This document shows, piece after piece, positions 1 to 64,000 of a stretch of 64,000 nt of DNA. Within the stretch, counting starts at the first letter, position 1. Each line of letters starts with the position of its first letter. Source of the DNA: Myxococcota bacterium (lineage in GTDB: Bacteria > Myxococcota_A > UBA9160 > UBA4427); assembly GCA_041690055.1 (NCBI GenBank), contig JBDNFB010000227.1:73285-137284 (forward strand). The letters are read 5' to 3'. A program made the position numbers and the translations under genes. The notes below the pieces were generated by a model, which saw only the letters and a program-made list of their open reading frames with translations, searched no databases and was not told where the DNA came from.

Positions 1-859
1 TCTCGTCCCAGACTGCGGCTTTGCCGGGCATTGTCTCTGCGAGCCGCTGCGGCTCGGGCTGGCCGACGTCCATTCCAAAGGCTTCCGCCAATCGGCCCCA
101 GACGTTTTCCCATACGAAGACGTCACCATTCGATATATTGAACACTTCGTCCTGCGCCGTGTCGGCGTCCATCGCCCAAGCAAGCGCCCGAGCAAACAGC
201 CGTGCATCCATCGCGTCCGTCGGACCCGTGCGTCCCCCCGGCCAACAAAGCGGTCGACCTTCGTGTTTCGCGATCGCGGCATACGTAGCAAGCGGCGCGA
301 TCGGATTCATCGGTGCACCAAAGGCATGGCCGTAAATCACCGGCGGTCGCCACACCGTGAAACGAAAGCCGTCGCGCTCGGCCCGCGCGCGAAGCAGATC
401 CTCTTGGAGCCAGTAGAAATTAGCGTGGTCATGCCGCGTTTCACGCTCGCGCCCCGGAACCCGCATCCGCTCCAGATGGGCGCCGTATGCTTTCGTCCCC
501 TGCAAGAGACTCACGTGCGCAAGGCTGCCCTGCTCTCGAAGCGCATCGAGCAGATGCTCCAGCATCCGGCGATTCGTCTCCATGATCTCCGGGTCGTACC
601 AACCTTCAAGCAGCCCCGGCTTTTCTTGCAGCGCGGCATAGACCATATGCGTGATCGGCGGCAACGCCGCCACTGCCGAGCGACACGCCTCCCGGTCGAG
701 GAGGTCGAGCGGTACATGAGTACCCGTCGTGACATCCGGAGCCCGGCGGGAGGCACCGAACACACGTGCGCCGGGTTGACCTCCGAAGTATTCGAAGGCA
801 GCTCGGCCGACGATGCCACTTGCACCCACGACTAGCGTGGTTCGTTCGTGCTCGCTCAT
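1..859 (-). CDS. NAD-dependent epimerase/dehydratase (extended SDR) family protein; 3' end runs off the window
   Basis: Absent from ORF track because there is no stop in the window. Hand translation of the minus strand from ATG 859-857 gives MSEHERTTLVVGASGIVGRAAFEYFGGQPGARVFGASRR... (Rossmann GxxGxxG) and stays open to position 1. ATGA overlap with the stop of the upstream gene (856-858). Confidence 0.7.
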   Translation of the reverse strand, partial: MSEHERTTLVVGASGIVGRAAFEYFGGQPGARVFGASRRAPDVTTGTHVPLDLLDREACRSAVAALPPITHMVYAALQEKPGLLEGWYDPEIMETNRRMLEHLLDALREQGSLAHVSLLQGTKAYGAHLERMRVPGRERETRHDHANFYWLQEDLLRARAERDGFRFTVWRPPVIYGHAFGAPMNPIAPLATYAAIAKHEGRPLCWPGGRTGPTDAMDARLFARALAWAMDADTAQDEVFNISNGDVFVWENVWGRLAEAFGMDVGQPEPQRLAETMPGKAAVWDE

Positions 860-2262
860 TTCAGGGTAGGCGCGCCGAACCGCTCTTCAAAATCGTCGAG
901 CGGGATGCTGAATTCTTCGGTCGCCAGGAACTCTGCGTCCGTCATCTTCGGCTGTTCATGCGCGCGGTACCACTCGGAGTAGGTTCCGAGCTCGCTCGAA
1001 AGCGTTTTGTAATGTGTGGAATACGTGCGCACTTCGATCTTCGGGGAATCCGTTGCGAGATCAAAATCGAGGAGCCGAAACCATCCGTCCCCAAGGCCGG
1101 CAGGCTGCCGAAAGAGCGGGTCCCGCGGCTGTCCCGCGTCGAGCCCCGCCTGCCCGCGATCCTGATAGTCCGCGAGCATCTGATAGACGGCGTGTCCGGC
1201 CTCATTATCGTCGACGCGCATCGCCTGTCCATGATGATGGCCGCAAAGCACGAGGAAGATCTGGTCGTTGGGCGAGATCAGCTTTTCGAAGAGCGCATCC
1301 GCGTCGTTATGCTCTTCGGGATCGACCCGCGCGAGATCGATGATCGGATTCGGACCGCGGACACCGCGCGGATTCAAGTAATCGTGAGTACTGATGATCG
1401 TGGGGAAGCCCTTGTACTTTTCCATGACGGATTCGACCCAGGCGATGACTTCATCTCCGGCCTGCATTTCGAGAGCGAAATGCAGGAAATGGTAACCGCC
1501 GGCAACGAAAATCTGTGCGCTGCTATTTCCGCCGCGATGGCTCGCGACGTACCAGGGCTTGCCCTTAAAGAAGGGACGGTCGTCGCCGAAGGCCGAGCGA
1601 AAATTACTCAGTCCGCCGACGTGAAGCATGCCGATGTCTTCAACGGTCCAGGTCAGCTCGCTTCGCGGCTTTTCCGTGTTAGGCAGAAAATTCGCATCGT
1701 TCCACATTGCGTCGTAATCGTGATTGCCCGGCGCAACGCCGAAGGGAAGCCCCGCCGCGGCGATTCGCTCGTAACCCTCAATGGCTTTGGGGATTTCCAC
1801 TTCCGCCGCTTTCGGCGTCGGATCGAAATGCCCTGCAAAGAGCGGATTCTCGACGCGTTTCGCGCCGCGGGCGGCATGCGCTTCATCCATCGCTTTCGAC
1901 TGGTGCTGCCAGACATCGCCAACCGAAGCGACGAAGGCGATATCGCCGCCGTTCGCGCGACTGCGCGCAGCAATCCATTCCATTTGCTGGATGAACATCT
2001 CGCTCGCATCAAAGACAAATCCCTCTGCCTTCTGATGCGTATAGTCCGTGTAGTTCTGCGTATCCGGAATCATTGCGATCTGAAAAGTCGCGGACGGATC
2101 ATGCCCCGCATGCAGAGCGTCGTGCATCGCGTGATGCGCACAGCCCGCTTGAAGGAGCATTGTCGCAAGCACGAGGAGTCCAGGAGCAAGCGCGATAGTC
2201 GGGCGGCGGGGCGCTGAGTTGCTGGTCGAGTCTGTCTGATTCACGCGCTGAGCAAGAAACAT
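856..2262 (-). CDS. calcineurin-like metallophosphoesterase, secreted or lipoprotein-like N-terminus
   Basis: 468-aa ORF with metallophosphoesterase motifs GDVWQH, GNHDYD and CGHHHG. Hydrophobic N-terminus ends in LLQAGC. Confidence 0.85.
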   Translation of the reverse strand: MFLAQRVNQTDSTSNSAPRRPTIALAPGLLVLATMLLQAGCAHHAMHDALHAGHDPSATFQIAMIPDTQNYTDYTHQKAEGFVFDASEMFIQQMEWIAARSRANGGDIAFVASVGDVWQHQSKAMDEAHAARGAKRVENPLFAGHFDPTPKAAEVEIPKAIEGYERIAAAGLPFGVAPGNHDYDAMWNDANFLPNTEKPRSELTWTVEDIGMLHVGGLSNFRSAFGDDRPFFKGKPWYVASHRGGNSSAQIFVAGGYHFLHFALEMQAGDEVIAWVESVMEKYKGFPTIISTHDYLNPRGVRGPNPIIDLARVDPEEHNDADALFEKLISPNDQIFLVLCGHHHGQAMRVDDNEAGHAVYQMLADYQDRGQAGLDAGQPRDPLFRQPAGLGDGWFRLLDFDLATDSPKIEVRTYSTHYKTLSSELGTYSEWYRAHEQPKMTDAEFLATEEFSIPLDDFEERFGAPTLK

Positions 2263-2295
2263 TTCGTTATTCCCTCGGAGAGTTCGCCCGCGAAG

Positions 2296-2582
2296 ATGCC
2301 CCAGTCCGCGAGGCCGCGCGAATTAGCGGTCCCGCTTCGCCCATTTCCGCGCCCAGGCATCAAGCCGCACCCTTTCGCCTCTGCGACGAACTCCACGACG
2401 ATTCGTCCATTGGCGACGCCACATGGGCTGCGCTGCGCGCGTTCTACGACGACGAACAGATCCTGGAATTGATCTACACCGCCGGCTTCTACCATACGGT
2501 CAGCTTTCTGGTGAATGGCCTTCGAATCCCGAACGAGCCCGGCGCGGCGACGTTCTCGGAATGGCAAAACGCAGGAGGCTGA
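2296..2582 (+). pseudogene. remnant of a carboxymuconolactone decarboxylase (CMD/AhpD-like) family gene
   Basis: Frame 3 from 2328 reads ...RLCDELHDDSSIGDATWAALRAFYDDEQILELIYTAGFYHTVSFLVNGLRIPNEPG*, typical of a CMD-family C-terminus, but has no start codon. A different frame from ATG 2296 reads MPQSARPRELAV.... Only about 85 codons of a normally ~180-aa domain remain. Confidence 0.45.
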
Positions 2583-2598
2583 CGCCGCGAACCAAAGA

Positions 2599-2646
2599 AA
2601 ACGGCCCCACTCGCATCTCGCGAACGGGGCCGTTTAGTTTCGTTTA
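2599..2646. terminator. bidirectional stem-loop between convergent genes
   Basis: AACGGCCCC (2600-2608) pairs with GGGGCCGTT (2626-2634), followed by TTAGTTTCGTTT. A-rich on the other side. Lies between the CMD remnant (+) and rplC (-). Confidence 0.5.
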
Positions 2647-2669
2647 GAGCTTCGGTCTCTCGCCAGGCG

Positions 2670-3317
2670 CTAGTCCTGGGACTTAACCGCCTTGCGGATC
2701 TTCACCATGCCGTTCTTATGGCCGGGCACGCCGCCGCGTACGAAAATCAGGTTCTGCTCTGCGTCGACGCGAATCACTTCGAGGTTCATCGTCGTCTGAC
2801 GCACATTGCCGCTCTGACCGGCCATCTTCATGCCCTTGATGACCTTGCCCGGATCGGCGCCGGCACCGATCGAGCCACCGTGTCGAAACGCTTCATGCGT
2901 ACCATGCGTTCGCTTCTTGATCGCGAAATTGTGTCGCTTGACCACACCGGAGAAGCCGGTGCCCTTGGTCGTACCGATGGCGTCGACCTTCTGGCCCGCT
3001 TCGAAGATATCGACCTTGATCTCAGCGCCGGATTCAAGCTGCGCCGCTTCTTCTTCCGTCAGACGGCTCTCGGAGAGGTACCTCTTCGGCGCGCTCCCTC
3101 CGTTCTTCTCGAAATGCGTCTTCTCGGCCTTGGAGAAGAGGCCTTCACGACGTTCTCCGAAAGCGAGCTGAACGGCGACGTAGCCGTCTTTATCGATCGT
3201 CTTCTTCTGGACGACGATGTTCGGACCCGCTTCGAGCACAGTGACAGGCACAGCTTCGCCTGTCTCGACAAAGATTTGGGTCATGCCGAGTTTCTTGCAC
3301 AGCAGTTCAATGGACAT
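2670..3317 (-). CDS. rplC: 50S ribosomal protein L3
   Basis: MSIELLCKKLGMTQIFVETGEAVPVTVLEAGPN...KGTGFSGVVKRHNF...MAGQSGN...VIRVDAEQNLIFVRGGVPG matches L3 end to end. Start moved to ATG 3317 (GAGGAG 8 nt upstream) instead of the track's 3359. Confidence 0.9.
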   Translation of the reverse strand: MSIELLCKKLGMTQIFVETGEAVPVTVLEAGPNIVVQKKTIDKDGYVAVQLAFGERREGLFSKAEKTHFEKNGGSAPKRYLSESRLTEEEAAQLESGAEIKVDIFEAGQKVDAIGTTKGTGFSGVVKRHNFAIKKRTHGTHEAFRHGGSIGAGADPGKVIKGMKMAGQSGNVRQTTMNLEVIRVDAEQNLIFVRGGVPGHKNGMVKIRKAVKSQD

Positions 3318-3691
3318 AATTTGGGATCTCCTCTTCCGGATTGGAGCCCATTCCGTCACTCGGGATGGGTTCGTCGCGGTCGATGCGTCTCGCCGCCGAT
3401 TCCAAGCCTCTTTAAAAGAGGACGGCGCGCGAGGGGCGATCTATTCTCTAGACGTCAGACGTCAATCTTTCGCATCAAGTCATTCTCATCTCTCACGACT
3501 CGTTTCTAACGAGATGGAATCCTCGGCTAGGCCGGGCATTCCGCGAGAGAGGCGCAGATTAGCATGAGGCAGAAGACGAGGCGACCCTCGGGAAAAACTG
3601 CACAATCATCGATTATTTTGTACACGTCTTCCCATATGAGGCGCTCAAGGCGACTTTCACCGCGTTCAGCAACCGATCCGAATCACTCGGT

Positions 3692-3720
3692 CCGACCGAC
3701 CCGACCGACCCGACCGACCG
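3692..3720. repeat. 9-bp tandem repeat (CCGACCGAC) x3.2
   Basis: ccgaccgac ccgaccgac ccgaccgac cg read directly, in the rplC/IDH divergent intergenic region. Confidence 0.9.
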
Positions 3721-3829
3721 AAACACAGCATGGCCCTAAACAAGAGCCTTCTCCGCTTTGCAGCGACTCGGGCTGCCCAAGCGATACTCCCGAATAAGCC
3801 GCCACCTAGTTAGAAAGAGAGCGAAGAAA

Positions 3830-4834
3830 ATGAGTTATCGCGCAACCCTGATCCCTGGAGATGGAATCGGTCCCGAAGTCGTCGAGGCGGCCGTGGAGGT
3901 CGTAGACGCCACGGGGGTGAAGGTCGATTGGGAGCGAGTCGAAGCCGGCGCCGACGTGTTCTTGAAACACGGCACGCCTATGCCCGACGAAGCCCTGAAC
4001 TCGATCCGAACGACGCGAGTCGCGCTCAAGGGTCCGATCGGAACGCCGATCGGCGGCGGCTTCAAGAGCGCCAACGTGATGATGCGCCAGGCCCTCGACC
4101 TCTATGCTTGTGTGCGGCCGATCCGAACGATCCCCGGCCTGCCCGGGCGCTACGAGAACGTGGATTTCGTGATCGTCCGCGAGAACACCGAAGGCCTCTA
4201 TTCCGGTCTTGAGCATCGCGTCGCCCCGGGCGTCGTCGAGAGCCTCAAGATCGTGACCGAAGCCGCCAGCCTGCGCATCGCGAGGTACGCCTTCGAACTC
4301 GCTCGTGAGCAAAATCGGCCCTCGGTCGCCGCGATCCACAAAGCCAATATCATGAAGCTCTCGGATGGACTCTTCCTGGAGTGTGCTCGTCGCGTCTCGC
4401 GCGACTTCCCCGATATCGAACTCCGCGAGTTGATCATCGATAACTGCGCCATGCAGCTCGTGACGCGGCCGGAACAGTTCGAGATTCTCCTTATGGACAA
4501 TCTCTATGGAGATATTCTCTCCGACCTCGGCGCAGGACTCGTTGGTGGCCTCGGCGTCGTCCCCGGCAGTAATATAGGCAAAGAGTGTGCGGTCTTCGAA
4601 GCCGTCCACGGCAGCGCGCCCGACATTGCGGGCAGAGGCCTCGCCAACCCCATTGCCGTAATCCGGTCCGCGGCACTCCTTATCGCGCATCTCGGTGAGA
4701 CCGACGCCGCAAAGCGAATCGAGAAGGCAGTCGAGACCGTCATGGCCGACCCGAAGAACCATACAGGCGACCTCGGGGGCAACGCCAAGACGCGGGGAAT
4801 CACCGACGCAATCCTGCGCGAGCTCGCGGGTTAG
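3830..4834 (+). CDS. isocitrate/isopropylmalate dehydrogenase family protein, most like NAD-dependent isocitrate dehydrogenase
   Basis: MSYRATLIPGDGIGPEV...LKGPIGTP...VRENTEGLYSG...NLYGDILSD... are family signatures. Start set at ATG 3830 rather than the track's 3758. Confidence 0.88.
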   Translation: MSYRATLIPGDGIGPEVVEAAVEVVDATGVKVDWERVEAGADVFLKHGTPMPDEALNSIRTTRVALKGPIGTPIGGGFKSANVMMRQALDLYACVRPIRTIPGLPGRYENVDFVIVRENTEGLYSGLEHRVAPGVVESLKIVTEAASLRIARYAFELAREQNRPSVAAIHKANIMKLSDGLFLECARRVSRDFPDIELRELIIDNCAMQLVTRPEQFEILLMDNLYGDILSDLGAGLVGGLGVVPGSNIGKECAVFEAVHGSAPDIAGRGLANPIAVIRSAALLIAHLGETDAAKRIEKAVETVMADPKNHTGDLGGNAKTRGITDAILRELAG

Positions 4835-4843
4835 GCGAGACCC

Positions 4844-6604
4844 TTGACTTCATCGAGAGCGCCAACTGCGTTGACGGCTCCGCCACACCCTACGGGCGAG
4901 CCCCGAGGCGGGCTACGGCCCGTGCTCGTGCTCGCCCTCGACGGCGCAACCTTCGACGTGATTCAGCCGATGATCGCGGAGGGCGAGCTGCCCCATCTCG
5001 CCGCGTGGATGCAGGAAGGCCAAAGCGCGCTGCTGCCCAGCACGACACCACCCGTCACGTTCCCCGCGTGGTCTTCTTTCATGACCGGCCTTGAACCCGC
5101 CGATCACGGAATCTTTGATTTCACGCAGAAGAAGCCGGGAGAGTACCGACTTCGATTCGTCAACTCGACCGATCGCAGCGCGCCGTCGCTCTTCAAGCGA
5201 GTCAGCGATGCGGGCGAATCCGTACTGGTGTTAGGCATGCCCGCGACCCATCCGCCGGAGCCCCTCGATGGACTCCTCGTCTGCGGCTTCGATGCACCGG
5301 TCTCAACGGGTACAGACGAACGCAGCGCGAGCGACCCCGCCCGCTATCGCCGGGTCGCAGCGATCGCCGGACCTTGGATGCGACCAGAGCTAAACGAGTC
5401 TTCACAAGCGAACGATTTCCATGAGCGCGCGGTCGAGACCCTGTTGTCACGGGTCGATCGCAAACGAGACTTCGCTCTCGAGGCGATCGCACAAGCGCGC
5501 GCGGAGCGCGGCGGAGCGATGCCCTCGCTGACCATAATTGTGTTTTCCGAGAGCGACACGGTTGGGCATCACTATTTCAGAGATCACGCGCAGGATTCGC
5601 CACGGCATAACACGAACGCTTCGCCAGCGAGGCGGGATGCAATTCGCTCAGTATACCGCCGTCTCGACGAAGCCTGCGCCGCGCTGCGTAAGGCCGCCGG
5701 CGATGAAATGTTATGCGTCGTCCTTTCCGATCACGGCATGGGCACAGCGTCGGACAAGGTCGTCCACCTCAACCGCTACCTCGCCGAACACGGCCTCCTT
5801 CGTCGACGCGCTGGCCTCGGCCGCTTCATCGACCGCGCCGCGCGCCAGCTCCGCGACCGCGCCCTTGCCTGGCTTCCCGCTGCCATCGCCCAGGCGGTTT
5901 TCCGACGCGCCCGCGCCGCCGCCGCCGAACTCGAGAGCCGCGCGCGTTTCGGGGGCTTCGACTGGCAGCACACCCTCGCCTTCAGCGAAGAAGCCAACAC
6001 GAACCCGGGCGTATGGATCAACCTCAAAGGCCGTGAGGCCGAAGGCTGCGTCGCGACCGAGGACTATGAGACCGTTCGCGACCGGGTGATCGATGCGCTG
6101 GTTGATTGGCGGTTGCCTTCGGGCGAGCCCGTCGTCGCGCGGGCACTGCGCCGCGAAGAAGTCCATCGCGGGCCCTTCGCCGAGCGCGCACCCGACATCG
6201 TGGTTGAACTCGCGCTGGACGAAGGCCACGGGCTCTCGCTCGTCCCCACGCCCTGGGCCGAGGGCGGAATGCAGGGTGAGGGCATTCCCGCGCTGCGTAT
6301 TCTCGATGCGGATGCCTATGGCGGAGGACGCGGACGCGGCATGAACGGCACCCATCGTTCGGACGGAATCTGGATCGCGACGGGCGCCGGAATCGAGGCA
6401 GAGTCGGCGCCCGCGAGGCTCTCGCGGGTTGCCCCTTGGCTCGCTCGCGCGATGGGCCTAGCCTGGAACGCCGAAGGCGACCAGGCCGCGGGGAGCGGGG
6501 ATGCGTCGAGTCGACCCGAATCCGGGCGCGAGAATCAGCCCTATAGCGAGGAAGAAGAAGCGATGGTGGCGGAGCGTTTGCGAGCGCTGGGATACCTCGA
6601 ATGA
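4844..6604 (+). CDS. alkaline-phosphatase-superfamily protein (type I phosphodiesterase/nucleotide pyrophosphatase-like)
   Basis: VLALDGATFDVIQPMI..LPHLAAWM..G....L.STTPPVTFPAWSSFMTG..P..HGIFDF, later SDHGM, and C-terminal ...ERLRALGYLE. TTG start is uncertain. Confidence 0.72.
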   Translation: MTSSRAPTALTAPPHPTGEPRGGLRPVLVLALDGATFDVIQPMIAEGELPHLAAWMQEGQSALLPSTTPPVTFPAWSSFMTGLEPADHGIFDFTQKKPGEYRLRFVNSTDRSAPSLFKRVSDAGESVLVLGMPATHPPEPLDGLLVCGFDAPVSTGTDERSASDPARYRRVAAIAGPWMRPELNESSQANDFHERAVETLLSRVDRKRDFALEAIAQARAERGGAMPSLTIIVFSESDTVGHHYFRDHAQDSPRHNTNASPARRDAIRSVYRRLDEACAALRKAAGDEMLCVVLSDHGMGTASDKVVHLNRYLAEHGLLRRRAGLGRFIDRAARQLRDRALAWLPAAIAQAVFRRARAAAAELESRARFGGFDWQHTLAFSEEANTNPGVWINLKGREAEGCVATEDYETVRDRVIDALVDWRLPSGEPVVARALRREEVHRGPFAERAPDIVVELALDEGHGLSLVPTPWAEGGMQGEGIPALRILDADAYGGGRGRGMNGTHRSDGIWIATGAGIEAESAPARLSRVAPWLARAMGLAWNAEGDQAAGSGDASSRPESGRENQPYSEEEEAMVAERLRALGYLE

Positions 6605-7320
6605 ATCGCCCCGCGCTCTCGCTGGTGTTTCCGGCTTTTAATGAGGCCGAGAACCTCCCCTCGCTCCTGAAGAGCGCGCTCGAAACCGGCGCAGCCCTGG
6701 AGCTCGACCTCTCCCTCCCCTTCGAGATCGTGATTGTCGATGACGGGTCCGAGGACCACAGCGCCGAGGTCCTGCGCGGCTGGTGCGCCGAGGATCCCCG
6801 AGTGCGCGCGGTGCATCATGCCGAGAATCAGGGCTATGGCGCCGCGCTCCGCACCGGCCTGCGCGAGGCCCGCGGCGAACTCGTCTTCTTCAGCGACGCG
6901 GACCTGCAATTCGACCTCGCTGAAATCCGCCGCCTCCTCGAACACGCCGACGATTACGATATCGTCGCCGGCTATCGAGCCCCCCGCCGCGACCCCTGGC
7001 TGCGCCGCGTCATCGCCTCAACGTGGGGTGGCCTGGTCCGGGTGCTCTTTGACCTGCCCGTCCGCGATATCGACTGCGCCTTCAAGATCTTCCGGCGCGA
7101 TGTTCTCGACGCCATCCCAATCGAGTCGATCGGCGCCTTCGTGAACACCGAGATTCTCGTCCGCGCTCGCGCCGCCGGCTTCCAGATTCATCAGGTCCCC
7201 GTGAGCCATCATCGCCGCAAATCCGGCCGACAGACCGGCGCTCATCCTCGCGTCATCGCCCGCGCCGTCTTCGAGTTGGCCCAGCTCTACAGCGAGCTCC
7301 GACTGCATTCGCAGCGCTAG
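6601..7320 (+). CDS. family 2 glycosyltransferase (polyprenol-phosphate sugar transferase-like)
   Basis: LSLVFPAFNEAENL...IVIVDDGSEDHS...NQGYGAALRTG...SDADLQFD. ATGA overlap with the upstream gene. Confidence 0.85.
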   Translation: MNRPALSLVFPAFNEAENLPSLLKSALETGAALELDLSLPFEIVIVDDGSEDHSAEVLRGWCAEDPRVRAVHHAENQGYGAALRTGLREARGELVFFSDADLQFDLAEIRRLLEHADDYDIVAGYRAPRRDPWLRRVIASTWGGLVRVLFDLPVRDIDCAFKIFRRDVLDAIPIESIGAFVNTEILVRARAAGFQIHQVPVSHHRRKSGRQTGAHPRVIARAVFELAQLYSELRLHSQR

Positions 7321-7333
7321 CGAGAGGGCAAAC

Positions 7334-8674
7334 ATGCGGCTGCTTCTCGTTGGCGCTTTTCCCTACCCACACGCCCAGGGCTCTCAGGTCTATTTCCAGG
7401 AGCAGGCGATCGCCTTGCGGGAAGCGGGCGCCGAGGTCGAGCTGCTGACTTATGCCAGCGGGCGCGACGAAGACAGCCCGCTGTCGGCCATTGCGCCCAG
7501 CCGTGCGCTGGATGGATTCCGAGTGCATCGTTCTGCGAGCTGGACTTCCCCCCGCTCCCTGCGCTCCGGACCCTCGTTCGCCAAACCATTGGGTGGTGCC
7601 GGGCTGGCACAAGCACTTCGCCATCTCCTCGCGTCATCCCAGAATGACGCGGCGGCTGACGCGCACCATGACACGCTAAATAACGCACCTGCCGGACCGC
7701 GTTATAATGCAATTCTGGCCCATAACGCAGAAGCCGCTCTGGTGGCTCTCGCGGCCACATCAGAACCGCATCCGCCGATCCTCTACTGCGTGCACACGCT
7801 GATGGGTCACGAGCTCTCGACTTACGCGAAGCACCTGCCACTAAAAGGCTTTTCCTCCTCTTCTTCCGCTGAAAAGAGGTCCTTGGGCGACCGCGTCATT
7901 GACCGCTCCGGTCGCGTCATAGATCGATTCATCGCCCGTCGCGTCGACGGTTGGATCGCTTTGACGCAGGCCTCGGCGCGCGTCATGCGTAAGAACGCGA
8001 AGGGGCCTGGAGCGCTGATTCCGCCGCCTATCCCGGACCCCGAAGTGGACTTCCAGACCCGCGACACAGCCGACGCAGCCGAGGTCTGCGCAAAGCACGG
8101 GCTTCCGCTGAACCAGTTCTTTCTCTACTCAGGCAATCTCGACTCCTACCAGGAGCTCGATGTCCTCACGGCGGCCGCCGCGCGGTTAGCGGAGAGCGAG
8201 GCGACGGCCGGCACCGCCATTATCGTCGCAAGCCACGACCCAGCGGCCCGCTCCTGGGCCGCGGATCGCCCCGGCATCGTCGCCTGCGTCGTGGAGTCGT
8301 CCCAGGAAATGCAGACTCTCCTTCACGCGGCGAGGGCGAGCCTTGTCCTGCGACAGGCGCTCGGCGGCTTTCCGATCAAGCTCGCCAATAGCCTGGCCGC
8401 CGGGACCCCGGCTCTCGCCTTTCACGGTCGGGAGTGGGGGTTGGTCGATGGCGAGAACAGCCTGGTTTGCGATACCCGCGACCCTGCGACTTCCATTGCG
8501 AACGCGATCGCAAACCTGTCGCAAAACGATGCCCTGGCTCTCAAGCTCTCGAGAGGCGCCCGGGCGCTTTACCTCCGCCAGCATCGACCCGAGGTCGCCG
8601 CGGCTGAGACGCTGGCGCTGCTCGAGCGGGTCGGCAGTTTTAGGAAGCAGATCGGGTCTCTTCCCGGCGTGTAA
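7334..8674 (+). CDS. family 1/4 glycosyltransferase
   Basis: MRLLLVGAFPYPHAQGSQVY N-terminus and a GT-B-like C-terminal half (FLYSGNLDSYQELDVL...GFPIKLANSLAAGTPALAF). Starts 13 nt after the GT2 gene. Confidence 0.7.
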   Translation: MRLLLVGAFPYPHAQGSQVYFQEQAIALREAGAEVELLTYASGRDEDSPLSAIAPSRALDGFRVHRSASWTSPRSLRSGPSFAKPLGGAGLAQALRHLLASSQNDAAADAHHDTLNNAPAGPRYNAILAHNAEAALVALAATSEPHPPILYCVHTLMGHELSTYAKHLPLKGFSSSSSAEKRSLGDRVIDRSGRVIDRFIARRVDGWIALTQASARVMRKNAKGPGALIPPPIPDPEVDFQTRDTADAAEVCAKHGLPLNQFFLYSGNLDSYQELDVLTAAAARLAESEATAGTAIIVASHDPAARSWAADRPGIVACVVESSQEMQTLLHAARASLVLRQALGGFPIKLANSLAAGTPALAFHGREWGLVDGENSLVCDTRDPATSIANAIANLSQNDALALKLSRGARALYLRQHRPEVAAAETLALLERVGSFRKQIGSLPGV

Positions 8675-8851
8675 TTTGGCTGCGGGCCTCTACACTCTGG
8701 TCCGCCCGGCCCCCTTTTTGGGGACTCGGGCTTTCCGTGTTTCGGTGCCAGCCAACAAGGACGACTCGGCCAATTCATTCGCGGGTCCGAGACACACCAA
8801 ACACGGATCATAAACTGATCAAACACGGGCAAAGAGGCTGAAGAAGAAATC

Positions 8852-11800
8852 GTGAGCGCCGAGATCAAGCCAGGTTCAGAGAGTCCGAAGCGGCGGCGAA
8901 CGCCGAACCGCGGCGATACGCCCTTTGACCGTCTCCTGAAGAGCGCCCGCAAGGGCGAGGGGCTCGCTCGGCTCACGGGTTTGCGCGGCGCGGCAGGTCG
9001 CGTGGCGGCAAGCCATTTGATCCGCGCTCATGGGGATCGGCCTGTCCTCTATCTGACCCCGCATTCGCGCTCCGCCGACGCGGCCATTTTGGCGCTCCGC
9101 GGCCTGCTCGGGGAACGACCCGACGCCTCTCGCATCCGGCCCTTCCCGCGTCATGACACCCTGCCCTTCGACCGTTTCTCGCCCCAGCCCTTCCTGATCG
9201 GCCAGCGTATGGAAGTGCTCCATCGCCTCGCCGAACTCGGCGCGGGCACCGCGCTCGATGGCGAGGTCGTTCCGATCATCGTCGCCCCGCTCTCCGCCCT
9301 CGCACTCCGCGTCCCCTCGCGAAAGCTGCTCCGAGAATCGACGGCCCGCGTCTCGGTCGGCGAATCCCTCGACCGCGACGAACTGAGTGCCAAGCTCGTT
9401 CGCCTCGGATACCAGCGCATGGCCCTCGTCGAAGAACCGGGCGAGCTCGCCGTGCGCGGTGATATCGTCGACGTGTTCCCGCCGCAGCTGCCCAACCCTT
9501 TGCGCATTGAACTCTGGGGCGACGAGGTCGACTCGATCCGCAGCTTCGATCCCGCGAGCCAGCGCTCCCAGGAAAAATCGGCCACCGCGCTCTTCCCGCC
9601 GCCCCGGGAATTCCTTTTCGATCGCGACGCAGTCATTGAGCGTGACGCGACCATCCGCGCCCAGGCCAAAGCCGCTGGCGTGCCCGTCGGGGAAGTCGAT
9701 GCCTTCATTGACTCCCTACTGCGCGGATCTGTGCCAGCGGGCGGGGAAAGCCTCGCGCCCTTGGTTCATGATGAACACGAAGGCTTCTTCGATTATTTGC
9801 CCGCGAACACGTTAGTTCTTGTAGAGGAGCCAGAGGAAGGCGTTGCCCGACTAAAGCAAATTTTTCGGGAGATCGAATCGAACCATGAGGCCGCGCGGAG
9901 CGAGCGCCTCACGGTGCCGATCGATGCCCTTCTTCTTCAGCCTGAAGAAATCGGCGCCGAGATCGGGAAGCGCGAGCACGTTCATCTTGAGCGGCTCGAC
10001 ATCATCGAATCGAGCGCCGAAAAAGGCCGCGTCCTCATCGAGACTGAAACCCAGGACGAGCTTCAGCGCGAACTGGTCAAGACACGCAGCCATGAACGGG
10101 CGCTCGGGCCGCTCGTGGCGCAATGCAACGCATGGCTCGCTGATCGCTGGCGCGTGATCATTGCGTGTAGCTCACTCTCGAGCGCCGAACGTTTGCGATC
10201 CCTGCTCGCGGAGTACGGGCTCGACGGCAAGGTTGCGACTGACCCGCGGCCGGTCTGGCATTGGTCGCTCCCCGGCCACCTCGAATTTCGCGTCGTCGAT
10301 TTATCAGAAGGTTTTGTCTGGGCGAAGCAAGCGCTCGCCATCGTCACCGACGAAGAAGTTTTCGGCGTCCGCGACCGGCGCAAGAACCGAACAGGATGGC
10401 GCGAAGGCCAAAAGCTCGATGGCATTGCCCAGCTCGCGCCAGGCGATTTCCTCGTCCACGCCGACCACGGAATCGGCATCTACCGCGGGCTGATGGAACT
10501 CGCTGCAGGCGGTTCCGCAGCCGAACTTCTGGCCATCGAGTACCTGGGCGGCGACAAACTCTTCCTCCCCGTCGACCGACTCTCCCGCGTCCAGCGCTAC
10601 GGCGCGGCGGACGGGGTTCAGCCGCGCATCGACAAGCTCGGCGGCGACACCTGGGAAAGGACCAAGAGCAAGGTCAAGGCGAGTCTGCGCAATATGGCGG
10701 GCGAACTTCTCTCCCTCCACGCCGCCCGAGAACTCGCGCCGGGCTTTGGGTTTTCCGCGCGTGATTCCGCGCTGGAAGAATTTGAAGGCGCCTTTCCCTT
10801 CGAAGAAACCCCGGACCAGATGTCCGCGATCGATGATGTCTTAATGGATATGCATGAGCCAAAACCGATGGATCGCCTCGTCTGTGGCGATGTCGGCTAT
10901 GGCAAGACCGAAGTCGCCATCCGCGCCGCCTTCCGCGCCGCGCAGGACGGCAAGCAGGTCGTTGTGCTCACCCCGACTACAGTTCTGTGTCAGCAGCATT
11001 TCGAGAATTTCCAGGAGCGCTACAAGGACCATCCGATTCGCGTTGATATGCTGTCTCGGTTCAATACGCCGAAGGAATCCCGCGCAACGCTTGAAGGCCT
11101 TGCCACAGGCCAAGTCGATATCGTCATCGCAACGCATCGCATCCTGCAGAAGAACATCCAGTTCAAGGACCTCGGCCTCTTGATCGTCGACGAGGAGCAG
11201 CGCTTCGGCGTCGCAGATAAGGAGCGCGTCAAGAAGCTGAAGAAAACCGTCGACGTGTTGACGCTGACGGCGACGCCGATCCCGCGGACGCTGCAAATGG
11301 CGTTTACGGGTATTCGCGATCTCTCTGTCATCGAAACACCTCCCGTCGATCGGCTCGCGATTCGCACGCAGGTTTGCAAGTTCGACGAGGGTTTGATTCG
11401 CGAAGCGGTGCTCCGTGAGATCCGCCGCGGCGGTCAGATCTTTTTCCTGCATAACCGCGTACGGACCATCGATGCGATGCAAGAGATGCTTGAGCGGATC
11501 CTGCCCGAAGTAAAGATTATGGTTGCGCATGGTCAAATGAAAGAGCGCATCCTCGAAGACCGCATCCATTCGTTCATGCGTAGGGAAGCAGATCTCTTGC
11601 TCTGCACCACGATCATCGAGAGCGGCATTGATATGCCGAACGTGAATACGATTATCGTCAACCGAGCAGACGCACTCGGACTCGCCCAGCTCTACCAGCT
11701 ACGCGGGCGCGTCGGACGCAGCACTCGGCGCGCCTACGCCTATCTGCTCGTCCCCACTCAGGTGGGCTCGCTCTCTGCCGATGCGCAAAAGCGGCTTGAG

Positions 11801-12436
11801 GCGATCCAAGACCTCTCCGAACTCGGCGCAGGTTTCCGACTCGCGAATCTCGATCTTGAGATTCGCGGTGCGGGAGACTTATTAGGCGGAGAGCAATCCG
11901 GAAATCTCCGCTCAGTCGGCTATGAGAGCTATATGGAGATGCTGGAAGAAACGATGGACGAGCTCCGCGGCCAGGCACACGAAGAATGGCTCGATCCGGA
12001 AATCAAGTTGCCCGTTGTCGGCCGCCTGCCCGACGATTACGTCTCGGATGTAAGCCAACGTCTTGTGCTCTACAAGCGGTTGTCGAGCGCACGGGACGAG
12101 AACGAAGTTGCGCTCATCCGTGATGAATTGATGGATCGCTTCGGGAGACTGCCACGCGAGGCGGAGAACTTGGTTGAAGTGATTCGCCTGAAGATCCTCG
12201 CACGCCGGATTGGCATCGTACGGATCGAGACCCAGCGCGGAGAACTCGTGCTGCAGGTTGCGGCGAAGAGCCAGATTGATCCGGATCGGCTCGTGCAATT
12301 GCTGAGTCACGCGCGGTCGGATCTGCGCGTCACGCCTGATCAAAGGCTAGTCGCGAAAGCGCCGGGACCGGAAGGCGGACCGGAAGCGCTTTTCGAAGCG
12401 ACACGCACGCTGCTCAAGAAATTGTCCGGCTTCTAG
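8852..12436 (+). CDS. mfd: transcription-repair coupling factor
   Basis: 1194 aa with CGDVGYGKTEVA (Walker A), LLIVDEEQRFG, LTLTATPIPRTL, GQIFFLHNRV and QLRGRVGRS. GTG start is uncertain. Confidence 0.95.
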   Translation: MSAEIKPGSESPKRRRTPNRGDTPFDRLLKSARKGEGLARLTGLRGAAGRVAASHLIRAHGDRPVLYLTPHSRSADAAILALRGLLGERPDASRIRPFPRHDTLPFDRFSPQPFLIGQRMEVLHRLAELGAGTALDGEVVPIIVAPLSALALRVPSRKLLRESTARVSVGESLDRDELSAKLVRLGYQRMALVEEPGELAVRGDIVDVFPPQLPNPLRIELWGDEVDSIRSFDPASQRSQEKSATALFPPPREFLFDRDAVIERDATIRAQAKAAGVPVGEVDAFIDSLLRGSVPAGGESLAPLVHDEHEGFFDYLPANTLVLVEEPEEGVARLKQIFREIESNHEAARSERLTVPIDALLLQPEEIGAEIGKREHVHLERLDIIESSAEKGRVLIETETQDELQRELVKTRSHERALGPLVAQCNAWLADRWRVIIACSSLSSAERLRSLLAEYGLDGKVATDPRPVWHWSLPGHLEFRVVDLSEGFVWAKQALAIVTDEEVFGVRDRRKNRTGWREGQKLDGIAQLAPGDFLVHADHGIGIYRGLMELAAGGSAAELLAIEYLGGDKLFLPVDRLSRVQRYGAADGVQPRIDKLGGDTWERTKSKVKASLRNMAGELLSLHAARELAPGFGFSARDSALEEFEGAFPFEETPDQMSAIDDVLMDMHEPKPMDRLVCGDVGYGKTEVAIRAAFRAAQDGKQVVVLTPTTVLCQQHFENFQERYKDHPIRVDMLSRFNTPKESRATLEGLATGQVDIVIATHRILQKNIQFKDLGLLIVDEEQRFGVADKERVKKLKKTVDVLTLTATPIPRTLQMAFTGIRDLSVIETPPVDRLAIRTQVCKFDEGLIREAVLREIRRGGQIFFLHNRVRTIDAMQEMLERILPEVKIMVAHGQMKERILEDRIHSFMRREADLLLCTTIIESGIDMPNVNTIIVNRADALGLAQLYQLRGRVGRSTRRAYAYLLVPTQVGSLSADAQKRLEAIQDLSELGAGFRLANLDLEIRGAGDLLGGEQSGNLRSVGYESYMEMLEETMDELRGQAHEEWLDPEIKLPVVGRLPDDYVSDVSQRLVLYKRLSSARDENEVALIRDELMDRFGRLPREAENLVEVIRLKILARRIGIVRIETQRGELVLQVAAKSQIDPDRLVQLLSHARSDLRVTPDQRLVAKAPGPEGGPEALFEATRTLLKKLSGF

Positions 12437-12496
12437 CCAGCCAGGGCGGATTCGGCGGGCAGGGGGATTCGGCATTCTTTTCGCGTCGCGCGCTAG

Positions 12497-13224
12497 CTTT
12501 CCCTGCACGCCGCCGGAATTCGTCGGCCACCCGAGAAACGCTTTGCGATCTTGTCGCGCGCGCGGTCGAGCTCGACCATGCTGGCATCGCTGCTCAACAA
12601 CCTGCCGAACGTCCACTGCGACGGGGAGATCTTGAGTCGCGCCCTACCCTTTCCCGAGTGCTAGATCCATGCACGCAGCGCGGCAAAACCTTGTGAGGCG
12701 TATGGCTTCAAGGTCCTGAGGGGCCAGGTCCGGGCGATTCAGCGCTTTAAGGATCCGGAGAACCTTATTCGGCGCCTTCACGTCGACGGCTTCTCAATCG
12801 TTCATTTCATGAGGCAGGACACCCCGGCAGCAGCAGTGTCGATCATCCGTGCGTTTCCGCTTCAGCTTCCAAGAGCGCACGTCGCAGACGAACACGGACC
12901 CATCGCGAGCCGATCCAGATCGACTTCGATGAATTGAGCCGCCGTTTCGAACGCATCGACTTACATTCACGCTTCGCCTCGACGCTCTTGGAGAGCGTGC
13001 CTCATATCGACATCAGCTACGAAACAGACCTTGAGAACAACGCCCAGCATCAAGCAACGACGAATCGGCTTTGCCAGGCTCTCGGAATTCCGTCGGGTCC
13101 GGTCGAGAGCGTCTTTACGAAATTGGCGACGCGACCTTTGCGTGAATCCGTACTGAACTTCGAGGAACTCGACGAGCGAATGCGCGAGACGAAATGGGCC
13201 GCGCTTTTCGAGTCCCATCGCTAA
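12497..13224 (+). pseudogene. decayed sulfotransferase gene (at least 3 frame segments)
   Basis: Segment 1 (12497-12664): ...RFAILSRARSSSTMLASLLNNLPNVHCDGEIL...EC*, with no start codon. Segment 2 in another frame: AYGFKVLRGQVRAIQRFKDPENLIRRLHVDGFSIVHFMRQD.... Segment 3 (track ORF 12934-13224): ...ISYETDLENNAQHQATTNRLCQALGIPSGP.... Confidence 0.6.
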
Positions 13225-13269
13225 AAACTTCGTCTGTCCGGTCTTTTGCGCCCCACATTCAGGACCGCC

Positions 13270-13314
13270 ATCAGCCGTCATTAGCCGTTAGCCGTTAGCC
13301 AGCAGCCATCAGCG
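13270..13314. repeat. imperfect heptamer tandem repeat (GTTAGCC-like, about 6 units)
   Basis: ATCAGCC GTCATTAGCC GTTAGCC GTTAGCC AGCAGCC ATCAGCG. Overlaps the TetR stop codon. Confidence 0.8.
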
Positions 13315-13911
13315 CCCTGGAGCCGCGACCGCTGCGGCGAGTGCGGGATGCAGAATGGTCAGCGTCTGAATCAACTGATCCTTGGGTGCGCGGTTGGGAT
13401 TCTCAATCCACCAGAGCAGGGTGCCCACTTCCATCGAGTGGTACGCGCGCGCGGCGAGCTCGGCGTCAAAGTCTTTGGGAAGGACGCCGCGGCGCTGAAG
13501 TCGCTCAAGTCCTTGGGCAGTGGGGCGAATCGACTCGGACATCACGGGGCCATGATGCGCCGTGCCTGGACGCTCTCGGGCAAAGGTCACTCGGTACGCC
13601 TCTGGATGTCTTTCCGCAAAAGTCACGACGGCAGAGACCGTCGCTTCGACCTGAGCTTTCGGATCGGCTCGCGTTCCTTGCAATGCGGCCGTTCGCGCGG
13701 CTCGAATTCCGCTCAGGGTCCGAAGCTGGACTTCACGCAGTAGGGCGTACTTGTCCTCGAAATGTGCATAGAAAGTTCCGATCCCCACACCTGCCCGGCG
13801 GGCGATCGAATTCGTATTGACCCGCTCCGCCCCGTCTCGGGCGAAGAGACTGAGCCCGGATGCGAGAAGTCGACCTTCGGCATCTTCGATTTTGGGGCGA
13901 GGCATTCGCAT
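13309..13911 (-). CDS. TetR/AcrR family transcriptional regulator
   Basis: N-terminal HTH LLASGLSLFARDGAERVNTNSIARRAGVGIGTFYAHFEDKYALL. Confidence 0.9.
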   Translation of the reverse strand: MRMPRPKIEDAEGRLLASGLSLFARDGAERVNTNSIARRAGVGIGTFYAHFEDKYALLREVQLRTLSGIRAARTAALQGTRADPKAQVEATVSAVVTFAERHPEAYRVTFARERPGTAHHGPVMSESIRPTAQGLERLQRRGVLPKDFDAELAARAYHSMEVGTLLWWIENPNRAPKDQLIQTLTILHPALAAAVAAPGR

Positions 13912-13919
13912 ATTCTTTC

Positions 13920-13929
13920 AGATATATCT
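13920..13929. promoter_or_regulatory. perfect 10-bp palindrome AGATATATCT, candidate TetR operator
   Basis: Lies 9 nt upstream of the TetR ATG, in an AT-rich divergent region. No functional evidence. Confidence 0.25.
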
Positions 13930-14278
13930 ATCTAAAACAATTCTCAATCTCACCAAATTGACTTCGTTACATTTTGCCCACATGCCACATCGAAACAAAG
14001 ACGAATATTCCATTCTGATTGATCCATCAAGTACGGCTTCAAACCGGTTCGCTCAACCGGAAGGCCGCATTTATCGAATGGGTCCTGCCATGTTCAGCCC
14101 AAAGATTCCTTCCCCCTGCACCGAAATTGCAAAGCCTTTGCGCACTTTCTGCCGATATGGGAGGGACCGAAGCGTCGCCCGAGACTCATCTCGCCGGCGC
14201 CGGAGGGGCTCAATCGACCGCTCCAATCGCCTCCGACACCGCTCGGAAGGCGAGAAATCGAAAGTTCGGGGACCAGAG

Positions 14279-15091
14279 TTGGGAAAAACGATCGGAATCA
14301 TCCAAGCGCGCATGGGATCAGAGCGCCTGCCGGGCAAAATCCTCGCGCCGCTGGCCGGACGCCCGATGCTGGCGCATCTCGCCACCCGGATCCGACCCGC
14401 CCGAGTCGACGAATGGTGGCTGGGCACAACCGCGGAGCCCGCAGATGACGTGACCGAGGCCTGGGGCTTTGAGCTCGGGCTGCGTGTCTTCCGAGGCGAG
14501 ACCAAGAACGTTCTGTCCCGGTTTATCGCCATAGGGCAGGAAACGGATGCCGAATGGATCGTCCGCGTCACCGCCGACAATCCCTTCCATGATCCAGCCG
14601 TCATCGACACTTTGATTGACGCGCGGGACGCCAGCGAAGAGGCCAAAGCGGCGGATCTCCTGCAGCTGCGAGGGGGTGTGCCTGTGGAGACGCTGACCGA
14701 TAGCGACGGGCCCGAGCATGTGCTCAGTCCACGCCTCCCGATTGGCTACGGCGTTGAAATGGTTCGCCGTAGCGCCCTCGAACGCGCGGGTGAAGAAATT
14801 CCGAAAGACCAGTTTCATCATCGCGTGCATGTCACGAGTTGGCTCTCTTCTGGCGCTGCGAAGGCGCTGGTACATCACGTGCCCACGCCGACCCATTGGC
14901 CCGACCGGCCCGATTGGCGCTGGACTGTCGATACCTACGAAGACCTCGCCATGGCGCGCAGCGCATTCCGCGCCTTCGGCGCCGATGCGGCCTCGATCAA
15001 CTACCCGCAGATGGTCGCGCAGCTCGACGCGCATCCGGAAATCTCTGACATGAATGGGCATATCGTGCAAAAGCGGCTGGAAGAGGGATGA
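14279..15091 (+). CDS. cytidylyltransferase-like protein (SpsF / acylneuraminate cytidylyltransferase family)
   Basis: LGKTIGIIQARMGSERLPGKILAPLAGRPML. The conserved N-terminus begins at TTG 14279. The track's extension back to 13817 crosses the TetR gene and AT-rich promoter DNA. Confidence 0.72.
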   Translation: MGKTIGIIQARMGSERLPGKILAPLAGRPMLAHLATRIRPARVDEWWLGTTAEPADDVTEAWGFELGLRVFRGETKNVLSRFIAIGQETDAEWIVRVTADNPFHDPAVIDTLIDARDASEEAKAADLLQLRGGVPVETLTDSDGPEHVLSPRLPIGYGVEMVRRSALERAGEEIPKDQFHHRVHVTSWLSSGAAKALVHHVPTPTHWPDRPDWRWTVDTYEDLAMARSAFRAFGADAASINYPQMVAQLDAHPEISDMNGHIVQKRLEEG

Positions 15092-15894
15092 GCATTCTTC
15101 CCTCACTCCTTGCGTCCGACGCGTTAGCTGGACAAGGCATCGCTGTAAGCGGTGGCGGAACGCATCTCGGTCGCGCGATGGCTCTCGGCCTTGCCGAAGC
15201 GGGTGCGACGGTCTTGATCTTCGGGCGGCGCGCAGACCCGCTTGACGAAACCGCTTTCCTCGCGCGCGATCTTCCGGGACGTATTATTCCCGAGATCGCG
15301 GATCAACATCTCGACGAAGATCTCGAGCGCGTGCTCGACCGACTCGAAAAAGAAGCCGGCCAAGTGAACGGCTGGGTGAATAACGCGGTCGCCTGTCGAA
15401 GCACAAAGCTCATGAATCTGGATCGTAGTGCGGTCGAAGACACCGTCGAGAGTGCGCTCTCGGACCTCATCCTCGCCACCGAAGCGGCAGCCAAGCGTAT
15501 GAAGGCGGCGGGGCAGGGCGGTTCAATCGTGAACATCGCCTCGATGTACGGAATTGTTTCACCACAGCCTAACACCTACCGTCGACATCCCGAGTTTCAC
15601 AATCCGCCGGCCTACGGTGCCGCAAAAGCCGGAGTGATCGAATTCAGTCGCTACGCGGCCTGTCACCTCGGTTTAGAGAATATCCGCGTGAACTCCGTGA
15701 GTCCCGGACCCTTTCCGACAGACGACGTGCAGCGCGAAACAACATTCGTGGAAGAACTTGAAAATCGGGTGCCACTCGGCCGCATAGGGCAAGCGCCTGA
15801 GCTCGCTGGGCCCGTTGCGTTCCTGCTTTCACCGCTCTCGAGTTTCGTGACGGGACATAACCTCGTCGTCGACGGAGGATGGACTGCTTGGTAA
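15088..15894 (+). CDS. short-chain dehydrogenase/reductase (SDR)
   Basis: GIAVSGGGTHLGRAMA (TGxxxGxG-like), NNAV and YGAAKAG (YxxxK). ATGA overlap with the upstream gene. Confidence 0.9.
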   Translation: MSILPSLLASDALAGQGIAVSGGGTHLGRAMALGLAEAGATVLIFGRRADPLDETAFLARDLPGRIIPEIADQHLDEDLERVLDRLEKEAGQVNGWVNNAVACRSTKLMNLDRSAVEDTVESALSDLILATEAAAKRMKAAGQGGSIVNIASMYGIVSPQPNTYRRHPEFHNPPAYGAAKAGVIEFSRYAACHLGLENIRVNSVSPGPFPTDDVQRETTFVEELENRVPLGRIGQAPELAGPVAFLLSPLSSFVTGHNLVVDGGWTAW

Positions 15895-15896
15895 GA

Positions 15897-16928
15897 ATGG
15901 ATCTCTCCACATGGCACGATATGCGTACCCGTGACCCTCGAAGGTTGACCCTCGGCAGCGCGCAATGGGGCATGCCGTACGGCATCGCCAACCGAAGTGG
16001 ACCGCCGAGCGGGAACGAACTCGTTGCTATGCTCGAACGAGCGCAAGCGGCGGGCGTAGGCACGATTGATACAGCGCGCGCGTATGGCGAAAGCGAAGTT
16101 TCGATCGGGCGCGCGCTGCGCGGCCAATTTTTTCAAGAAGCGGGGCAGGGCTTTCGCATCGTGACGAAGCTCGACCCTTCGGTGCATACGCCCGGCCTAG
16201 ACATCCTCGAAACCTTTGATCGCGTGAACGCCAGCCTGATGCGGAGTCGCGAGGCCCTCGGCCTCGACGTGCTGCCCACGGTTCTGTTGCACCGCTTCGC
16301 CCATCGTCACGCCTGCGGCGGCAAGCTCTGGCGCCTGCTCCTGACCGAACGCGACGCGGGCCGAATCGGCGCGCTCGGCATTTCGGCGGCCACGCCCGAA
16401 GAGGCCTGGGCCGCGCTCGAAGATCCCGACGTGCAGGTGCTCCAGGTCGCCTCAAGCCTGCTCGATCTTCGCCTCCACAGGCAGGGATTTTTCCCGCGCG
16501 CCCGCGAACTCGGCCGCACGGTCTATGTTCGCAGCGTCTTCTTGCAAGGCGTGGCGCACCTCTCGCCCGAGACGCTGCCTCCTTTCCTGGCGGACCTGGC
16601 AGAACCGATGCGCCGCATCGAGCAATATGCACTTGAGCGAGGCGTCCCGAGCCGGGCGCTCTATCTCGCGTTTGCGCGCGAACTCCTGCCCGGCGCCCGT
16701 CCGGTGGTGGGCTGCGAGAACGAAGCTCAGCTGAGCGAATTGCTCGAAGACTGGACGAATGATGCGGTCGATGCTGGGGTTCTGGCCCCGCTGATGGACG
16801 CGCTTCCTGTCCAAGTGGCTGAAGTGGTTGATCCTTCGAAATGGCCTGCCGTCGAGAGTCCGCAAGAACAAGAAACAGGAGAAGTCGCTCACGCGAGGGC
16901 GAATGACGCAACGTCGACCCTGTTGTGA
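15897..16928 (+). CDS. aldo/keto reductase
   Basis: LTLGSAQWGMPYGIAN...GVGTIDTARAYGESEVSIGRAL. Start ambiguous (ATG 15879, 15897 or 15921); 15897 follows the SDR stop. Confidence 0.8.
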   Translation: MDLSTWHDMRTRDPRRLTLGSAQWGMPYGIANRSGPPSGNELVAMLERAQAAGVGTIDTARAYGESEVSIGRALRGQFFQEAGQGFRIVTKLDPSVHTPGLDILETFDRVNASLMRSREALGLDVLPTVLLHRFAHRHACGGKLWRLLLTERDAGRIGALGISAATPEEAWAALEDPDVQVLQVASSLLDLRLHRQGFFPRARELGRTVYVRSVFLQGVAHLSPETLPPFLADLAEPMRRIEQYALERGVPSRALYLAFARELLPGARPVVGCENEAQLSELLEDWTNDAVDAGVLAPLMDALPVQVAEVVDPSKWPAVESPQEQETGEVAHARANDATSTLL

Positions 16929-17192
16929 AGAAGGACAGCTCATTCCACTTTTGACCGGGCCGGGGCAGGCGGAGCGAGCACGCACGTCTGCGCTGAAATC
17001 CGTTTTGGGGGGCGAGCGCATGGAGGTCGAGCGGATTGAACCTTGGCCAGCGTCGCTCGACCTTTGCCTATCTAAAATGCACGCCCTGCCCAACCAACGA
17101 GCATGCCAGAGGACGAATCGCGACGAAATACACTTCAGCTCGTCGGCAGAGTGGCACGGCACTTGCGTTAGAGGTTGTCTACGGAGGAAGTT

Positions 17193-17489
17193 ATGAAGAG
17201 CCTGACCCGCATTTGTTTTATTGGTTTGTCGACGTTCACCCTGGCGATCTCAGCGCAGGCAGAGCCAAGCACAGAGGCCGCGGCCGGAGCAGAACATCCC
17301 GTCGTCCAAAGTGAGGCAGGAACGGCTGCCTGTGGACATGTGGGTGAGATACTCGCGGCTCAGGAGGCACTTCGAGCAGACGATCGCGCAGAGGCCCTTT
17401 GGCACCTCAAGAAAGCGCGCCGGATTCTTTCTCGCTGCGAGGCGCAGATTCCAGAAGAGAAGAATCGAACGGCGGCGCTGGAGATCTAA
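17193..17489 (+). CDS. small secreted hypothetical protein (98 aa)
   Basis: GGAGGAAG RBS 3 nt before ATG 17193. Signal peptide MKSLTRICFIGLSTFTLAISAQA. I recognise no family. Confidence 0.55.
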   Translation: MKSLTRICFIGLSTFTLAISAQAEPSTEAAAGAEHPVVQSEAGTAACGHVGEILAAQEALRADDRAEALWHLKKARRILSRCEAQIPEEKNRTAALEI

Positions 17490-17498
17490 AACACAATT

Positions 17499-17536
17499 GA
17501 GGCTGCCCACTTCCGGATCGGAAGAATGACAGCCTC
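17499..17536. terminator. nested stem-loop between convergent genes
   Basis: GAGGCTG (17499-17505) pairs with CAGCCTC (17530-17536). Inner hairpin CTTCCG gat CGGAAG (17510-17524). No clear U-tract. Confidence 0.4.
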
Positions 17537-17581
17537 GCCTTCGTGTCCGCTCAACTACGGACCGGTCGCTAAATCCGCGCT

Positions 17582-18262
17582 CTAGCGGTTGACCTCCTCT
17601 TCGAGGCGCTCGATGACGCTATCCAGCGCTTCGATCTCGTCCCGAATCGCGGCACGGGTGGCCATGCCAAGCTTCGGTCCGGCCCCCAGCTTTCGCTTCA
17701 TGGTTGCCAATTTCACTTGGCTTGAGCGAAGTCGGTCCTCAGGGCTCTTGCTGGAGTCAGCAATCATAATGCCCAAAAGGTCGCCAAGCGCATCCGCATC
17801 GGCTTCTTGGCCGGATTCGAGTGCAACAATCAAGGCATCGAGACGTTCGAGGTCCTCGTTGATCGCTTGGCGATGCCGAGCGCCAATCTTCGGCCCCACA
17901 GCGAGTCTTCGCTCATTCACCGCTTGCTGCGACGCGGCGCGCTGCGCGAGCTCTACCGGAGTAAGCCGGGCCGATTGCCCGCCCCCGAGCAGAGCGGCGA
18001 TTCTCTGCTCATCGACTTCGCCACCGGCTTCCAGATGAGCAATTTCAGCCTTGATGACCCTGACTTGATTGCGAAGTTTAGAGATGGTCGCGACTCCCTT
18101 CTTCTCGGGTCGCCGGACTTCATTTCTGATCCCGTCTGCGCGGGATTCGAGCTGGGAGATTGCTCCCTCTGCTCTGCTACTGCCGGCAAGGGCCGGTAGC
18201 GAGAAACCGACGGCGAGGAACAACGCGATTGCAGATGCGAACAGCCGATTCTTCATGGACAT
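17582..18262 (-). CDS. secreted coiled-coil hypothetical protein with internal duplication
   Basis: Signal peptide MKNRLFASAIALFLAVGFSLPALA. Repeated modules RRLAVGPKIGARHRQAINEDLERLDALIVALESG and RKLGAGPKLGMATRAAIRDEIEALDSVIERLEEE. Confidence 0.62.
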   Translation of the reverse strand: MSMKNRLFASAIALFLAVGFSLPALAGSSRAEGAISQLESRADGIRNEVRRPEKKGVATISKLRNQVRVIKAEIAHLEAGGEVDEQRIAALLGGGQSARLTPVELAQRAASQQAVNERRLAVGPKIGARHRQAINEDLERLDALIVALESGQEADADALGDLLGIMIADSSKSPEDRLRSSQVKLATMKRKLGAGPKLGMATRAAIRDEIEALDSVIERLEEEVNR

Positions 18263-18374
18263 TTCTTCTTACCTTTCGTTTATCGGGCGCTCTTTGGAAA
18301 CTTTTTAATTCGTACCATTTGTGTCCTGTACACACATCGGCCCACATCGCACCGCTGTCAATTAGAAAGTTTCG

Positions 18375-18393
18375 TATTTTGATATTCAAAATA
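18375..18393. promoter_or_regulatory. inverted repeat TATTTTGA-tat-TCAAAATA in an AT-rich divergent promoter region
   Basis: 8-bp arms read directly. Lies between the 17582-18262 gene (-) and the SurA-like gene (+). Confidence 0.3.
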
Positions 18394-18559
18394 TCGATAC
18401 AAACAAGACTGCGGCCTGCGGCTCTTATATCGATCGCGATCCCCCTCTCCGGCGGCGAAAAGTAAGGATCTCCGCGTGAACCGGACGCAGGCGGGGAGCG
18501 TCGCTAAGATCACAATCTGAAACGCGTCTTTCGGGTCGCGCTTCCCGGAGGTCTCCGTC

Positions 18560-19609
18560 GTGTTCGCCGCAAATTCCTTGCGCTCCCAGATTGCCCGCAC
18601 TTCCCGCGTTCCCCGGATTGCCGTCCGCATCGCCGCTTCGGCGGGATGCGCATCGCTTTTCATCAGCTCGGCGCTGCTCGGAGCCTCACCGGCTCCTGCG
18701 GACGAGCGACTCGTCGAGGGTATCGCCGCCCAGGTAGGCGGAGAGATCATCCTCGTTTCCGAGGTGATGGAGATCTCAGCTCCCGTCGAGGAGCGCATGC
18801 GAGCCGCCGGCGCGCCTGCACAAGAAGTCGCCCGACTCCGCACGGAAGCGCTTGAGCGATTGATCGAAGGCAAGCTCCTCACCTCCGTGGTCGAGCGCCT
18901 CGAACTCGGCGCCGAACGCGAAGAGGTCGACAGCGCTATCGCTGCCATCGCCGAAGACAACGGCATCACCCAGAGAGAACTGATCGATAGTATTACCAGT
19001 CACGGCCTCAGCATCGACGAATACCGCGCCAAAATTCAGGGCGAGATCGAACGCAGCAAGGTCGTGAACGCGATGGTGCGCTCGCGAGTGCAGATCCGGG
19101 ACGACGAAGTCCGCACGCTCTTCGATCAGAAATTTGCCGACCAGCCGTCAGGCGGAGAAGAAGTCTATCTGCGACATATCATTGTGACGCCACAGGGCTC
19201 GAAGGCCGCCACGAACGCCGAAGCCTGTGCCCTCGTCGGTGAAGCCCGCACGCGAATCGCCGCGGGCGAATTCGAATTCGGCGCCGTGGCCCAGCGCGTG
19301 ACCGACATGAATCCCGAACGCGCCGGCGAGCTCGGCTGGATCCATCGCAAGGATCTCGCTGCCTGGATGTCGGAGCGCGTCGAAAACATGCAGCCCGGCG
19401 AACTCAGCGAAGTCATCGAGATGCCTTTCGGCTGCAATCTTCTCCAACTCGTCGACCGACGCGACTACCGGCGGGTCAGCTACGAAGAAGCCGAGCCCCA
19501 ACTCCGCAACACACTCTTCCAGCAGAAAACGGAAGAGGAGTACGTGAAATGGCTCGACATTTTGCGTGGCCAGACGCATATCGAACGTAAAGGTCCGTTT
19601 GGTGGTTAA
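18560..19609 (+). CDS. SurA-like periplasmic chaperone / parvulin-type peptidyl-prolyl isomerase
   Basis: N-terminal signal-like segment, SurA_N-like VEGIAAQVGGEIILVSEV..., and a PpiC-type domain VYLRHIIV...GELGWIHRKDL.... Confidence 0.82.
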   Translation: MFAANSLRSQIARTSRVPRIAVRIAASAGCASLFISSALLGASPAPADERLVEGIAAQVGGEIILVSEVMEISAPVEERMRAAGAPAQEVARLRTEALERLIEGKLLTSVVERLELGAEREEVDSAIAAIAEDNGITQRELIDSITSHGLSIDEYRAKIQGEIERSKVVNAMVRSRVQIRDDEVRTLFDQKFADQPSGGEEVYLRHIIVTPQGSKAATNAEACALVGEARTRIAAGEFEFGAVAQRVTDMNPERAGELGWIHRKDLAAWMSERVENMQPGELSEVIEMPFGCNLLQLVDRRDYRRVSYEEAEPQLRNTLFQQKTEEEYVKWLDILRGQTHIERKGPFGG

Positions 19610-19621
19610 TCCGCCGGCAAC

Positions 19622-19693
19622 GCCTCTAATACCTCCGATGCCTCCGATGCCTCCGATGCCTCCGATGCCTCCGATGCCTCCGATGCCTCTAAT
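19622..19693. repeat. 9-bp tandem repeat, 8 units (GCCTCTAAT, ACCTCCGAT, 5x GCCTCCGAT, GCCTCTAAT)
   Basis: Counted base by base. Lies between the surA-like stop (19607-19609) and the uvrA start. Confidence 0.95.
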
Positions 19694-19729
19694 CCCGAGC
19701 GCGCCGCTGCGGCGCTCCTGAGCGCGCTC

Positions 19730-22700
19730 TTGGCTCGGTCGAAATCTCAAGCGAAACAAGTCGACCTCGTCGGGCGGGCATGGACCGTCCCTACTGATGC
19801 CGACGATCGTCTGGCGCGCGATTTCGAGACCATCGCGCAGCTCGCCAGCAAGGGCGATCCAGACGCGATCCAGATCTGCGGCGCGCGCACGCATAACCTC
19901 CAGAACGTCGACCTCACGATTCCGCGTAACCAATTCGTCGTCGTCACAGGTCCCTCCGGCTCCGGCAAATCCAGCCTCGCCTTCGACACGCTCTACGCCG
20001 AAGGCCAGCGACGTTATGTCGAGAGCCTCTCGACCTATGCGCGTCAATTTCTTGAACAGTTAGAACGCCCCGAAGTCGAGTCCATCGAAGGCCTCTCACC
20101 CGCGGTCGCCATCGAACAGAAAAGTGTCGGACGCAGTCCGCGCAGTACGGTCGGGACCATCACCGAAATCGCCGATCATCTTCGACTGCTCTTCGCCCGC
20201 GCCGGCACCGCTCATTGCTGGGAATGTGATACGCCGATTTCGAGCCAGGGCCTCGAGGATATGGTCGAACGCGTAATGTCGATGGGGGAGGGCACGAAGC
20301 TCCAAGTCCTCGCCCCCGTCGTCCGCGGCCGCAAAGGGCTGTACAAGAAAGAACTTGATCAGTTCCGCCGGGAGGGCTTTGTACGCGCCCGCATCGACGG
20401 CGAGATCTACGATCTCGGCGAAGAAATCGAACTCGCCAAGGGCAAGCGACACGATATCGAGATCGTCGTGGACCGACTCGTCGTAAAAGAAAGCGTCCGC
20501 GCACGCCTAACGGAGTCACTTGCCACCGCTCTCCGCCTTGCGGACGATCTCGCCATCATCGACGTGATCGGCGGCGAAAGCAGCTGGCTTTCTCAGTCCG
20601 GCGCCTGTCCAACCTGCCAGAACTCCTTCCCCGAAATTTCGCCGCGCCTCTTCTCCTTCAATAACCCCTTCGGCGCCTGCGCCACCTGCAACGGCCTTGG
20701 TCAGCAGAAGATCTTCGACCCGAAGCGAATCGTGCCCGACGAAGACCTCTCCCTGGCCGAAGGCGCAATCGCCGCCTGGGATCTCCAAGAAGCGCAGGGT
20801 TATTACCTACGCCTGCTCGAACTCCTCGCCGACGAGTACAAATTCGCGCTCGACACGCCTTGGAAGAAGCTCAGTAAGCGCAATCGCGAACGCATCATGG
20901 AAGGAGATTCGGCTTTTGAAATCGAGCTTGAAGTGCCGGTCGAGGGCAAGGGAAGAGGGCGGCGCCGACGTAAGCGCATGGAACTCATCACGCGTGATTT
21001 CGACGGCGTGCTCGGTGATCTCGCACGCCGCCTCGAAGTCGGCGGCGGACGCACCGAAAACTCCCTCGCAAAATTTCAGGCGGAACAGATCTGCCCCTCT
21101 TGCTCAGGCGCACGCCTCCGGGTCGAAGCCCGCTCTGTTCGCGTCGGCGGAAAATCTCTCCCCGAACTCGCGCGCCTTTCGATCGCCGATCTAATCCACT
21201 TTTTTGACGAAGTCGAACTCCCCCCGAATCTCGCGCGCATCGCCGAGCGCGTGCTCAAGGAAGTCCACGAGCGCCTCGGCTTCCTCGAACAAGTCGGCCT
21301 CGGCTACATCAGCCTCGATCGCCCCGCGGCCACGCTGTCTGGCGGCGAAGCCCAGCGCATCCGCCTCGCCACCCAGATCGGCGCACGCCTTATCGGCGTG
21401 CTCTATATCCTCGATGAACCTTCGATCGGTCTGCATCCCCGCGATAACGATCGTCTCCTCGAGAGCCTCGAAAGTCTCCGCGACCTCGGCAATTCCCTGA
21501 TCGTGGTTGAACACGACGAAGCCACGATTCGCCGCGCCGATCACGTCGTGGACATCGGCCCGGGCGCCGGACGGCACGGCGGCGTCATCGTTGCCGAAGG
21601 CCCGCCGGAAGCGCTTGAAAAAATCGCCGCGTCGACCACAGGTGATTTTTTGTCGGGCCGCCGTACGATCGCGATGCCCGAAAAGCGTCGAATCCGAACA
21701 GACCGCGCGATCCGCCTCGAAGGCTGCACCGCGAATAATCTCAAGAACGTCGATGTCGAAATTCCGCTCGGCTGTTTGACCGTGGTGACCGGCGTTTCGG
21801 GGAGCGGGAAGTCGACTTTGATCAACAACACGCTGCATCGTGTGCTGGCCGGCGAACTCCACGGCGCGCTGGCGGAACCGGGTGCATATAAGGCCGTCCA
21901 CGGTCTCAACTTGATCGACAAGGTCGTCGACGTCGACCAAAGGCCTATAGGCCGGAGCCCGCGCAGCAATCCCGCGACTTTCTCCGGCGCCTTCTCCCCC
22001 ATTCGCCAACTCTTCACTCAGGTTCCCGAAGCCCGCGTGCGTGGCTGGGATAGCGGCCGCTTTTCGTTCAATGTGAAGGGCGGACGCTGCGAGTCCTGCG
22101 AAGGCGACGGCTCAATTCGCGTCGAGATGCAATTCCTGCCCGACGTCTTCGTCAAATGCGACGTTTGCAGCGGCCGCCGCTACGACCGCGACACACTGGC
22201 CATTCGCTACCGTGGCAAAAGCATCGCCGATGTCCTCGAAATGACCGTCGAAGAGGCACTCGATCTTTTTGATAACATCCCGCCCATTGCGCGGCCGCTC
22301 CAGGCCTTATTCGATGTCGGCCTCGGATATGTTCAGCTTGGCCAATCGGCCACAACGCTCTCCGGCGGCGAAGCACAGCGCATGAAGCTCGCCAAAGAAC
22401 TCGCCCGCAAAGCCACCGGCCAAACGCTCTACCTTCTCGACGAACCGACAACCGGTCTCCATTTTGTCGATGTGGAAGTCTTGCTCGGACTGGTCGATCG
22501 CCTGGTCGATCGCGGCAATACTGTGCTGGTCATCGAACATCATCTCGACGTGATCCGGCATGCAGATCATGTAATCGATCTCGGGCCCGAAGGTGGAGCG
22601 GAAGGCGGGGAAATCGTGGCCGAGGGCACACCCGAAGAAGTGGCGCGCGTGAAGCGTTCCCATACCGGCCTCGCGCTGGCCGGCGCTTTCGCGGCGGACG

Positions 22701-22738
22701 CTGCACGATCGAAGGCCAAGAAGGGGAAAACGAAATGA
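19730..22738 (+). CDS. uvrA: excinuclease ABC subunit A
   Basis: [31 protein letters not shown], zinc-finger cysteines, LSGGEAQRI and a second [12 protein letters not shown]. The TTG start is uncertain, because the frame is open upstream to the surA stop. Confidence 0.95.
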
Positions 22739-24168
22739 TGCCCGGCAGCGGACGCGAATGGCCCCCGAAGCCACGCAACGAACGACGCGCCGGTCCGCCC
22801 GATGGGCGCGATCCGAACGAGCCCTACCCGGATGTGCGCGGTGCGTTCATGCTCACGCTCTTCGCCATGCTCGCCGCCGCGTTTACCGGCGTCTTCTTTA
22901 TCGATTTTGGGGTGCTTGCGGCGGTGGGCGTCGGCCAAGCGATTGGTGTCGGCGCCGTCGCCACGATGGCGGCGCAGCGCGTGCCCGAGCCCCAGGCCAA
23001 GCGCCTCGGTTTGCGCGCGCTCGATCCCGCGATGGTCCCCGCGATCCTTTGTCTGGTTCCGGCGATCCTGCTCGTCAGTGAAGTCGACAATTACGCGCGG
23101 GATTGGTTCGGCGATGGGCGTGCGGACAGCGCAACTGAACTTCTTGTCCCGACACAGCCCGATATGGATGCCGGCAAGGATCAGGACTTCAGCGACGCTT
23201 CTGGAGCCACGGGAGGGGCCGATCGCGGCGCGCAAGGGAATGCGATTGGTCAAGGCGTCGACCGCGATTCAGGACAGAGCTTCGGGCGGGAATCGCTCTA
23301 CGATTACGAGCGCCGCTTCGATTCCGTCGGCGAACCGGGCGATGGCTACGACGAGTCGAACGGCCGCGCATCTGACGGTTCCCGCAGTAGCAGCCCGGCA
23401 CCTGGCACGAATGCGTCTGAGACGGAACTCAATGCGAAGAAAATCTTCGACCCGGACGATCCCTTCAGTCTCTTGCAGGCCTTCATCGTCATGGTCGGGA
23501 TCTCGCCGATCGTCGAGGAGTTCCTGTTTCGCGGCGTGATCCAACAGGGCATGATCGCGCGGCTTGGCCTGCTTCGCGGAATTTCGATGGCGGCTCTGAT
23601 GTGGACACTGTTGCGGCCGGCGCCGATCACGACGGCGGGTCGATTCATTGTGGCTGCCGTCGCTTCATTTGCGCTTGGATGGGCGCTAGGCGTTGTGCGG
23701 GTGGCCAGTGGCTCTGTATTGGGGCCGATTCTTCTGGCGGCTTTATGGAGTGCGGTCGGGCTTGGTTCGCTGGCTTTCGAGGGCAGCATGGATCTGCCGG
23801 GCATGAACGTCAACGGCACGCATCTGCCGATAGGCGTCACGCTCGCGAGCCTCGCCCTCGTCGCATGGGCGGGTTCGTCACTCTTTCGCGAGGCCGAAGA
23901 GGCATATGCGAAGGACAAGCTCTATCAGGACGACTCGGAGGGAAATGATTCCGATTCCGACCCCGATGCGGACGGTGGCGGTGGCGGTGGCGCCGGGGAG
24001 GATCCCGCAAAGCCGGCTGAAAAATATCCCAATGTCGTTGGCCACAAGGCCTGGGGCACGGATCCCGATTTGCGTGAGAATGAAACTACGGATTCAGCTC
24101 CACTTGCGGAAGACGAGCTGTCCTCCGCGGCGGATTCGGACGACTCACCCGACCCCAAGGAGCGTTAA
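22735..24168 (+). CDS. CPBP-family intramembrane glutamic endopeptidase (CAAX protease-like) with a long disordered insert and acidic tail
   Basis: SPIVEEFLFRGVIQQG (EExxxR motif) and multiple TM segments. ATGA overlap with the uvrA stop. Confidence 0.78.
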   Translation: MMPGSGREWPPKPRNERRAGPPDGRDPNEPYPDVRGAFMLTLFAMLAAAFTGVFFIDFGVLAAVGVGQAIGVGAVATMAAQRVPEPQAKRLGLRALDPAMVPAILCLVPAILLVSEVDNYARDWFGDGRADSATELLVPTQPDMDAGKDQDFSDASGATGGADRGAQGNAIGQGVDRDSGQSFGRESLYDYERRFDSVGEPGDGYDESNGRASDGSRSSSPAPGTNASETELNAKKIFDPDDPFSLLQAFIVMVGISPIVEEFLFRGVIQQGMIARLGLLRGISMAALMWTLLRPAPITTAGRFIVAAVASFALGWALGVVRVASGSVLGPILLAALWSAVGLGSLAFEGSMDLPGMNVNGTHLPIGVTLASLALVAWAGSSLFREAEEAYAKDKLYQDDSEGNDSDSDPDADGGGGGGAGEDPAKPAEKYPNVVGHKAWGTDPDLRENETTDSAPLAEDELSSAADSDDSPDPKER

Positions 24169-24183
24169 TCACGCCTAGGTGCG

Positions 24184-24774
24184 TTAGGCGCGTTCGGCGC
24201 GTTCGCGGTAAAGCGTGGCGTCAACGCAGGCGGCCATGGATGATGCGTGTTCGCTTCGCCCAAGGAACGAGGCGATTTTTTCGGCCGTTTGGGTAGGCTC
24301 ACTGATCAATTCCTGATGAGAGATTCGCCGCCACTCAAAGCAGCGCTCCGCCTCGAGAAGTTGGCGTGCCGTCTCGCTTTGACTCTCGAGGATTGGGCGG
24401 AGCCGCACCCGAGGTAGACCCCCGACCGATTCGCCCAGCCGCTCAAGCATCCGGTCTTGGGAATCGATCACTTCGTCGAGATCGCGCTCCACGAAGAGCA
24501 CGCAGTACCGCTCATTCCGGGGCAGGAACTCAAGCAGAGCATAAATCACTTTGACGCAGCGCCCCCGCGCGCCCGCCACCCAGTCCGTCCCCGCACGCGG
24601 CATTCGCTTCACGTCGGAGAGCTCGAAGTAGCCGCGCGGGTTGGAATCGTCCGGCGCTCGCGCAGCGTCGACGAGTGGCTCGATTCCTGCCGCGACAAGC
24701 ATCTGCATTACGAGTGAGGTGCCGCTGCGCGGGATCCCTGAAACAATCGTGATGATGTCCTGATCGGAAGGCAT
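24184..24774 (-). CDS. sulfotransferase family protein
   Basis: MPSDQDIITIVSGIPRSGTSLVMQML (PAPS-binding P-loop-like 5'-PSB motif). Start set at ATG 24774, 4 nt after the tmk stop. Confidence 0.72.
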   Translation of the reverse strand: MPSDQDIITIVSGIPRSGTSLVMQMLVAAGIEPLVDAARAPDDSNPRGYFELSDVKRMPRAGTDWVAGARGRCVKVIYALLEFLPRNERYCVLFVERDLDEVIDSQDRMLERLGESVGGLPRVRLRPILESQSETARQLLEAERCFEWRRISHQELISEPTQTAEKIASFLGRSEHASSMAACVDATLYRERAERA

Positions 24775-24778
24775 GCGC

Positions 24779-25501
24779 TCAGGCGTCGGACGGGTCGGCA
24801 CGGTCGCGTCCGGCGCGGCCCCCGCCGCCGTCGGCCGGAGCAGTCGCGGCTTCGCCGGAAGCTTCCGCCAAGCACGATTCAATCGCCCGCCGCACGTCTT
24901 GCTCGATGGCCTCTTCGCGTCGATCCGCGTCGATTCGCACAAGACCTTCTACTCCGAGGAGCGTTTCGAGCTGAGCAAAAATCCCCGCGACCTTCTCCTG
25001 AAATTCGAGATTCTCGAAGGCCGGCTCCTGCTCGCCACCGCGCGCAGCAACGCGCGCCAAACCGACCGTGGGCGACACTTCGAAAATCAGCACACGATCA
25101 GGGCGCACGAATTGCGCCTCGCTCTCCGCGAGAATCTTCGCGGGATCTAGGCCGCGCGCGCCCTGATAGGCGACCGTACTGATATAGGAGCGGTCGGAGA
25201 GCACGACTTTGCCTGCTGCCATCGCCGGCTCGACCATGTCGCGCATATGCTCTCGACGGTCCTCGAAGAACCACTCGAGTTCGGTCTCGGGCGCCACGGG
25301 TTCTGCCTTCTTGGCCATCGCGCGAATGCGCCGGCCCCACGGTCCGTCGGTGGGCTCGCGGGTGACGACGACTTCTTGACCCGCCGCTCGCAGCACCTCC
25401 GCTGCCCGCGCGAGCTGCGTGGATTTCCCACAGCCATCGAGACCCTCGAACACGATCAGTATCCCGCGCTTCACATCCCCTCCGAGTACGCCCGTTCGCA
25501 A
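24779..25501 (-). CDS. tmk: thymidylate (dTMP) kinase
   Basis: GILIVFEGLDGCGKSTQ...VVVTREPTDGPWG...DRSYISTVAYQG. The exact start is uncertain and may lie downstream of 25501. Confidence 0.85.
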   Translation of the reverse strand: MRTGVLGGDVKRGILIVFEGLDGCGKSTQLARAAEVLRAAGQEVVVTREPTDGPWGRRIRAMAKKAEPVAPETELEWFFEDRREHMRDMVEPAMAAGKVVLSDRSYISTVAYQGARGLDPAKILAESEAQFVRPDRVLIFEVSPTVGLARVAARGGEQEPAFENLEFQEKVAGIFAQLETLLGVEGLVRIDADRREEAIEQDVRRAIESCLAEASGEAATAPADGGGGRAGRDRADPSDA

Positions 25502-25806
25502 TCACGGGATCAGCATCGAGAGCGTATCGCTCCGACAACGCTGAAGCCGCTTTGAGTACACCCGCAGCAGGAAAGCCGCCCCGCCGCCGCGATTCGCCGG
25601 CTTGGTACGCGATTCGCAATGACATCCCCTTGTCGCCTTCGGGCGATCCTCGGGCGGCTCCTTTAACGGGACCGGGAGCCAAGCGAGGTGGAGATCGGCG
25701 GGTGGGGACACAGGGTCGAGTCGGGTCTGTTTAATAACGGGGTGAAGCCCGGCTCGAGTTCCCGCCCGGCGATTCTCTTTTTTGCGGAATGATCCCGTGG
25801 AGAAAA

Positions 25807-25827
25807 TATATACTGAGGTATATACTG
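25807..25827 (+). promoter_or_regulatory. direct repeat TATATACTG-agg-TATATACTG, candidate vapBC promoter/operator
   Basis: The second copy contains TATACT (25821-25826), 6 nt before ATG 25833. No Shine-Dalgarno in between. Confidence 0.35.
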
Positions 25828-25832
25828 TTCTG

Positions 25833-26069
25833 ATGGCTGATCGCGGGAAAATATTTCAGAACGGGGGTAGTCAGGCCGTACGGCTGCCCAAGAGTTGTCG
25901 ATTCAAAGATGCCACGGAGGTATCTGTGCGAATAGAGGGGACGAAAGTGATTCTCGAACCAATCGACGAATGGTCGAAAACCTTCCTCGACTGCCTTGGA
26001 GCTTGGGACGAAGAGATCGAACGTCCGGAGCAAACCCCGATTTCGCGACTGAAAGACCCGTTCGATTGA
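25833..26069 (+). CDS. vapB: type II antitoxin, AbrB/SpoVT (VapB) family
   Basis: MADRGKIFQNGGSQAVRLPKSCRF...VILEP. Start moved from the track's 25782 to ATG 25833. Confidence 0.85.
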   Translation: MADRGKIFQNGGSQAVRLPKSCRFKDATEVSVRIEGTKVILEPIDEWSKTFLDCLGAWDEEIERPEQTPISRLKDPFD

Positions 26070-26464
26070 AATTCCTACTCGACACGGACTCAGTGAGCTT
26101 CGCCCTTCGTGGCGAGGGCAACGTCGCTCAGCGCCTCGCGGACCGTTCTCCGTCAGAGTTTGGCTTGAGCGCGATCTCCCTCGCCGAATTGCGCTTCGGC
26201 GCCGAGCGCCGAGGCTCACGACGTCTTCACAGACTCATCGACGCCTTCATCTCAAATATCGAAGTCGTCCCGTTCGACCCAGCCGCAGCCGATCGCTTCG
26301 GTAAGGTCGCAACCCGTCTGCAGGCCAACGGAACTCCGATCGGCTCTCAAGACACGCTCATCGCGTCCCACGCTCTCAGCCTTGGTCTAACTCTAATCAC
26401 CCACAACACAGAGCATTTCCGAAACGTTCGCGGCCTCCAATCAGAAGACTGGTTCACTCAGTAA
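26066..26464 (+). CDS. vapC: type II toxin, PIN-domain ribonuclease VapC
   Basis: LKFLLDTDSVSFAL...SAISLAELRFGA...IGSQDTLIASHALSLGLTLITHNTEHF carries the PIN acidic residues. TTG start overlaps the vapB stop (TTGA). Confidence 0.85.
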   Translation: MKFLLDTDSVSFALRGEGNVAQRLADRSPSEFGLSAISLAELRFGAERRGSRRLHRLIDAFISNIEVVPFDPAAADRFGKVATRLQANGTPIGSQDTLIASHALSLGLTLITHNTEHFRNVRGLQSEDWFTQ

Positions 26465-26591
26465 TCGGGATCGCAACACCCGACGCAATAACGTAAATGA
26501 TTGAACTGAACGCCTGGCTTCCCCCGTGCGAAGCTGACCGCGAGGACGACGCAACGACCGGACGGAGCGCCTAGCTAGGCCCACACGTGTG

Positions 26592-26638
26592 CCGAAACGA
26601 AAAAGGGAGCGAAGCGATCCGAAGACCTCTTCACTCCC
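26592..26638 (-). terminator. rho-independent terminator candidate for the F0 operon
   Basis: Minus strand: GGGAGTGAAG...CTTCGCTCCC (10 bp, one G-U pair) followed by TTTTTCGTTTCGG. About 85 nt downstream of the atpE stop. Confidence 0.5.
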
Positions 26639-26723
26639 CCATTTTCGATCGAGCCGAAGCCCGGGCAAAATACTTCTCTAGTGCTTTCTAAAGCAGAGCC
26701 ACCTGCGGCTCGCTGAAGAAGCT

Positions 26724-27041
26724 TTATGCGATCTTACCCAGGAGCAAGAACGCGATCACGAAACCGTAAATCGCGATCGATTCGATCAGAACCATCCCCA
26801 GAATGAAGTTGATGAACATCGAGCCGGCGGCGCCCGGGTTGCGGGCGATACCGGCCGTTGTATTGCCGGCAGTGAGGCCCTGGCCGATGCCACAGCCCAG
26901 ACCGGCGATTCCAACCGCGAGGCCGGCGCCGATGCCGATACCACCGGCACCAGAAGTTGCGCCGCCATCGGCAGCAAAGGCTACGGCGGGAGCGAGGAAG
27001 AGAACGAGGGCCCAAACGAGGACGTTGACGATACGACGCAT
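26724..27041 (-). CDS. atpE: F0F1 ATP synthase subunit c
   Basis: Two-helix proteolipid GLGCGIGQGL...ARNPGAAG...LIESIAIYGFVIAFLL. Confidence 0.9.
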   Translation of the reverse strand: MRRIVNVLVWALVLFLAPAVAFAADGGATSGAGGIGIGAGLAVGIAGLGCGIGQGLTAGNTTAGIARNPGAAGSMFINFILGMVLIESIAIYGFVIAFLLLGKIA

Positions 27042-27204
27042 ACTAATTTTCCTTTTGATCTCCCGACGCTTCGGCCGGCGAGCGATCGCTACCGGGTACT
27101 GCGCGGGACGGGTCGATTGAACAAGCTCCGGCGATTCTCCGGAACCCGCGAACGAAGCCTGTCTCCGTCCGTATTGCCTAATTTTGAGATTGAGGGGTCG
27201 CGGT

Positions 27205-27924
27205 TTAATGCGGCTCCTCCAGCGCCTGTCCGATGTAGATCATCGTCAAGAGCGCAAAAACGAAGGCTTGCAGGAAGCTCACGAGCATCCCGAGTCCCAT
27301 AAAAATTGCCGGAACAAGTAAGGGCACCATTCCGATAAAGATCACAATCACAGTGTGATCCGCGAACATGTTGGCCAGCAATCGAATCCCCAAAGTCATG
27401 ATTCGCGCGACATGCAATACGATTTCGAGGGGCAGAAAGACCGGCGCGAGAACTCGCACGTGATAGTGCGTGCCGCCGATTTCCGGCTGCCAAAGTGCGG
27501 GGCCCATGAACTGGTAGATGTACTTCCAGCCGTGCTCTCGGATACCGATGAAGTTGTAGACCACGAAGGAGAGGATCGCCCAAGCGAACGTCACGTTCGC
27601 ATCGCCGGTCGAACCAAGCAGGCCGGGAATCAGGCTCATGAAATTCGAGACCAGCACGAAAAAGAAGATCGTTCCGACAATCGGGAAATACGTTTTCCAT
27701 TCGGAACCGATCGCCGTCTCGCCAAGATCCCCGAGCATCTCGATGACAACTTCGAAGAGGTTGCGGATCGAAAACCCTTCGTCGGGAAGCACGCCACCGC
27801 CTTCGCCGCTGATAGCGCCTCTGACGGCAAGACCCGCAACGATCAGGAGGCCCGCCGCAAAGAGTGCAGACAGGTAGATCCACTCAGTGTGAATCGAATG
27901 GGCGAGGTCATAAAAAAGGTTCAT
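27205..27924 (-). CDS. atpB: F0F1 ATP synthase subunit a
   Basis: 239 aa polytopic protein with LGIRLLANMFADH (conserved Arg motif). Confidence 0.9.
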   Translation of the reverse strand: MNLFYDLAHSIHTEWIYLSALFAAGLLIVAGLAVRGAISGEGGGVLPDEGFSIRNLFEVVIEMLGDLGETAIGSEWKTYFPIVGTIFFFVLVSNFMSLIPGLLGSTGDANVTFAWAILSFVVYNFIGIREHGWKYIYQFMGPALWQPEIGGTHYHVRVLAPVFLPLEIVLHVARIMTLGIRLLANMFADHTVIVIFIGMVPLLVPAIFMGLGMLVSFLQAFVFALLTMIYIGQALEEPH

Positions 27925-28490
27925 CGGTTGCTCTCGTCAGAGGAAGGGTCGGAGGAAGCGCCAGAAGAAGAATCGGTCGCGGCGGCGTCTTCGTGCGCAT
28001 CGCTTTCGATATCTTCGAGCGGGTCAATCCATTTCAAGCGAAAAAGGTTGCCTGCCTGCAGAATACGAGGGCTTTTATCTTCGTCTTCGCGGTCGGCGTA
28101 GAGGTCATCTTCGAGGAAGGTCGGCAGGGTCGCGGGATCGAGGATCGGCGGTCGGTTCAGCCAAGCGTCGATCACGGTGGCCGGCATCGCAATTGAAAGA
28201 CCGATGACGAGCGCGATCGGATGTGCGCCTACGTACATGACGCTGAAGATCGCGGTGCCAAGCAACATGAATCGCAAAGCGAAGCCGCCAAGCCACGCAC
28301 CGGCCATAACCTGGCCCTCGAAGAGTCGCTTGGCCGTGCGGTGAATCGCGCCGAGATTCAGCGCCTCAATGAAAGCACCCGCAGCGAGGCTGGTGGCAAA
28401 ATGCGGCGTCACGAGCGCGAGGGACGCTGCCACCGCACCTGCGGACAAGCCGAGATTCCACTGTTCCACTGTGGCCAATTCAAACTTCAT
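27921..28490 (-). CDS. atpI: ATP synthase subunit I-like membrane protein with an acidic C-terminal extension
   Basis: Four hydrophobic segments, positioned immediately upstream of atpB with an ATGA overlap. The assignment rests mainly on position. Confidence 0.5.
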   Translation of the reverse strand: MKFELATVEQWNLGLSAGAVAASLALVTPHFATSLAAGAFIEALNLGAIHRTAKRLFEGQVMAGAWLGGFALRFMLLGTAIFSVMYVGAHPIALVIGLSIAMPATVIDAWLNRPPILDPATLPTFLEDDLYADREDEDKSPRILQAGNLFRLKWIDPLEDIESDAHEDAAATDSSSGASSDPSSDESNR

Positions 28491-28915
28491 CGTTCGTCGA
28501 TCTTCTCGTTAGTTTTGCTTTTGCTGTTGCCGCTCGTCGGCGCAGATCCCTCAGCGTTAGCTGAGTCTTCTGCGTCCTCTGAGCGAAGTGCATCGCTGAG
28601 TCCGGGCGCCTCGCCGAGGCCCAGATCGTCTGCGACGTCTGGTCCCGAAGCAGCAGTCGCTTTCGAACCGTCTTCAAAATTCAATTCTTTGCCGAGTCGC
28701 AGCAGGCGAAGAACCATCGCTGCAAAACCCAACACAATGCCGATCAAGAAACCCCATGGACTCGAGTCCCAAGTCAGATCAGCCCAATATCCGAAACCGC
28801 CGCCCACCAGAATCGCTCCGATCGCTTCGAAGGCGCCCTGGTACGCATCACTCCCCGCCGCGGCTGCTAGGCCCTTCAGGCGCTGGCGCCCCGGATATTC
28901 GGGTGGATGGCTCAC
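28487..28915 (-). CDS. AtpZ/AtpI family protein (putative F0F1-ATPase accessory subunit)
   Basis: GAILVGGGFGYWADLTWDSSPWGFLIGIVLGFAAM matches the AtpZ/ATPase_gene1-type motif. ATGA overlap with the next gene. Confidence 0.6.
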   Translation of the reverse strand: MSHPPEYPGRQRLKGLAAAAGSDAYQGAFEAIGAILVGGGFGYWADLTWDSSPWGFLIGIVLGFAAMVLRLLRLGKELNFEDGSKATAASGPDVADDLGLGEAPGLSDALRSEDAEDSANAEGSAPTSGNSKSKTNEKIDER

Positions 28916-29068
28916 GGCACCTCTCTCGAGATCGATCTGCGATCAGAATGGGCTCAAAACCCGCCAAAAACCCATTCAACAACAGCGACTCATTCGGGCT
29001 CGGGTAGGGCCGGAAATCGGCGCGCAGCATAGCCTTTTGGCCTCCCGGCCTCAACGCGAAGGCAGGCC

Positions 29069-30346
29069 TTACGTGAGGGCTTTGCGGGCCGCTTCGAGGG
29101 TCGTTTTGACATCCCGTTGGGTGTGCGCGAGCGATACGAAGCCCGCCTCGTAGGGCGAGGGGGCAAGATAGACCCCTTGCTCGAGCATCGCGTTGAAGAA
29201 GCGCTTGAACTGAGCTGCATCACTTTGCTGCGCGTCAACGAACGAGTTTACGGGCCCGGGATGGAAGAAAAAGCCAAACATGCCCCCGATTGCCCGGGTC
29301 GAGATCGGAATTCCAAGCTCCTCGCCCAAAGCCGACAGACCCTTAGCGAGGGCCTCAGTCGTGGCGGAGAGCCGCTCGTAGACGCCATCGGCTTCGAGAA
29401 GTTCGAGCGTCGCGAGGGCGGCCGCCACTGCGAGAGGATTTCCAGACAGAGTACCGGCTTGGTAGACGTCCCCTTCCGGCGCGACGCGGGACATCAGGTC
29501 CTTTCGGCCCCCGTAGGCCGCCGCCGGGAGGCCCCCCCCCACGACCTTGCCGAGCGTCGTCAGGTCGGGCTTCACTTTGTAGAGACGCTGGGCACCGCCG
29601 CGGGCGACACGAAATCCGGTCATCACCTCATCAAAGATGAGAATCGCCCCGAACTCGTCGCACAGTGCGCGCAATCCCTTCAGGAAGCCCTTCACGGGCG
29701 GAATACATCCCATATTGCCCGCTATCGGCTCAACGATGATCGCGGCGATGTCCTTACCCCAGCGCTCGAAGGCGCGCCGAGTGGCCGCGAGGTCGTTGTA
29801 CGGCGCCACGATCGTTAGATCGGTCATCGCCTTCGGCACCCCAGGCGAACCGGGAATGCCGAGCGTGGCCACGCCGCTGCCTGCGCCGACGAGCAACCCG
29901 TCCGAATGCCCGTGATAGCAGCCGTCGAATTTCAGGATTCGGTTTCGCCCCGTCACGCCGCGAGCCAGCCGCAGCGCACTCATCGTCGCCTCGGTCCCCG
30001 AACTCACCAACCGGACCTTTTGAACCGAGGGAAGAACGGACCGAATCGCTTCCGCCAAATCGGTCTCGCGCGGCGTCGGCGCACCGAAGCTCGTGCCGTC
30101 TTTCATCGCGGAACGCACCGCAGCCAGCACCTTAGGATGGCTATGTCCGAGAATCATCGGTCCCCAGGAACCGACATAATCGATGTACTCGTTGCCGTCG
30201 ATATCGCGGACGCGAGCGCCCTTCGCCGATGCGATAAAGCGCGGTATTCCGCCAACAGAGGCGTACGCGCGCACGGGGCTATTCACGCCACCGGGAATAG
30301 AGCGTTTCGCGCGGCTAAATTCGCGGCGCGAATTCGAAACATCCAT
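29069..30346 (-). CDS. hemL: glutamate-1-semialdehyde 2,1-aminomutase
   Basis: [13 protein letters not shown]...[14 protein letters not shown]...FDEVMTGFR...[11 protein letters not shown]. Confidence 0.95.
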
Positions 30347-30350
30347 GGTG

Positions 30351-33101
<2,751 letters not shown>

Positions 33102-33135
33102 GTTCGTTCGTCCTTAGGGGAGTTTCTGCAGTGGG

Positions 33136-35814
<2,679 letters not shown>

Positions 35815-36070
35815 TTAGACGTGCCTCAGGGACGCCAGGAGAGTACCTAAACCCCGGGGGTCGGGCAAATTCAAAACTCTCATTTTTTCTAGAATGGAAG
35901 GCATTCTGCGCTGCGAGAGCGGGCGGTTTCGCGCGGATTCAAATCCCCCTCAGGGAATATACTCAGAACGTCCTGTATCGGAGCACCTAGGAGTGAGTAA
36001 GGAAGGGGGGGCAGAGAAGAAAGCAGGTAGAGGGGTGAAAAGCCGCTTATTGGGCAGCAGCCTGCCGGTC

Positions 36071-37195
36071 TCATATCCGCATTGGCATCACAACGGCGAG
36101 GGTCTTCTCATTGTCGGATGGCGTGATTCGAGACGGAGACAGCTCGTCCTGGAAGGAAAAGCGAATCTCTTTTTCTTGGATCGCGTTAATCGCGTCAAGC
36201 AGATATTTGGCGTTGAAACCGACGGCAATCGACTCACCGGCGTAGTCGATGTCGAGTTCTTCGCGCGCATCGCCGAGATCAGGATTGCTCGAAGAAATGA
36301 CGAGCTGTCCGGGGGTAATCTCCAATTTGACTGCACGGCTTCGTTCGGAGGAGAGCAGCGCAACGCGGCGCACCGCTTGAACGAGCGAATCCGTCGGAAG
36401 AACGAGATGTCGACTCAGTTCTTTCGGGATGACCTGATTATAGTTTGGGAATTCGCCCTCGATGAGCCGCATAACAAGCGTGACATCGCCTTTGCGTGCC
36501 AAACCGCTGTTATTTGCGAACGCGAGCTCAATCTCTTCCGAATCGTCTTCATCAACGAGCCTCTTGAGTTCGCCCAGGCCTTTGCGCGGAATGATCACGC
36601 CACTGGTAAGCGCGCTCACGTCGCCTTCGATGGCGCGGTCAACACAAGCGAGTCGATGTCCGTCTGTTGCGACGAGCCGGATCTCACTGGTTTCCCCAAG
36701 AACTTCGAGATAGACGCCATTTAGGTTGTAACGCGTCTCGTCGACCGAAGCGGCGTACATCGTACGTTCGATCATTGCGGAGAGAATCGCAGAAGGAATG
36801 GGTACCGTCTTCTCTGGACTGAATTCCGGGAGTGTCGGATATTCCTCTGCCGCAGTTCCTGCGAGGGTGAAGCGACTGCGATTGCATTTGATCTCTAGAT
36901 ACGAGTTCGCGGTGGCTTCCAGTTCGATCTTATCGTCGGATAGCTCGCGTACGATCTCGAAGAGTTTCTTTGCCGAGACCGTGAGGCCGCCTGTTTCCTT
37001 CACGTCGGCGGTATGCTGACTGCGCACACCGACTTCAAGATCAGTCGCCGCAAGTTGAAGCTTCGCTTCCTTGCCTTTTTTTGGCGCTTCGATCAGCGTG
37101 TTGGCAAGGATCGGCATCGAGTTTCGTTTTTCAACGATGGACTGGATTCGGCCCAAACCACGGAGGAACTCGGTTTTTGTGATCGAGAGTTTCAT
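36071..37195 (-). CDS. dnaN: DNA polymerase III beta sliding clamp
   Basis: MKLSITKTEFLRGLGRIQSIVEKRNSMPILANTLIEA..., 374 aa, three-domain length. Ends ...LAVVMPMRI. Confidence 0.95.
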   Translation of the reverse strand: MKLSITKTEFLRGLGRIQSIVEKRNSMPILANTLIEAPKKGKEAKLQLAATDLEVGVRSQHTADVKETGGLTVSAKKLFEIVRELSDDKIELEATANSYLEIKCNRSRFTLAGTAAEEYPTLPEFSPEKTVPIPSAILSAMIERTMYAASVDETRYNLNGVYLEVLGETSEIRLVATDGHRLACVDRAIEGDVSALTSGVIIPRKGLGELKRLVDEDDSEEIELAFANNSGLARKGDVTLVMRLIEGEFPNYNQVIPKELSRHLVLPTDSLVQAVRRVALLSSERSRAVKLEITPGQLVISSSNPDLGDAREELDIDYAGESIAVGFNAKYLLDAINAIQEKEIRFSFQDELSPSRITPSDNEKTLAVVMPMRI

Positions 37196-37940
37196 CCACT
37201 GTCTCTTCTGTTTAGATTTTTAAAATTTAAAGAGTAGTAGTAGAGAGTGATAGAGAACCGGACAAAACGAATGCAACCCTTTGACTTCAAAGTCTTTATG
37301 GGAATATCCGATGGATGTCAGGGGGGCCCGTTTTCGACAAAGGAAAAGGAGCCGGGCTCTAAAGCTCTCGTTCTGTCGGCAGAGTAACACGGGCACGCTC
37401 GTTCTGGTCCGGGCCGTTGCGAAATCGCTGCGTCCTGCTGGCGGTGTTGAGATGGGTCTGGTGGGGGGTAGGATTTCCGGGTGGTTGGCTCTCGATCCGA
37501 AAAACACTCGAATCCGAAAAGCAGTGGTAGAACGATGCATTGACAGGTTGAGACCGGGCCGGGTACCTTGTCGCGCTTCCCGGGACAGCGTTCGATTCCA
37601 TGGTCTTTTCGAAGAGCAACTGAGCTCCTTGCCACGCATGTCGAATTCCCGCGAAATCGCAGAGTGAACACCGATCGATAGAGAATCGATTCCGAATCGT
37701 CATTGAACCAGGCAATTAGTAAAGTTGCCAGAACCGGTCGGGCCGACCAATGCATCGTCGGCACCAGACCCAAGGGTTTCCCGAACAGCGTAAAACGTGC
37801 AAGGCATGCTTTCTCTTCTTTTGTAGGAGAGGGGCGTTTCCGGGCCGAACACGTTGATCCTATACCGAAACATGCAGACGCAGTTTGCGGTCGGTGAATG
37901 GTGCGGGCAGAACCTGTAGAGAGAGTGAGGATCCGCAGAG

Positions 37941-38090
37941 ATGAAGCGGACTTTTCAGCCGAGCCGAATCAAGCGTCTTCGAAAGCATGGCTTCCGACAG
38001 CGAATGAAGACCAAAGCAGGTCGTGCGATTATCAAGCGCCGCCGAGCCAAGGGTCGAAAGAGCCTCGCCGCCACCGCCGCGTCCAAGTAG
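37941..38090 (+). CDS. rpmH: 50S ribosomal protein L34
   Basis: Below the ORF-track size cut-off. Hand translation: [49 protein letters not shown]. Confidence 0.92.
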
Positions 38091-38092
38091 GG

Positions 38093-38590
38093 ATGGGCGA
38101 GGCGACCGGCCGTTTTCGGCGGTCGGACCGGCTCCTGGACTCAAGGGATTATCTACGCGTCATGAGACGTGGGCGTCGTCACGCCAATGGTGATCTCGTT
38201 GTGATTTCGGCGCCGAAGAGACAAAACCCTCGAAAAGACGAGGACTTGAGCGCTCCCAAGGAAACAGGGAAGCGCTGCCGGGAGATCCTCGCCAGCGACT
38301 TGGCGGACAACCGGATCGGAATTACCGCGAGCCGGAAAGTCGGCAATGCGGTCGTTCGGAATCTCTTCAAACGGCGGATCCGAGAGTGGTTTCGGGCTCG
38401 CCGACGTGATCTGGGCGAGAGCCGTGATTTTGTCGTGATTGCCCGGCGCTCGGGAGCAGCGATGAACTTGGCTGATCTCGATCGATGCATGTCCAAACTA
38501 TTAGAGTTGGATCCATCATCGCGCTGGCAGGCTGCGCCAGCGGGAACGGATTCCTCAAAGACGTGTAACGCGCCTGTGGGGGCCTTCTGA
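38093..38590 (+). CDS. rnpA: ribonuclease P protein component
   Basis: Starts 2 nt after the rpmH stop. [22 protein letters not shown]...[24 protein letters not shown] (RNR motif). Confidence 0.85.
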
Positions 38591-38862
38591 TGAATGCGAA
38601 GGCGGTTCCGTGCTGTAAAGATGCGGCCTCGTCCCCCTCTTCGTCCCCCTCTACGAATCCGTTGATTCGGGCGCTTTTTGGGCTCTATCGCGGCGGAATT
38701 CGACCTTTTTTCGGCCCGAGCTGCCGTTTCATTCCCTCTTGCTCTGAATTTACGGAGGAGTCGATCGGGCGTTACGGACTCTTTAGGGGCGTTTGGCTCG
38801 GGCTGCTCCGGATTCTTCGCTGTCATCCCTTTCATCCAGGCGGCTACGACCCCGTTCCGTAG
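38590..38862 (+). CDS. yidD: membrane protein insertion efficiency factor YidD
   Basis: [10 protein letters not shown]...[14 protein letters not shown]. 1-nt overlap with the rnpA stop. Confidence 0.88.
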
Positions 38863-39039
38863 CGGCGATCTGGAGAGGGGCTGATCGAGCGATCTGGTTG
38901 AGTCTCTTAACTCCGTCCGGGATGCCGCTTAGCCCCAATATCTCGGACCCAAGAACCTAGACCCACGTTTCTCGACATACGGAACCTTCCCGCACGTCCC
39001 TATCGAAACCCCGGCGATTCGCCTCGAGGCTCTCAACAA

Positions 39040-40770
39040 TTGGATCGAAACACCCTTTTTGCCATCGCGCTCTCAATCGTCGTCGTCGGGCTCTATCAGA
39101 CCTACGTCCTTCAGACGCGTGAAGAAGTACTGCTCGAGACGGCGCAAGTAGAGGAGATCCCCGCTGCGGGTTCTTCATCCTATCTGGAGGAGGCTCAAGG
39201 GACGGAGACTGGGTTGGATGCCGGCGAAGCGGGTTCGTCCGTAGGCCAGGCAACGTCCGCTTCGGCGGATAGGGCTGATAGTGCATCTCGAACGAGTTTG
39301 TCGGTACCGTCGGCGCCCGTGGAATCGTGGATGCTGTCGAACGATAAGGTCGTGGCGAAGATTTCGAATGACGGCGCCTTGATTTCCAGCTGGGCGCTGC
39401 GCGAGTACGATGAGCGTCTTCCGGACGGGGATATTCCGATAGAGCTGGTCAACGCTGCGACCCCGGTTCTGAACACGGATATTTCGGGCGTGTCTGGCGC
39501 GTCCTTCGCGAATTCGCGTTTTAGGTTCGTGGAAAAAACGGCGCGCAAGGTTGTACAGAGGGCGGAGACGGAAGCGGGCGTTCTCACGCGCACGATTCAG
39601 TTAGACGAAGCGGGTTATGGTTTCGGCCTCGATCTTGCGTTTGAGAGTCACCGCGTCGACCCGATCGACGTTTCCTTCGAGGTGCATTGGCCCGCGAAGA
39701 TGACCGAGCGGCAAGACTTTCAACAGCTTGCGTTGCTGGCGTACGGTGATGAGGGGGGCGTGACGCGAACCCTCGTTCCGGGCGTCGGCCAACCGGGTTT
39801 TCTTGGATTCGGTGGGTCTTCGGACGGGATTGAGCGGATCGACGATCGCGTGATGTGGGCTGGCTTCGATATTCAGTACTTCGTCGGCGTCATCATTGAT
39901 CCCGAGGGACGCGATCGCCTTGATGTTCAATTCGAGCAGGTAGAGGCGCGGGAGAGCGCGTTTGCGAGGGTAACACTTCCGAGTGTGTCTATCGGCTCAG
40001 GTGGATCCGCGAACGAATCTCTGCGCGGCTTCTTCGGACCGAAGGCGCCGGATGCTCTCTCTGCGGTGGGACTTGGTCTCGAACATACGGTGGATCGTGG
40101 CTGGAGTTGGTTGGAGCCGCTCACGCGTTTCTTTGAGATGGCGCTCGACTGGCTCTACAAGTTCATCCCGAATTACGGCGTAGCAATCATCGTGCTGACT
40201 CTTCTTGTGCGCATCGTTACGGCGCCGCTCACCGTAAAGCAGATGCGTTCCGCGGAACGCATGCGCGAAGTGAAACCGAAGATGGACGCGCTTCAGTCGA
40301 AGTACAAAGACGATCGGCAAAAGCAGTCTGAGCAGTTGATGAAGCTTTATAAGGAAGAAGGCATCAATCCGCTGAGCGGCTGCTTTCCGATTTTCCTGCA
40401 GATGCCGGTGTTGATTGGCTTGTTCTACGCGCTTCGCACTTCAATTGGGCTCCGACATGCTCCGTTCGGTCTTTGGATCACGGATCTCTCACAGCCGGCC
40501 ACATTGTTCACGATTCCCGGGGTCGATTTCCCGGTTCGGATTCTTCCTCTCGTCATGGGCGCGAGCATGTTCGTGCAGCAGAAGATGATGCCGCAGGCCG
40601 GTATGGATCCCGTCCAGGCTCGTCTGATGCTGATCATGATGCCGGGGATGATGCTTTTAATTTCCTACACTTTTCCTTCTGGACTCGTGCTCTACTGGAC
40701 GGTGAGCAACCTCTTGGGCATCGCTCATCAGTATTGGATCCGGAACAAGATGCAGCCGTTGAATGGCTGA
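39040..40770 (+). CDS. yidC: membrane protein insertase YidC
   Basis: N-terminal TM MDRNTLFAIALSIVVVGLY, large periplasmic domain, then YGVAIIVLTLLVRIVTAPLTVKQMRS...GCFPIFLQMPVLIGLFYAL. Confidence 0.92.
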   Translation: MDRNTLFAIALSIVVVGLYQTYVLQTREEVLLETAQVEEIPAAGSSSYLEEAQGTETGLDAGEAGSSVGQATSASADRADSASRTSLSVPSAPVESWMLSNDKVVAKISNDGALISSWALREYDERLPDGDIPIELVNAATPVLNTDISGVSGASFANSRFRFVEKTARKVVQRAETEAGVLTRTIQLDEAGYGFGLDLAFESHRVDPIDVSFEVHWPAKMTERQDFQQLALLAYGDEGGVTRTLVPGVGQPGFLGFGGSSDGIERIDDRVMWAGFDIQYFVGVIIDPEGRDRLDVQFEQVEARESAFARVTLPSVSIGSGGSANESLRGFFGPKAPDALSAVGLGLEHTVDRGWSWLEPLTRFFEMALDWLYKFIPNYGVAIIVLTLLVRIVTAPLTVKQMRSAERMREVKPKMDALQSKYKDDRQKQSEQLMKLYKEEGINPLSGCFPIFLQMPVLIGLFYALRTSIGLRHAPFGLWITDLSQPATLFTIPGVDFPVRILPLVMGASMFVQQKMMPQAGMDPVQARLMLIMMPGMMLLISYTFPSGLVLYWTVSNLLGIAHQYWIRNKMQPLNG

Positions 40771-40804
40771 ACGCCGACCTGCGGCGAGATAGAGAGAACG
40801 AACG

Positions 40805-41794
40805 ATGTACGACGCGCGCCAAGAACCGAATGAATTTATTGCGGATAGCCTCAGCGAGGCGAAGGAAAATGCTTGTCAGTTTTTTGAAGTAGAAGAATCG
40901 GATCTCCGGTTTGTGATTTCGAAGGACGGCGAGATCTATGGAGCGACGGGGCGAAGTATCGTTGTTGCCACACCGAAGACCATCACGAGTGGGCCTCCCC
41001 GAGGGAATTCTGATGATGGGGGCCGCGGTGGCGATCGTGGGCCCCGTAAAGAATCCCGCGGGGGCGGTGAGCGCGGCGGTCGTGGTGAGGGGCGGAGCGA
41101 AGGTCGTGGCGAAGGCCGCGGGCCTCGTGGTGGCCGTGAGCGCGGTGGACGCAGCGAAAGCAGTAGTGAGGGCCGGGGTGAAGCTCGCAGTGAGGGTCGC
41201 AGTGAAGCTCGTGGTGACAGCAGCGGCGAAACCAGCCTTCCTCCAGCTCGAGAAAAGCTGTCCGCGGAACCGCAGGCTGCGGTCGCCGGTTCAAAGGGCA
41301 TGGCGAAGGGTAAGATCGGTCCGATCGGTGATTTCTTGCTCGGTGCTGTCGAGCGAATGAAGCTTGGCTCCTTCGAGATTTCTGAGTCTTCTGAGGGCGA
41401 CTTTCTTATCTATCAGTTGAACGGTCCTGCGGCAGAAGCACTTCAGGGCGGGGACGGACGTGCGACGGACGCCCTGCAGCTGGTCGCCAACCAGGTTTCG
41501 ATGCGACAGAGCGAGGATGCGCCGCGAATCGTGGTGGATGTTGAGGGTGGCGGAGACGAACGCGACGACACGATGAACCGCCTTGCAGACCGTGCAGTTA
41601 AACGAGCTCGCGAGACCGGCCGGTCGATTGCGTTGGATCCGATGAACTCCCGAGACCGACGCGCGATTCATATCGCGATTCGCGACGTTGATGGCGTGGC
41701 CACGATGAGCATCGGGGAAGGCCGATATCGCCAGGTCCTGGTTGTTCCGGAAGGCGCGCCGGAATACGAAGACGCGCTGGCAGACAACAACTAG
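40805..41794 (+). CDS. jag: Jag/KhpB-like RNA-binding protein (Jag_N, KH-like and R3H domains) with an RG/RSE-rich insert
   Basis: Position after yidC. C-terminal R3H region LDPMNSRDRRAIHIAIRDVDGVATMSIGEG..RQVLV. Confidence 0.8.
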   Translation: MYDARQEPNEFIADSLSEAKENACQFFEVEESDLRFVISKDGEIYGATGRSIVVATPKTITSGPPRGNSDDGGRGGDRGPRKESRGGGERGGRGEGRSEGRGEGRGPRGGRERGGRSESSSEGRGEARSEGRSEARGDSSGETSLPPAREKLSAEPQAAVAGSKGMAKGKIGPIGDFLLGAVERMKLGSFEISESSEGDFLIYQLNGPAAEALQGGDGRATDALQLVANQVSMRQSEDAPRIVVDVEGGGDERDDTMNRLADRAVKRARETGRSIALDPMNSRDRRAIHIAIRDVDGVATMSIGEGRYRQVLVVPEGAPEYEDALADNN

Positions 41795-41868
41795 ACGCGG
41801 GGGCCGCAGAGAGGTGCTGAGCCAGTCGGCTCCGTTTCCTCTTTTTGCGTAGGAGGATCTCACCAGAG

Positions 41869-41884
41869 TGTTCCACGGGGAACG
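41869..41884. other. parS-like palindrome TGTTCCACGGGGAACG
   Basis: 13/16 match to the parS consensus TGTTNCACGTGAAACA. Lies in the jag-rsmG intergenic region. Confidence 0.5.
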
Positions 41885-41947
41885 CTCCCCAGTTGTTCTC
41901 CTTTTTGAGTGGGCAACCAGAGATTTCCTCCACGGCCACGCGTAAAA

Positions 41948-41963
41948 CGTTCCACGGGGAACG
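41948..41963. other. parS-like palindrome CGTTCCACGGGGAACG
   Basis: Second copy of the same GTTCCACGGGGAAC core, 79 bp downstream of the first. Its right arm abuts the rsmG RBS. Confidence 0.5.
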
Positions 41964-41972
41964 GAGTTTCAA

Positions 41973-42653
41973 ATGAAAAACGGCGATACTCGAGATCAAA
42001 GCGAGGTCGCCGTTTTTTCTTTTCTGCGCTCCGGACTGGACCAGCTGGACCTCCACTATGAGGAGACTCAAGTGGTGCAGCTCACCGAGCTGGTTTCGAT
42101 ATTGTCGGCATGGGCAGCTCGGATCAATTTGACTGGGCACAGAACCCCGCTCGAGATGGCGAGCGGACTGGTCCTTGACGCGGCTGCGCTCGTCGCCTGC
42201 CTACCTGAGATTTCCGAAGCAGAGTCTTTGGCCGACTTGGGGACCGGCGCGGGTTTCCCCGGTCTCCCCATCGCGATCCTCAAGCCCCATCTCCAGGTGT
42301 CGCTCGTGGACTCCCGGAAGAAGCGCAACCACTTCCAACGGGAGGTGCGCCGCCGTCTATCGCTCAGGCATGTGACTCCGTTTCTCGGTCGGGTTGAAGA
42401 GCTTGAGGTCAGGCCGAGCCAGGTTGTGATTGCCCAAGCAATGACCCAGCCCGACCTCGCCCTGAAGCTCATGCATCCTTGGGCAGAAGAAGGTGGTCTC
42501 GTGATACTCCCCGCCTCGGAGGCTGCGGTTCAACCCATTCCACCGCAAGGCATCGAGACTCCTGAGCTGCGGGAATATCAGGTTCCCCAATCCGGAACTC
42601 TTCGAAAGCTCTGGGTAGCGCGAGTTCTGGAGGCCGCTGACTCAGCTTCCTAG
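41973..42653 (+). CDS. rsmG: 16S rRNA (guanine527-N7)-methyltransferase
   Basis: INLTGHRTP...LADLGTGAGFPGLPIAI...VSLVDSRKKR. Confidence 0.85.
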   Translation: MKNGDTRDQSEVAVFSFLRSGLDQLDLHYEETQVVQLTELVSILSAWAARINLTGHRTPLEMASGLVLDAAALVACLPEISEAESLADLGTGAGFPGLPIAILKPHLQVSLVDSRKKRNHFQREVRRRLSLRHVTPFLGRVEELEVRPSQVVIAQAMTQPDLALKLMHPWAEEGGLVILPASEAAVQPIPPQGIETPELREYQVPQSGTLRKLWVARVLEAADSAS

Positions 42654-42838
42654 GGCCCGCCAAAACCCAGGCTCAATCAAGATGTAAAGCTGGGGGTCAA
42701 CGCTGCGTTTTTTCCAGCCGGGCTCTGCTCCAAGCAGAGGCCATCCCAGGTGGCCGTGCATTGAAGAGCGGTTGGATTGGTGACTCACTGCCGATCGTTT
42801 CAACGCCGTTCATTTCCCCGGCAAGCTTCCCTGCTGAA

Positions 42839-42854
42839 CGTTCCACGTGAAACA
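42839..42854. other. near-consensus parS site CGTTCCACGTGAAACA
   Basis: 15/16 match to TGTTNCACGTGAAACA, about 150 bp upstream of parA. Confidence 0.7.
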
Positions 42855-43000
42855 ATGGATATTCCCCACTCCCATTGAACTCGACCTGTGGTAAAAACCG
42901 CGGCTAAGCCTCCGCGTATGCGGAGGCACACGCGTGCCCGCTCTACTAGAGCGAGAGACGAGTGCCTTTCCGCCAACAGACCCAACCGAGAACACAGAGA

Positions 43001-43864
43001 ATGGCTTCCAGCCCCTACGTGATTGCGGTCGTGAACCAGAAGGGTGGAGTCGGTAAAACGACGTCCGCCGTAAATTTGGCAGCCTGCCTCGCTGCCTCAG
43101 AGCGCCCAACGCTACTGATTGACATGGACCCGCAGGCAAACGCCAGCAGTGCATACGGCATCGTCAAGGCCGATCGCCAGATCTATGACGCGCTGATCGA
43201 CCAAGTTCCCCTAACGCATTGTGCGTATGAGACGGAGCTCGAAACCCTGCATGTCGTTCCTGCCGGTAGAGACCTCGTGGGCGCCGAGATCGAGCTCGTC
43301 TCCATAGAGTCCCGCGAGTACCGATTGTCTCAGTCAATTGAGGCAATGGGCGACGCATATGAGATTATTCTGATCGACTGCCCGCCCTCGTTGGGATTGC
43401 TAACGCTCAATGCGCTCACAGCAGCGGACGCAGTGCTCATTCCGCTTCAATGCGAATACTATGCACTCGAAGGCCTGGCGAACCTCGTGGAGACCGTTGA
43501 ATTGGTGCGGGGACAACTCAATCCGCGATTGGCGATTCAGGGCATCGTCCTGACGATGGTCGACCAGAGAAACAATCTCGCGAAGCAGGTGGAAGCAGAA
43601 GTGCGAAGCCATTTCGCGGACCGCGTGTATCGCACCCGGATTCCGAGGAATATTCGTCTCTCGGAAGCGCCCAGTCATGGCCAGCCGATTCTGCTCTACG
43701 ACATTCACTCCAAGGGTGCCGTGGCCTACGTGAAGCTCGCGGATGAGCTCCTCGCGCAGCTCGCTCTGACCGAACAACCGCGCAAGCCCCCGGTGCTTCC
43801 GTATGTCCAGCAAGCCGAACCAGAACAAACCAACAAGGGAGGTGATGATGAGCCAGCGTCGTAG
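43001..43864 (+). CDS. parA: chromosome partitioning ATPase ParA/Soj
   Basis: VIAVVNQKGGVGKTTSAVNLAA (deviant Walker A), LIDMDPQANAS, ILIDCPPSLG. Start is ATG 43001 or the track's 42962. Confidence 0.9.
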   Translation: MASSPYVIAVVNQKGGVGKTTSAVNLAACLAASERPTLLIDMDPQANASSAYGIVKADRQIYDALIDQVPLTHCAYETELETLHVVPAGRDLVGAEIELVSIESREYRLSQSIEAMGDAYEIILIDCPPSLGLLTLNALTAADAVLIPLQCEYYALEGLANLVETVELVRGQLNPRLAIQGIVLTMVDQRNNLAKQVEAEVRSHFADRVYRTRIPRNIRLSEAPSHGQPILLYDIHSKGAVAYVKLADELLAQLALTEQPRKPPVLPYVQQAEPEQTNKGGDDEPAS

Positions 43865-44840
43865 TGCATTGGGCCGAGGACTAGGCGCCCTGATTTCAAA
43901 TCCTCCGGCACGCAACGAGCGCGACGCGAACCGCTCGCCCGGTGCTCCTGCCGAAGCGCCGAGCACGACGACGCCGTCAACACGCAATAGTGTTGACACT
44001 GAAAGGAGTCGATCACAAGCGGAAACGGTAGGTAGAGGGCCGCAGGAGCTTGACATCGCGCTCATCGACCCAAACCCCGAACAGCCTCGAAGAGAATTTG
44101 ATCCCGCCGCACTGGAACAGCTTGCTCGTTCAATCGGGCAGCATGGCGTGCTTCAGCCTGTCGTTGTCCGCCGAGCAGGAAGCCGATTCGAACTGATCAT
44201 GGGCGAGCGGCGCTTCCGTGCGAGTCAAATTGCTGGACGGAAGAAGATCCCCGCCGTCGTCGCCGAAGTAGATCCAGACGATCGGTTAGAACTCGCCATC
44301 ATTGAGAACGTCCAGCGCGAAGATCTGAACCCAATCGAGTTGGCCCTGGCGTATCACGCGCTTGCGGAAGCGGGGCATACCCAGGCCGAAATAGGAAGGA
44401 AGGTCTCGAAGGACCGCTCCTCGATCGCAAATCATATTCGCTTGCTCGACCTGAGCCGCACTATCCAGTCCGATGTCGAGGCAAACCGCCTGAGTATGGG
44501 GCACGCGAAAGCCCTATTGAGCCTTCAGGATCTGGAAGCGAGAGAGAAACTGCGTGCGCAGATTCTCCACGAATCGCTCTCCGTGCGCGCGGCCGAGCGA
44601 GCGGTACGCGACATCACTCGGGGCGGAAAGGTTGCCGAGAAGGGAACGAAGGCCCCGTCAGCCCCGACTGCGGCTCTCGATGCAGATACGCGGGCCTTTA
44701 TGGAGCGCATCGAACGGCATCTACAGACAAAAGTCACGCTGCACCCCAACGCAGGTGGTGGCGGTAAGATCGAGATCAACTATTTCAATTTCGAAGACCT
44801 GGAACGACTCGGGCAGATGCTTCTGGGAGACGAGCGGTGA
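43845..44840 (+). CDS. parB: chromosome partitioning protein ParB/Spo0J
   Basis: GGAGGTG precedes ATGATG. RRSALGRGLGALI, NPEQPRREFD, LQPVVVRR and IMGERRFRA. Confidence 0.9.
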   Translation: MMSQRRSALGRGLGALISNPPARNERDANRSPGAPAEAPSTTTPSTRNSVDTERSRSQAETVGRGPQELDIALIDPNPEQPRREFDPAALEQLARSIGQHGVLQPVVVRRAGSRFELIMGERRFRASQIAGRKKIPAVVAEVDPDDRLELAIIENVQREDLNPIELALAYHALAEAGHTQAEIGRKVSKDRSSIANHIRLLDLSRTIQSDVEANRLSMGHAKALLSLQDLEAREKLRAQILHESLSVRAAERAVRDITRGGKVAEKGTKAPSAPTAALDADTRAFMERIERHLQTKVTLHPNAGGGGKIEINYFNFEDLERLGQMLLGDER

Positions 44841-45214
44841 GTCAGGATGCGAAGAACCAGAGAACAAAATTTCCCGAATTTCCCGCATCAGAAGAGGCTC
44901 TGGTACCCGACGGAGGCGTCTTTGAAGGGCAGGTGGCCGTCGCGGGCCCGACGCGAATTGACGGTATCGTGCGAGGAAGGCTGCGGGGCCCCGGAACCTT
45001 GCTGATTGGACGCACCGGACGCGTCGAGGGCCAAATTGACTGTGCCGAGGTCGTTGCGCAGGGAGTCGTCATTGGTCCGATCAACGCCGAGCAGCGAGCT
45101 TGTCTCGATGCCGGGTCGCATTTCGAGGGCGATCTTGCTGCCCCGGTGCTCCAGGTGCATGACGATGCCGTGTGGATCGGGCAGGCGCGGATCGGGCAGC
45201 CCACTCGAGACTGA
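44837..45214 (+). CDS. bactofilin-family polymer-forming cytoskeletal protein
   Basis: Beta-helical bactofilin repeat pattern VFEGQVAVAGPTRIDGIVRGRLRGPGTLLIGRTGRVEGQIDCAEVVAQGVVIGPI...FEGDL. GTG start overlaps the parB stop (GTGA). Confidence 0.8.
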   Translation: MSQDAKNQRTKFPEFPASEEALVPDGGVFEGQVAVAGPTRIDGIVRGRLRGPGTLLIGRTGRVEGQIDCAEVVAQGVVIGPINAEQRACLDAGSHFEGDLAAPVLQVHDDAVWIGQARIGQPTRD

Positions 45215-45916
45215 TTCAGCGAAAGAGCCGGACGGCGTGGCGCGCGAGCACGGCGCTGTCCTTCACGCAATTACCCCCGCCGCGGAAAACACGCGTGCCG
45301 GATCAATTTCTCCGCCCCCAGACGCTTGAATTGCCGCCCTCGCGGTGCCAGAATTGCCGCCGCTCGATCTTGTAGCCACGCTGGCAGGCAAAGCGGACCC
45401 GAGCCTTGGTCAATCAGTCAACAAATCGTTGCGTCTCGCCCCATTACGAGCCGAATCGTGGTACCCACCTGCGGCACACGAGGTCGATTCGCTCGGTTAA
45501 GATCGAGCCATCGGAGCCGCAGGACCCGTCAAAGGTTCCGATGCCAACCAGTGTGACGCCAGCGAGAAGCGACCCAACATCGGCTGGCGATCGGGCCAAC
45601 TAACGAGCAACTCATAACCCGAATCAAACGCAACTAGAGCAAACCAGAGCTCAACCAAGCCCGAAAAAAACCAAATACGGATCCGGGACCCAAAGAAAAT
45701 CAAGCGCCACGCGATCGAATCAACGAAGCGTGACGCGTACTCAGAGCCCCTGCGGCGCCACAAAGCCCATGAGCCGAGGAATTGAAATTGACGGATGACT
45801 CAACACATTCATCCGGGAGCGATCACTTCGTGCGAAAAAGCCCAAATTCGTCCACTCGCGGTAAAGAAATCGAAACTTCGAGTGCTTCTCGTCCTTCTTA
45901 TATACTGAGCCGGCCG

Positions 45917-46480
45917 ATGAGCCCAGTCACTCGCGGCGCGTTTGCAATGCTTGTGGCCGGAGTCGTGGCCACAGTGGCCTTTGATCCTTCGGCTGCGCTG
46001 GCCTCAGACCAACTTGAGCTGATTCCGGACTACGCGCTTTTTGGCCTTTTAGGATACGGGCCTGGCCTCGGCCTGATGTGGAAGATGCTGATCGGCTTTT
46101 CGCTGCTCGTGTTTCCGCTCAACCTGCTTATCTTCCAGCCGATCTTCGGTGCGCTCAATGAACGTGCAGAACGGATCCAGGGCGCACGTATCCGCTCGAA
46201 CCAGCTTCAAGCTGAGGCAGACAATGTGCTCGAACGATATGAATCGACAATCCGCGAAGCCCGCAGCGATTCCGAATCCGACCGCCAAGTGCAGTTGTTA
46301 GGCGCGCGTGAAGAACAAAGTAATTTGACGAAGCAGGCGCGAAGCGAAGCCGAGCACGAACTTGAGGCGGCGCGATCCGAACTCGAACTCTCCCTCGAAG
46401 ATGCGCGCAGTACGCTCCGCGCCAGCGCTGAAGACCTCGCCCAAGCGGCGGCTGAACAAGTCTTGGGAAGGGCACTTTAA
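45917..46480 (+). CDS. F0F1 ATP synthase subunit b' (b-like)
   Basis: Single N-terminal TM, then a long charged helix PIFGALNERAERIQG...EAE.... First gene of the atp F1 cluster. Start ATG 45917 is chosen over the track's TTG 45782. Confidence 0.7.
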   Translation: MSPVTRGAFAMLVAGVVATVAFDPSAALASDQLELIPDYALFGLLGYGPGLGLMWKMLIGFSLLVFPLNLLIFQPIFGALNERAERIQGARIRSNQLQAEADNVLERYESTIREARSDSESDRQVQLLGAREEQSNLTKQARSEAEHELEAARSELELSLEDARSTLRASAEDLAQAAAEQVLGRAL

Positions 46481-46482
46481 TC

Positions 46483-47136
46483 ATGAAGAACGCTCCGAAT
46501 CCGACTCCCCACAAGGCATCCAAGACGCCTAAGACCCAGACCGCGAGCAGAACCCAACTCATGCGTATCGCTCTGACTCTTTTCTTCGTAGGCATGGCTG
46601 GCGTGGCCCAAGCCGCCGGTGCAGAGAAGACCGACGCAGAACTCATGAAAGAAGCGATCTGGCAGGGGATCAACCTCATCCTGATCATCGGCGTGATCTG
46701 GTACTTCGGACGCGGCCCCATCAGCGAATTCTTTTCCGGCAGACGCGAGGGCATTCGTAACGAGCTCGCAGAATCCGCTGACCTCCTGCGCCAGGCAGAA
46801 ATTCGCAACTCCGAGCTCCAGCGAAAGCTGGTTGATCTCGCAAGCGAAGTGGCGAGTATCAAGACGACCGCAACGGCACGTGCGCAGGAAGAAGCAGCTC
46901 GCATCCTTTCGGACGCGGAAGCGACCGCGGAGCGAATTCGAACAGATGCCAAGGCCGCGATCGAGCAGGAGCTCAACCGAGCGAAGTCAAAGCTGAGGGA
47001 CGAAGCCGCTGACCTCGCTCTGCAGTTGGCGTCCCAAAAGCTCAAGGACAATGTCGGGGACGCGGATCGCGACCGACTGATCGACGAATTTATCACTCGC
47101 GTTGAACCGTCGGCCGATGCCGGCGCGCGCAGCTAG
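46483..47136 (+). CDS. atpF: F0F1 ATP synthase subunit b
   Basis: TM INLILIIGVIWYFGRGPISEFFSGRREGI, then a charged coiled coil. Confidence 0.8.
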   Translation: MKNAPNPTPHKASKTPKTQTASRTQLMRIALTLFFVGMAGVAQAAGAEKTDAELMKEAIWQGINLILIIGVIWYFGRGPISEFFSGRREGIRNELAESADLLRQAEIRNSELQRKLVDLASEVASIKTTATARAQEEAARILSDAEATAERIRTDAKAAIEQELNRAKSKLRDEAADLALQLASQKLKDNVGDADRDRLIDEFITRVEPSADAGARS

Positions 47137-47146
47137 GAGCCCATCC

Positions 47147-47725
47147 ATGAAGGGCGGTACCGCGGCCTATCGATATGCGAAGGCCCTATTCAGTCTGGCG
47201 CAGGATGACCATCGTCATCGTGAAGTGCGCAGCGAAATCGAAGCGCTTCGCGACTTGTTCGACGGCACGCGAGAAATTCGCGATGCGCTTCTCACACCGG
47301 CGCATCCGGCGAGCGAGCGAAAGGCGGCGCTCCGCGCGATCGCCGATCACGCCTCGATCAGCCCGGTGGTCAAAAATTTCGTCTCGTATTTGATCGATCA
47401 GCGTCGCTTGATCAATTTTAACGACATCGTCGAATCGTACGGTCAACTCGCCGATCGGGCAGAGGGCATGGTCACGGCGGAAGTCGTTTCTGCGAGTCCG
47501 ATGGATGATCGACGTAAAGACCGCCTGCGCCGCGCGCTCTCCGAGCGCACAGGCCAGGAAGTCCGTCTGGAGATCGAGGTTGATCCCTCGCTCATCGGCG
47601 GCGCCATCGCGAAGGTCGGAGACCTTGTCTTCGACGGCAGCCTACGCACGCAACTCGGACAGTTGCGCGCCAACCTTTCCGGTACGGCCAGTACCGGCGC
47701 TTCTAACGCTACGAAGGGATCCTGA
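47147..47725 (+). CDS. atpH: F0F1 ATP synthase subunit delta (OSCP)
   Basis: AGGAG is 7 nt before ATG 47147. AAYRYAKALFSLA...IGGAIAKVGDLVFDGSLRTQL. Confidence 0.85.
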   Translation: MKGGTAAYRYAKALFSLAQDDHRHREVRSEIEALRDLFDGTREIRDALLTPAHPASERKAALRAIADHASISPVVKNFVSYLIDQRRLINFNDIVESYGQLADRAEGMVTAEVVSASPMDDRRKDRLRRALSERTGQEVRLEIEVDPSLIGGAIAKVGDLVFDGSLRTQLGQLRANLSGTASTGASNATKGS

Positions 47726-47728
47726 AAG

Positions 47729-49282
47729 ATGGACATCAAGCCCGGAGAAATCACCGATATCCTCAAGCGGGAGATCAAGGATTACGACCGCGAGATCGAC
47801 GTCGCCGAAACCGGAACGGTTTTGAGCGCCGGTGACGGTATCGCTCGTGTCTATGGCCTCGAAAACGCACTCGCCGGCGAGCTCGTCGAATTTGCGGGCG
47901 GCCTGCGCGGCATGGTCCTCAACCTTGAGGAAGACAATGTCGGTGTGGCCATCATGGGTGGCTCACGCAGCGTGAAGGAAGGCGATCTCGTTCGCCGAAC
48001 CGGACGCATCATCGAGGTTCCGGTCGGGGAGCAGCTACTCGGTCGCGTGGTAGACGCACTCGGCGTGGCCATCGACGGCAAGGGTCCCATAAGCAACGAG
48101 GTGACTCGCCAGGTTGAGCTCAAGGCCCCGGGCATTGTTGCTCGTAAGTCGGTCGATGAATCGATGGCGACGGGCATCAAGGCAATTGACGCCATGGTGC
48201 CGATTGGTCGTGGACAGCGCGAGCTGATCATTGGCGATCGCCAGACGGGCAAGACCGCGATTGCGATCGATACGATCATCAACCAGAAGGGCAAGGACGT
48301 GATCTGCGTCTATGTCGCCATCGGCCAGAAGCAGTCGACGGTTGCGCAGGTTGTGGACAAGCTGAAGCAGCACGGCGCGATGGACTACACCATCGTGGTC
48401 GCCGCAACGGCCGCCGATCCGGCCCCGCTCCAGTACATCGCGCCGTACACCGGCGTCACGATGGCTGAGCATTTCGGACATAACGGCAAGCACGTCCTCA
48501 TCGTTTATGATGATCTCTCCAAGCAGGCCGTGGCGTATCGCCAGCTCTCGCTTCTTCTGCGCCGGCCGCCGGGACGTGAAGCGTATCCGGGCGACGTGTT
48601 TTACGTCCATTCGCGACTCCTTGAGCGCGCATGCAAGCTCTCCGATGCACTCGGTGGCGGTTCTATTACGGCCCTTCCGATCATTGAGACCCAGGGCGGC
48701 GACGTGTCGGCCTATATCCCGACGAATGTTATTTCCATTACGGATGGCCAGATCTTCCTCGAAACGGATCTGTTCAACTCGGGTGTTCGGCCCGCCATTA
48801 ACGTCGGTCTTTCGGTGTCGCGCGTCGGCGGTGCTGCGCAGACCAAGGCCACGAAGGCGGTCGCGGGTCAGCTCAAGCTTAACCTCGCGCAGTACCGCGA
48901 AATGGCGGCGTTCGCGCAGTTCGGTTCGGACCTCGATGCGGCGACGCAGGAACAGCTCGCCAATGGCGCACGGCAGACGGAGATCCTCAAGCAGGGCCAG
49001 TATTCGCCGCTCGCGATGGCAGAGCAGGTCGTCTCGATCTACGCCTCGACGCCCCGGCAGGGTCGAGAATCCTGGATCCGCCGGCTCGAGCTGACTGATA
49101 TCGGGCGATACGAGGAGGAGATGCTTGATTGGATGCGGTCGAGCAACGGCGACATTCTTTCGGCGATCAAGGACTCGGGCAAATTCGAAGACGCGACGGA
49201 ACAAAAGTTGGTCGCCGCGCTCGACGAGTTCGCGAAGATCTTCCAGCCCACGGTTGGAAAGAGCAAGACTGAGGCCGCCTAA
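47729..49282 (+). CDS. atpA: F0F1 ATP synthase subunit alpha
   Basis: [20 protein letters not shown] (P-loop) and full-length alpha-subunit similarity. Confidence 0.97.
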
Positions 49283-50170
49283 GTGCCGAACCTGAAAGAC
49301 ATCAAGCGACGCATCGTCAGCGTCCAATCGACGCAGAAGATCACGTCTGCCATGAAAATGGTGGCTGCGGCAAAGCTGCGACGTGCCCAGGATTCGATCG
49401 AGAGAGCGCGTCCCTATGCGACGCGCATGCGATCGACGCTTGAGGAAGTTTCGAAGGGCACCCTCGAAGAGACGCATCCTCTCCTCGAAGTCCACGAAGA
49501 CCGCAAGGCACTTGAGGTCGTCGTCGTGACGTCCGATCGCGGCCTCGCGGGCGGCTTCAACTCGGCCGTCTGCAAACAAGCGGACAGAGTGTTGGCGGCC
49601 CGCGGTGCGGACTTTTCGAAGATCGGGCTGACGCTTCTCGGGAAAAAAGGGGGCGAATATTTCCGCCGCCGGCGACCGAGCCAGATCACCCATGCGGCGG
49701 CGATCGATGGCGACGTGACGTACGCGCAAGCGGCGGATGTGGCTCGCGAACTCGCGCGGCGCTACGAAGCCGGCGAGCTCGATGAAGTGATCTTGGTCTT
49801 CAGCGAATTCGTTTCGACGATGACGCAGACGCCCAGGTCGTCCTCGCTTTTGCCATTCACGCCACCGGCAGCGACTTCAGCAGCAGGGGGGGATGGCTGC
49901 GAAGACGCGTCACTTCCCTTCGAGATCGAGCCGGATCCGGAAGCGCTGCTTGCGGCGCTCGTTCCGAAGGCGGTCGAGATCGAAGTGTTCCGCGCTCTGC
50001 TTGAGAATCAGGCTGGCGAACACGCGGCTCGAATGACTGCGATGGAAGCGGCGACGAAGAATACGGAAGAGCTGATCGAAGCCCTTAGCCTCAAGTACAA
50101 CCGCGCACGTCAGGCTGCGATTACGAGTGAGCTTGTTGAGATCGTGACCGGCGCGCAGGCGCTGGAGTAG
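49283..50170 (+). CDS. atpG: F0F1 ATP synthase subunit gamma
   Basis: MPNLKDIKRRIVSVQSTQKITSAMKMVAAAKLRRAQ...ITSELVEIVTGAQAL. Confidence 0.95.
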   Translation: MPNLKDIKRRIVSVQSTQKITSAMKMVAAAKLRRAQDSIERARPYATRMRSTLEEVSKGTLEETHPLLEVHEDRKALEVVVVTSDRGLAGGFNSAVCKQADRVLAARGADFSKIGLTLLGKKGGEYFRRRRPSQITHAAAIDGDVTYAQAADVARELARRYEAGELDEVILVFSEFVSTMTQTPRSSSLLPFTPPAATSAAGGDGCEDASLPFEIEPDPEALLAALVPKAVEIEVFRALLENQAGEHAARMTAMEAATKNTEELIEALSLKYNRARQAAITSELVEIVTGAQALE

Positions 50171-50332
50171 GGCTCGGATAAATAAATTTTGGTTGCGGCC
50201 GCCCTCAATCGCCCTAAATAGGGGCGAATACAGGCCACAAGAGACACCGCAACGCTAACGAGCACGCAGCTGCCGACCCCGCAGCCCGCATGCGACAGCC
50301 AGAACGACACCGACCCAGATCGTGTGGCCTAA

Positions 50333-51784
<1,452 letters not shown>

Positions 51785-51792
51785 TTGGAGCG

Positions 51793-51867
51793 ACTTTCGT
51801 ATGAGTAACTCTGGCATGAGCAACTCTCGCATCAGGAACTTTCATGCGAGTGTCTTTCGTGCGAGTA
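51793..51867. repeat. five imperfect 15-bp tandem units in the atpD-atpC spacer
   Basis: ACTTTCGTATGAGTA / ACTCTGGCATGAGCA / ACTCTCGCATCAGGA / ACTTTCATGCGAGTG / TCTTTCGTGCGAGTA, followed by AAAAGGAG and the atpC GTG. Confidence 0.85.
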
Positions 51868-51882
51868 AAAAGGAGTCTAGGC

Positions 51883-52290
51883 GTGGCTGTTGAACTCGTC
51901 GTCGTGACGCCGGAAGGCGAAGCGCTTTCCGAACAAGTCGAACAAGTTGTTCTGCCCGGTGAGGCGGGGGAATTTGGCGTGCTCGAAAGTCACGAACGAT
52001 TCCTGACGCCCCTGAAGCTCGGGCCGATGCAGATCATACGAAGCAGTGGCTCGGAATGGGCCGCGATTTCGAGTGGCTTCGCAGAAGTCGATGGGGCGCG
52101 CGTTGTCGTGCTCGTTGATTCCTGCGCGCTGGCCAGCAAGATCGATGGCGCAGCCGCCGAGTCGCGGCGCGCAGAGGCCGATAGCGAACTAGGAAGACTC
52201 GCCGATAGCGACGAGACTGCCGGGGAGCGCGCGCGTCTCGAAGCGGTTGTGGCGCGGGCTACCCTCGAAGTCGACGTCGCCGGCCGTTAG
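51883..52290 (+). CDS. atpC: F0F1 ATP synthase subunit epsilon
   Basis: AAGGAG is 7 nt before GTG 51883. VELVVVTPEGEALSEQVEQVVLPGEAGEFGVLESHERFLTPL. Confidence 0.9.
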   Translation: MAVELVVVTPEGEALSEQVEQVVLPGEAGEFGVLESHERFLTPLKLGPMQIIRSSGSEWAAISSGFAEVDGARVVVLVDSCALASKIDGAAAESRRAEADSELGRLADSDETAGERARLEAVVARATLEVDVAGR

Positions 52291-52303
52291 TTCGGCTCAG
52301 CGA

Positions 52304-53167
52304 GTGGAGTCGTTGCCTCCGTCGCCTCCGTCGGGATCGTCGATTCGGCTCTACCGTGATCGATTTCCGGGCCGATCCGTGCTGGATACGGCCATTTCGC
52401 ACGCGTTATTGCGTCGCGTCGGAAACGGTCGGACAGGCGAGAGTCTTCGACTCTACCGTCCCGATAACGCGCTTCTCTTTTCAAGTCTCGATGCTCGGCG
52501 TGAGGGCTACGCCGATGCGATCGCGATCGCGCGCGCGGCAGGCTTTGAACCTGTCATCCGACTCGCGGGTGGCCATGCCGCCGTCTTTCTTGACTCTGCG
52601 CTGGCCTTCGCATGGGCGACGCCGGATGCCAACGCCAACCTACATATTCGTGAACGATTCGAAACGCTGACGCGCTGGTTTGTCACCGCATTGCAAGCAC
52701 TCGGTCTCGACGCACGCGTCGGAGAAGTGCCGGGAGAATATTGCCCGGGTGAATACAGCATCAATCTCGCCGGCCGATTCAAAGTGATGGGTGTGGGACA
52801 ACGCGTCATTCGCGGTGCGGCCCATGTCGGTGGTGTGCTGACGATCGCGCAAACCGAAACGCTCCGTGAAATTCTGATTCCCATCTATCAAGCGCTCGAC
52901 CTCGAATTCGCTCCCGAAACGGCGGGTGGGATAGCGGATCTAGAGCCTGACCTGACCGCTGAGCACGTGATCTCCGCCCTGCGCGATGTGCTGATAGCGG
53001 AAGACTATTGCCTCGAAGACGAAGCCTTCGATGCGCCGCTGCAAGACGAAGCGCAGGCTTTCGTGCGTCATCACGAGGCCGAACGAGGAAATCAGAAAGC
53101 AGGGAATCACGCGCCGCTTCTTCAAGCAAACCGGGGCAAGGCCCTGATCCAGCCCGATTCCGAGTAA
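52304..53167 (+). CDS. biotin/lipoate A/B protein ligase family protein (LplA-like)
   Basis: LRLYRP..ALLFSSLD, RLAGGHAAVFLD (compare RRxSGGGAVFHD) and GRFKVMGVGQRV (Lys motif). Start uncertain (GTG 52304 chosen). Confidence 0.68.
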   Translation: MESLPPSPPSGSSIRLYRDRFPGRSVLDTAISHALLRRVGNGRTGESLRLYRPDNALLFSSLDARREGYADAIAIARAAGFEPVIRLAGGHAAVFLDSALAFAWATPDANANLHIRERFETLTRWFVTALQALGLDARVGEVPGEYCPGEYSINLAGRFKVMGVGQRVIRGAAHVGGVLTIAQTETLREILIPIYQALDLEFAPETAGGIADLEPDLTAEHVISALRDVLIAEDYCLEDEAFDAPLQDEAQAFVRHHEAERGNQKAGNHAPLLQANRGKALIQPDSE

Positions 53168-53360
53168 GCTCCCTTCGCCGGCTGCGTCCTCATCAACGAA
53201 TCCCCCCGAGTCCAATCCAACCCAACCCGGCTCCCGAATACCGACAACTGCGAGTCGCACCGGGTGTCCCACGCCAAACCTTGCTCCCTCGAATGCCCGC
53301 ACGCGCAGGGTGTGCTTTGCTTCCAGCGTTCACGCTCATCCACGATCCAAGGAGTTCTTC

Positions 53361-53906
53361 ATGTCCGGTTCCCATTCGATTCGTACTCAGGAAAAAGCCG
53401 TCCGATCAACGTGTTCGGTTCTTATGTTGCGCGGCGCCCGCATGACGCTCCTGGTCTGCTTCATGGCGAGCCTTTTTGCCGTTTCAGCCTACGCGGACGG
53501 CCACGAGGCCGACGTTGCTATGACCAAGTATCGACAGACGATGATGTCGGGTGTCGGCGCCAATATGGGCGCGATGAGCGGCATCATGAAGAACAGCCTA
53601 AACCTGCCGGGGCACGTCGCGAACCATGCGGGCCAGCTCGCCGAGAGCGCCCAGCTGATTGCTGCCGCCTTCCGAACGAAGACGACGACGACGGACACGG
53701 ATGCGAAGGCAGAAATTTGGACGGACTGGAAAAGCTTCGAAATGGCCATCGCTGATTTTGAAGCAGCGGCTAAGACCCTTCAGACGGCAGCCGCAAGCGA
53801 CGACTCCGCCGCGGTCGGACCGGCGATGCGCGCGCTTGGCAAGAGCTGCGGTGGATGCCATAAGACCTTCCGAAAGCCAAAAGAAGAATCGTACAAGAAC
53901 AAGTGA
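53361..53906 (+). CDS. class II c-type cytochrome (cytochrome c'/c556 family)
   Basis: AAGGAG is 7 nt before ATG 53361. Signal-like N-terminus, four-helix-bundle length, and a single C-terminal haem motif CGGCHK. Confidence 0.72.
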   Translation: MSGSHSIRTQEKAVRSTCSVLMLRGARMTLLVCFMASLFAVSAYADGHEADVAMTKYRQTMMSGVGANMGAMSGIMKNSLNLPGHVANHAGQLAESAQLIAAAFRTKTTTTDTDAKAEIWTDWKSFEMAIADFEAAAKTLQTAAASDDSAAVGPAMRALGKSCGGCHKTFRKPKEESYKNK

Positions 53907-54850
53907 GCCTCTTCGCCTTACACAACCGCCCTCTGCGGCGGAGCCGAAGCGGCCAGCGCATTGGGTTGGGGCTAGGGACGAATCTGCTGGCGAACCTCGT
54001 TCCGAGCTTCGCGCTCACGCTTCTTATTGCCCTGCCGATCGTTGCCGGCGAGAAAGAGGGCGAACACATTTTTCGTGCGACCGGTGGATGCAGCTGTCAC
54101 ACGAATTACCCAGGCGAGGGTGAGACCGCGCCGATGCTCGCTGGAGGGCGTCCGCTCGAGACGCCCTTCGGCGTGTACTACAGCACGAATATCACGCCGG
54201 ATCTTGAGACCGGAATCGGTGATTGGTCGGATGCTGACTTCATCCGTGCTATGCGCGAAGGCTTGTCTCCGGAAGGCTCGCATTATTTCCCAGTCTTCCC
54301 GTACACCGCATTCTCAGGCCTCACTGACCCTGATCTCCGCGACATGCGTCAGTACCTAACATCCATGCGTGCGATTCGTCGGGAGAACCGTCCACCTGAC
54401 GCTTTATTCCCGTTCTCTTGGCGTGCCACGATTGCGGGCTGGAAATGGTTGAACTTCACGCCGCTGGTGATCGAAACGAATCCCAAGAAGAGCACGGCGT
54501 GGAACAGGGGCAGGTATCTCGTCGAGGCTGCGGCACATTGCGGAGAATGCCATACGCCGCGCACGCTTTCGGGTGGTCTCAATCGTTTCCTATGGCTTGC
54601 GGGATCAAAGGACGGTCCCGAAGGCGAACGGGCGCCTAACATAACGCCGCATAAGGAGACGGGGATTGGGACATGGACGAGGGCAGATCTGGTCTGGTAT
54701 TTGGAGACTGGGATCAAGCCCGACGGCGACGATACGCAAGGGCTGATGTCTGAAGTGATCGAACACGGCTATTCTGCATTGCCGCGTTCCGATCTTGAAG
54801 CGATTGCAGAGTACATCCGCGCGATTCCGGCGATCAAGAACAAACTCTAG
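53903..54850 (+). CDS. di-haem c-type cytochrome
   Basis: Two CXXCH motifs (GGCSCHT and HCGECHTPR). GTGA overlap with the upstream cytochrome gene. Confidence 0.8.
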   Translation: MSLFALHNRPLRRSRSGQRIGLGLGTNLLANLVPSFALTLLIALPIVAGEKEGEHIFRATGGCSCHTNYPGEGETAPMLAGGRPLETPFGVYYSTNITPDLETGIGDWSDADFIRAMREGLSPEGSHYFPVFPYTAFSGLTDPDLRDMRQYLTSMRAIRRENRPPDALFPFSWRATIAGWKWLNFTPLVIETNPKKSTAWNRGRYLVEAAAHCGECHTPRTLSGGLNRFLWLAGSKDGPEGERAPNITPHKETGIGTWTRADLVWYLETGIKPDGDDTQGLMSEVIEHGYSALPRSDLEAIAEYIRAIPAIKNKL

Positions 54851-54894
54851 ATCCCGCAACAGATCCCACGACAGATCATCCCGCGCTCAGATCT

Positions 54895-55524
54895 CTAGCT
54901 CGGAGCGGCTGCCACCTTGAGCCTGACCTTACCACCCGTCACCACCACCTTGAAATCAACACGGTCGCAGCCGAGCTTCTTCTTCGCTGCGGCCTCTTGT
55001 TTGCGCAGCGCCGCCTGGAGCTTTGCCGGCGTGAGGCCGCTGGCGTCCTGGCCTGTGGCCATCATGGCGTCGCGATAGGTCTCGAAGAGATCGTTTCTTC
55101 CATCTGTGCCTGTGGGCCGCGAAGACTTCGCTCCGCCGCCCGGGCCAACAGGTCCGATACCGCGTTCGCGATCATGCAGGTTGGCCTTGAAGACATGCCG
55201 CTTGTACGTGCCGGCCTCAATCTGGCGCAGGATATTGTCCCATTGCCGTTTGAAGGCCTGATAGCGCCCGTTCAGGCTATTGAACTTGAAGCGCTGCGCG
55301 GTGTTGGTGATGCGCATATTGGACCAGCGGATCACGAACTTCTGGACCTCCGCGCGAGCCATGGCGGGCTCGGTCGGCCGGGTGCCGAGGAAATACTTCT
55401 CGTAGTCGAGCTTCAGCTGATTCAGCTTCACCTCGATGATCTTGAGTTCTTCGTCGGGACTGGCCGCTTCCATGGAGATCGGTTCGGCGGTCTCAATGTT
55501 TGGCTTGAAGGGTTTTGACCCCAA
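54895..55524 (-). CDS. conserved-looking hypothetical protein (coiled-coil N-terminal half)
   Basis: 209-aa ORF with good coding character (LKIIEVKLNQLKLDYEKYFLGTRPTEPAMARAEVQKFVIRWSNMRITNTAQRFKFNSL). I cannot name a family with confidence. Confidence 0.55.
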   Translation of the reverse strand: MGSKPFKPNIETAEPISMEAASPDEELKIIEVKLNQLKLDYEKYFLGTRPTEPAMARAEVQKFVIRWSNMRITNTAQRFKFNSLNGRYQAFKRQWDNILRQIEAGTYKRHVFKANLHDRERGIGPVGPGGGAKSSRPTGTDGRNDLFETYRDAMMATGQDASGLTPAKLQAALRKQEAAAKKKLGCDRVDFKVVVTGGKVRLKVAAAPS

Positions 55525-55588
55525 TTGATGCGCCTGGCCGTTTCATCCGGGCGCTGATGCCGCGCCGGCGCAATTTGCATGGACGATG

Positions 55589-55634
55589 CGTCGAGCGTGC
55601 TTTGAGCCTGCAGTTACGTCCAGCACACTCGACG
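55589..55634 (-). terminator. 13-bp-stem hairpin downstream of the hydrolase gene
   Basis: CGTCGAGCGTGCT (55589-55601) pairs with AGCACACTCGACG (55622-55634), one mismatch. No U-tract. Confidence 0.3.
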
Positions 55635-55665
55635 TGGTCAACTGCGATCGTCCCGCACTGGGGAT

Positions 55666-56574
55666 CTAGCCCTTCCGCTTCCGCGGTTCAGAATGATCCC
55701 AATCCGCTAGCAGCGTATTCAGCGCGGTGATCAGCAGCAAAGGCTGATCCAGCATGAGATGATGGCCCGCGAGCGGAATTTCGATCACAGGATGGACTCG
55801 CCCCATCTGCTCGTACATGTACGCGCCGATGTCCTCTGTCACGAGGCCAAACTCACTGCGGAAGAGTGCGAGCCGACACTCCACCTTGGGTAGGTAGGGG
55901 CGCGCGGCGGAGCGGGGATTTTCCTCGAAGGCGCTGAAGGCGAGATGATCGAATTTCCAGCGCCAGCCTTCTTCGTCTTCCACCAGGGAATGCGAGCCGA
56001 CGTGCTTCATGACGTAGTCGAGATAATGTTCCTGCTCGGGGACGGTCCGAAATCGCGCGAGCGCTTCTTCGCGACTCGCGTAGGCCTTCGGTTTACCGAA
56101 CGCGGCGCCCATGCGATGTGCATCGACTTCAGGATCGGGCGCAGTGATCGGCGAGTCGCAAATCACGACGCCAGAAAGCGCATCGGGAAAGAGCCCCGCC
56201 GTCGCAATTGTGACAAACCCGCCCATGCTGTGCCCGATCACGATGGGCTTGCCACCGATCTCTGCGTCTGCCGCGACTGCGATGACTTCCTTTGTCCATC
56301 CCTCGAGACTGTATGTTTTGCGACGATCGCTGTCTCCGTGTCCTGAGAGATCGATTGCTGCGACGCGGTACTTCTTGGCGAACCGCGCAGCGACATGGGT
56401 CCACCAGTGTGCGTGGGCACCGCCGCCATGCACAAAAATCAGGCCGCGCCGTCCCGGTTCACCCCAGGCGAGATAGTGGATCGAGTGGCCGTCGACCTCG
56501 ACGCGCTGATCCTGAAACGGTACGGAGAGCGCCTCTGAGTACCAAACTGGGACGTTTTGGGGCTCGGACTTCAC
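55666..56574 (-). CDS. alpha/beta hydrolase
   Basis: LIFVHGGGAHAHWW, nucleophile elbow GHSMGG, C-terminal AGHHLMLDQP. Confidence 0.85.
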   Translation of the reverse strand: MKSEPQNVPVWYSEALSVPFQDQRVEVDGHSIHYLAWGEPGRRGLIFVHGGGAHAHWWTHVAARFAKKYRVAAIDLSGHGDSDRRKTYSLEGWTKEVIAVAADAEIGGKPIVIGHSMGGFVTIATAGLFPDALSGVVICDSPITAPDPEVDAHRMGAAFGKPKAYASREEALARFRTVPEQEHYLDYVMKHVGSHSLVEDEEGWRWKFDHLAFSAFEENPRSAARPYLPKVECRLALFRSEFGLVTEDIGAYMYEQMGRVHPVIEIPLAGHHLMLDQPLLLITALNTLLADWDHSEPRKRKG

Positions 56575-56589
56575 AGTAATTCCTCGCAG

Positions 56590-57372
56590 CTAAACAAGAT
56601 CAGACTCCGTGTGCTCAGCATTGGGATCGATCTCCAAATAGCGTCCGAGATAATGCACTCCGATATAAAACGGAATCGTGTCGGCAAGGGCGATCGCCAT
56701 CTTGAACAGGTAGCCCGAGCCGATGAAGACCCAGAGCTGCGGCCAGATCGCGACGCTCGGGTCTATCGGAAGCCCCTTCGCGTAGAAATGCGTAATCGTG
56801 ATGACTGCGAAAGAGTCGACGAACTGACTGACTAGCGTCGAGCCGTTATTGCGCAGCCAGAGGTGCTTGCCTTTTGTGAGTCGCTTCCAGAAATGGAAGA
56901 GCGTGACATCACAGAACTGCGCGGTGAGGTAGGCGATCATCGACGCGAAAACGGCGCCCATTGTGAGAAAGCGAATTCGGTAGAAAGCGAAGTCATACGC
57001 GTCGGTCGGTGGGAGGCCGGTCGCGGCCTCAATTGTAGGCGCGGGGGGGAGGGCGCCGCCGAGCCAGAGGAACGCCACGACCCAGAGGTTCAAGAGCAAG
57101 CCGACCCAGACCAGGAAATTTGCGCGCTTCTGTCCGTAGAGCTCTGAAATGAAATCCGTGCACAAGAACGTGACTGGGTAGGGCAAGACGCCAATCGCGA
57201 GAGCCATCGGGATCCGGACGCCGGCGATCTCGAACGAAAGATCAATAAAGCGAGAGATGCCGAGGATATTCAGCATCGTCATTGAGCCCAGGAAGAGGCC
57301 CGCTAGGACGAGATACACGCGTTCCCGGCGCGCATGGAGTTCGCTCGCTTCGATTGGATGAAGATTGCTCAT
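56590..57372 (-). CDS. yhhQ: queuosine-precursor transporter family protein (YhhQ/VUT)
   Basis: Polytopic, with PYPVTFLCTDFISELYG and ...STLVSQFVDSF.... Confidence 0.78.
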   Translation of the reverse strand: MSNLHPIEASELHARRERVYLVLAGLFLGSMTMLNILGISRFIDLSFEIAGVRIPMALAIGVLPYPVTFLCTDFISELYGQKRANFLVWVGLLLNLWVVAFLWLGGALPPAPTIEAATGLPPTDAYDFAFYRIRFLTMGAVFASMIAYLTAQFCDVTLFHFWKRLTKGKHLWLRNNGSTLVSQFVDSFAVITITHFYAKGLPIDPSVAIWPQLWVFIGSGYLFKMAIALADTIPFYIGVHYLGRYLEIDPNAEHTESDLV

Positions 57373-57758
57373 GGGCGCCGGACTCTAGCGGACTCCGCGA
57401 GGCCGTCAGAGCGGTCGGGTCAGCCGAGCGGGTCTGGTGCGGATTACGTCCCGGAGCAGCCGCGCGGTGCACACGGCCCGCAGAAACTTGCGCTCCAGGG
57501 ACCGGTTTTCCGCCTGCTCTGGAATCTTCCGCTGGTACTTCATAAGCACGTGCCTATTACGATAAGTAACTGTGCCTAAAAGCGAAATCGAATTCGAGTG
57601 GGTCAAGCAACACGTTCGCAACTCCGAATGAAACCTGAGCAACACATGGAGTGTTGTCCGGGCAGCTGTGCCCTGAATCCACGGGAGCCCGCGACCGGGT
57701 GTTCTCTGGTTCGATTATCAACGATCACTCGAAAGAGCGAAACGCATGCCCTCGCGGC

Positions 57759-60700
57759 GTGCGCAGTTTTTCAGCGCCTGTTAGGCGACGCGCGGCCTTC
57801 TCGTGGCACTCCGTCTCCTGGCTTTCGATCCTGTTGGCGGTTGTGCTGTTCCTCGCACCGATCTCGGCCATGGCCGGCGTCCCGATCTCGCTCTACCGGA
57901 GTTTCGCCGGCAATCTCGACTACGTAGGTACGGCCGGCTCGCTCCGCGTCGGGAATTGCGGCTCGACGGGTTCGGGTGCGGGCGATCTGAGCGGAATCCC
58001 GTCCGGTGCCACGATTGAAGCGGCCTACCTGTACTGGGCCGGTTCGAGGGACACGATCGATCCCAGCGTCACGCTCTCGACGCCAACACAGTCGAACCTC
58101 CCGATCAACGCTGACCGCACCTTCCAGGAAGACTTCGTCTTCTCCGGCACGCAATACGATTTCTACGCGGGCTTCGCTGACATCACAGAGGAAGTCGATA
58201 GCGGCCGCAACGGCACCTACACGATCTCGAATCTCGACTTCGAAACGGGCCCGCCCTACAGCGATGTCTCGGTGTGCCTCGGCGGTTGGAGCCTCGTCGT
58301 CATCTACGAGTTCACGGGCGAACCACTTCGTGTCGTCAACGTGTTCGATGGCCTGGAGCAATTCCGTCTCAGCGATATCTCGCTCACGGTCGACAATTTC
58401 GTGGTTCCCGCTTCACCCAGAAACGGGAAGCTGGGCCATATCACCTGGGAAGGCGATAGCGCGAACTCGTCCGGTTCGGGCGGCTTCTTCGAAGCGCTGA
58501 CATTCGATGGGACGGTGCTGAGCGACTCGGACAACCTACCCGGTGCCCAGTTCAACTCCGTATCGAACGCCCCCGCGACGACGTCGTTTCCGCCGGGAGT
58601 CGACTTCGACATCTACCCGTTGGATTCCTCGAACCTTTCGACGGGCCAAACCTCCGGCGTCACCGTCTACTCGAGCGGCAACGACCGGGTACTTCTCTCG
58701 GCCGAGATCTTCAGCGTCACGAACACTGCGGTTGCGGATCTCTCGATCGCCAAGAGCGATCCCGGCGCATTCGGCATCGGTCAGAACGGGACTTGGACGC
58801 TCTCGGTCTCGAGCGATGGCCCGAGTATCGATCCCGGCCCGATTGAAGTCACAGACACGCTGCCGGCGGGGACCACCTTTGTCTCGGCCTCGGGCACAGG
58901 CTGGAGCTGCACCGAATCGAGTGGCGTCGTCACGTGTTCGAATGCGAGCGGAATCGCGGACGGGGAGACGCTGCCGCCGATTAGTCTCGAAGTGCATCTG
59001 GATGCCTCGGCTGCGCCTTCCGTTGACAATACGGCGACGGTCGAAGGCACGATCTTCGACAACGTCTCCGGCAATAACAGCGACACGATTACGACCTCCA
59101 TCATCGACGTGGACCTCTCGACCTCGACCAAGGACGTCGTCGACGTCAACGGACTCGATGCCGATCCGGGGGATGTCCTCCGCTACACGATCAGCCTCGT
59201 CGAATCGAATGGGGCCGACGCGACCAGCGTCCAAGTCACGGACGATCTTCCCGCCCACGTTACGGGATTCAACGTCGTCTCTCTGCCGCCCGGGGCGACC
59301 GATGCCTCGATCCTGACTGGGGCGGGTGCGAACGGAACCGGCTACCTGGATATTCAGGACGTCACCGTCCCCGCCTCGGGAAGCGCCGACATCGTCTTCG
59401 AAGTGACGATCGGCAGCGGCACCGCTCCCGGAACGGTGATTCCGAACACCGCGACGATCACGCCGACGAGCGGCACGGGCGCGACGCCTTCGTCACTCGA
59501 CGTCATCGTTTCTGCTTCTTCGCTTCCCAGTTCAGGAAGCAAGCAGCTCTATTTGAGCGATCCGAGCGGTGGGTCGACGGGTGGCCTCTCGCGCACGGCG
59601 CCGAACGGCCTGCCGCCTACTTCGACGACCTCGACCGTCGATATCCAGCCCGGCAATAGCGAGACCTGGACGCTCGTCGAAGCGCTCGCCGCTCCCCTGA
59701 CTCTTTCTGGGGACGATTTTCTCGTCGAGCTTTATCTGCGCCGCAACGGCAACAGCGGGAACTTCCGAAATCGAAATGTCCGAGTCGATGTGGCCTCGAC
59801 TTCGCAGGGCACGATCGCGTCGACGACGCAGACCGTGTCTGTGAACGGTACGACGAACCAACTGGTCACGTTCGCTATGTCGCCCGGCGGCAGTCTCCCA
59901 GCGACGCTTCCCTCGGGCGACGTCGTGACGATGGCCGTCACTTATCTGTCGGGAGGCGGCGCGAACGCCCGGATCCGGGTGACGCCCGCGATCTCCGGCA
60001 CAGGAAACTCGCTCGTCGAACTGAACGCCACCACGGTGATCAACGTCGAGTCGGTCGACTTTTTCGACGCGCTCTATCCCGGCGGCAGCACGCCCCTCGA
60101 CTACTCGCCTAACGACACGGTCACGATCCGCAGCGTCGTCAGTGATCCCTTCGGCGCTTTCGACATCTCCGGCGCGGCCTTCGAGGTTTTCGACCCCACG
60201 AACACTTCGGTCTCGGGTCCAACGTCGATGAACGAAATCGTCGCGCTCGCGACGGCCTCAACTAAAACCTTCGAGGCACAGTATGCGATCGGTGCGGCGC
60301 CGCCGGACGGCACCTGGCGCGTTCTCGTCGTCGCTTCCGAAGGCGCGGAAGGCTCGATCACGCATTCGTCAATCGAGCCCTTCGAAGTCGATAACGGACC
60401 GGACCTCGTTGTCTTCAAGATGGTTGCGGTCGAGCAAGATGGCTTCAACACGGGGCCCACCGCGAAAGCAATCCCGCGAGCAACGGCCATCTATACGATC
60501 GGGATCTCGAATCAGGGCAGCGGAGCTGCCGGCAACGTCGTCGCCTTCGATGACTTGCCCCCCGAAGTCGAACTCTATGTAGACGATTACGTGACGTCGG
60601 GCCCGATCCATTTCGTTCCCGTGTCTTCCGCAAGTCTGATGAGCGTGGACTTCACAACGCTCGACGATCCGGACGACGGCGTCGAGTTCGACGATGGCAC

Positions 60701-60848
60701 GGACACCTGGATTTTGGAGCCCACCCCCGACGGCGACGGATTTGACGAAAGCGTCTCCGCAATCCGCATTCAAACGACCGGCACGCTGCCTGGCTCTACG
60801 GGTACGCCCCCGAGCTTCGAACTGCGTTTCCGCGTGCGGATCAAGTGA
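57759..60848 (+). CDS. large secreted protein: unassigned ~280-aa N-terminal domain plus DUF11/TIGR01451-type repeats
   Basis: GTG 57759 gives signal peptide MRSFSAPVRRRAAFSWHSVSWLSILLAVVLFLAPISAMA. DUF11-type repeat ADLSIAKSDPG...VTDTLPAGTTFVSASGTGWSC...VTC, then a second repeat GDVLRYTISLVESNG...VTDDLP. The track start of 57651 is also possible. Confidence 0.8.
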   Translation: MRSFSAPVRRRAAFSWHSVSWLSILLAVVLFLAPISAMAGVPISLYRSFAGNLDYVGTAGSLRVGNCGSTGSGAGDLSGIPSGATIEAAYLYWAGSRDTIDPSVTLSTPTQSNLPINADRTFQEDFVFSGTQYDFYAGFADITEEVDSGRNGTYTISNLDFETGPPYSDVSVCLGGWSLVVIYEFTGEPLRVVNVFDGLEQFRLSDISLTVDNFVVPASPRNGKLGHITWEGDSANSSGSGGFFEALTFDGTVLSDSDNLPGAQFNSVSNAPATTSFPPGVDFDIYPLDSSNLSTGQTSGVTVYSSGNDRVLLSAEIFSVTNTAVADLSIAKSDPGAFGIGQNGTWTLSVSSDGPSIDPGPIEVTDTLPAGTTFVSASGTGWSCTESSGVVTCSNASGIADGETLPPISLEVHLDASAAPSVDNTATVEGTIFDNVSGNNSDTITTSIIDVDLSTSTKDVVDVNGLDADPGDVLRYTISLVESNGADATSVQVTDDLPAHVTGFNVVSLPPGATDASILTGAGANGTGYLDIQDVTVPASGSADIVFEVTIGSGTAPGTVIPNTATITPTSGTGATPSSLDVIVSASSLPSSGSKQLYLSDPSGGSTGGLSRTAPNGLPPTSTTSTVDIQPGNSETWTLVEALAAPLTLSGDDFLVELYLRRNGNSGNFRNRNVRVDVASTSQGTIASTTQTVSVNGTTNQLVTFAMSPGGSLPATLPSGDVVTMAVTYLSGGGANARIRVTPAISGTGNSLVELNATTVINVESVDFFDALYPGGSTPLDYSPNDTVTIRSVVSDPFGAFDISGAAFEVFDPTNTSVSGPTSMNEIVALATASTKTFEAQYAIGAAPPDGTWRVLVVASEGAEGSITHSSIEPFEVDNGPDLVVFKMVAVEQDGFNTGPTAKAIPRATAIYTIGISNQGSGAAGNVVAFDDLPPEVELYVDDYVTSGPIHFVPVSSASLMSVDFTTLDDPDDGVEFDDGTDTWILEPTPDGDGFDESVSAIRIQTTGTLPGSTGTPPSFELRFRVRIK

Positions 60849-60928
60849 CTCAAGACATTCGCCGGCCGGAAGGCTGGAGGATCAGCATGGCGTCCCGATG
60901 GGTCGCTCATAAATGGGAAGGATCAACA

Positions 60929-61990
60929 ATGAAGAATGCAAGAAGGATTGCGTCGCGCCTATTAGGCGTGTTCGTAATCGGGTTGCTCTTCGGTCCAACT
61001 GCATATGCAGTCGGCACTGGTGCGGGCATCGACATCTCGAATTCGGCTACGGCCACGTTCACTGTGGGCGGCACGCCGTTTACAGAAGATAGCCCCACGG
61101 AAGTGATCCGTGTGGCGGAAGTCCTCGACGTAGAAGTCACGTTGCTGACTGTCACTTCGAACACGAATAACCAAGTTACGGTGGGGCCTGGCGATCACAA
61201 CCAGGTGCTGACGTTCTCGGTGACGAATACCGGTAATGGCAGCGACGAGTATGCGCTTTCCGCACTTAGTGGCCCGGGCTTCAACGGCTCGGGAAGCGAC
61301 ACCTTCGATCCGACGATCGTCGATATCTACTTCGACGACGGAACGACGCCCGGTGTCTTTGATGTCGACGATACCCGCTACGACCCGGGGACGGATGACC
61401 CCACGATTCCGGCCGATGGCTTCATCACGATCCATCTGCTGAATGATGTTGACCTCACGGTTGTGGACGGTGAGCTCGGCGATAGCCAGCTGACGGCGAC
61501 GTCGAATGACCTCGCGCTCTTTCCGGGCGGCGCGGTTGCAGGTGATTCAGTCGTAGGCGCCGGTGATAACACGGGTGACCTCGTGCTGGGTAGCACGGGC
61601 GCGATGGCGGACGAATACGGCACGTACCTCGTTTCGACGCTCCAGTTCGACTTCGACAAGACGTCGACGGTGTTGAACGGCTTCGGTAACGCCGAGCCCA
61701 TCCCGGGTTCGACCGTGACCTACACGCTGACGACGGAAGTCACGGGTTCGGGAACGGCGACTGGCGTTCTGATCACGGATGACGTTCCGGCGAACACCAC
61801 GTATGTCGCGGAGTCGATGACGCTCAATGGTGTCGGTCAGACCGACACTCTTGATCCGGCGACGATCGATGATTCGAATTTCGATCCGGTCGGCGGTCCG
61901 CTTAACAATGGTTCGGTCACGCTCGATCTCGGAGATCTCACTCCGGCGGACAGCGTTCAGACCATCACTTTCCAAGTCACGATTGACTGA
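60929..61990 (+). CDS. secreted DUF11-type repeat protein (353 aa), paralog of 62566-63795
   Basis: GGAAGGA RBS before ATG 60929. Signal peptide ...LLFGPTAYA, then GTGAGIDISNSATATFTV and PGSTVTYTLTTEVTGSGTATGVLITDDVPANTTYV. Confidence 0.75.
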   Translation: MKNARRIASRLLGVFVIGLLFGPTAYAVGTGAGIDISNSATATFTVGGTPFTEDSPTEVIRVAEVLDVEVTLLTVTSNTNNQVTVGPGDHNQVLTFSVTNTGNGSDEYALSALSGPGFNGSGSDTFDPTIVDIYFDDGTTPGVFDVDDTRYDPGTDDPTIPADGFITIHLLNDVDLTVVDGELGDSQLTATSNDLALFPGGAVAGDSVVGAGDNTGDLVLGSTGAMADEYGTYLVSTLQFDFDKTSTVLNGFGNAEPIPGSTVTYTLTTEVTGSGTATGVLITDDVPANTTYVAESMTLNGVGQTDTLDPATIDDSNFDPVGGPLNNGSVTLDLGDLTPADSVQTITFQVTID

Positions 61991-62000
61991 GGGGTTCATC

Positions 62001-62504
62001 ATGATCGATTTCAAGAACGTGCTTAAGAGTTGGATGCTGGTGAGTGCCTGCGTGCTCGCCGCAGGGGTGGCTATTGCAGAAGGTGAAGGCTCGATCGAAC
62101 TCAAGGCGACGGCGCAGAAGGTTGTCGTCGTAATTGAGGAAGATGGAACGGAGCGAACCGAGTTGGTCGCGCCGGAGATCGTCGTGCCGGGCGACATGAT
62201 TGCTTACACGATCGATGCCAAAAACGTCGGCGCGAAAGACGTCGAGCGCGTCGTGATCACGGATCCGATCCCGGAGCAGATGCTCTTGGTGCCGGGTACG
62301 GAGTCTTCGGAAGGGGCGACTGTCCTTTATTCCGTTGATGGTGGCGAGAACTTCGGTCGCGAAGGGGAGCTCACGGTCCTCGGTGCGAACGGGGTTCCGC
62401 GACCTGCGATCAGCACGGACTTCACACATATCCGGTGGGTCTTCGAGACGCCGCTTGCCCCGACTGCGGAGCGATCAGTTCGCTTCGTGGCTCTGGTCGA
62501 GTAG
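62001..62504 (+). CDS. small secreted single-domain DUF11-type protein (167 aa)
   Basis: GAGGGG RBS before ATG 62001. Signal peptide MIDFKNVLKSWMLVSACVLAAGVAIA, then PGDMIAYTIDAKNVGAKDVERVVITDPIPEQM. Confidence 0.72.
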   Translation: MIDFKNVLKSWMLVSACVLAAGVAIAEGEGSIELKATAQKVVVVIEEDGTERTELVAPEIVVPGDMIAYTIDAKNVGAKDVERVVITDPIPEQMLLVPGTESSEGATVLYSVDGGENFGREGELTVLGANGVPRPAISTDFTHIRWVFETPLAPTAERSVRFVALVE

Positions 62505-62565
62505 CGCGACGAACTCGTAAACGACTTGACGAGCCTCGGGTTCGTCACGGAGGAAGGGAAATACC

Positions 62566-63795
62566 ATGCAACGAAATTTGCAGTTCAAACAGGTCGGGGT
62601 CGCGCTTCTTGCGGGATTCCTGCTGAGCCTGATCGCCGCTCCGTCGGCGCTCGCGGCCGGCACTTTGGCCGGGCAGCCGATTCTCAATTCGGCGACGGTC
62701 ACGTACACGGTGGACACGGTCCTCCAAGATGGGATCGAATCTTCGGTCGGAGGTAACAGCACACCGGGCGCCGGGCAAGGTACGCCAACCCGGTTCACGG
62801 TTGATCGCAAGATCGATGTGCAGGTCAGTGAGGTAGGGACTGCGGTCACGACATCGCGACCGAATAGCAACGATCAGGTTCTGACCTTCTTGGTCGAGAA
62901 TCAGGGCAATGACGCCCAGGACTTCGTGCTGACGGCCGTCGACGGATCGGGAAATACGATCACGCTTGGCACCGCCTTCACGGATGACTTCGACGCCACG
63001 CTTTCGCAGACCATCGGCATTTGGCTCGATGACGGCGATAACGCGTTTGACGATACGCTCGATACGGAGATCAGCTACCTGGACGCGTTCCCGGTGGACA
63101 CTCCGACGCGCGTCTACGTCGTACGCGATATCCCCGCGACGCAGGCCAACGGCTCGGTCTCGATCATCACGCTGAACGCGCAGGCGGTCGAGAACTCGGG
63201 TACGTCAGCTGCGCCGGGTGTCGCACTCACCGAGGACACGAGCACGAACGTGCTCGAGGACGCGGTGGGCAGCGAGCAAATCGTCTTCGCGGACGATGAT
63301 GGCACGGCTACGCAGGGCACGGATGCGCTTCGCGATGGTCAGCACTCCGCATCGGATGCGTACTTCGTCGAGTCGGCGCAGCTGTCGATCGGCAAGAGCG
63401 CCACGGTGATTCGAGATCCCTTCGGAAATGCAAACCCGAAGTCGATCCCCGGCTCGATTGTCGAGTACGAAATCACGGTCACGAATGGCAGTGGTGCCGG
63501 TGTCCAGACGGCCACCGGAATCACGATTGCGGATGACCTGAGCTCGGAGATGTCGGGTGCTGCGGGGGGGCCGCGGCTTGCGATCACGTTGGCCGAATAC
63601 GGCACTCAGCTCGCGGGTGAAGACATCGAAGTCGAAACCAACGAAGCCGACGGTTCGACCGTTGTGACTTCGACGGTGACGGCCGCTGCCGACTCGGATG
63701 ACGGGGAATTCGTCTCCGACGCACTGAACTTCGACAACGTGTCTTTGGACGCGGGCGAATTTCTGACGGTGCGCTTCCGAGTCGAGATCCAGTAG
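62566..63795 (+). CDS. secreted DUF11-type repeat protein (409 aa), paralog of 60929-61990
   Basis: GGAGGAAGGG RBS. Signal peptide ...LIAAPSALA, then AGTLAGQPILNSATVTYTV and PGSIVEYEITVTNGSGAGVQTATGITIADDL. Confidence 0.8.
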   Translation: MQRNLQFKQVGVALLAGFLLSLIAAPSALAAGTLAGQPILNSATVTYTVDTVLQDGIESSVGGNSTPGAGQGTPTRFTVDRKIDVQVSEVGTAVTTSRPNSNDQVLTFLVENQGNDAQDFVLTAVDGSGNTITLGTAFTDDFDATLSQTIGIWLDDGDNAFDDTLDTEISYLDAFPVDTPTRVYVVRDIPATQANGSVSIITLNAQAVENSGTSAAPGVALTEDTSTNVLEDAVGSEQIVFADDDGTATQGTDALRDGQHSASDAYFVESAQLSIGKSATVIRDPFGNANPKSIPGSIVEYEITVTNGSGAGVQTATGITIADDLSSEMSGAAGGPRLAITLAEYGTQLAGEDIEVETNEADGSTVVTSTVTAAADSDDGEFVSDALNFDNVSLDAGEFLTVRFRVEIQ

Positions 63796-64000
63796 GCCGG
63801 ATCAGGGCAACGCCATGCTGAAGTCCCGGAAGGGTACGAAGGTCGCGCGGGTGAGCGCGTTAGCGATCCAAATCGCTGACGATGCACACCCATGCGCCCG
63901 TTCCTCCTTCCGGGACGGTTGGCAGGGGAGCGACTTCAGCACTCGAAATCCGGGCAATCGTCGCGGCAATCAAAGTCGCAGCCGACGCGCGCTCCGTTTC

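Follow-up and report, generated by a model that had tools for sequence, protein, structure and literature searches.

Gene order and content of the rpmH/dnaN gap

The locus lies in a 64-kb stretch of Myxococcota_A DNA, referred to throughout as the window, in which two divergent gene series are separated by a 745-bp intergenic region at 37196-37940. This gap is bounded by the following two genes:

36071-37195, minus strand: dnaN (DNA polymerase III beta clamp), 374 aa, MKLSITK start, with the N-terminal, central and C-terminal Pfam DNA_pol3_beta domains
37941-38090, plus strand: rpmH (ribosomal protein L34), Pfam Ribosomal_L34

According to Pfam matches, dnaN is followed leftward on the minus strand by gyrB (33136-35688) and gyrA (30351-33101). 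Rightward on the plus strand, rpmH is followed by rnpA (38093-38590), yidD (38590-38862), yidC (39040-40770), jag (40805-41794), rsmG (41973-42653), parA (42962-43864) and parB (43803-44840). The start residue assigned to dnaN is that of its homologues. The canonical arrangement is rpmH / dnaA-dnaN-recF-gyrB; here no recF lies between dnaN and gyrB, and Pfam detected no Bac_DnaA domain in any of the large ORFs scanned in the 64-kb window. The gene map thus confirms an initial annotation made from the sequence, which had described rpmH and dnaN as diverging across a 745-bp gap without dnaA, with rpmH-rnpA-yidD-yidC-jag-rsmG-parAB running rightward and dnaN-gyrB-gyrA leftward. Ori-Finder uses dnaA, dnaN, rpmH, gidA and others as indicator genes for oriC (PMC10225481), and at this locus dnaN and rpmH flank the gap directly, with rsmG and parAB nearby.

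We also searched for dnaA by tblastn, with E. coli DnaA as query. Only noise was returned from the window, gap included, and a dnaA remnant within the gap was rejected because nothing there matched this query. DnaN itself has hundreds of close metagenome homologues, the few named ones being Myxococcota or Deltaproteobacteria MAGs. Scanning GTDB species representatives with DnaN yielded 80 loci (DnaN identity 62-95%), which include UBA4427 and UBA9160 and correspond to GTDB Myxococcota_A, class UBA9160. The clade consists entirely of uncultured MAGs, and the literature found on UBA9160 and UBA4427 concerns taxonomy only. The same query found no dnaA within ~6 kb on either side of dnaN in the 80 related loci, and all 77 relatives with upstream DNA share the dnaA-less order jag-yidC-yidD-rnpA-rpmH, gap, dnaN-gyrB-gyrA. 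Given the range of DnaN identity over which it is kept, this order must be ancient and stable in the class and not a recent accident.

None of the ORFs in the gap matched Pfam at E<=1, Rfam returned only a meaningless snoRNA match (E=0.84) and no tRNA was found in the gap. Among relatives the orthologous gap measures between 277 and 904 bp and shows large indels, which likewise argues against coding. A protein-coding gene or known RNA was therefore rejected as an account of the gap, in line with the initial statement that it holds no credible ORF.

A conserved element adjoins dnaN

The 75 bp adjoining dnaN form a compact core. Read on the minus strand toward dnaN, it consists of GTTTTGTCCG (37268-37259), GTTCT, CTATCAC, TCT, CTA CTA CTA C (37243-37235), a 21-nt AT-rich run (37231-37211), the RBS AGAAGAGA and the ATG. 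Together with the sites farther out there are about six TGTC[C/G]-type boxes at fixed positions: boxes 1 and 2 in the core and four more, in both orientations, in the next 110 bp, occupying fixed columns to ~185 nt from the ATG. The features are:

37202-37209, minus strand: dnaN RBS AGAAGAGA, a purine-rich block directly 5' of the ATG and conserved within the close clade
37211-37231, both strands: 21-nt AT-rich stretch containing a single C, candidate DNA unwinding element
37235-37243, plus strand: DnaA-trio-like TAG TAG TAG, equal to CTACTACTA on the dnaN-sense strand, adjoining the AT-rich stretch
37247-37253, minus strand: box 2, CTATCAC, (C/T)TGTC(A/G)C in relatives
37259-37268, minus strand: box 1, GTTTTGTCCG, the best conserved DnaA-box-like site
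37304-37310, plus strand, opposite to box 1: box C, ATATCCG (TTGTCCG in relatives), in conserved alignment columns
37315-37320, plus strand, opposite to box 1: box B, ATGTCA, in conserved alignment columns
37333-37342, minus strand: box A, CTTTGTCGAA, at a conserved [CT]TGTCG column of the leader alignment
37371-37379, plus strand: box D, TTCTGTCGG, which overlaps the predicted start of dnaN transcription (near 37374) and is conserved within the close clade

An AT-rich candidate unwinding element therefore sits beside the boxes. The GC content of 37180-37259 is 0.30, and the 30-bp duplex from 37211 (-29.5 kcal/mol) is the least stable of the whole 64 kb (mean -44.8, sd 3.3), which upholds the initial description of AT-rich, DUE-like DNA next to dnaN. 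In the close clade the stretch keeps its A/T composition and not its sequence. The adjoining repeat at 37235-37243 is the only (CTA)3 run in the 64-kb window.

To identify conserved signals, we compared 78 orthologous rpmH/dnaN intergenic regions from GTDB class UBA9160. An unbiased 7-mer enrichment over these gaps ranked CTACTAC first (z=31), followed by TTTTGTC, TTTGTCC and TTTGTCG (z ~17) and then by two promoter-like blocks. The motif TT[CT]TGTC[CG] is clustered, and its density in the gaps is 40 times that of coding flanks. Over the 27 closest loci, the boxes together with the CTA repeat carry 1.2-2.0 bits per position and the trio repeat alone 1.4-1.8, while the 6 nt separating the two boxes have diverged (0.3-0.8 bits). 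A composite of a TGTC box plus two in-frame CTA within 20 nt was found in 34 of the 78 dnaN-proximal segments, compared with 0/78 on the opposite strand, 0/20,000 random coding 140-mers and 0/542 other gap tiles. Overall, the 190 bp nearest dnaN show strong conservation of sequence, spacing and length across this class-level clade; in the centre of the gap and toward rpmH, conservation is poor and length varies.

Spacing within the core is similarly constrained. In most loci box 1 precedes the dnaN ATG by 69-72 nt, and the TGTC core of box 2 starts 9 nt ahead of the first trio. The distance between the TGTC cores of boxes 1 and 2 is 12 nt in 20 loci and 8 nt in 11 distant loci. Among the more distant relatives, roughly half have degenerate trios or none. 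At the position of box 1, a few distant loci have TTCTATCCA(C), TTTTATCCG or TTTCATCCG, and near-canonical variants occur there in some relatives (TTCTATCCAC in L062 and TTTTATCCG in L045). The presence of TTCTATCCA and TTTTATCCG at this position ties the motif to the TTATCC half and to a DnaA-box ancestor.

A metagenome scan with the core pattern TGTCNCTYYCTACTACTA (box 2 plus trio) recovered the dnaN-upstream site in 8 of the 120 matches listed. A second copy of the core, for example beside dnaA, was rejected: the remaining matches listed are chance matches in low-GC or coding DNA, and none of the 120 has a DnaA homologue beside it.

No enrichment of canonical DnaA boxes

Allowing at most two mismatches, TTATCCACA occurs at two sites within or bordering the gap (37192-37200 and 37331-37339); the initial annotation had counted one such match and missed the second. 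The 2-mismatch match TTTTCGACA on the plus strand is overlapped by box A. Across the 64-kb window we observed 70 such TTATCCACA sites against 70.8 expected, and TTATCCACA, TTGTCCACA and TTTTCCACA (<=2 mismatches) show no enrichment in the window or in the 78 orthologous gaps. No DnaA-box cluster matching TTATCCACA or a known lineage variant was found, and both canonical and known variant boxes were accordingly rejected as the signal of the gap. The view that canonical boxes lend no support to an oriC call was thus correct.

Promoters, leaders and the remainder of the gap

Two conserved divergent promoters, for dnaN and rpmH, occupy much of the remaining gap. The features in this part are:

37381-37391, minus strand: predicted dnaN promoter, extended -10 CGTGTTACTCT (TGnTACTCT)
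37489-37523, plus strand: genome-specific 17-nt tandem duplication carrying ATCCGAAAA twice (37495, 37512)
37540-37569, plus strand: predicted rpmH promoter, TTGACA (37540-37545), 18-nt spacer, TACCTT (37564-37569)
37576-37940, plus strand: rpmH leader, ~365 nt, poorly conserved, with RBS GAGGA (37927-37931) in a conserved RBS block

The extended -10 corresponds to a conserved block, CAGAGTAACACG (37380-37391), whose reading on the dnaN strand is CGTGTTACTCT. On the dnaN-sense strand, (C)GTGnTAnnnT is present in 75 of the 78 gaps, 158-283 nt upstream of the ATG, and the predicted dnaN leader measures 180-184 nt in 17/18 close relatives. Since this element lies upstream of the boxes and trios, dnaN is predicted to be transcribed through both. 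In B. subtilis, too, dnaN is transcribed through incC, and the BUS there lies in the transcribed dnaA-dnaN spacer.

We also considered a sigma-70 promoter in which box 2 would serve as the -35 and the AT-rich stretch as the -10. This was rejected because such a -10 is not conserved in GC-richer subclades while the CTA repeat is kept, and because the dnaN promoter is predicted at the extended -10 element 190 nt upstream. A simple promoter scan returned only a non-conserved site. RNAalifold gave -1.7 kcal/mol for the proximal 88 nt and -5.0 kcal/mol for the whole leader, with covariation of ~0. On these weak energies and this essential lack of covariation, an SD-sequestering hairpin or structured leader was rejected as the reason for the block's conservation, and the only 'stems' in the leader are inverted copies of the box motif.

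On the opposite side, TTGACA-N18-TAnnnT aimed at rpmH occurs in 53 of the 78 gaps and ATTGACAG is among the top enriched k-mers. In relatives this promoter stands anywhere from 56 to 594 nt ahead of rpmH, and the rpmH leader is barely or partly alignable even to the closest relative.

The motifs highlighted by the initial annotation sit between the divergent promoters and inside this variable leader. That ATCCGAAAA occurs twice was confirmed, at 37495 and 37512; neither it nor the duplication is found in any of the gaps of 77 relatives (0/77), the closest relative, L002, included. A TCGA[A/T]TCC-like motif had been said to recur at least four times. The cluster is there, with three exact TCGAWTCC occurrences (37508, 37592, 37686), the rest being two near-matches. 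Window-wide the motif is at chance level (14 observed vs 13 expected), the cluster in the gap is nominally unusual, and the density in the 78 orthologous gaps is just 1.8 times that of coding flanks. Both ATCCGAAAA and TCGAWTCC were rejected as origin boxes, being genome-specific and not conserved in relatives.

GC skew and a parS-like site

Within the 64-kb window, the left 31 kb has negative GC skew and the remainder positive skew, with the cumulative minimum at 31.8 kb, 5.7 kb off the gap. To remove coding bias, we split genes by strand. From left to right of the gap, plus-strand genes shift from -0.21 to -0.04 in GC3 skew and from -0.035 to +0.025 in all-position skew, and minus-strand genes from -0.015 to +0.026 in all-position skew. 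The sign change near the gap is consistent with the polarity of an origin, not of a terminus. A parS-like site also lies in the neighbourhood:

42839-42854, plus strand: parS-like site CGTTCCACGTGAAACA, between rsmG and parA, 5 kb from the gap

This sequence differs from the parS consensus at two positions and is the sole match in the window, where 0.12 would be expected by chance.

Comparison with known origins

The BUS (Richardson 2019, Pelliciari 2021) comprises one or two DnaA boxes, a spacer, at least three trios and an AT-rich region (PMC8287927). Its boxes are required to show <=2 mismatches to the standard motif and to lie 0-16 bp from the first trio, the spacer being <=16 bp with a peak at 10-13 bp, and its trios read 3'-NAN-5' with consensus 3'-GAT-5' (PMC8287927). 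In C. difficile oriC2, upstream of dnaN, the trio strand reads CTACTACTATTACTACTA and is followed by the DUE (PMC7561715).

The candidate element described here resembles the BUS of Bacillus subtilis and Clostridioides difficile (incC / oriC2) in lying immediately upstream of dnaN. As in the Firmicute BUS, tandem boxes are followed by a short spacer, CTA trios on the dnaN-sense strand, AT-rich DNA and dnaN, and the element is predicted to be transcribed into dnaN. Its order and orientation in the window (box, then CTA trios on the same strand, then AT-rich stretch) are thus those of a BUS; the comparison of box orientation also drew on E. coli R1 relative to the DUE. The TAG TAG TAG run fits the 3'-GAT-5' consensus perfectly and is preceded by GAG, so that three or four trios can be counted, which covers the three consecutive DnaA-trios of a BUS. 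Between the 9-mer of box 1, TTGTCCGGT (37265-37257), and the first trio there are 13 nt, a distance within the 0-16 bp limit and inside the reported 10-13 bp peak. The box sequence departs from the model: TTGTCCGGT has four mismatches to TTATCCACA and three to TTGTCCACA, and with four mismatches to TTATCCACA it fails the published two-mismatch rule, the boxes here being TT[G/A]TC[C/G]G and not TTATCCACA. Two further differences are that the upstream dnaA of Firmicutes is replaced here by a dedicated extended -10 promoter and that the rpmH-side box cluster flanking dnaA in Firmicutes has no clear counterpart.

A dnaN-linked origin without dnaA is of a kind already predicted in Sorangium and known in cyanobacteria. 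For Sorangium cellulosum So ce56, a prediction placed oriC beside dnaN, not dnaA, with boxes TTATCCCCC (Gao and Zhang 2008, PMC2650636). Both cases concern a myxobacterial lineage and a dnaN-adjacent prediction, and the Sorangium box keeps TTATCC without the ACA end (TTATCCCCC), whereas the box here is TTGTCCG. The other flank of the Sorangium region is a kinase gene, compared with rpmH here; no trios have been described for it, and it belongs to GTDB phylum Myxococcota as opposed to Myxococcota_A.

Cyanobacterial oriC adjoins dnaN, with dnaA elsewhere and the box TTTTCCACA, an arrangement attributed to dnaA having moved out of an ancestral dnaA-dnaN origin (PMC4009838). The locus described here shares with it the linkage to dnaN without dnaA and a lineage-specific box. 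Cyanobacterial boxes, however, keep the CCACA half and are easily found, and the other neighbour of the cyanobacterial origin is not rpmH. Some cyanobacterial origins have been experimentally confirmed, while the origin here is predicted.

Discussion

We consider it likely that the rpmH/dnaN gap is the chromosomal oriC of this Myxococcota_A (class UBA9160) bacterium, in its ancestral position minus dnaA. Its boxes would then be lineage-specific DnaA-box-like sites of a probable oriC. Besides the core itself, the origin-type gene neighbourhood with its parS-like site, the gene order common to the class and the Sorangium and cyanobacterial precedents speak for this assignment. We infer that DnaA is the binder, that unwinding takes place at the core and that replication starts at the gap. 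By analogy with the B. subtilis BUS, DnaA encoded elsewhere would dock on boxes 1 and 2 through domain IV, DnaA-ATP would oligomerise through domain III onto the TAG-repeat strand, and the adjacent AT-rich stretch would open for helicase loading. The extended -10 promoter at 37381-37391 would transcribe the box/trio region into dnaN, and the TTGACA-N18-TACCTT promoter at 37540-37569 would drive the rpmH operon.

The main alternative is an operator or RNA-only role, in which the dnaN-proximal block is an expression element only (an operator or leader acted on by DnaA as a transcription factor or by another regulator) and the origin lies elsewhere, beside dnaA. The boxes, trios and AT-rich stretch are all downstream of the extended -10 in a leader of constant length, the distance between box 1 and the ATG is fixed at ~70 nt, the predicted start of dnaN transcription is overlapped by box D and canonical DnaA boxes are absent. 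A core that lies wholly within the predicted 180-nt dnaN leader, at near-constant distance from the ATG, would indeed also fit an expression-control element. Nevertheless, we regard this alternative as unlikely: RNAalifold found no stable or covarying structure, and an expression role leaves unexplained both why a period-3 TAG repeat abuts the least stable duplex and why skew switches with the polarity of an origin. Because the B. subtilis BUS is also transcribed, transcription of the core is no argument against an origin. Still less probable is that the gap is an origin where not DnaA but another protein, for instance an origin-binding regulator particular to the lineage, recognises the TGTC[C/G] boxes, or at which DnaA is anchored by another factor and reads the trios only. 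Such a reader would account for a motif without the CACA half, for the lack of enrichment of canonical boxes and for the 8-nt tandem spacing in distant relatives, which is unusual for DnaA boxes. Against it, the motif has the TT[G/A]TCC half of DnaA boxes in the correct orientation toward the trios, TTCTATCCAC (L062) and TTTTATCCG (L045) occupy the position of box 1, the Sorangium origin was predicted with TTATCCCCC and no candidate binder was found in the window. The 8-nt spacing also weighs against the oriC assignment itself, being tight for two domain IV monomers, as do the lack of enriched canonical boxes, the cumulative skew minimum lying off the gap within the 64-kb window and the degenerate or missing trios in roughly half of the farther relatives.

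The initial annotation had proposed either an origin with non-canonical boxes or a scar of dnaA relocation. The former is supported, on the evidence of the trios, the TT[G/A]TC[C/G]G cluster, the skew and the class-wide conservation and not on the motifs that had been singled out. The latter is right in that dnaA is gone from an ancestral-looking rpmH/dnaN locus, but the conserved core is under strong selection and the gap is therefore not a relic. A functionless scar of dnaA excision holding two promoters only would agree with the missing dnaA in an otherwise ancestral gene order and with the poor conservation and variable length of the central and rpmH-proximal gap; it is contradicted by the class-wide conservation of the dnaN-proximal 190 bp in sequence, spacing and length, and we judge it highly improbable.

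The canonical DnaA domain IV reads the CACA half of the box. On the oriC reading, we tentatively raise the possibility, which we think less likely to be true than not to be, that class UBA9160 has a re-specified double-strand origin anchor, with TT[G/A]TC[C/G]G boxes lacking the CACA half, the single-strand (TAG)n kept, and either an altered DnaA domain IV or a second anchoring protein. If so, the clade would offer a natural experiment on which of the two halves of the unwinding system is essential. The locus is of moderate interest for its combination of perfectly conserved DnaA-trios with boxes minus the canonical CACA half, and current understanding is not overturned.

If correct, the oriC assignment would give a class-level lineage that is wholly uncultured (Myxococcota_A, class UBA9160) its first origin model and would add an independent case of a trio/AT-rich module that stayed by dnaN after dnaA left, which would support this module, and not dnaA linkage, as the conserved heart of bacterial origins. 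Predictors of oriC keyed to TTATCCACA would here depend on indicator genes and skew alone, and our results would supply a lineage-specific matrix of GTTYTGTCSG boxes and CTA trios beside dnaN. The assignment, if right, would also fix a reference point from which MAG assemblies of the group could be rotated and oriented and growth rates estimated from peak-to-trough read depth.

Inverted repeats and the rpmH leader

The 745-bp gap between rpmH and dnaN (37196-37940), the putative origin, holds two perfect 11-nt inverted repeats, one nested in the other:

37453-37463 / 37762-37772, outer inverted-repeat pair, perfect, 11 nt
37532-37542 / 37748-37758, inner inverted-repeat pair, perfect, 11 nt

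The inner repeat is a copy of the sequence directly 5' of the rpmH -35 element (ACGATGCATTG). By a rough estimate, about 0.1 such pairs would be expected by chance per 900 nt, and the nested repeats are not kept in relatives. The rpmH leader (37576-37925) exceeds that of distant relatives, in which the rpmH promoter lies only 56-110 nt from the gene, by ~300 nt, and the extra DNA has no match elsewhere within the window.

Origin-like elements on a metagenome contig

Box 1, box 2 (both DnaA-box-like) and the TAG trios are also present on the minus strand of metagenome contig L128 (Ga0315291_10157383), near position 169 (ATTTTGTCCG...TGTCCCTCCCTACTACTAC), where the DNA after them is not dnaN but unrelated low-complexity sequence. 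Their occurrence there without dnaN is probably an assembly artefact at the contig end.

Genes flanking the putative origin

On the dnaN side, recF is not present between dnaN and gyrB, and this spacer of ~380 bp (35689-36070) contains no Pfam-recognisable open reading frame (ORF). Comparison with aligned relatives points to a true gyrB start ~20 codons 3' of the GTG at 35688. On the rpmH side, the rsmG-parA spacer, which near an origin is the usual location of the centromere site, carries a parS-like sequence, and parB is followed by a bactofilin gene, an arrangement also seen in the parAB-bactofilin neighbourhood of Myxococcus:

42839-42854, parS-like site CGTTCCACGTGAAACA in the rsmG-parA spacer, two mismatches to consensus, single site
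44837-45214, plus strand, bactofilin gene immediately 3' of parB

The putative origin also splits the ATP synthase genes into two sets, both transcribed in the direction of replication predicted from the gap:

Within 26724-28490, minus strand, left of the putative origin: atpI, atpB (a) and atpE (c)
Within 45782-51784, plus strand, right of the putative origin: two b-type subunits, delta and alpha
Downstream of alpha in the right-hand set, plus strand: putative gamma and beta ORFs

Other genes in the window

A gene for a PIN-domain (toxin-like) protein lies ~11 kb from the putative origin (25895-26464, plus strand). A 229-aa ORF (2670-3359, minus strand) has a partial match to Ribosomal_L3 and appears to be solitary, outside any S10-type ribosomal protein operon. 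DUF11 repeats occur in two neighbouring large proteins of 1065 and 381 aa (57651-61990, plus strand).
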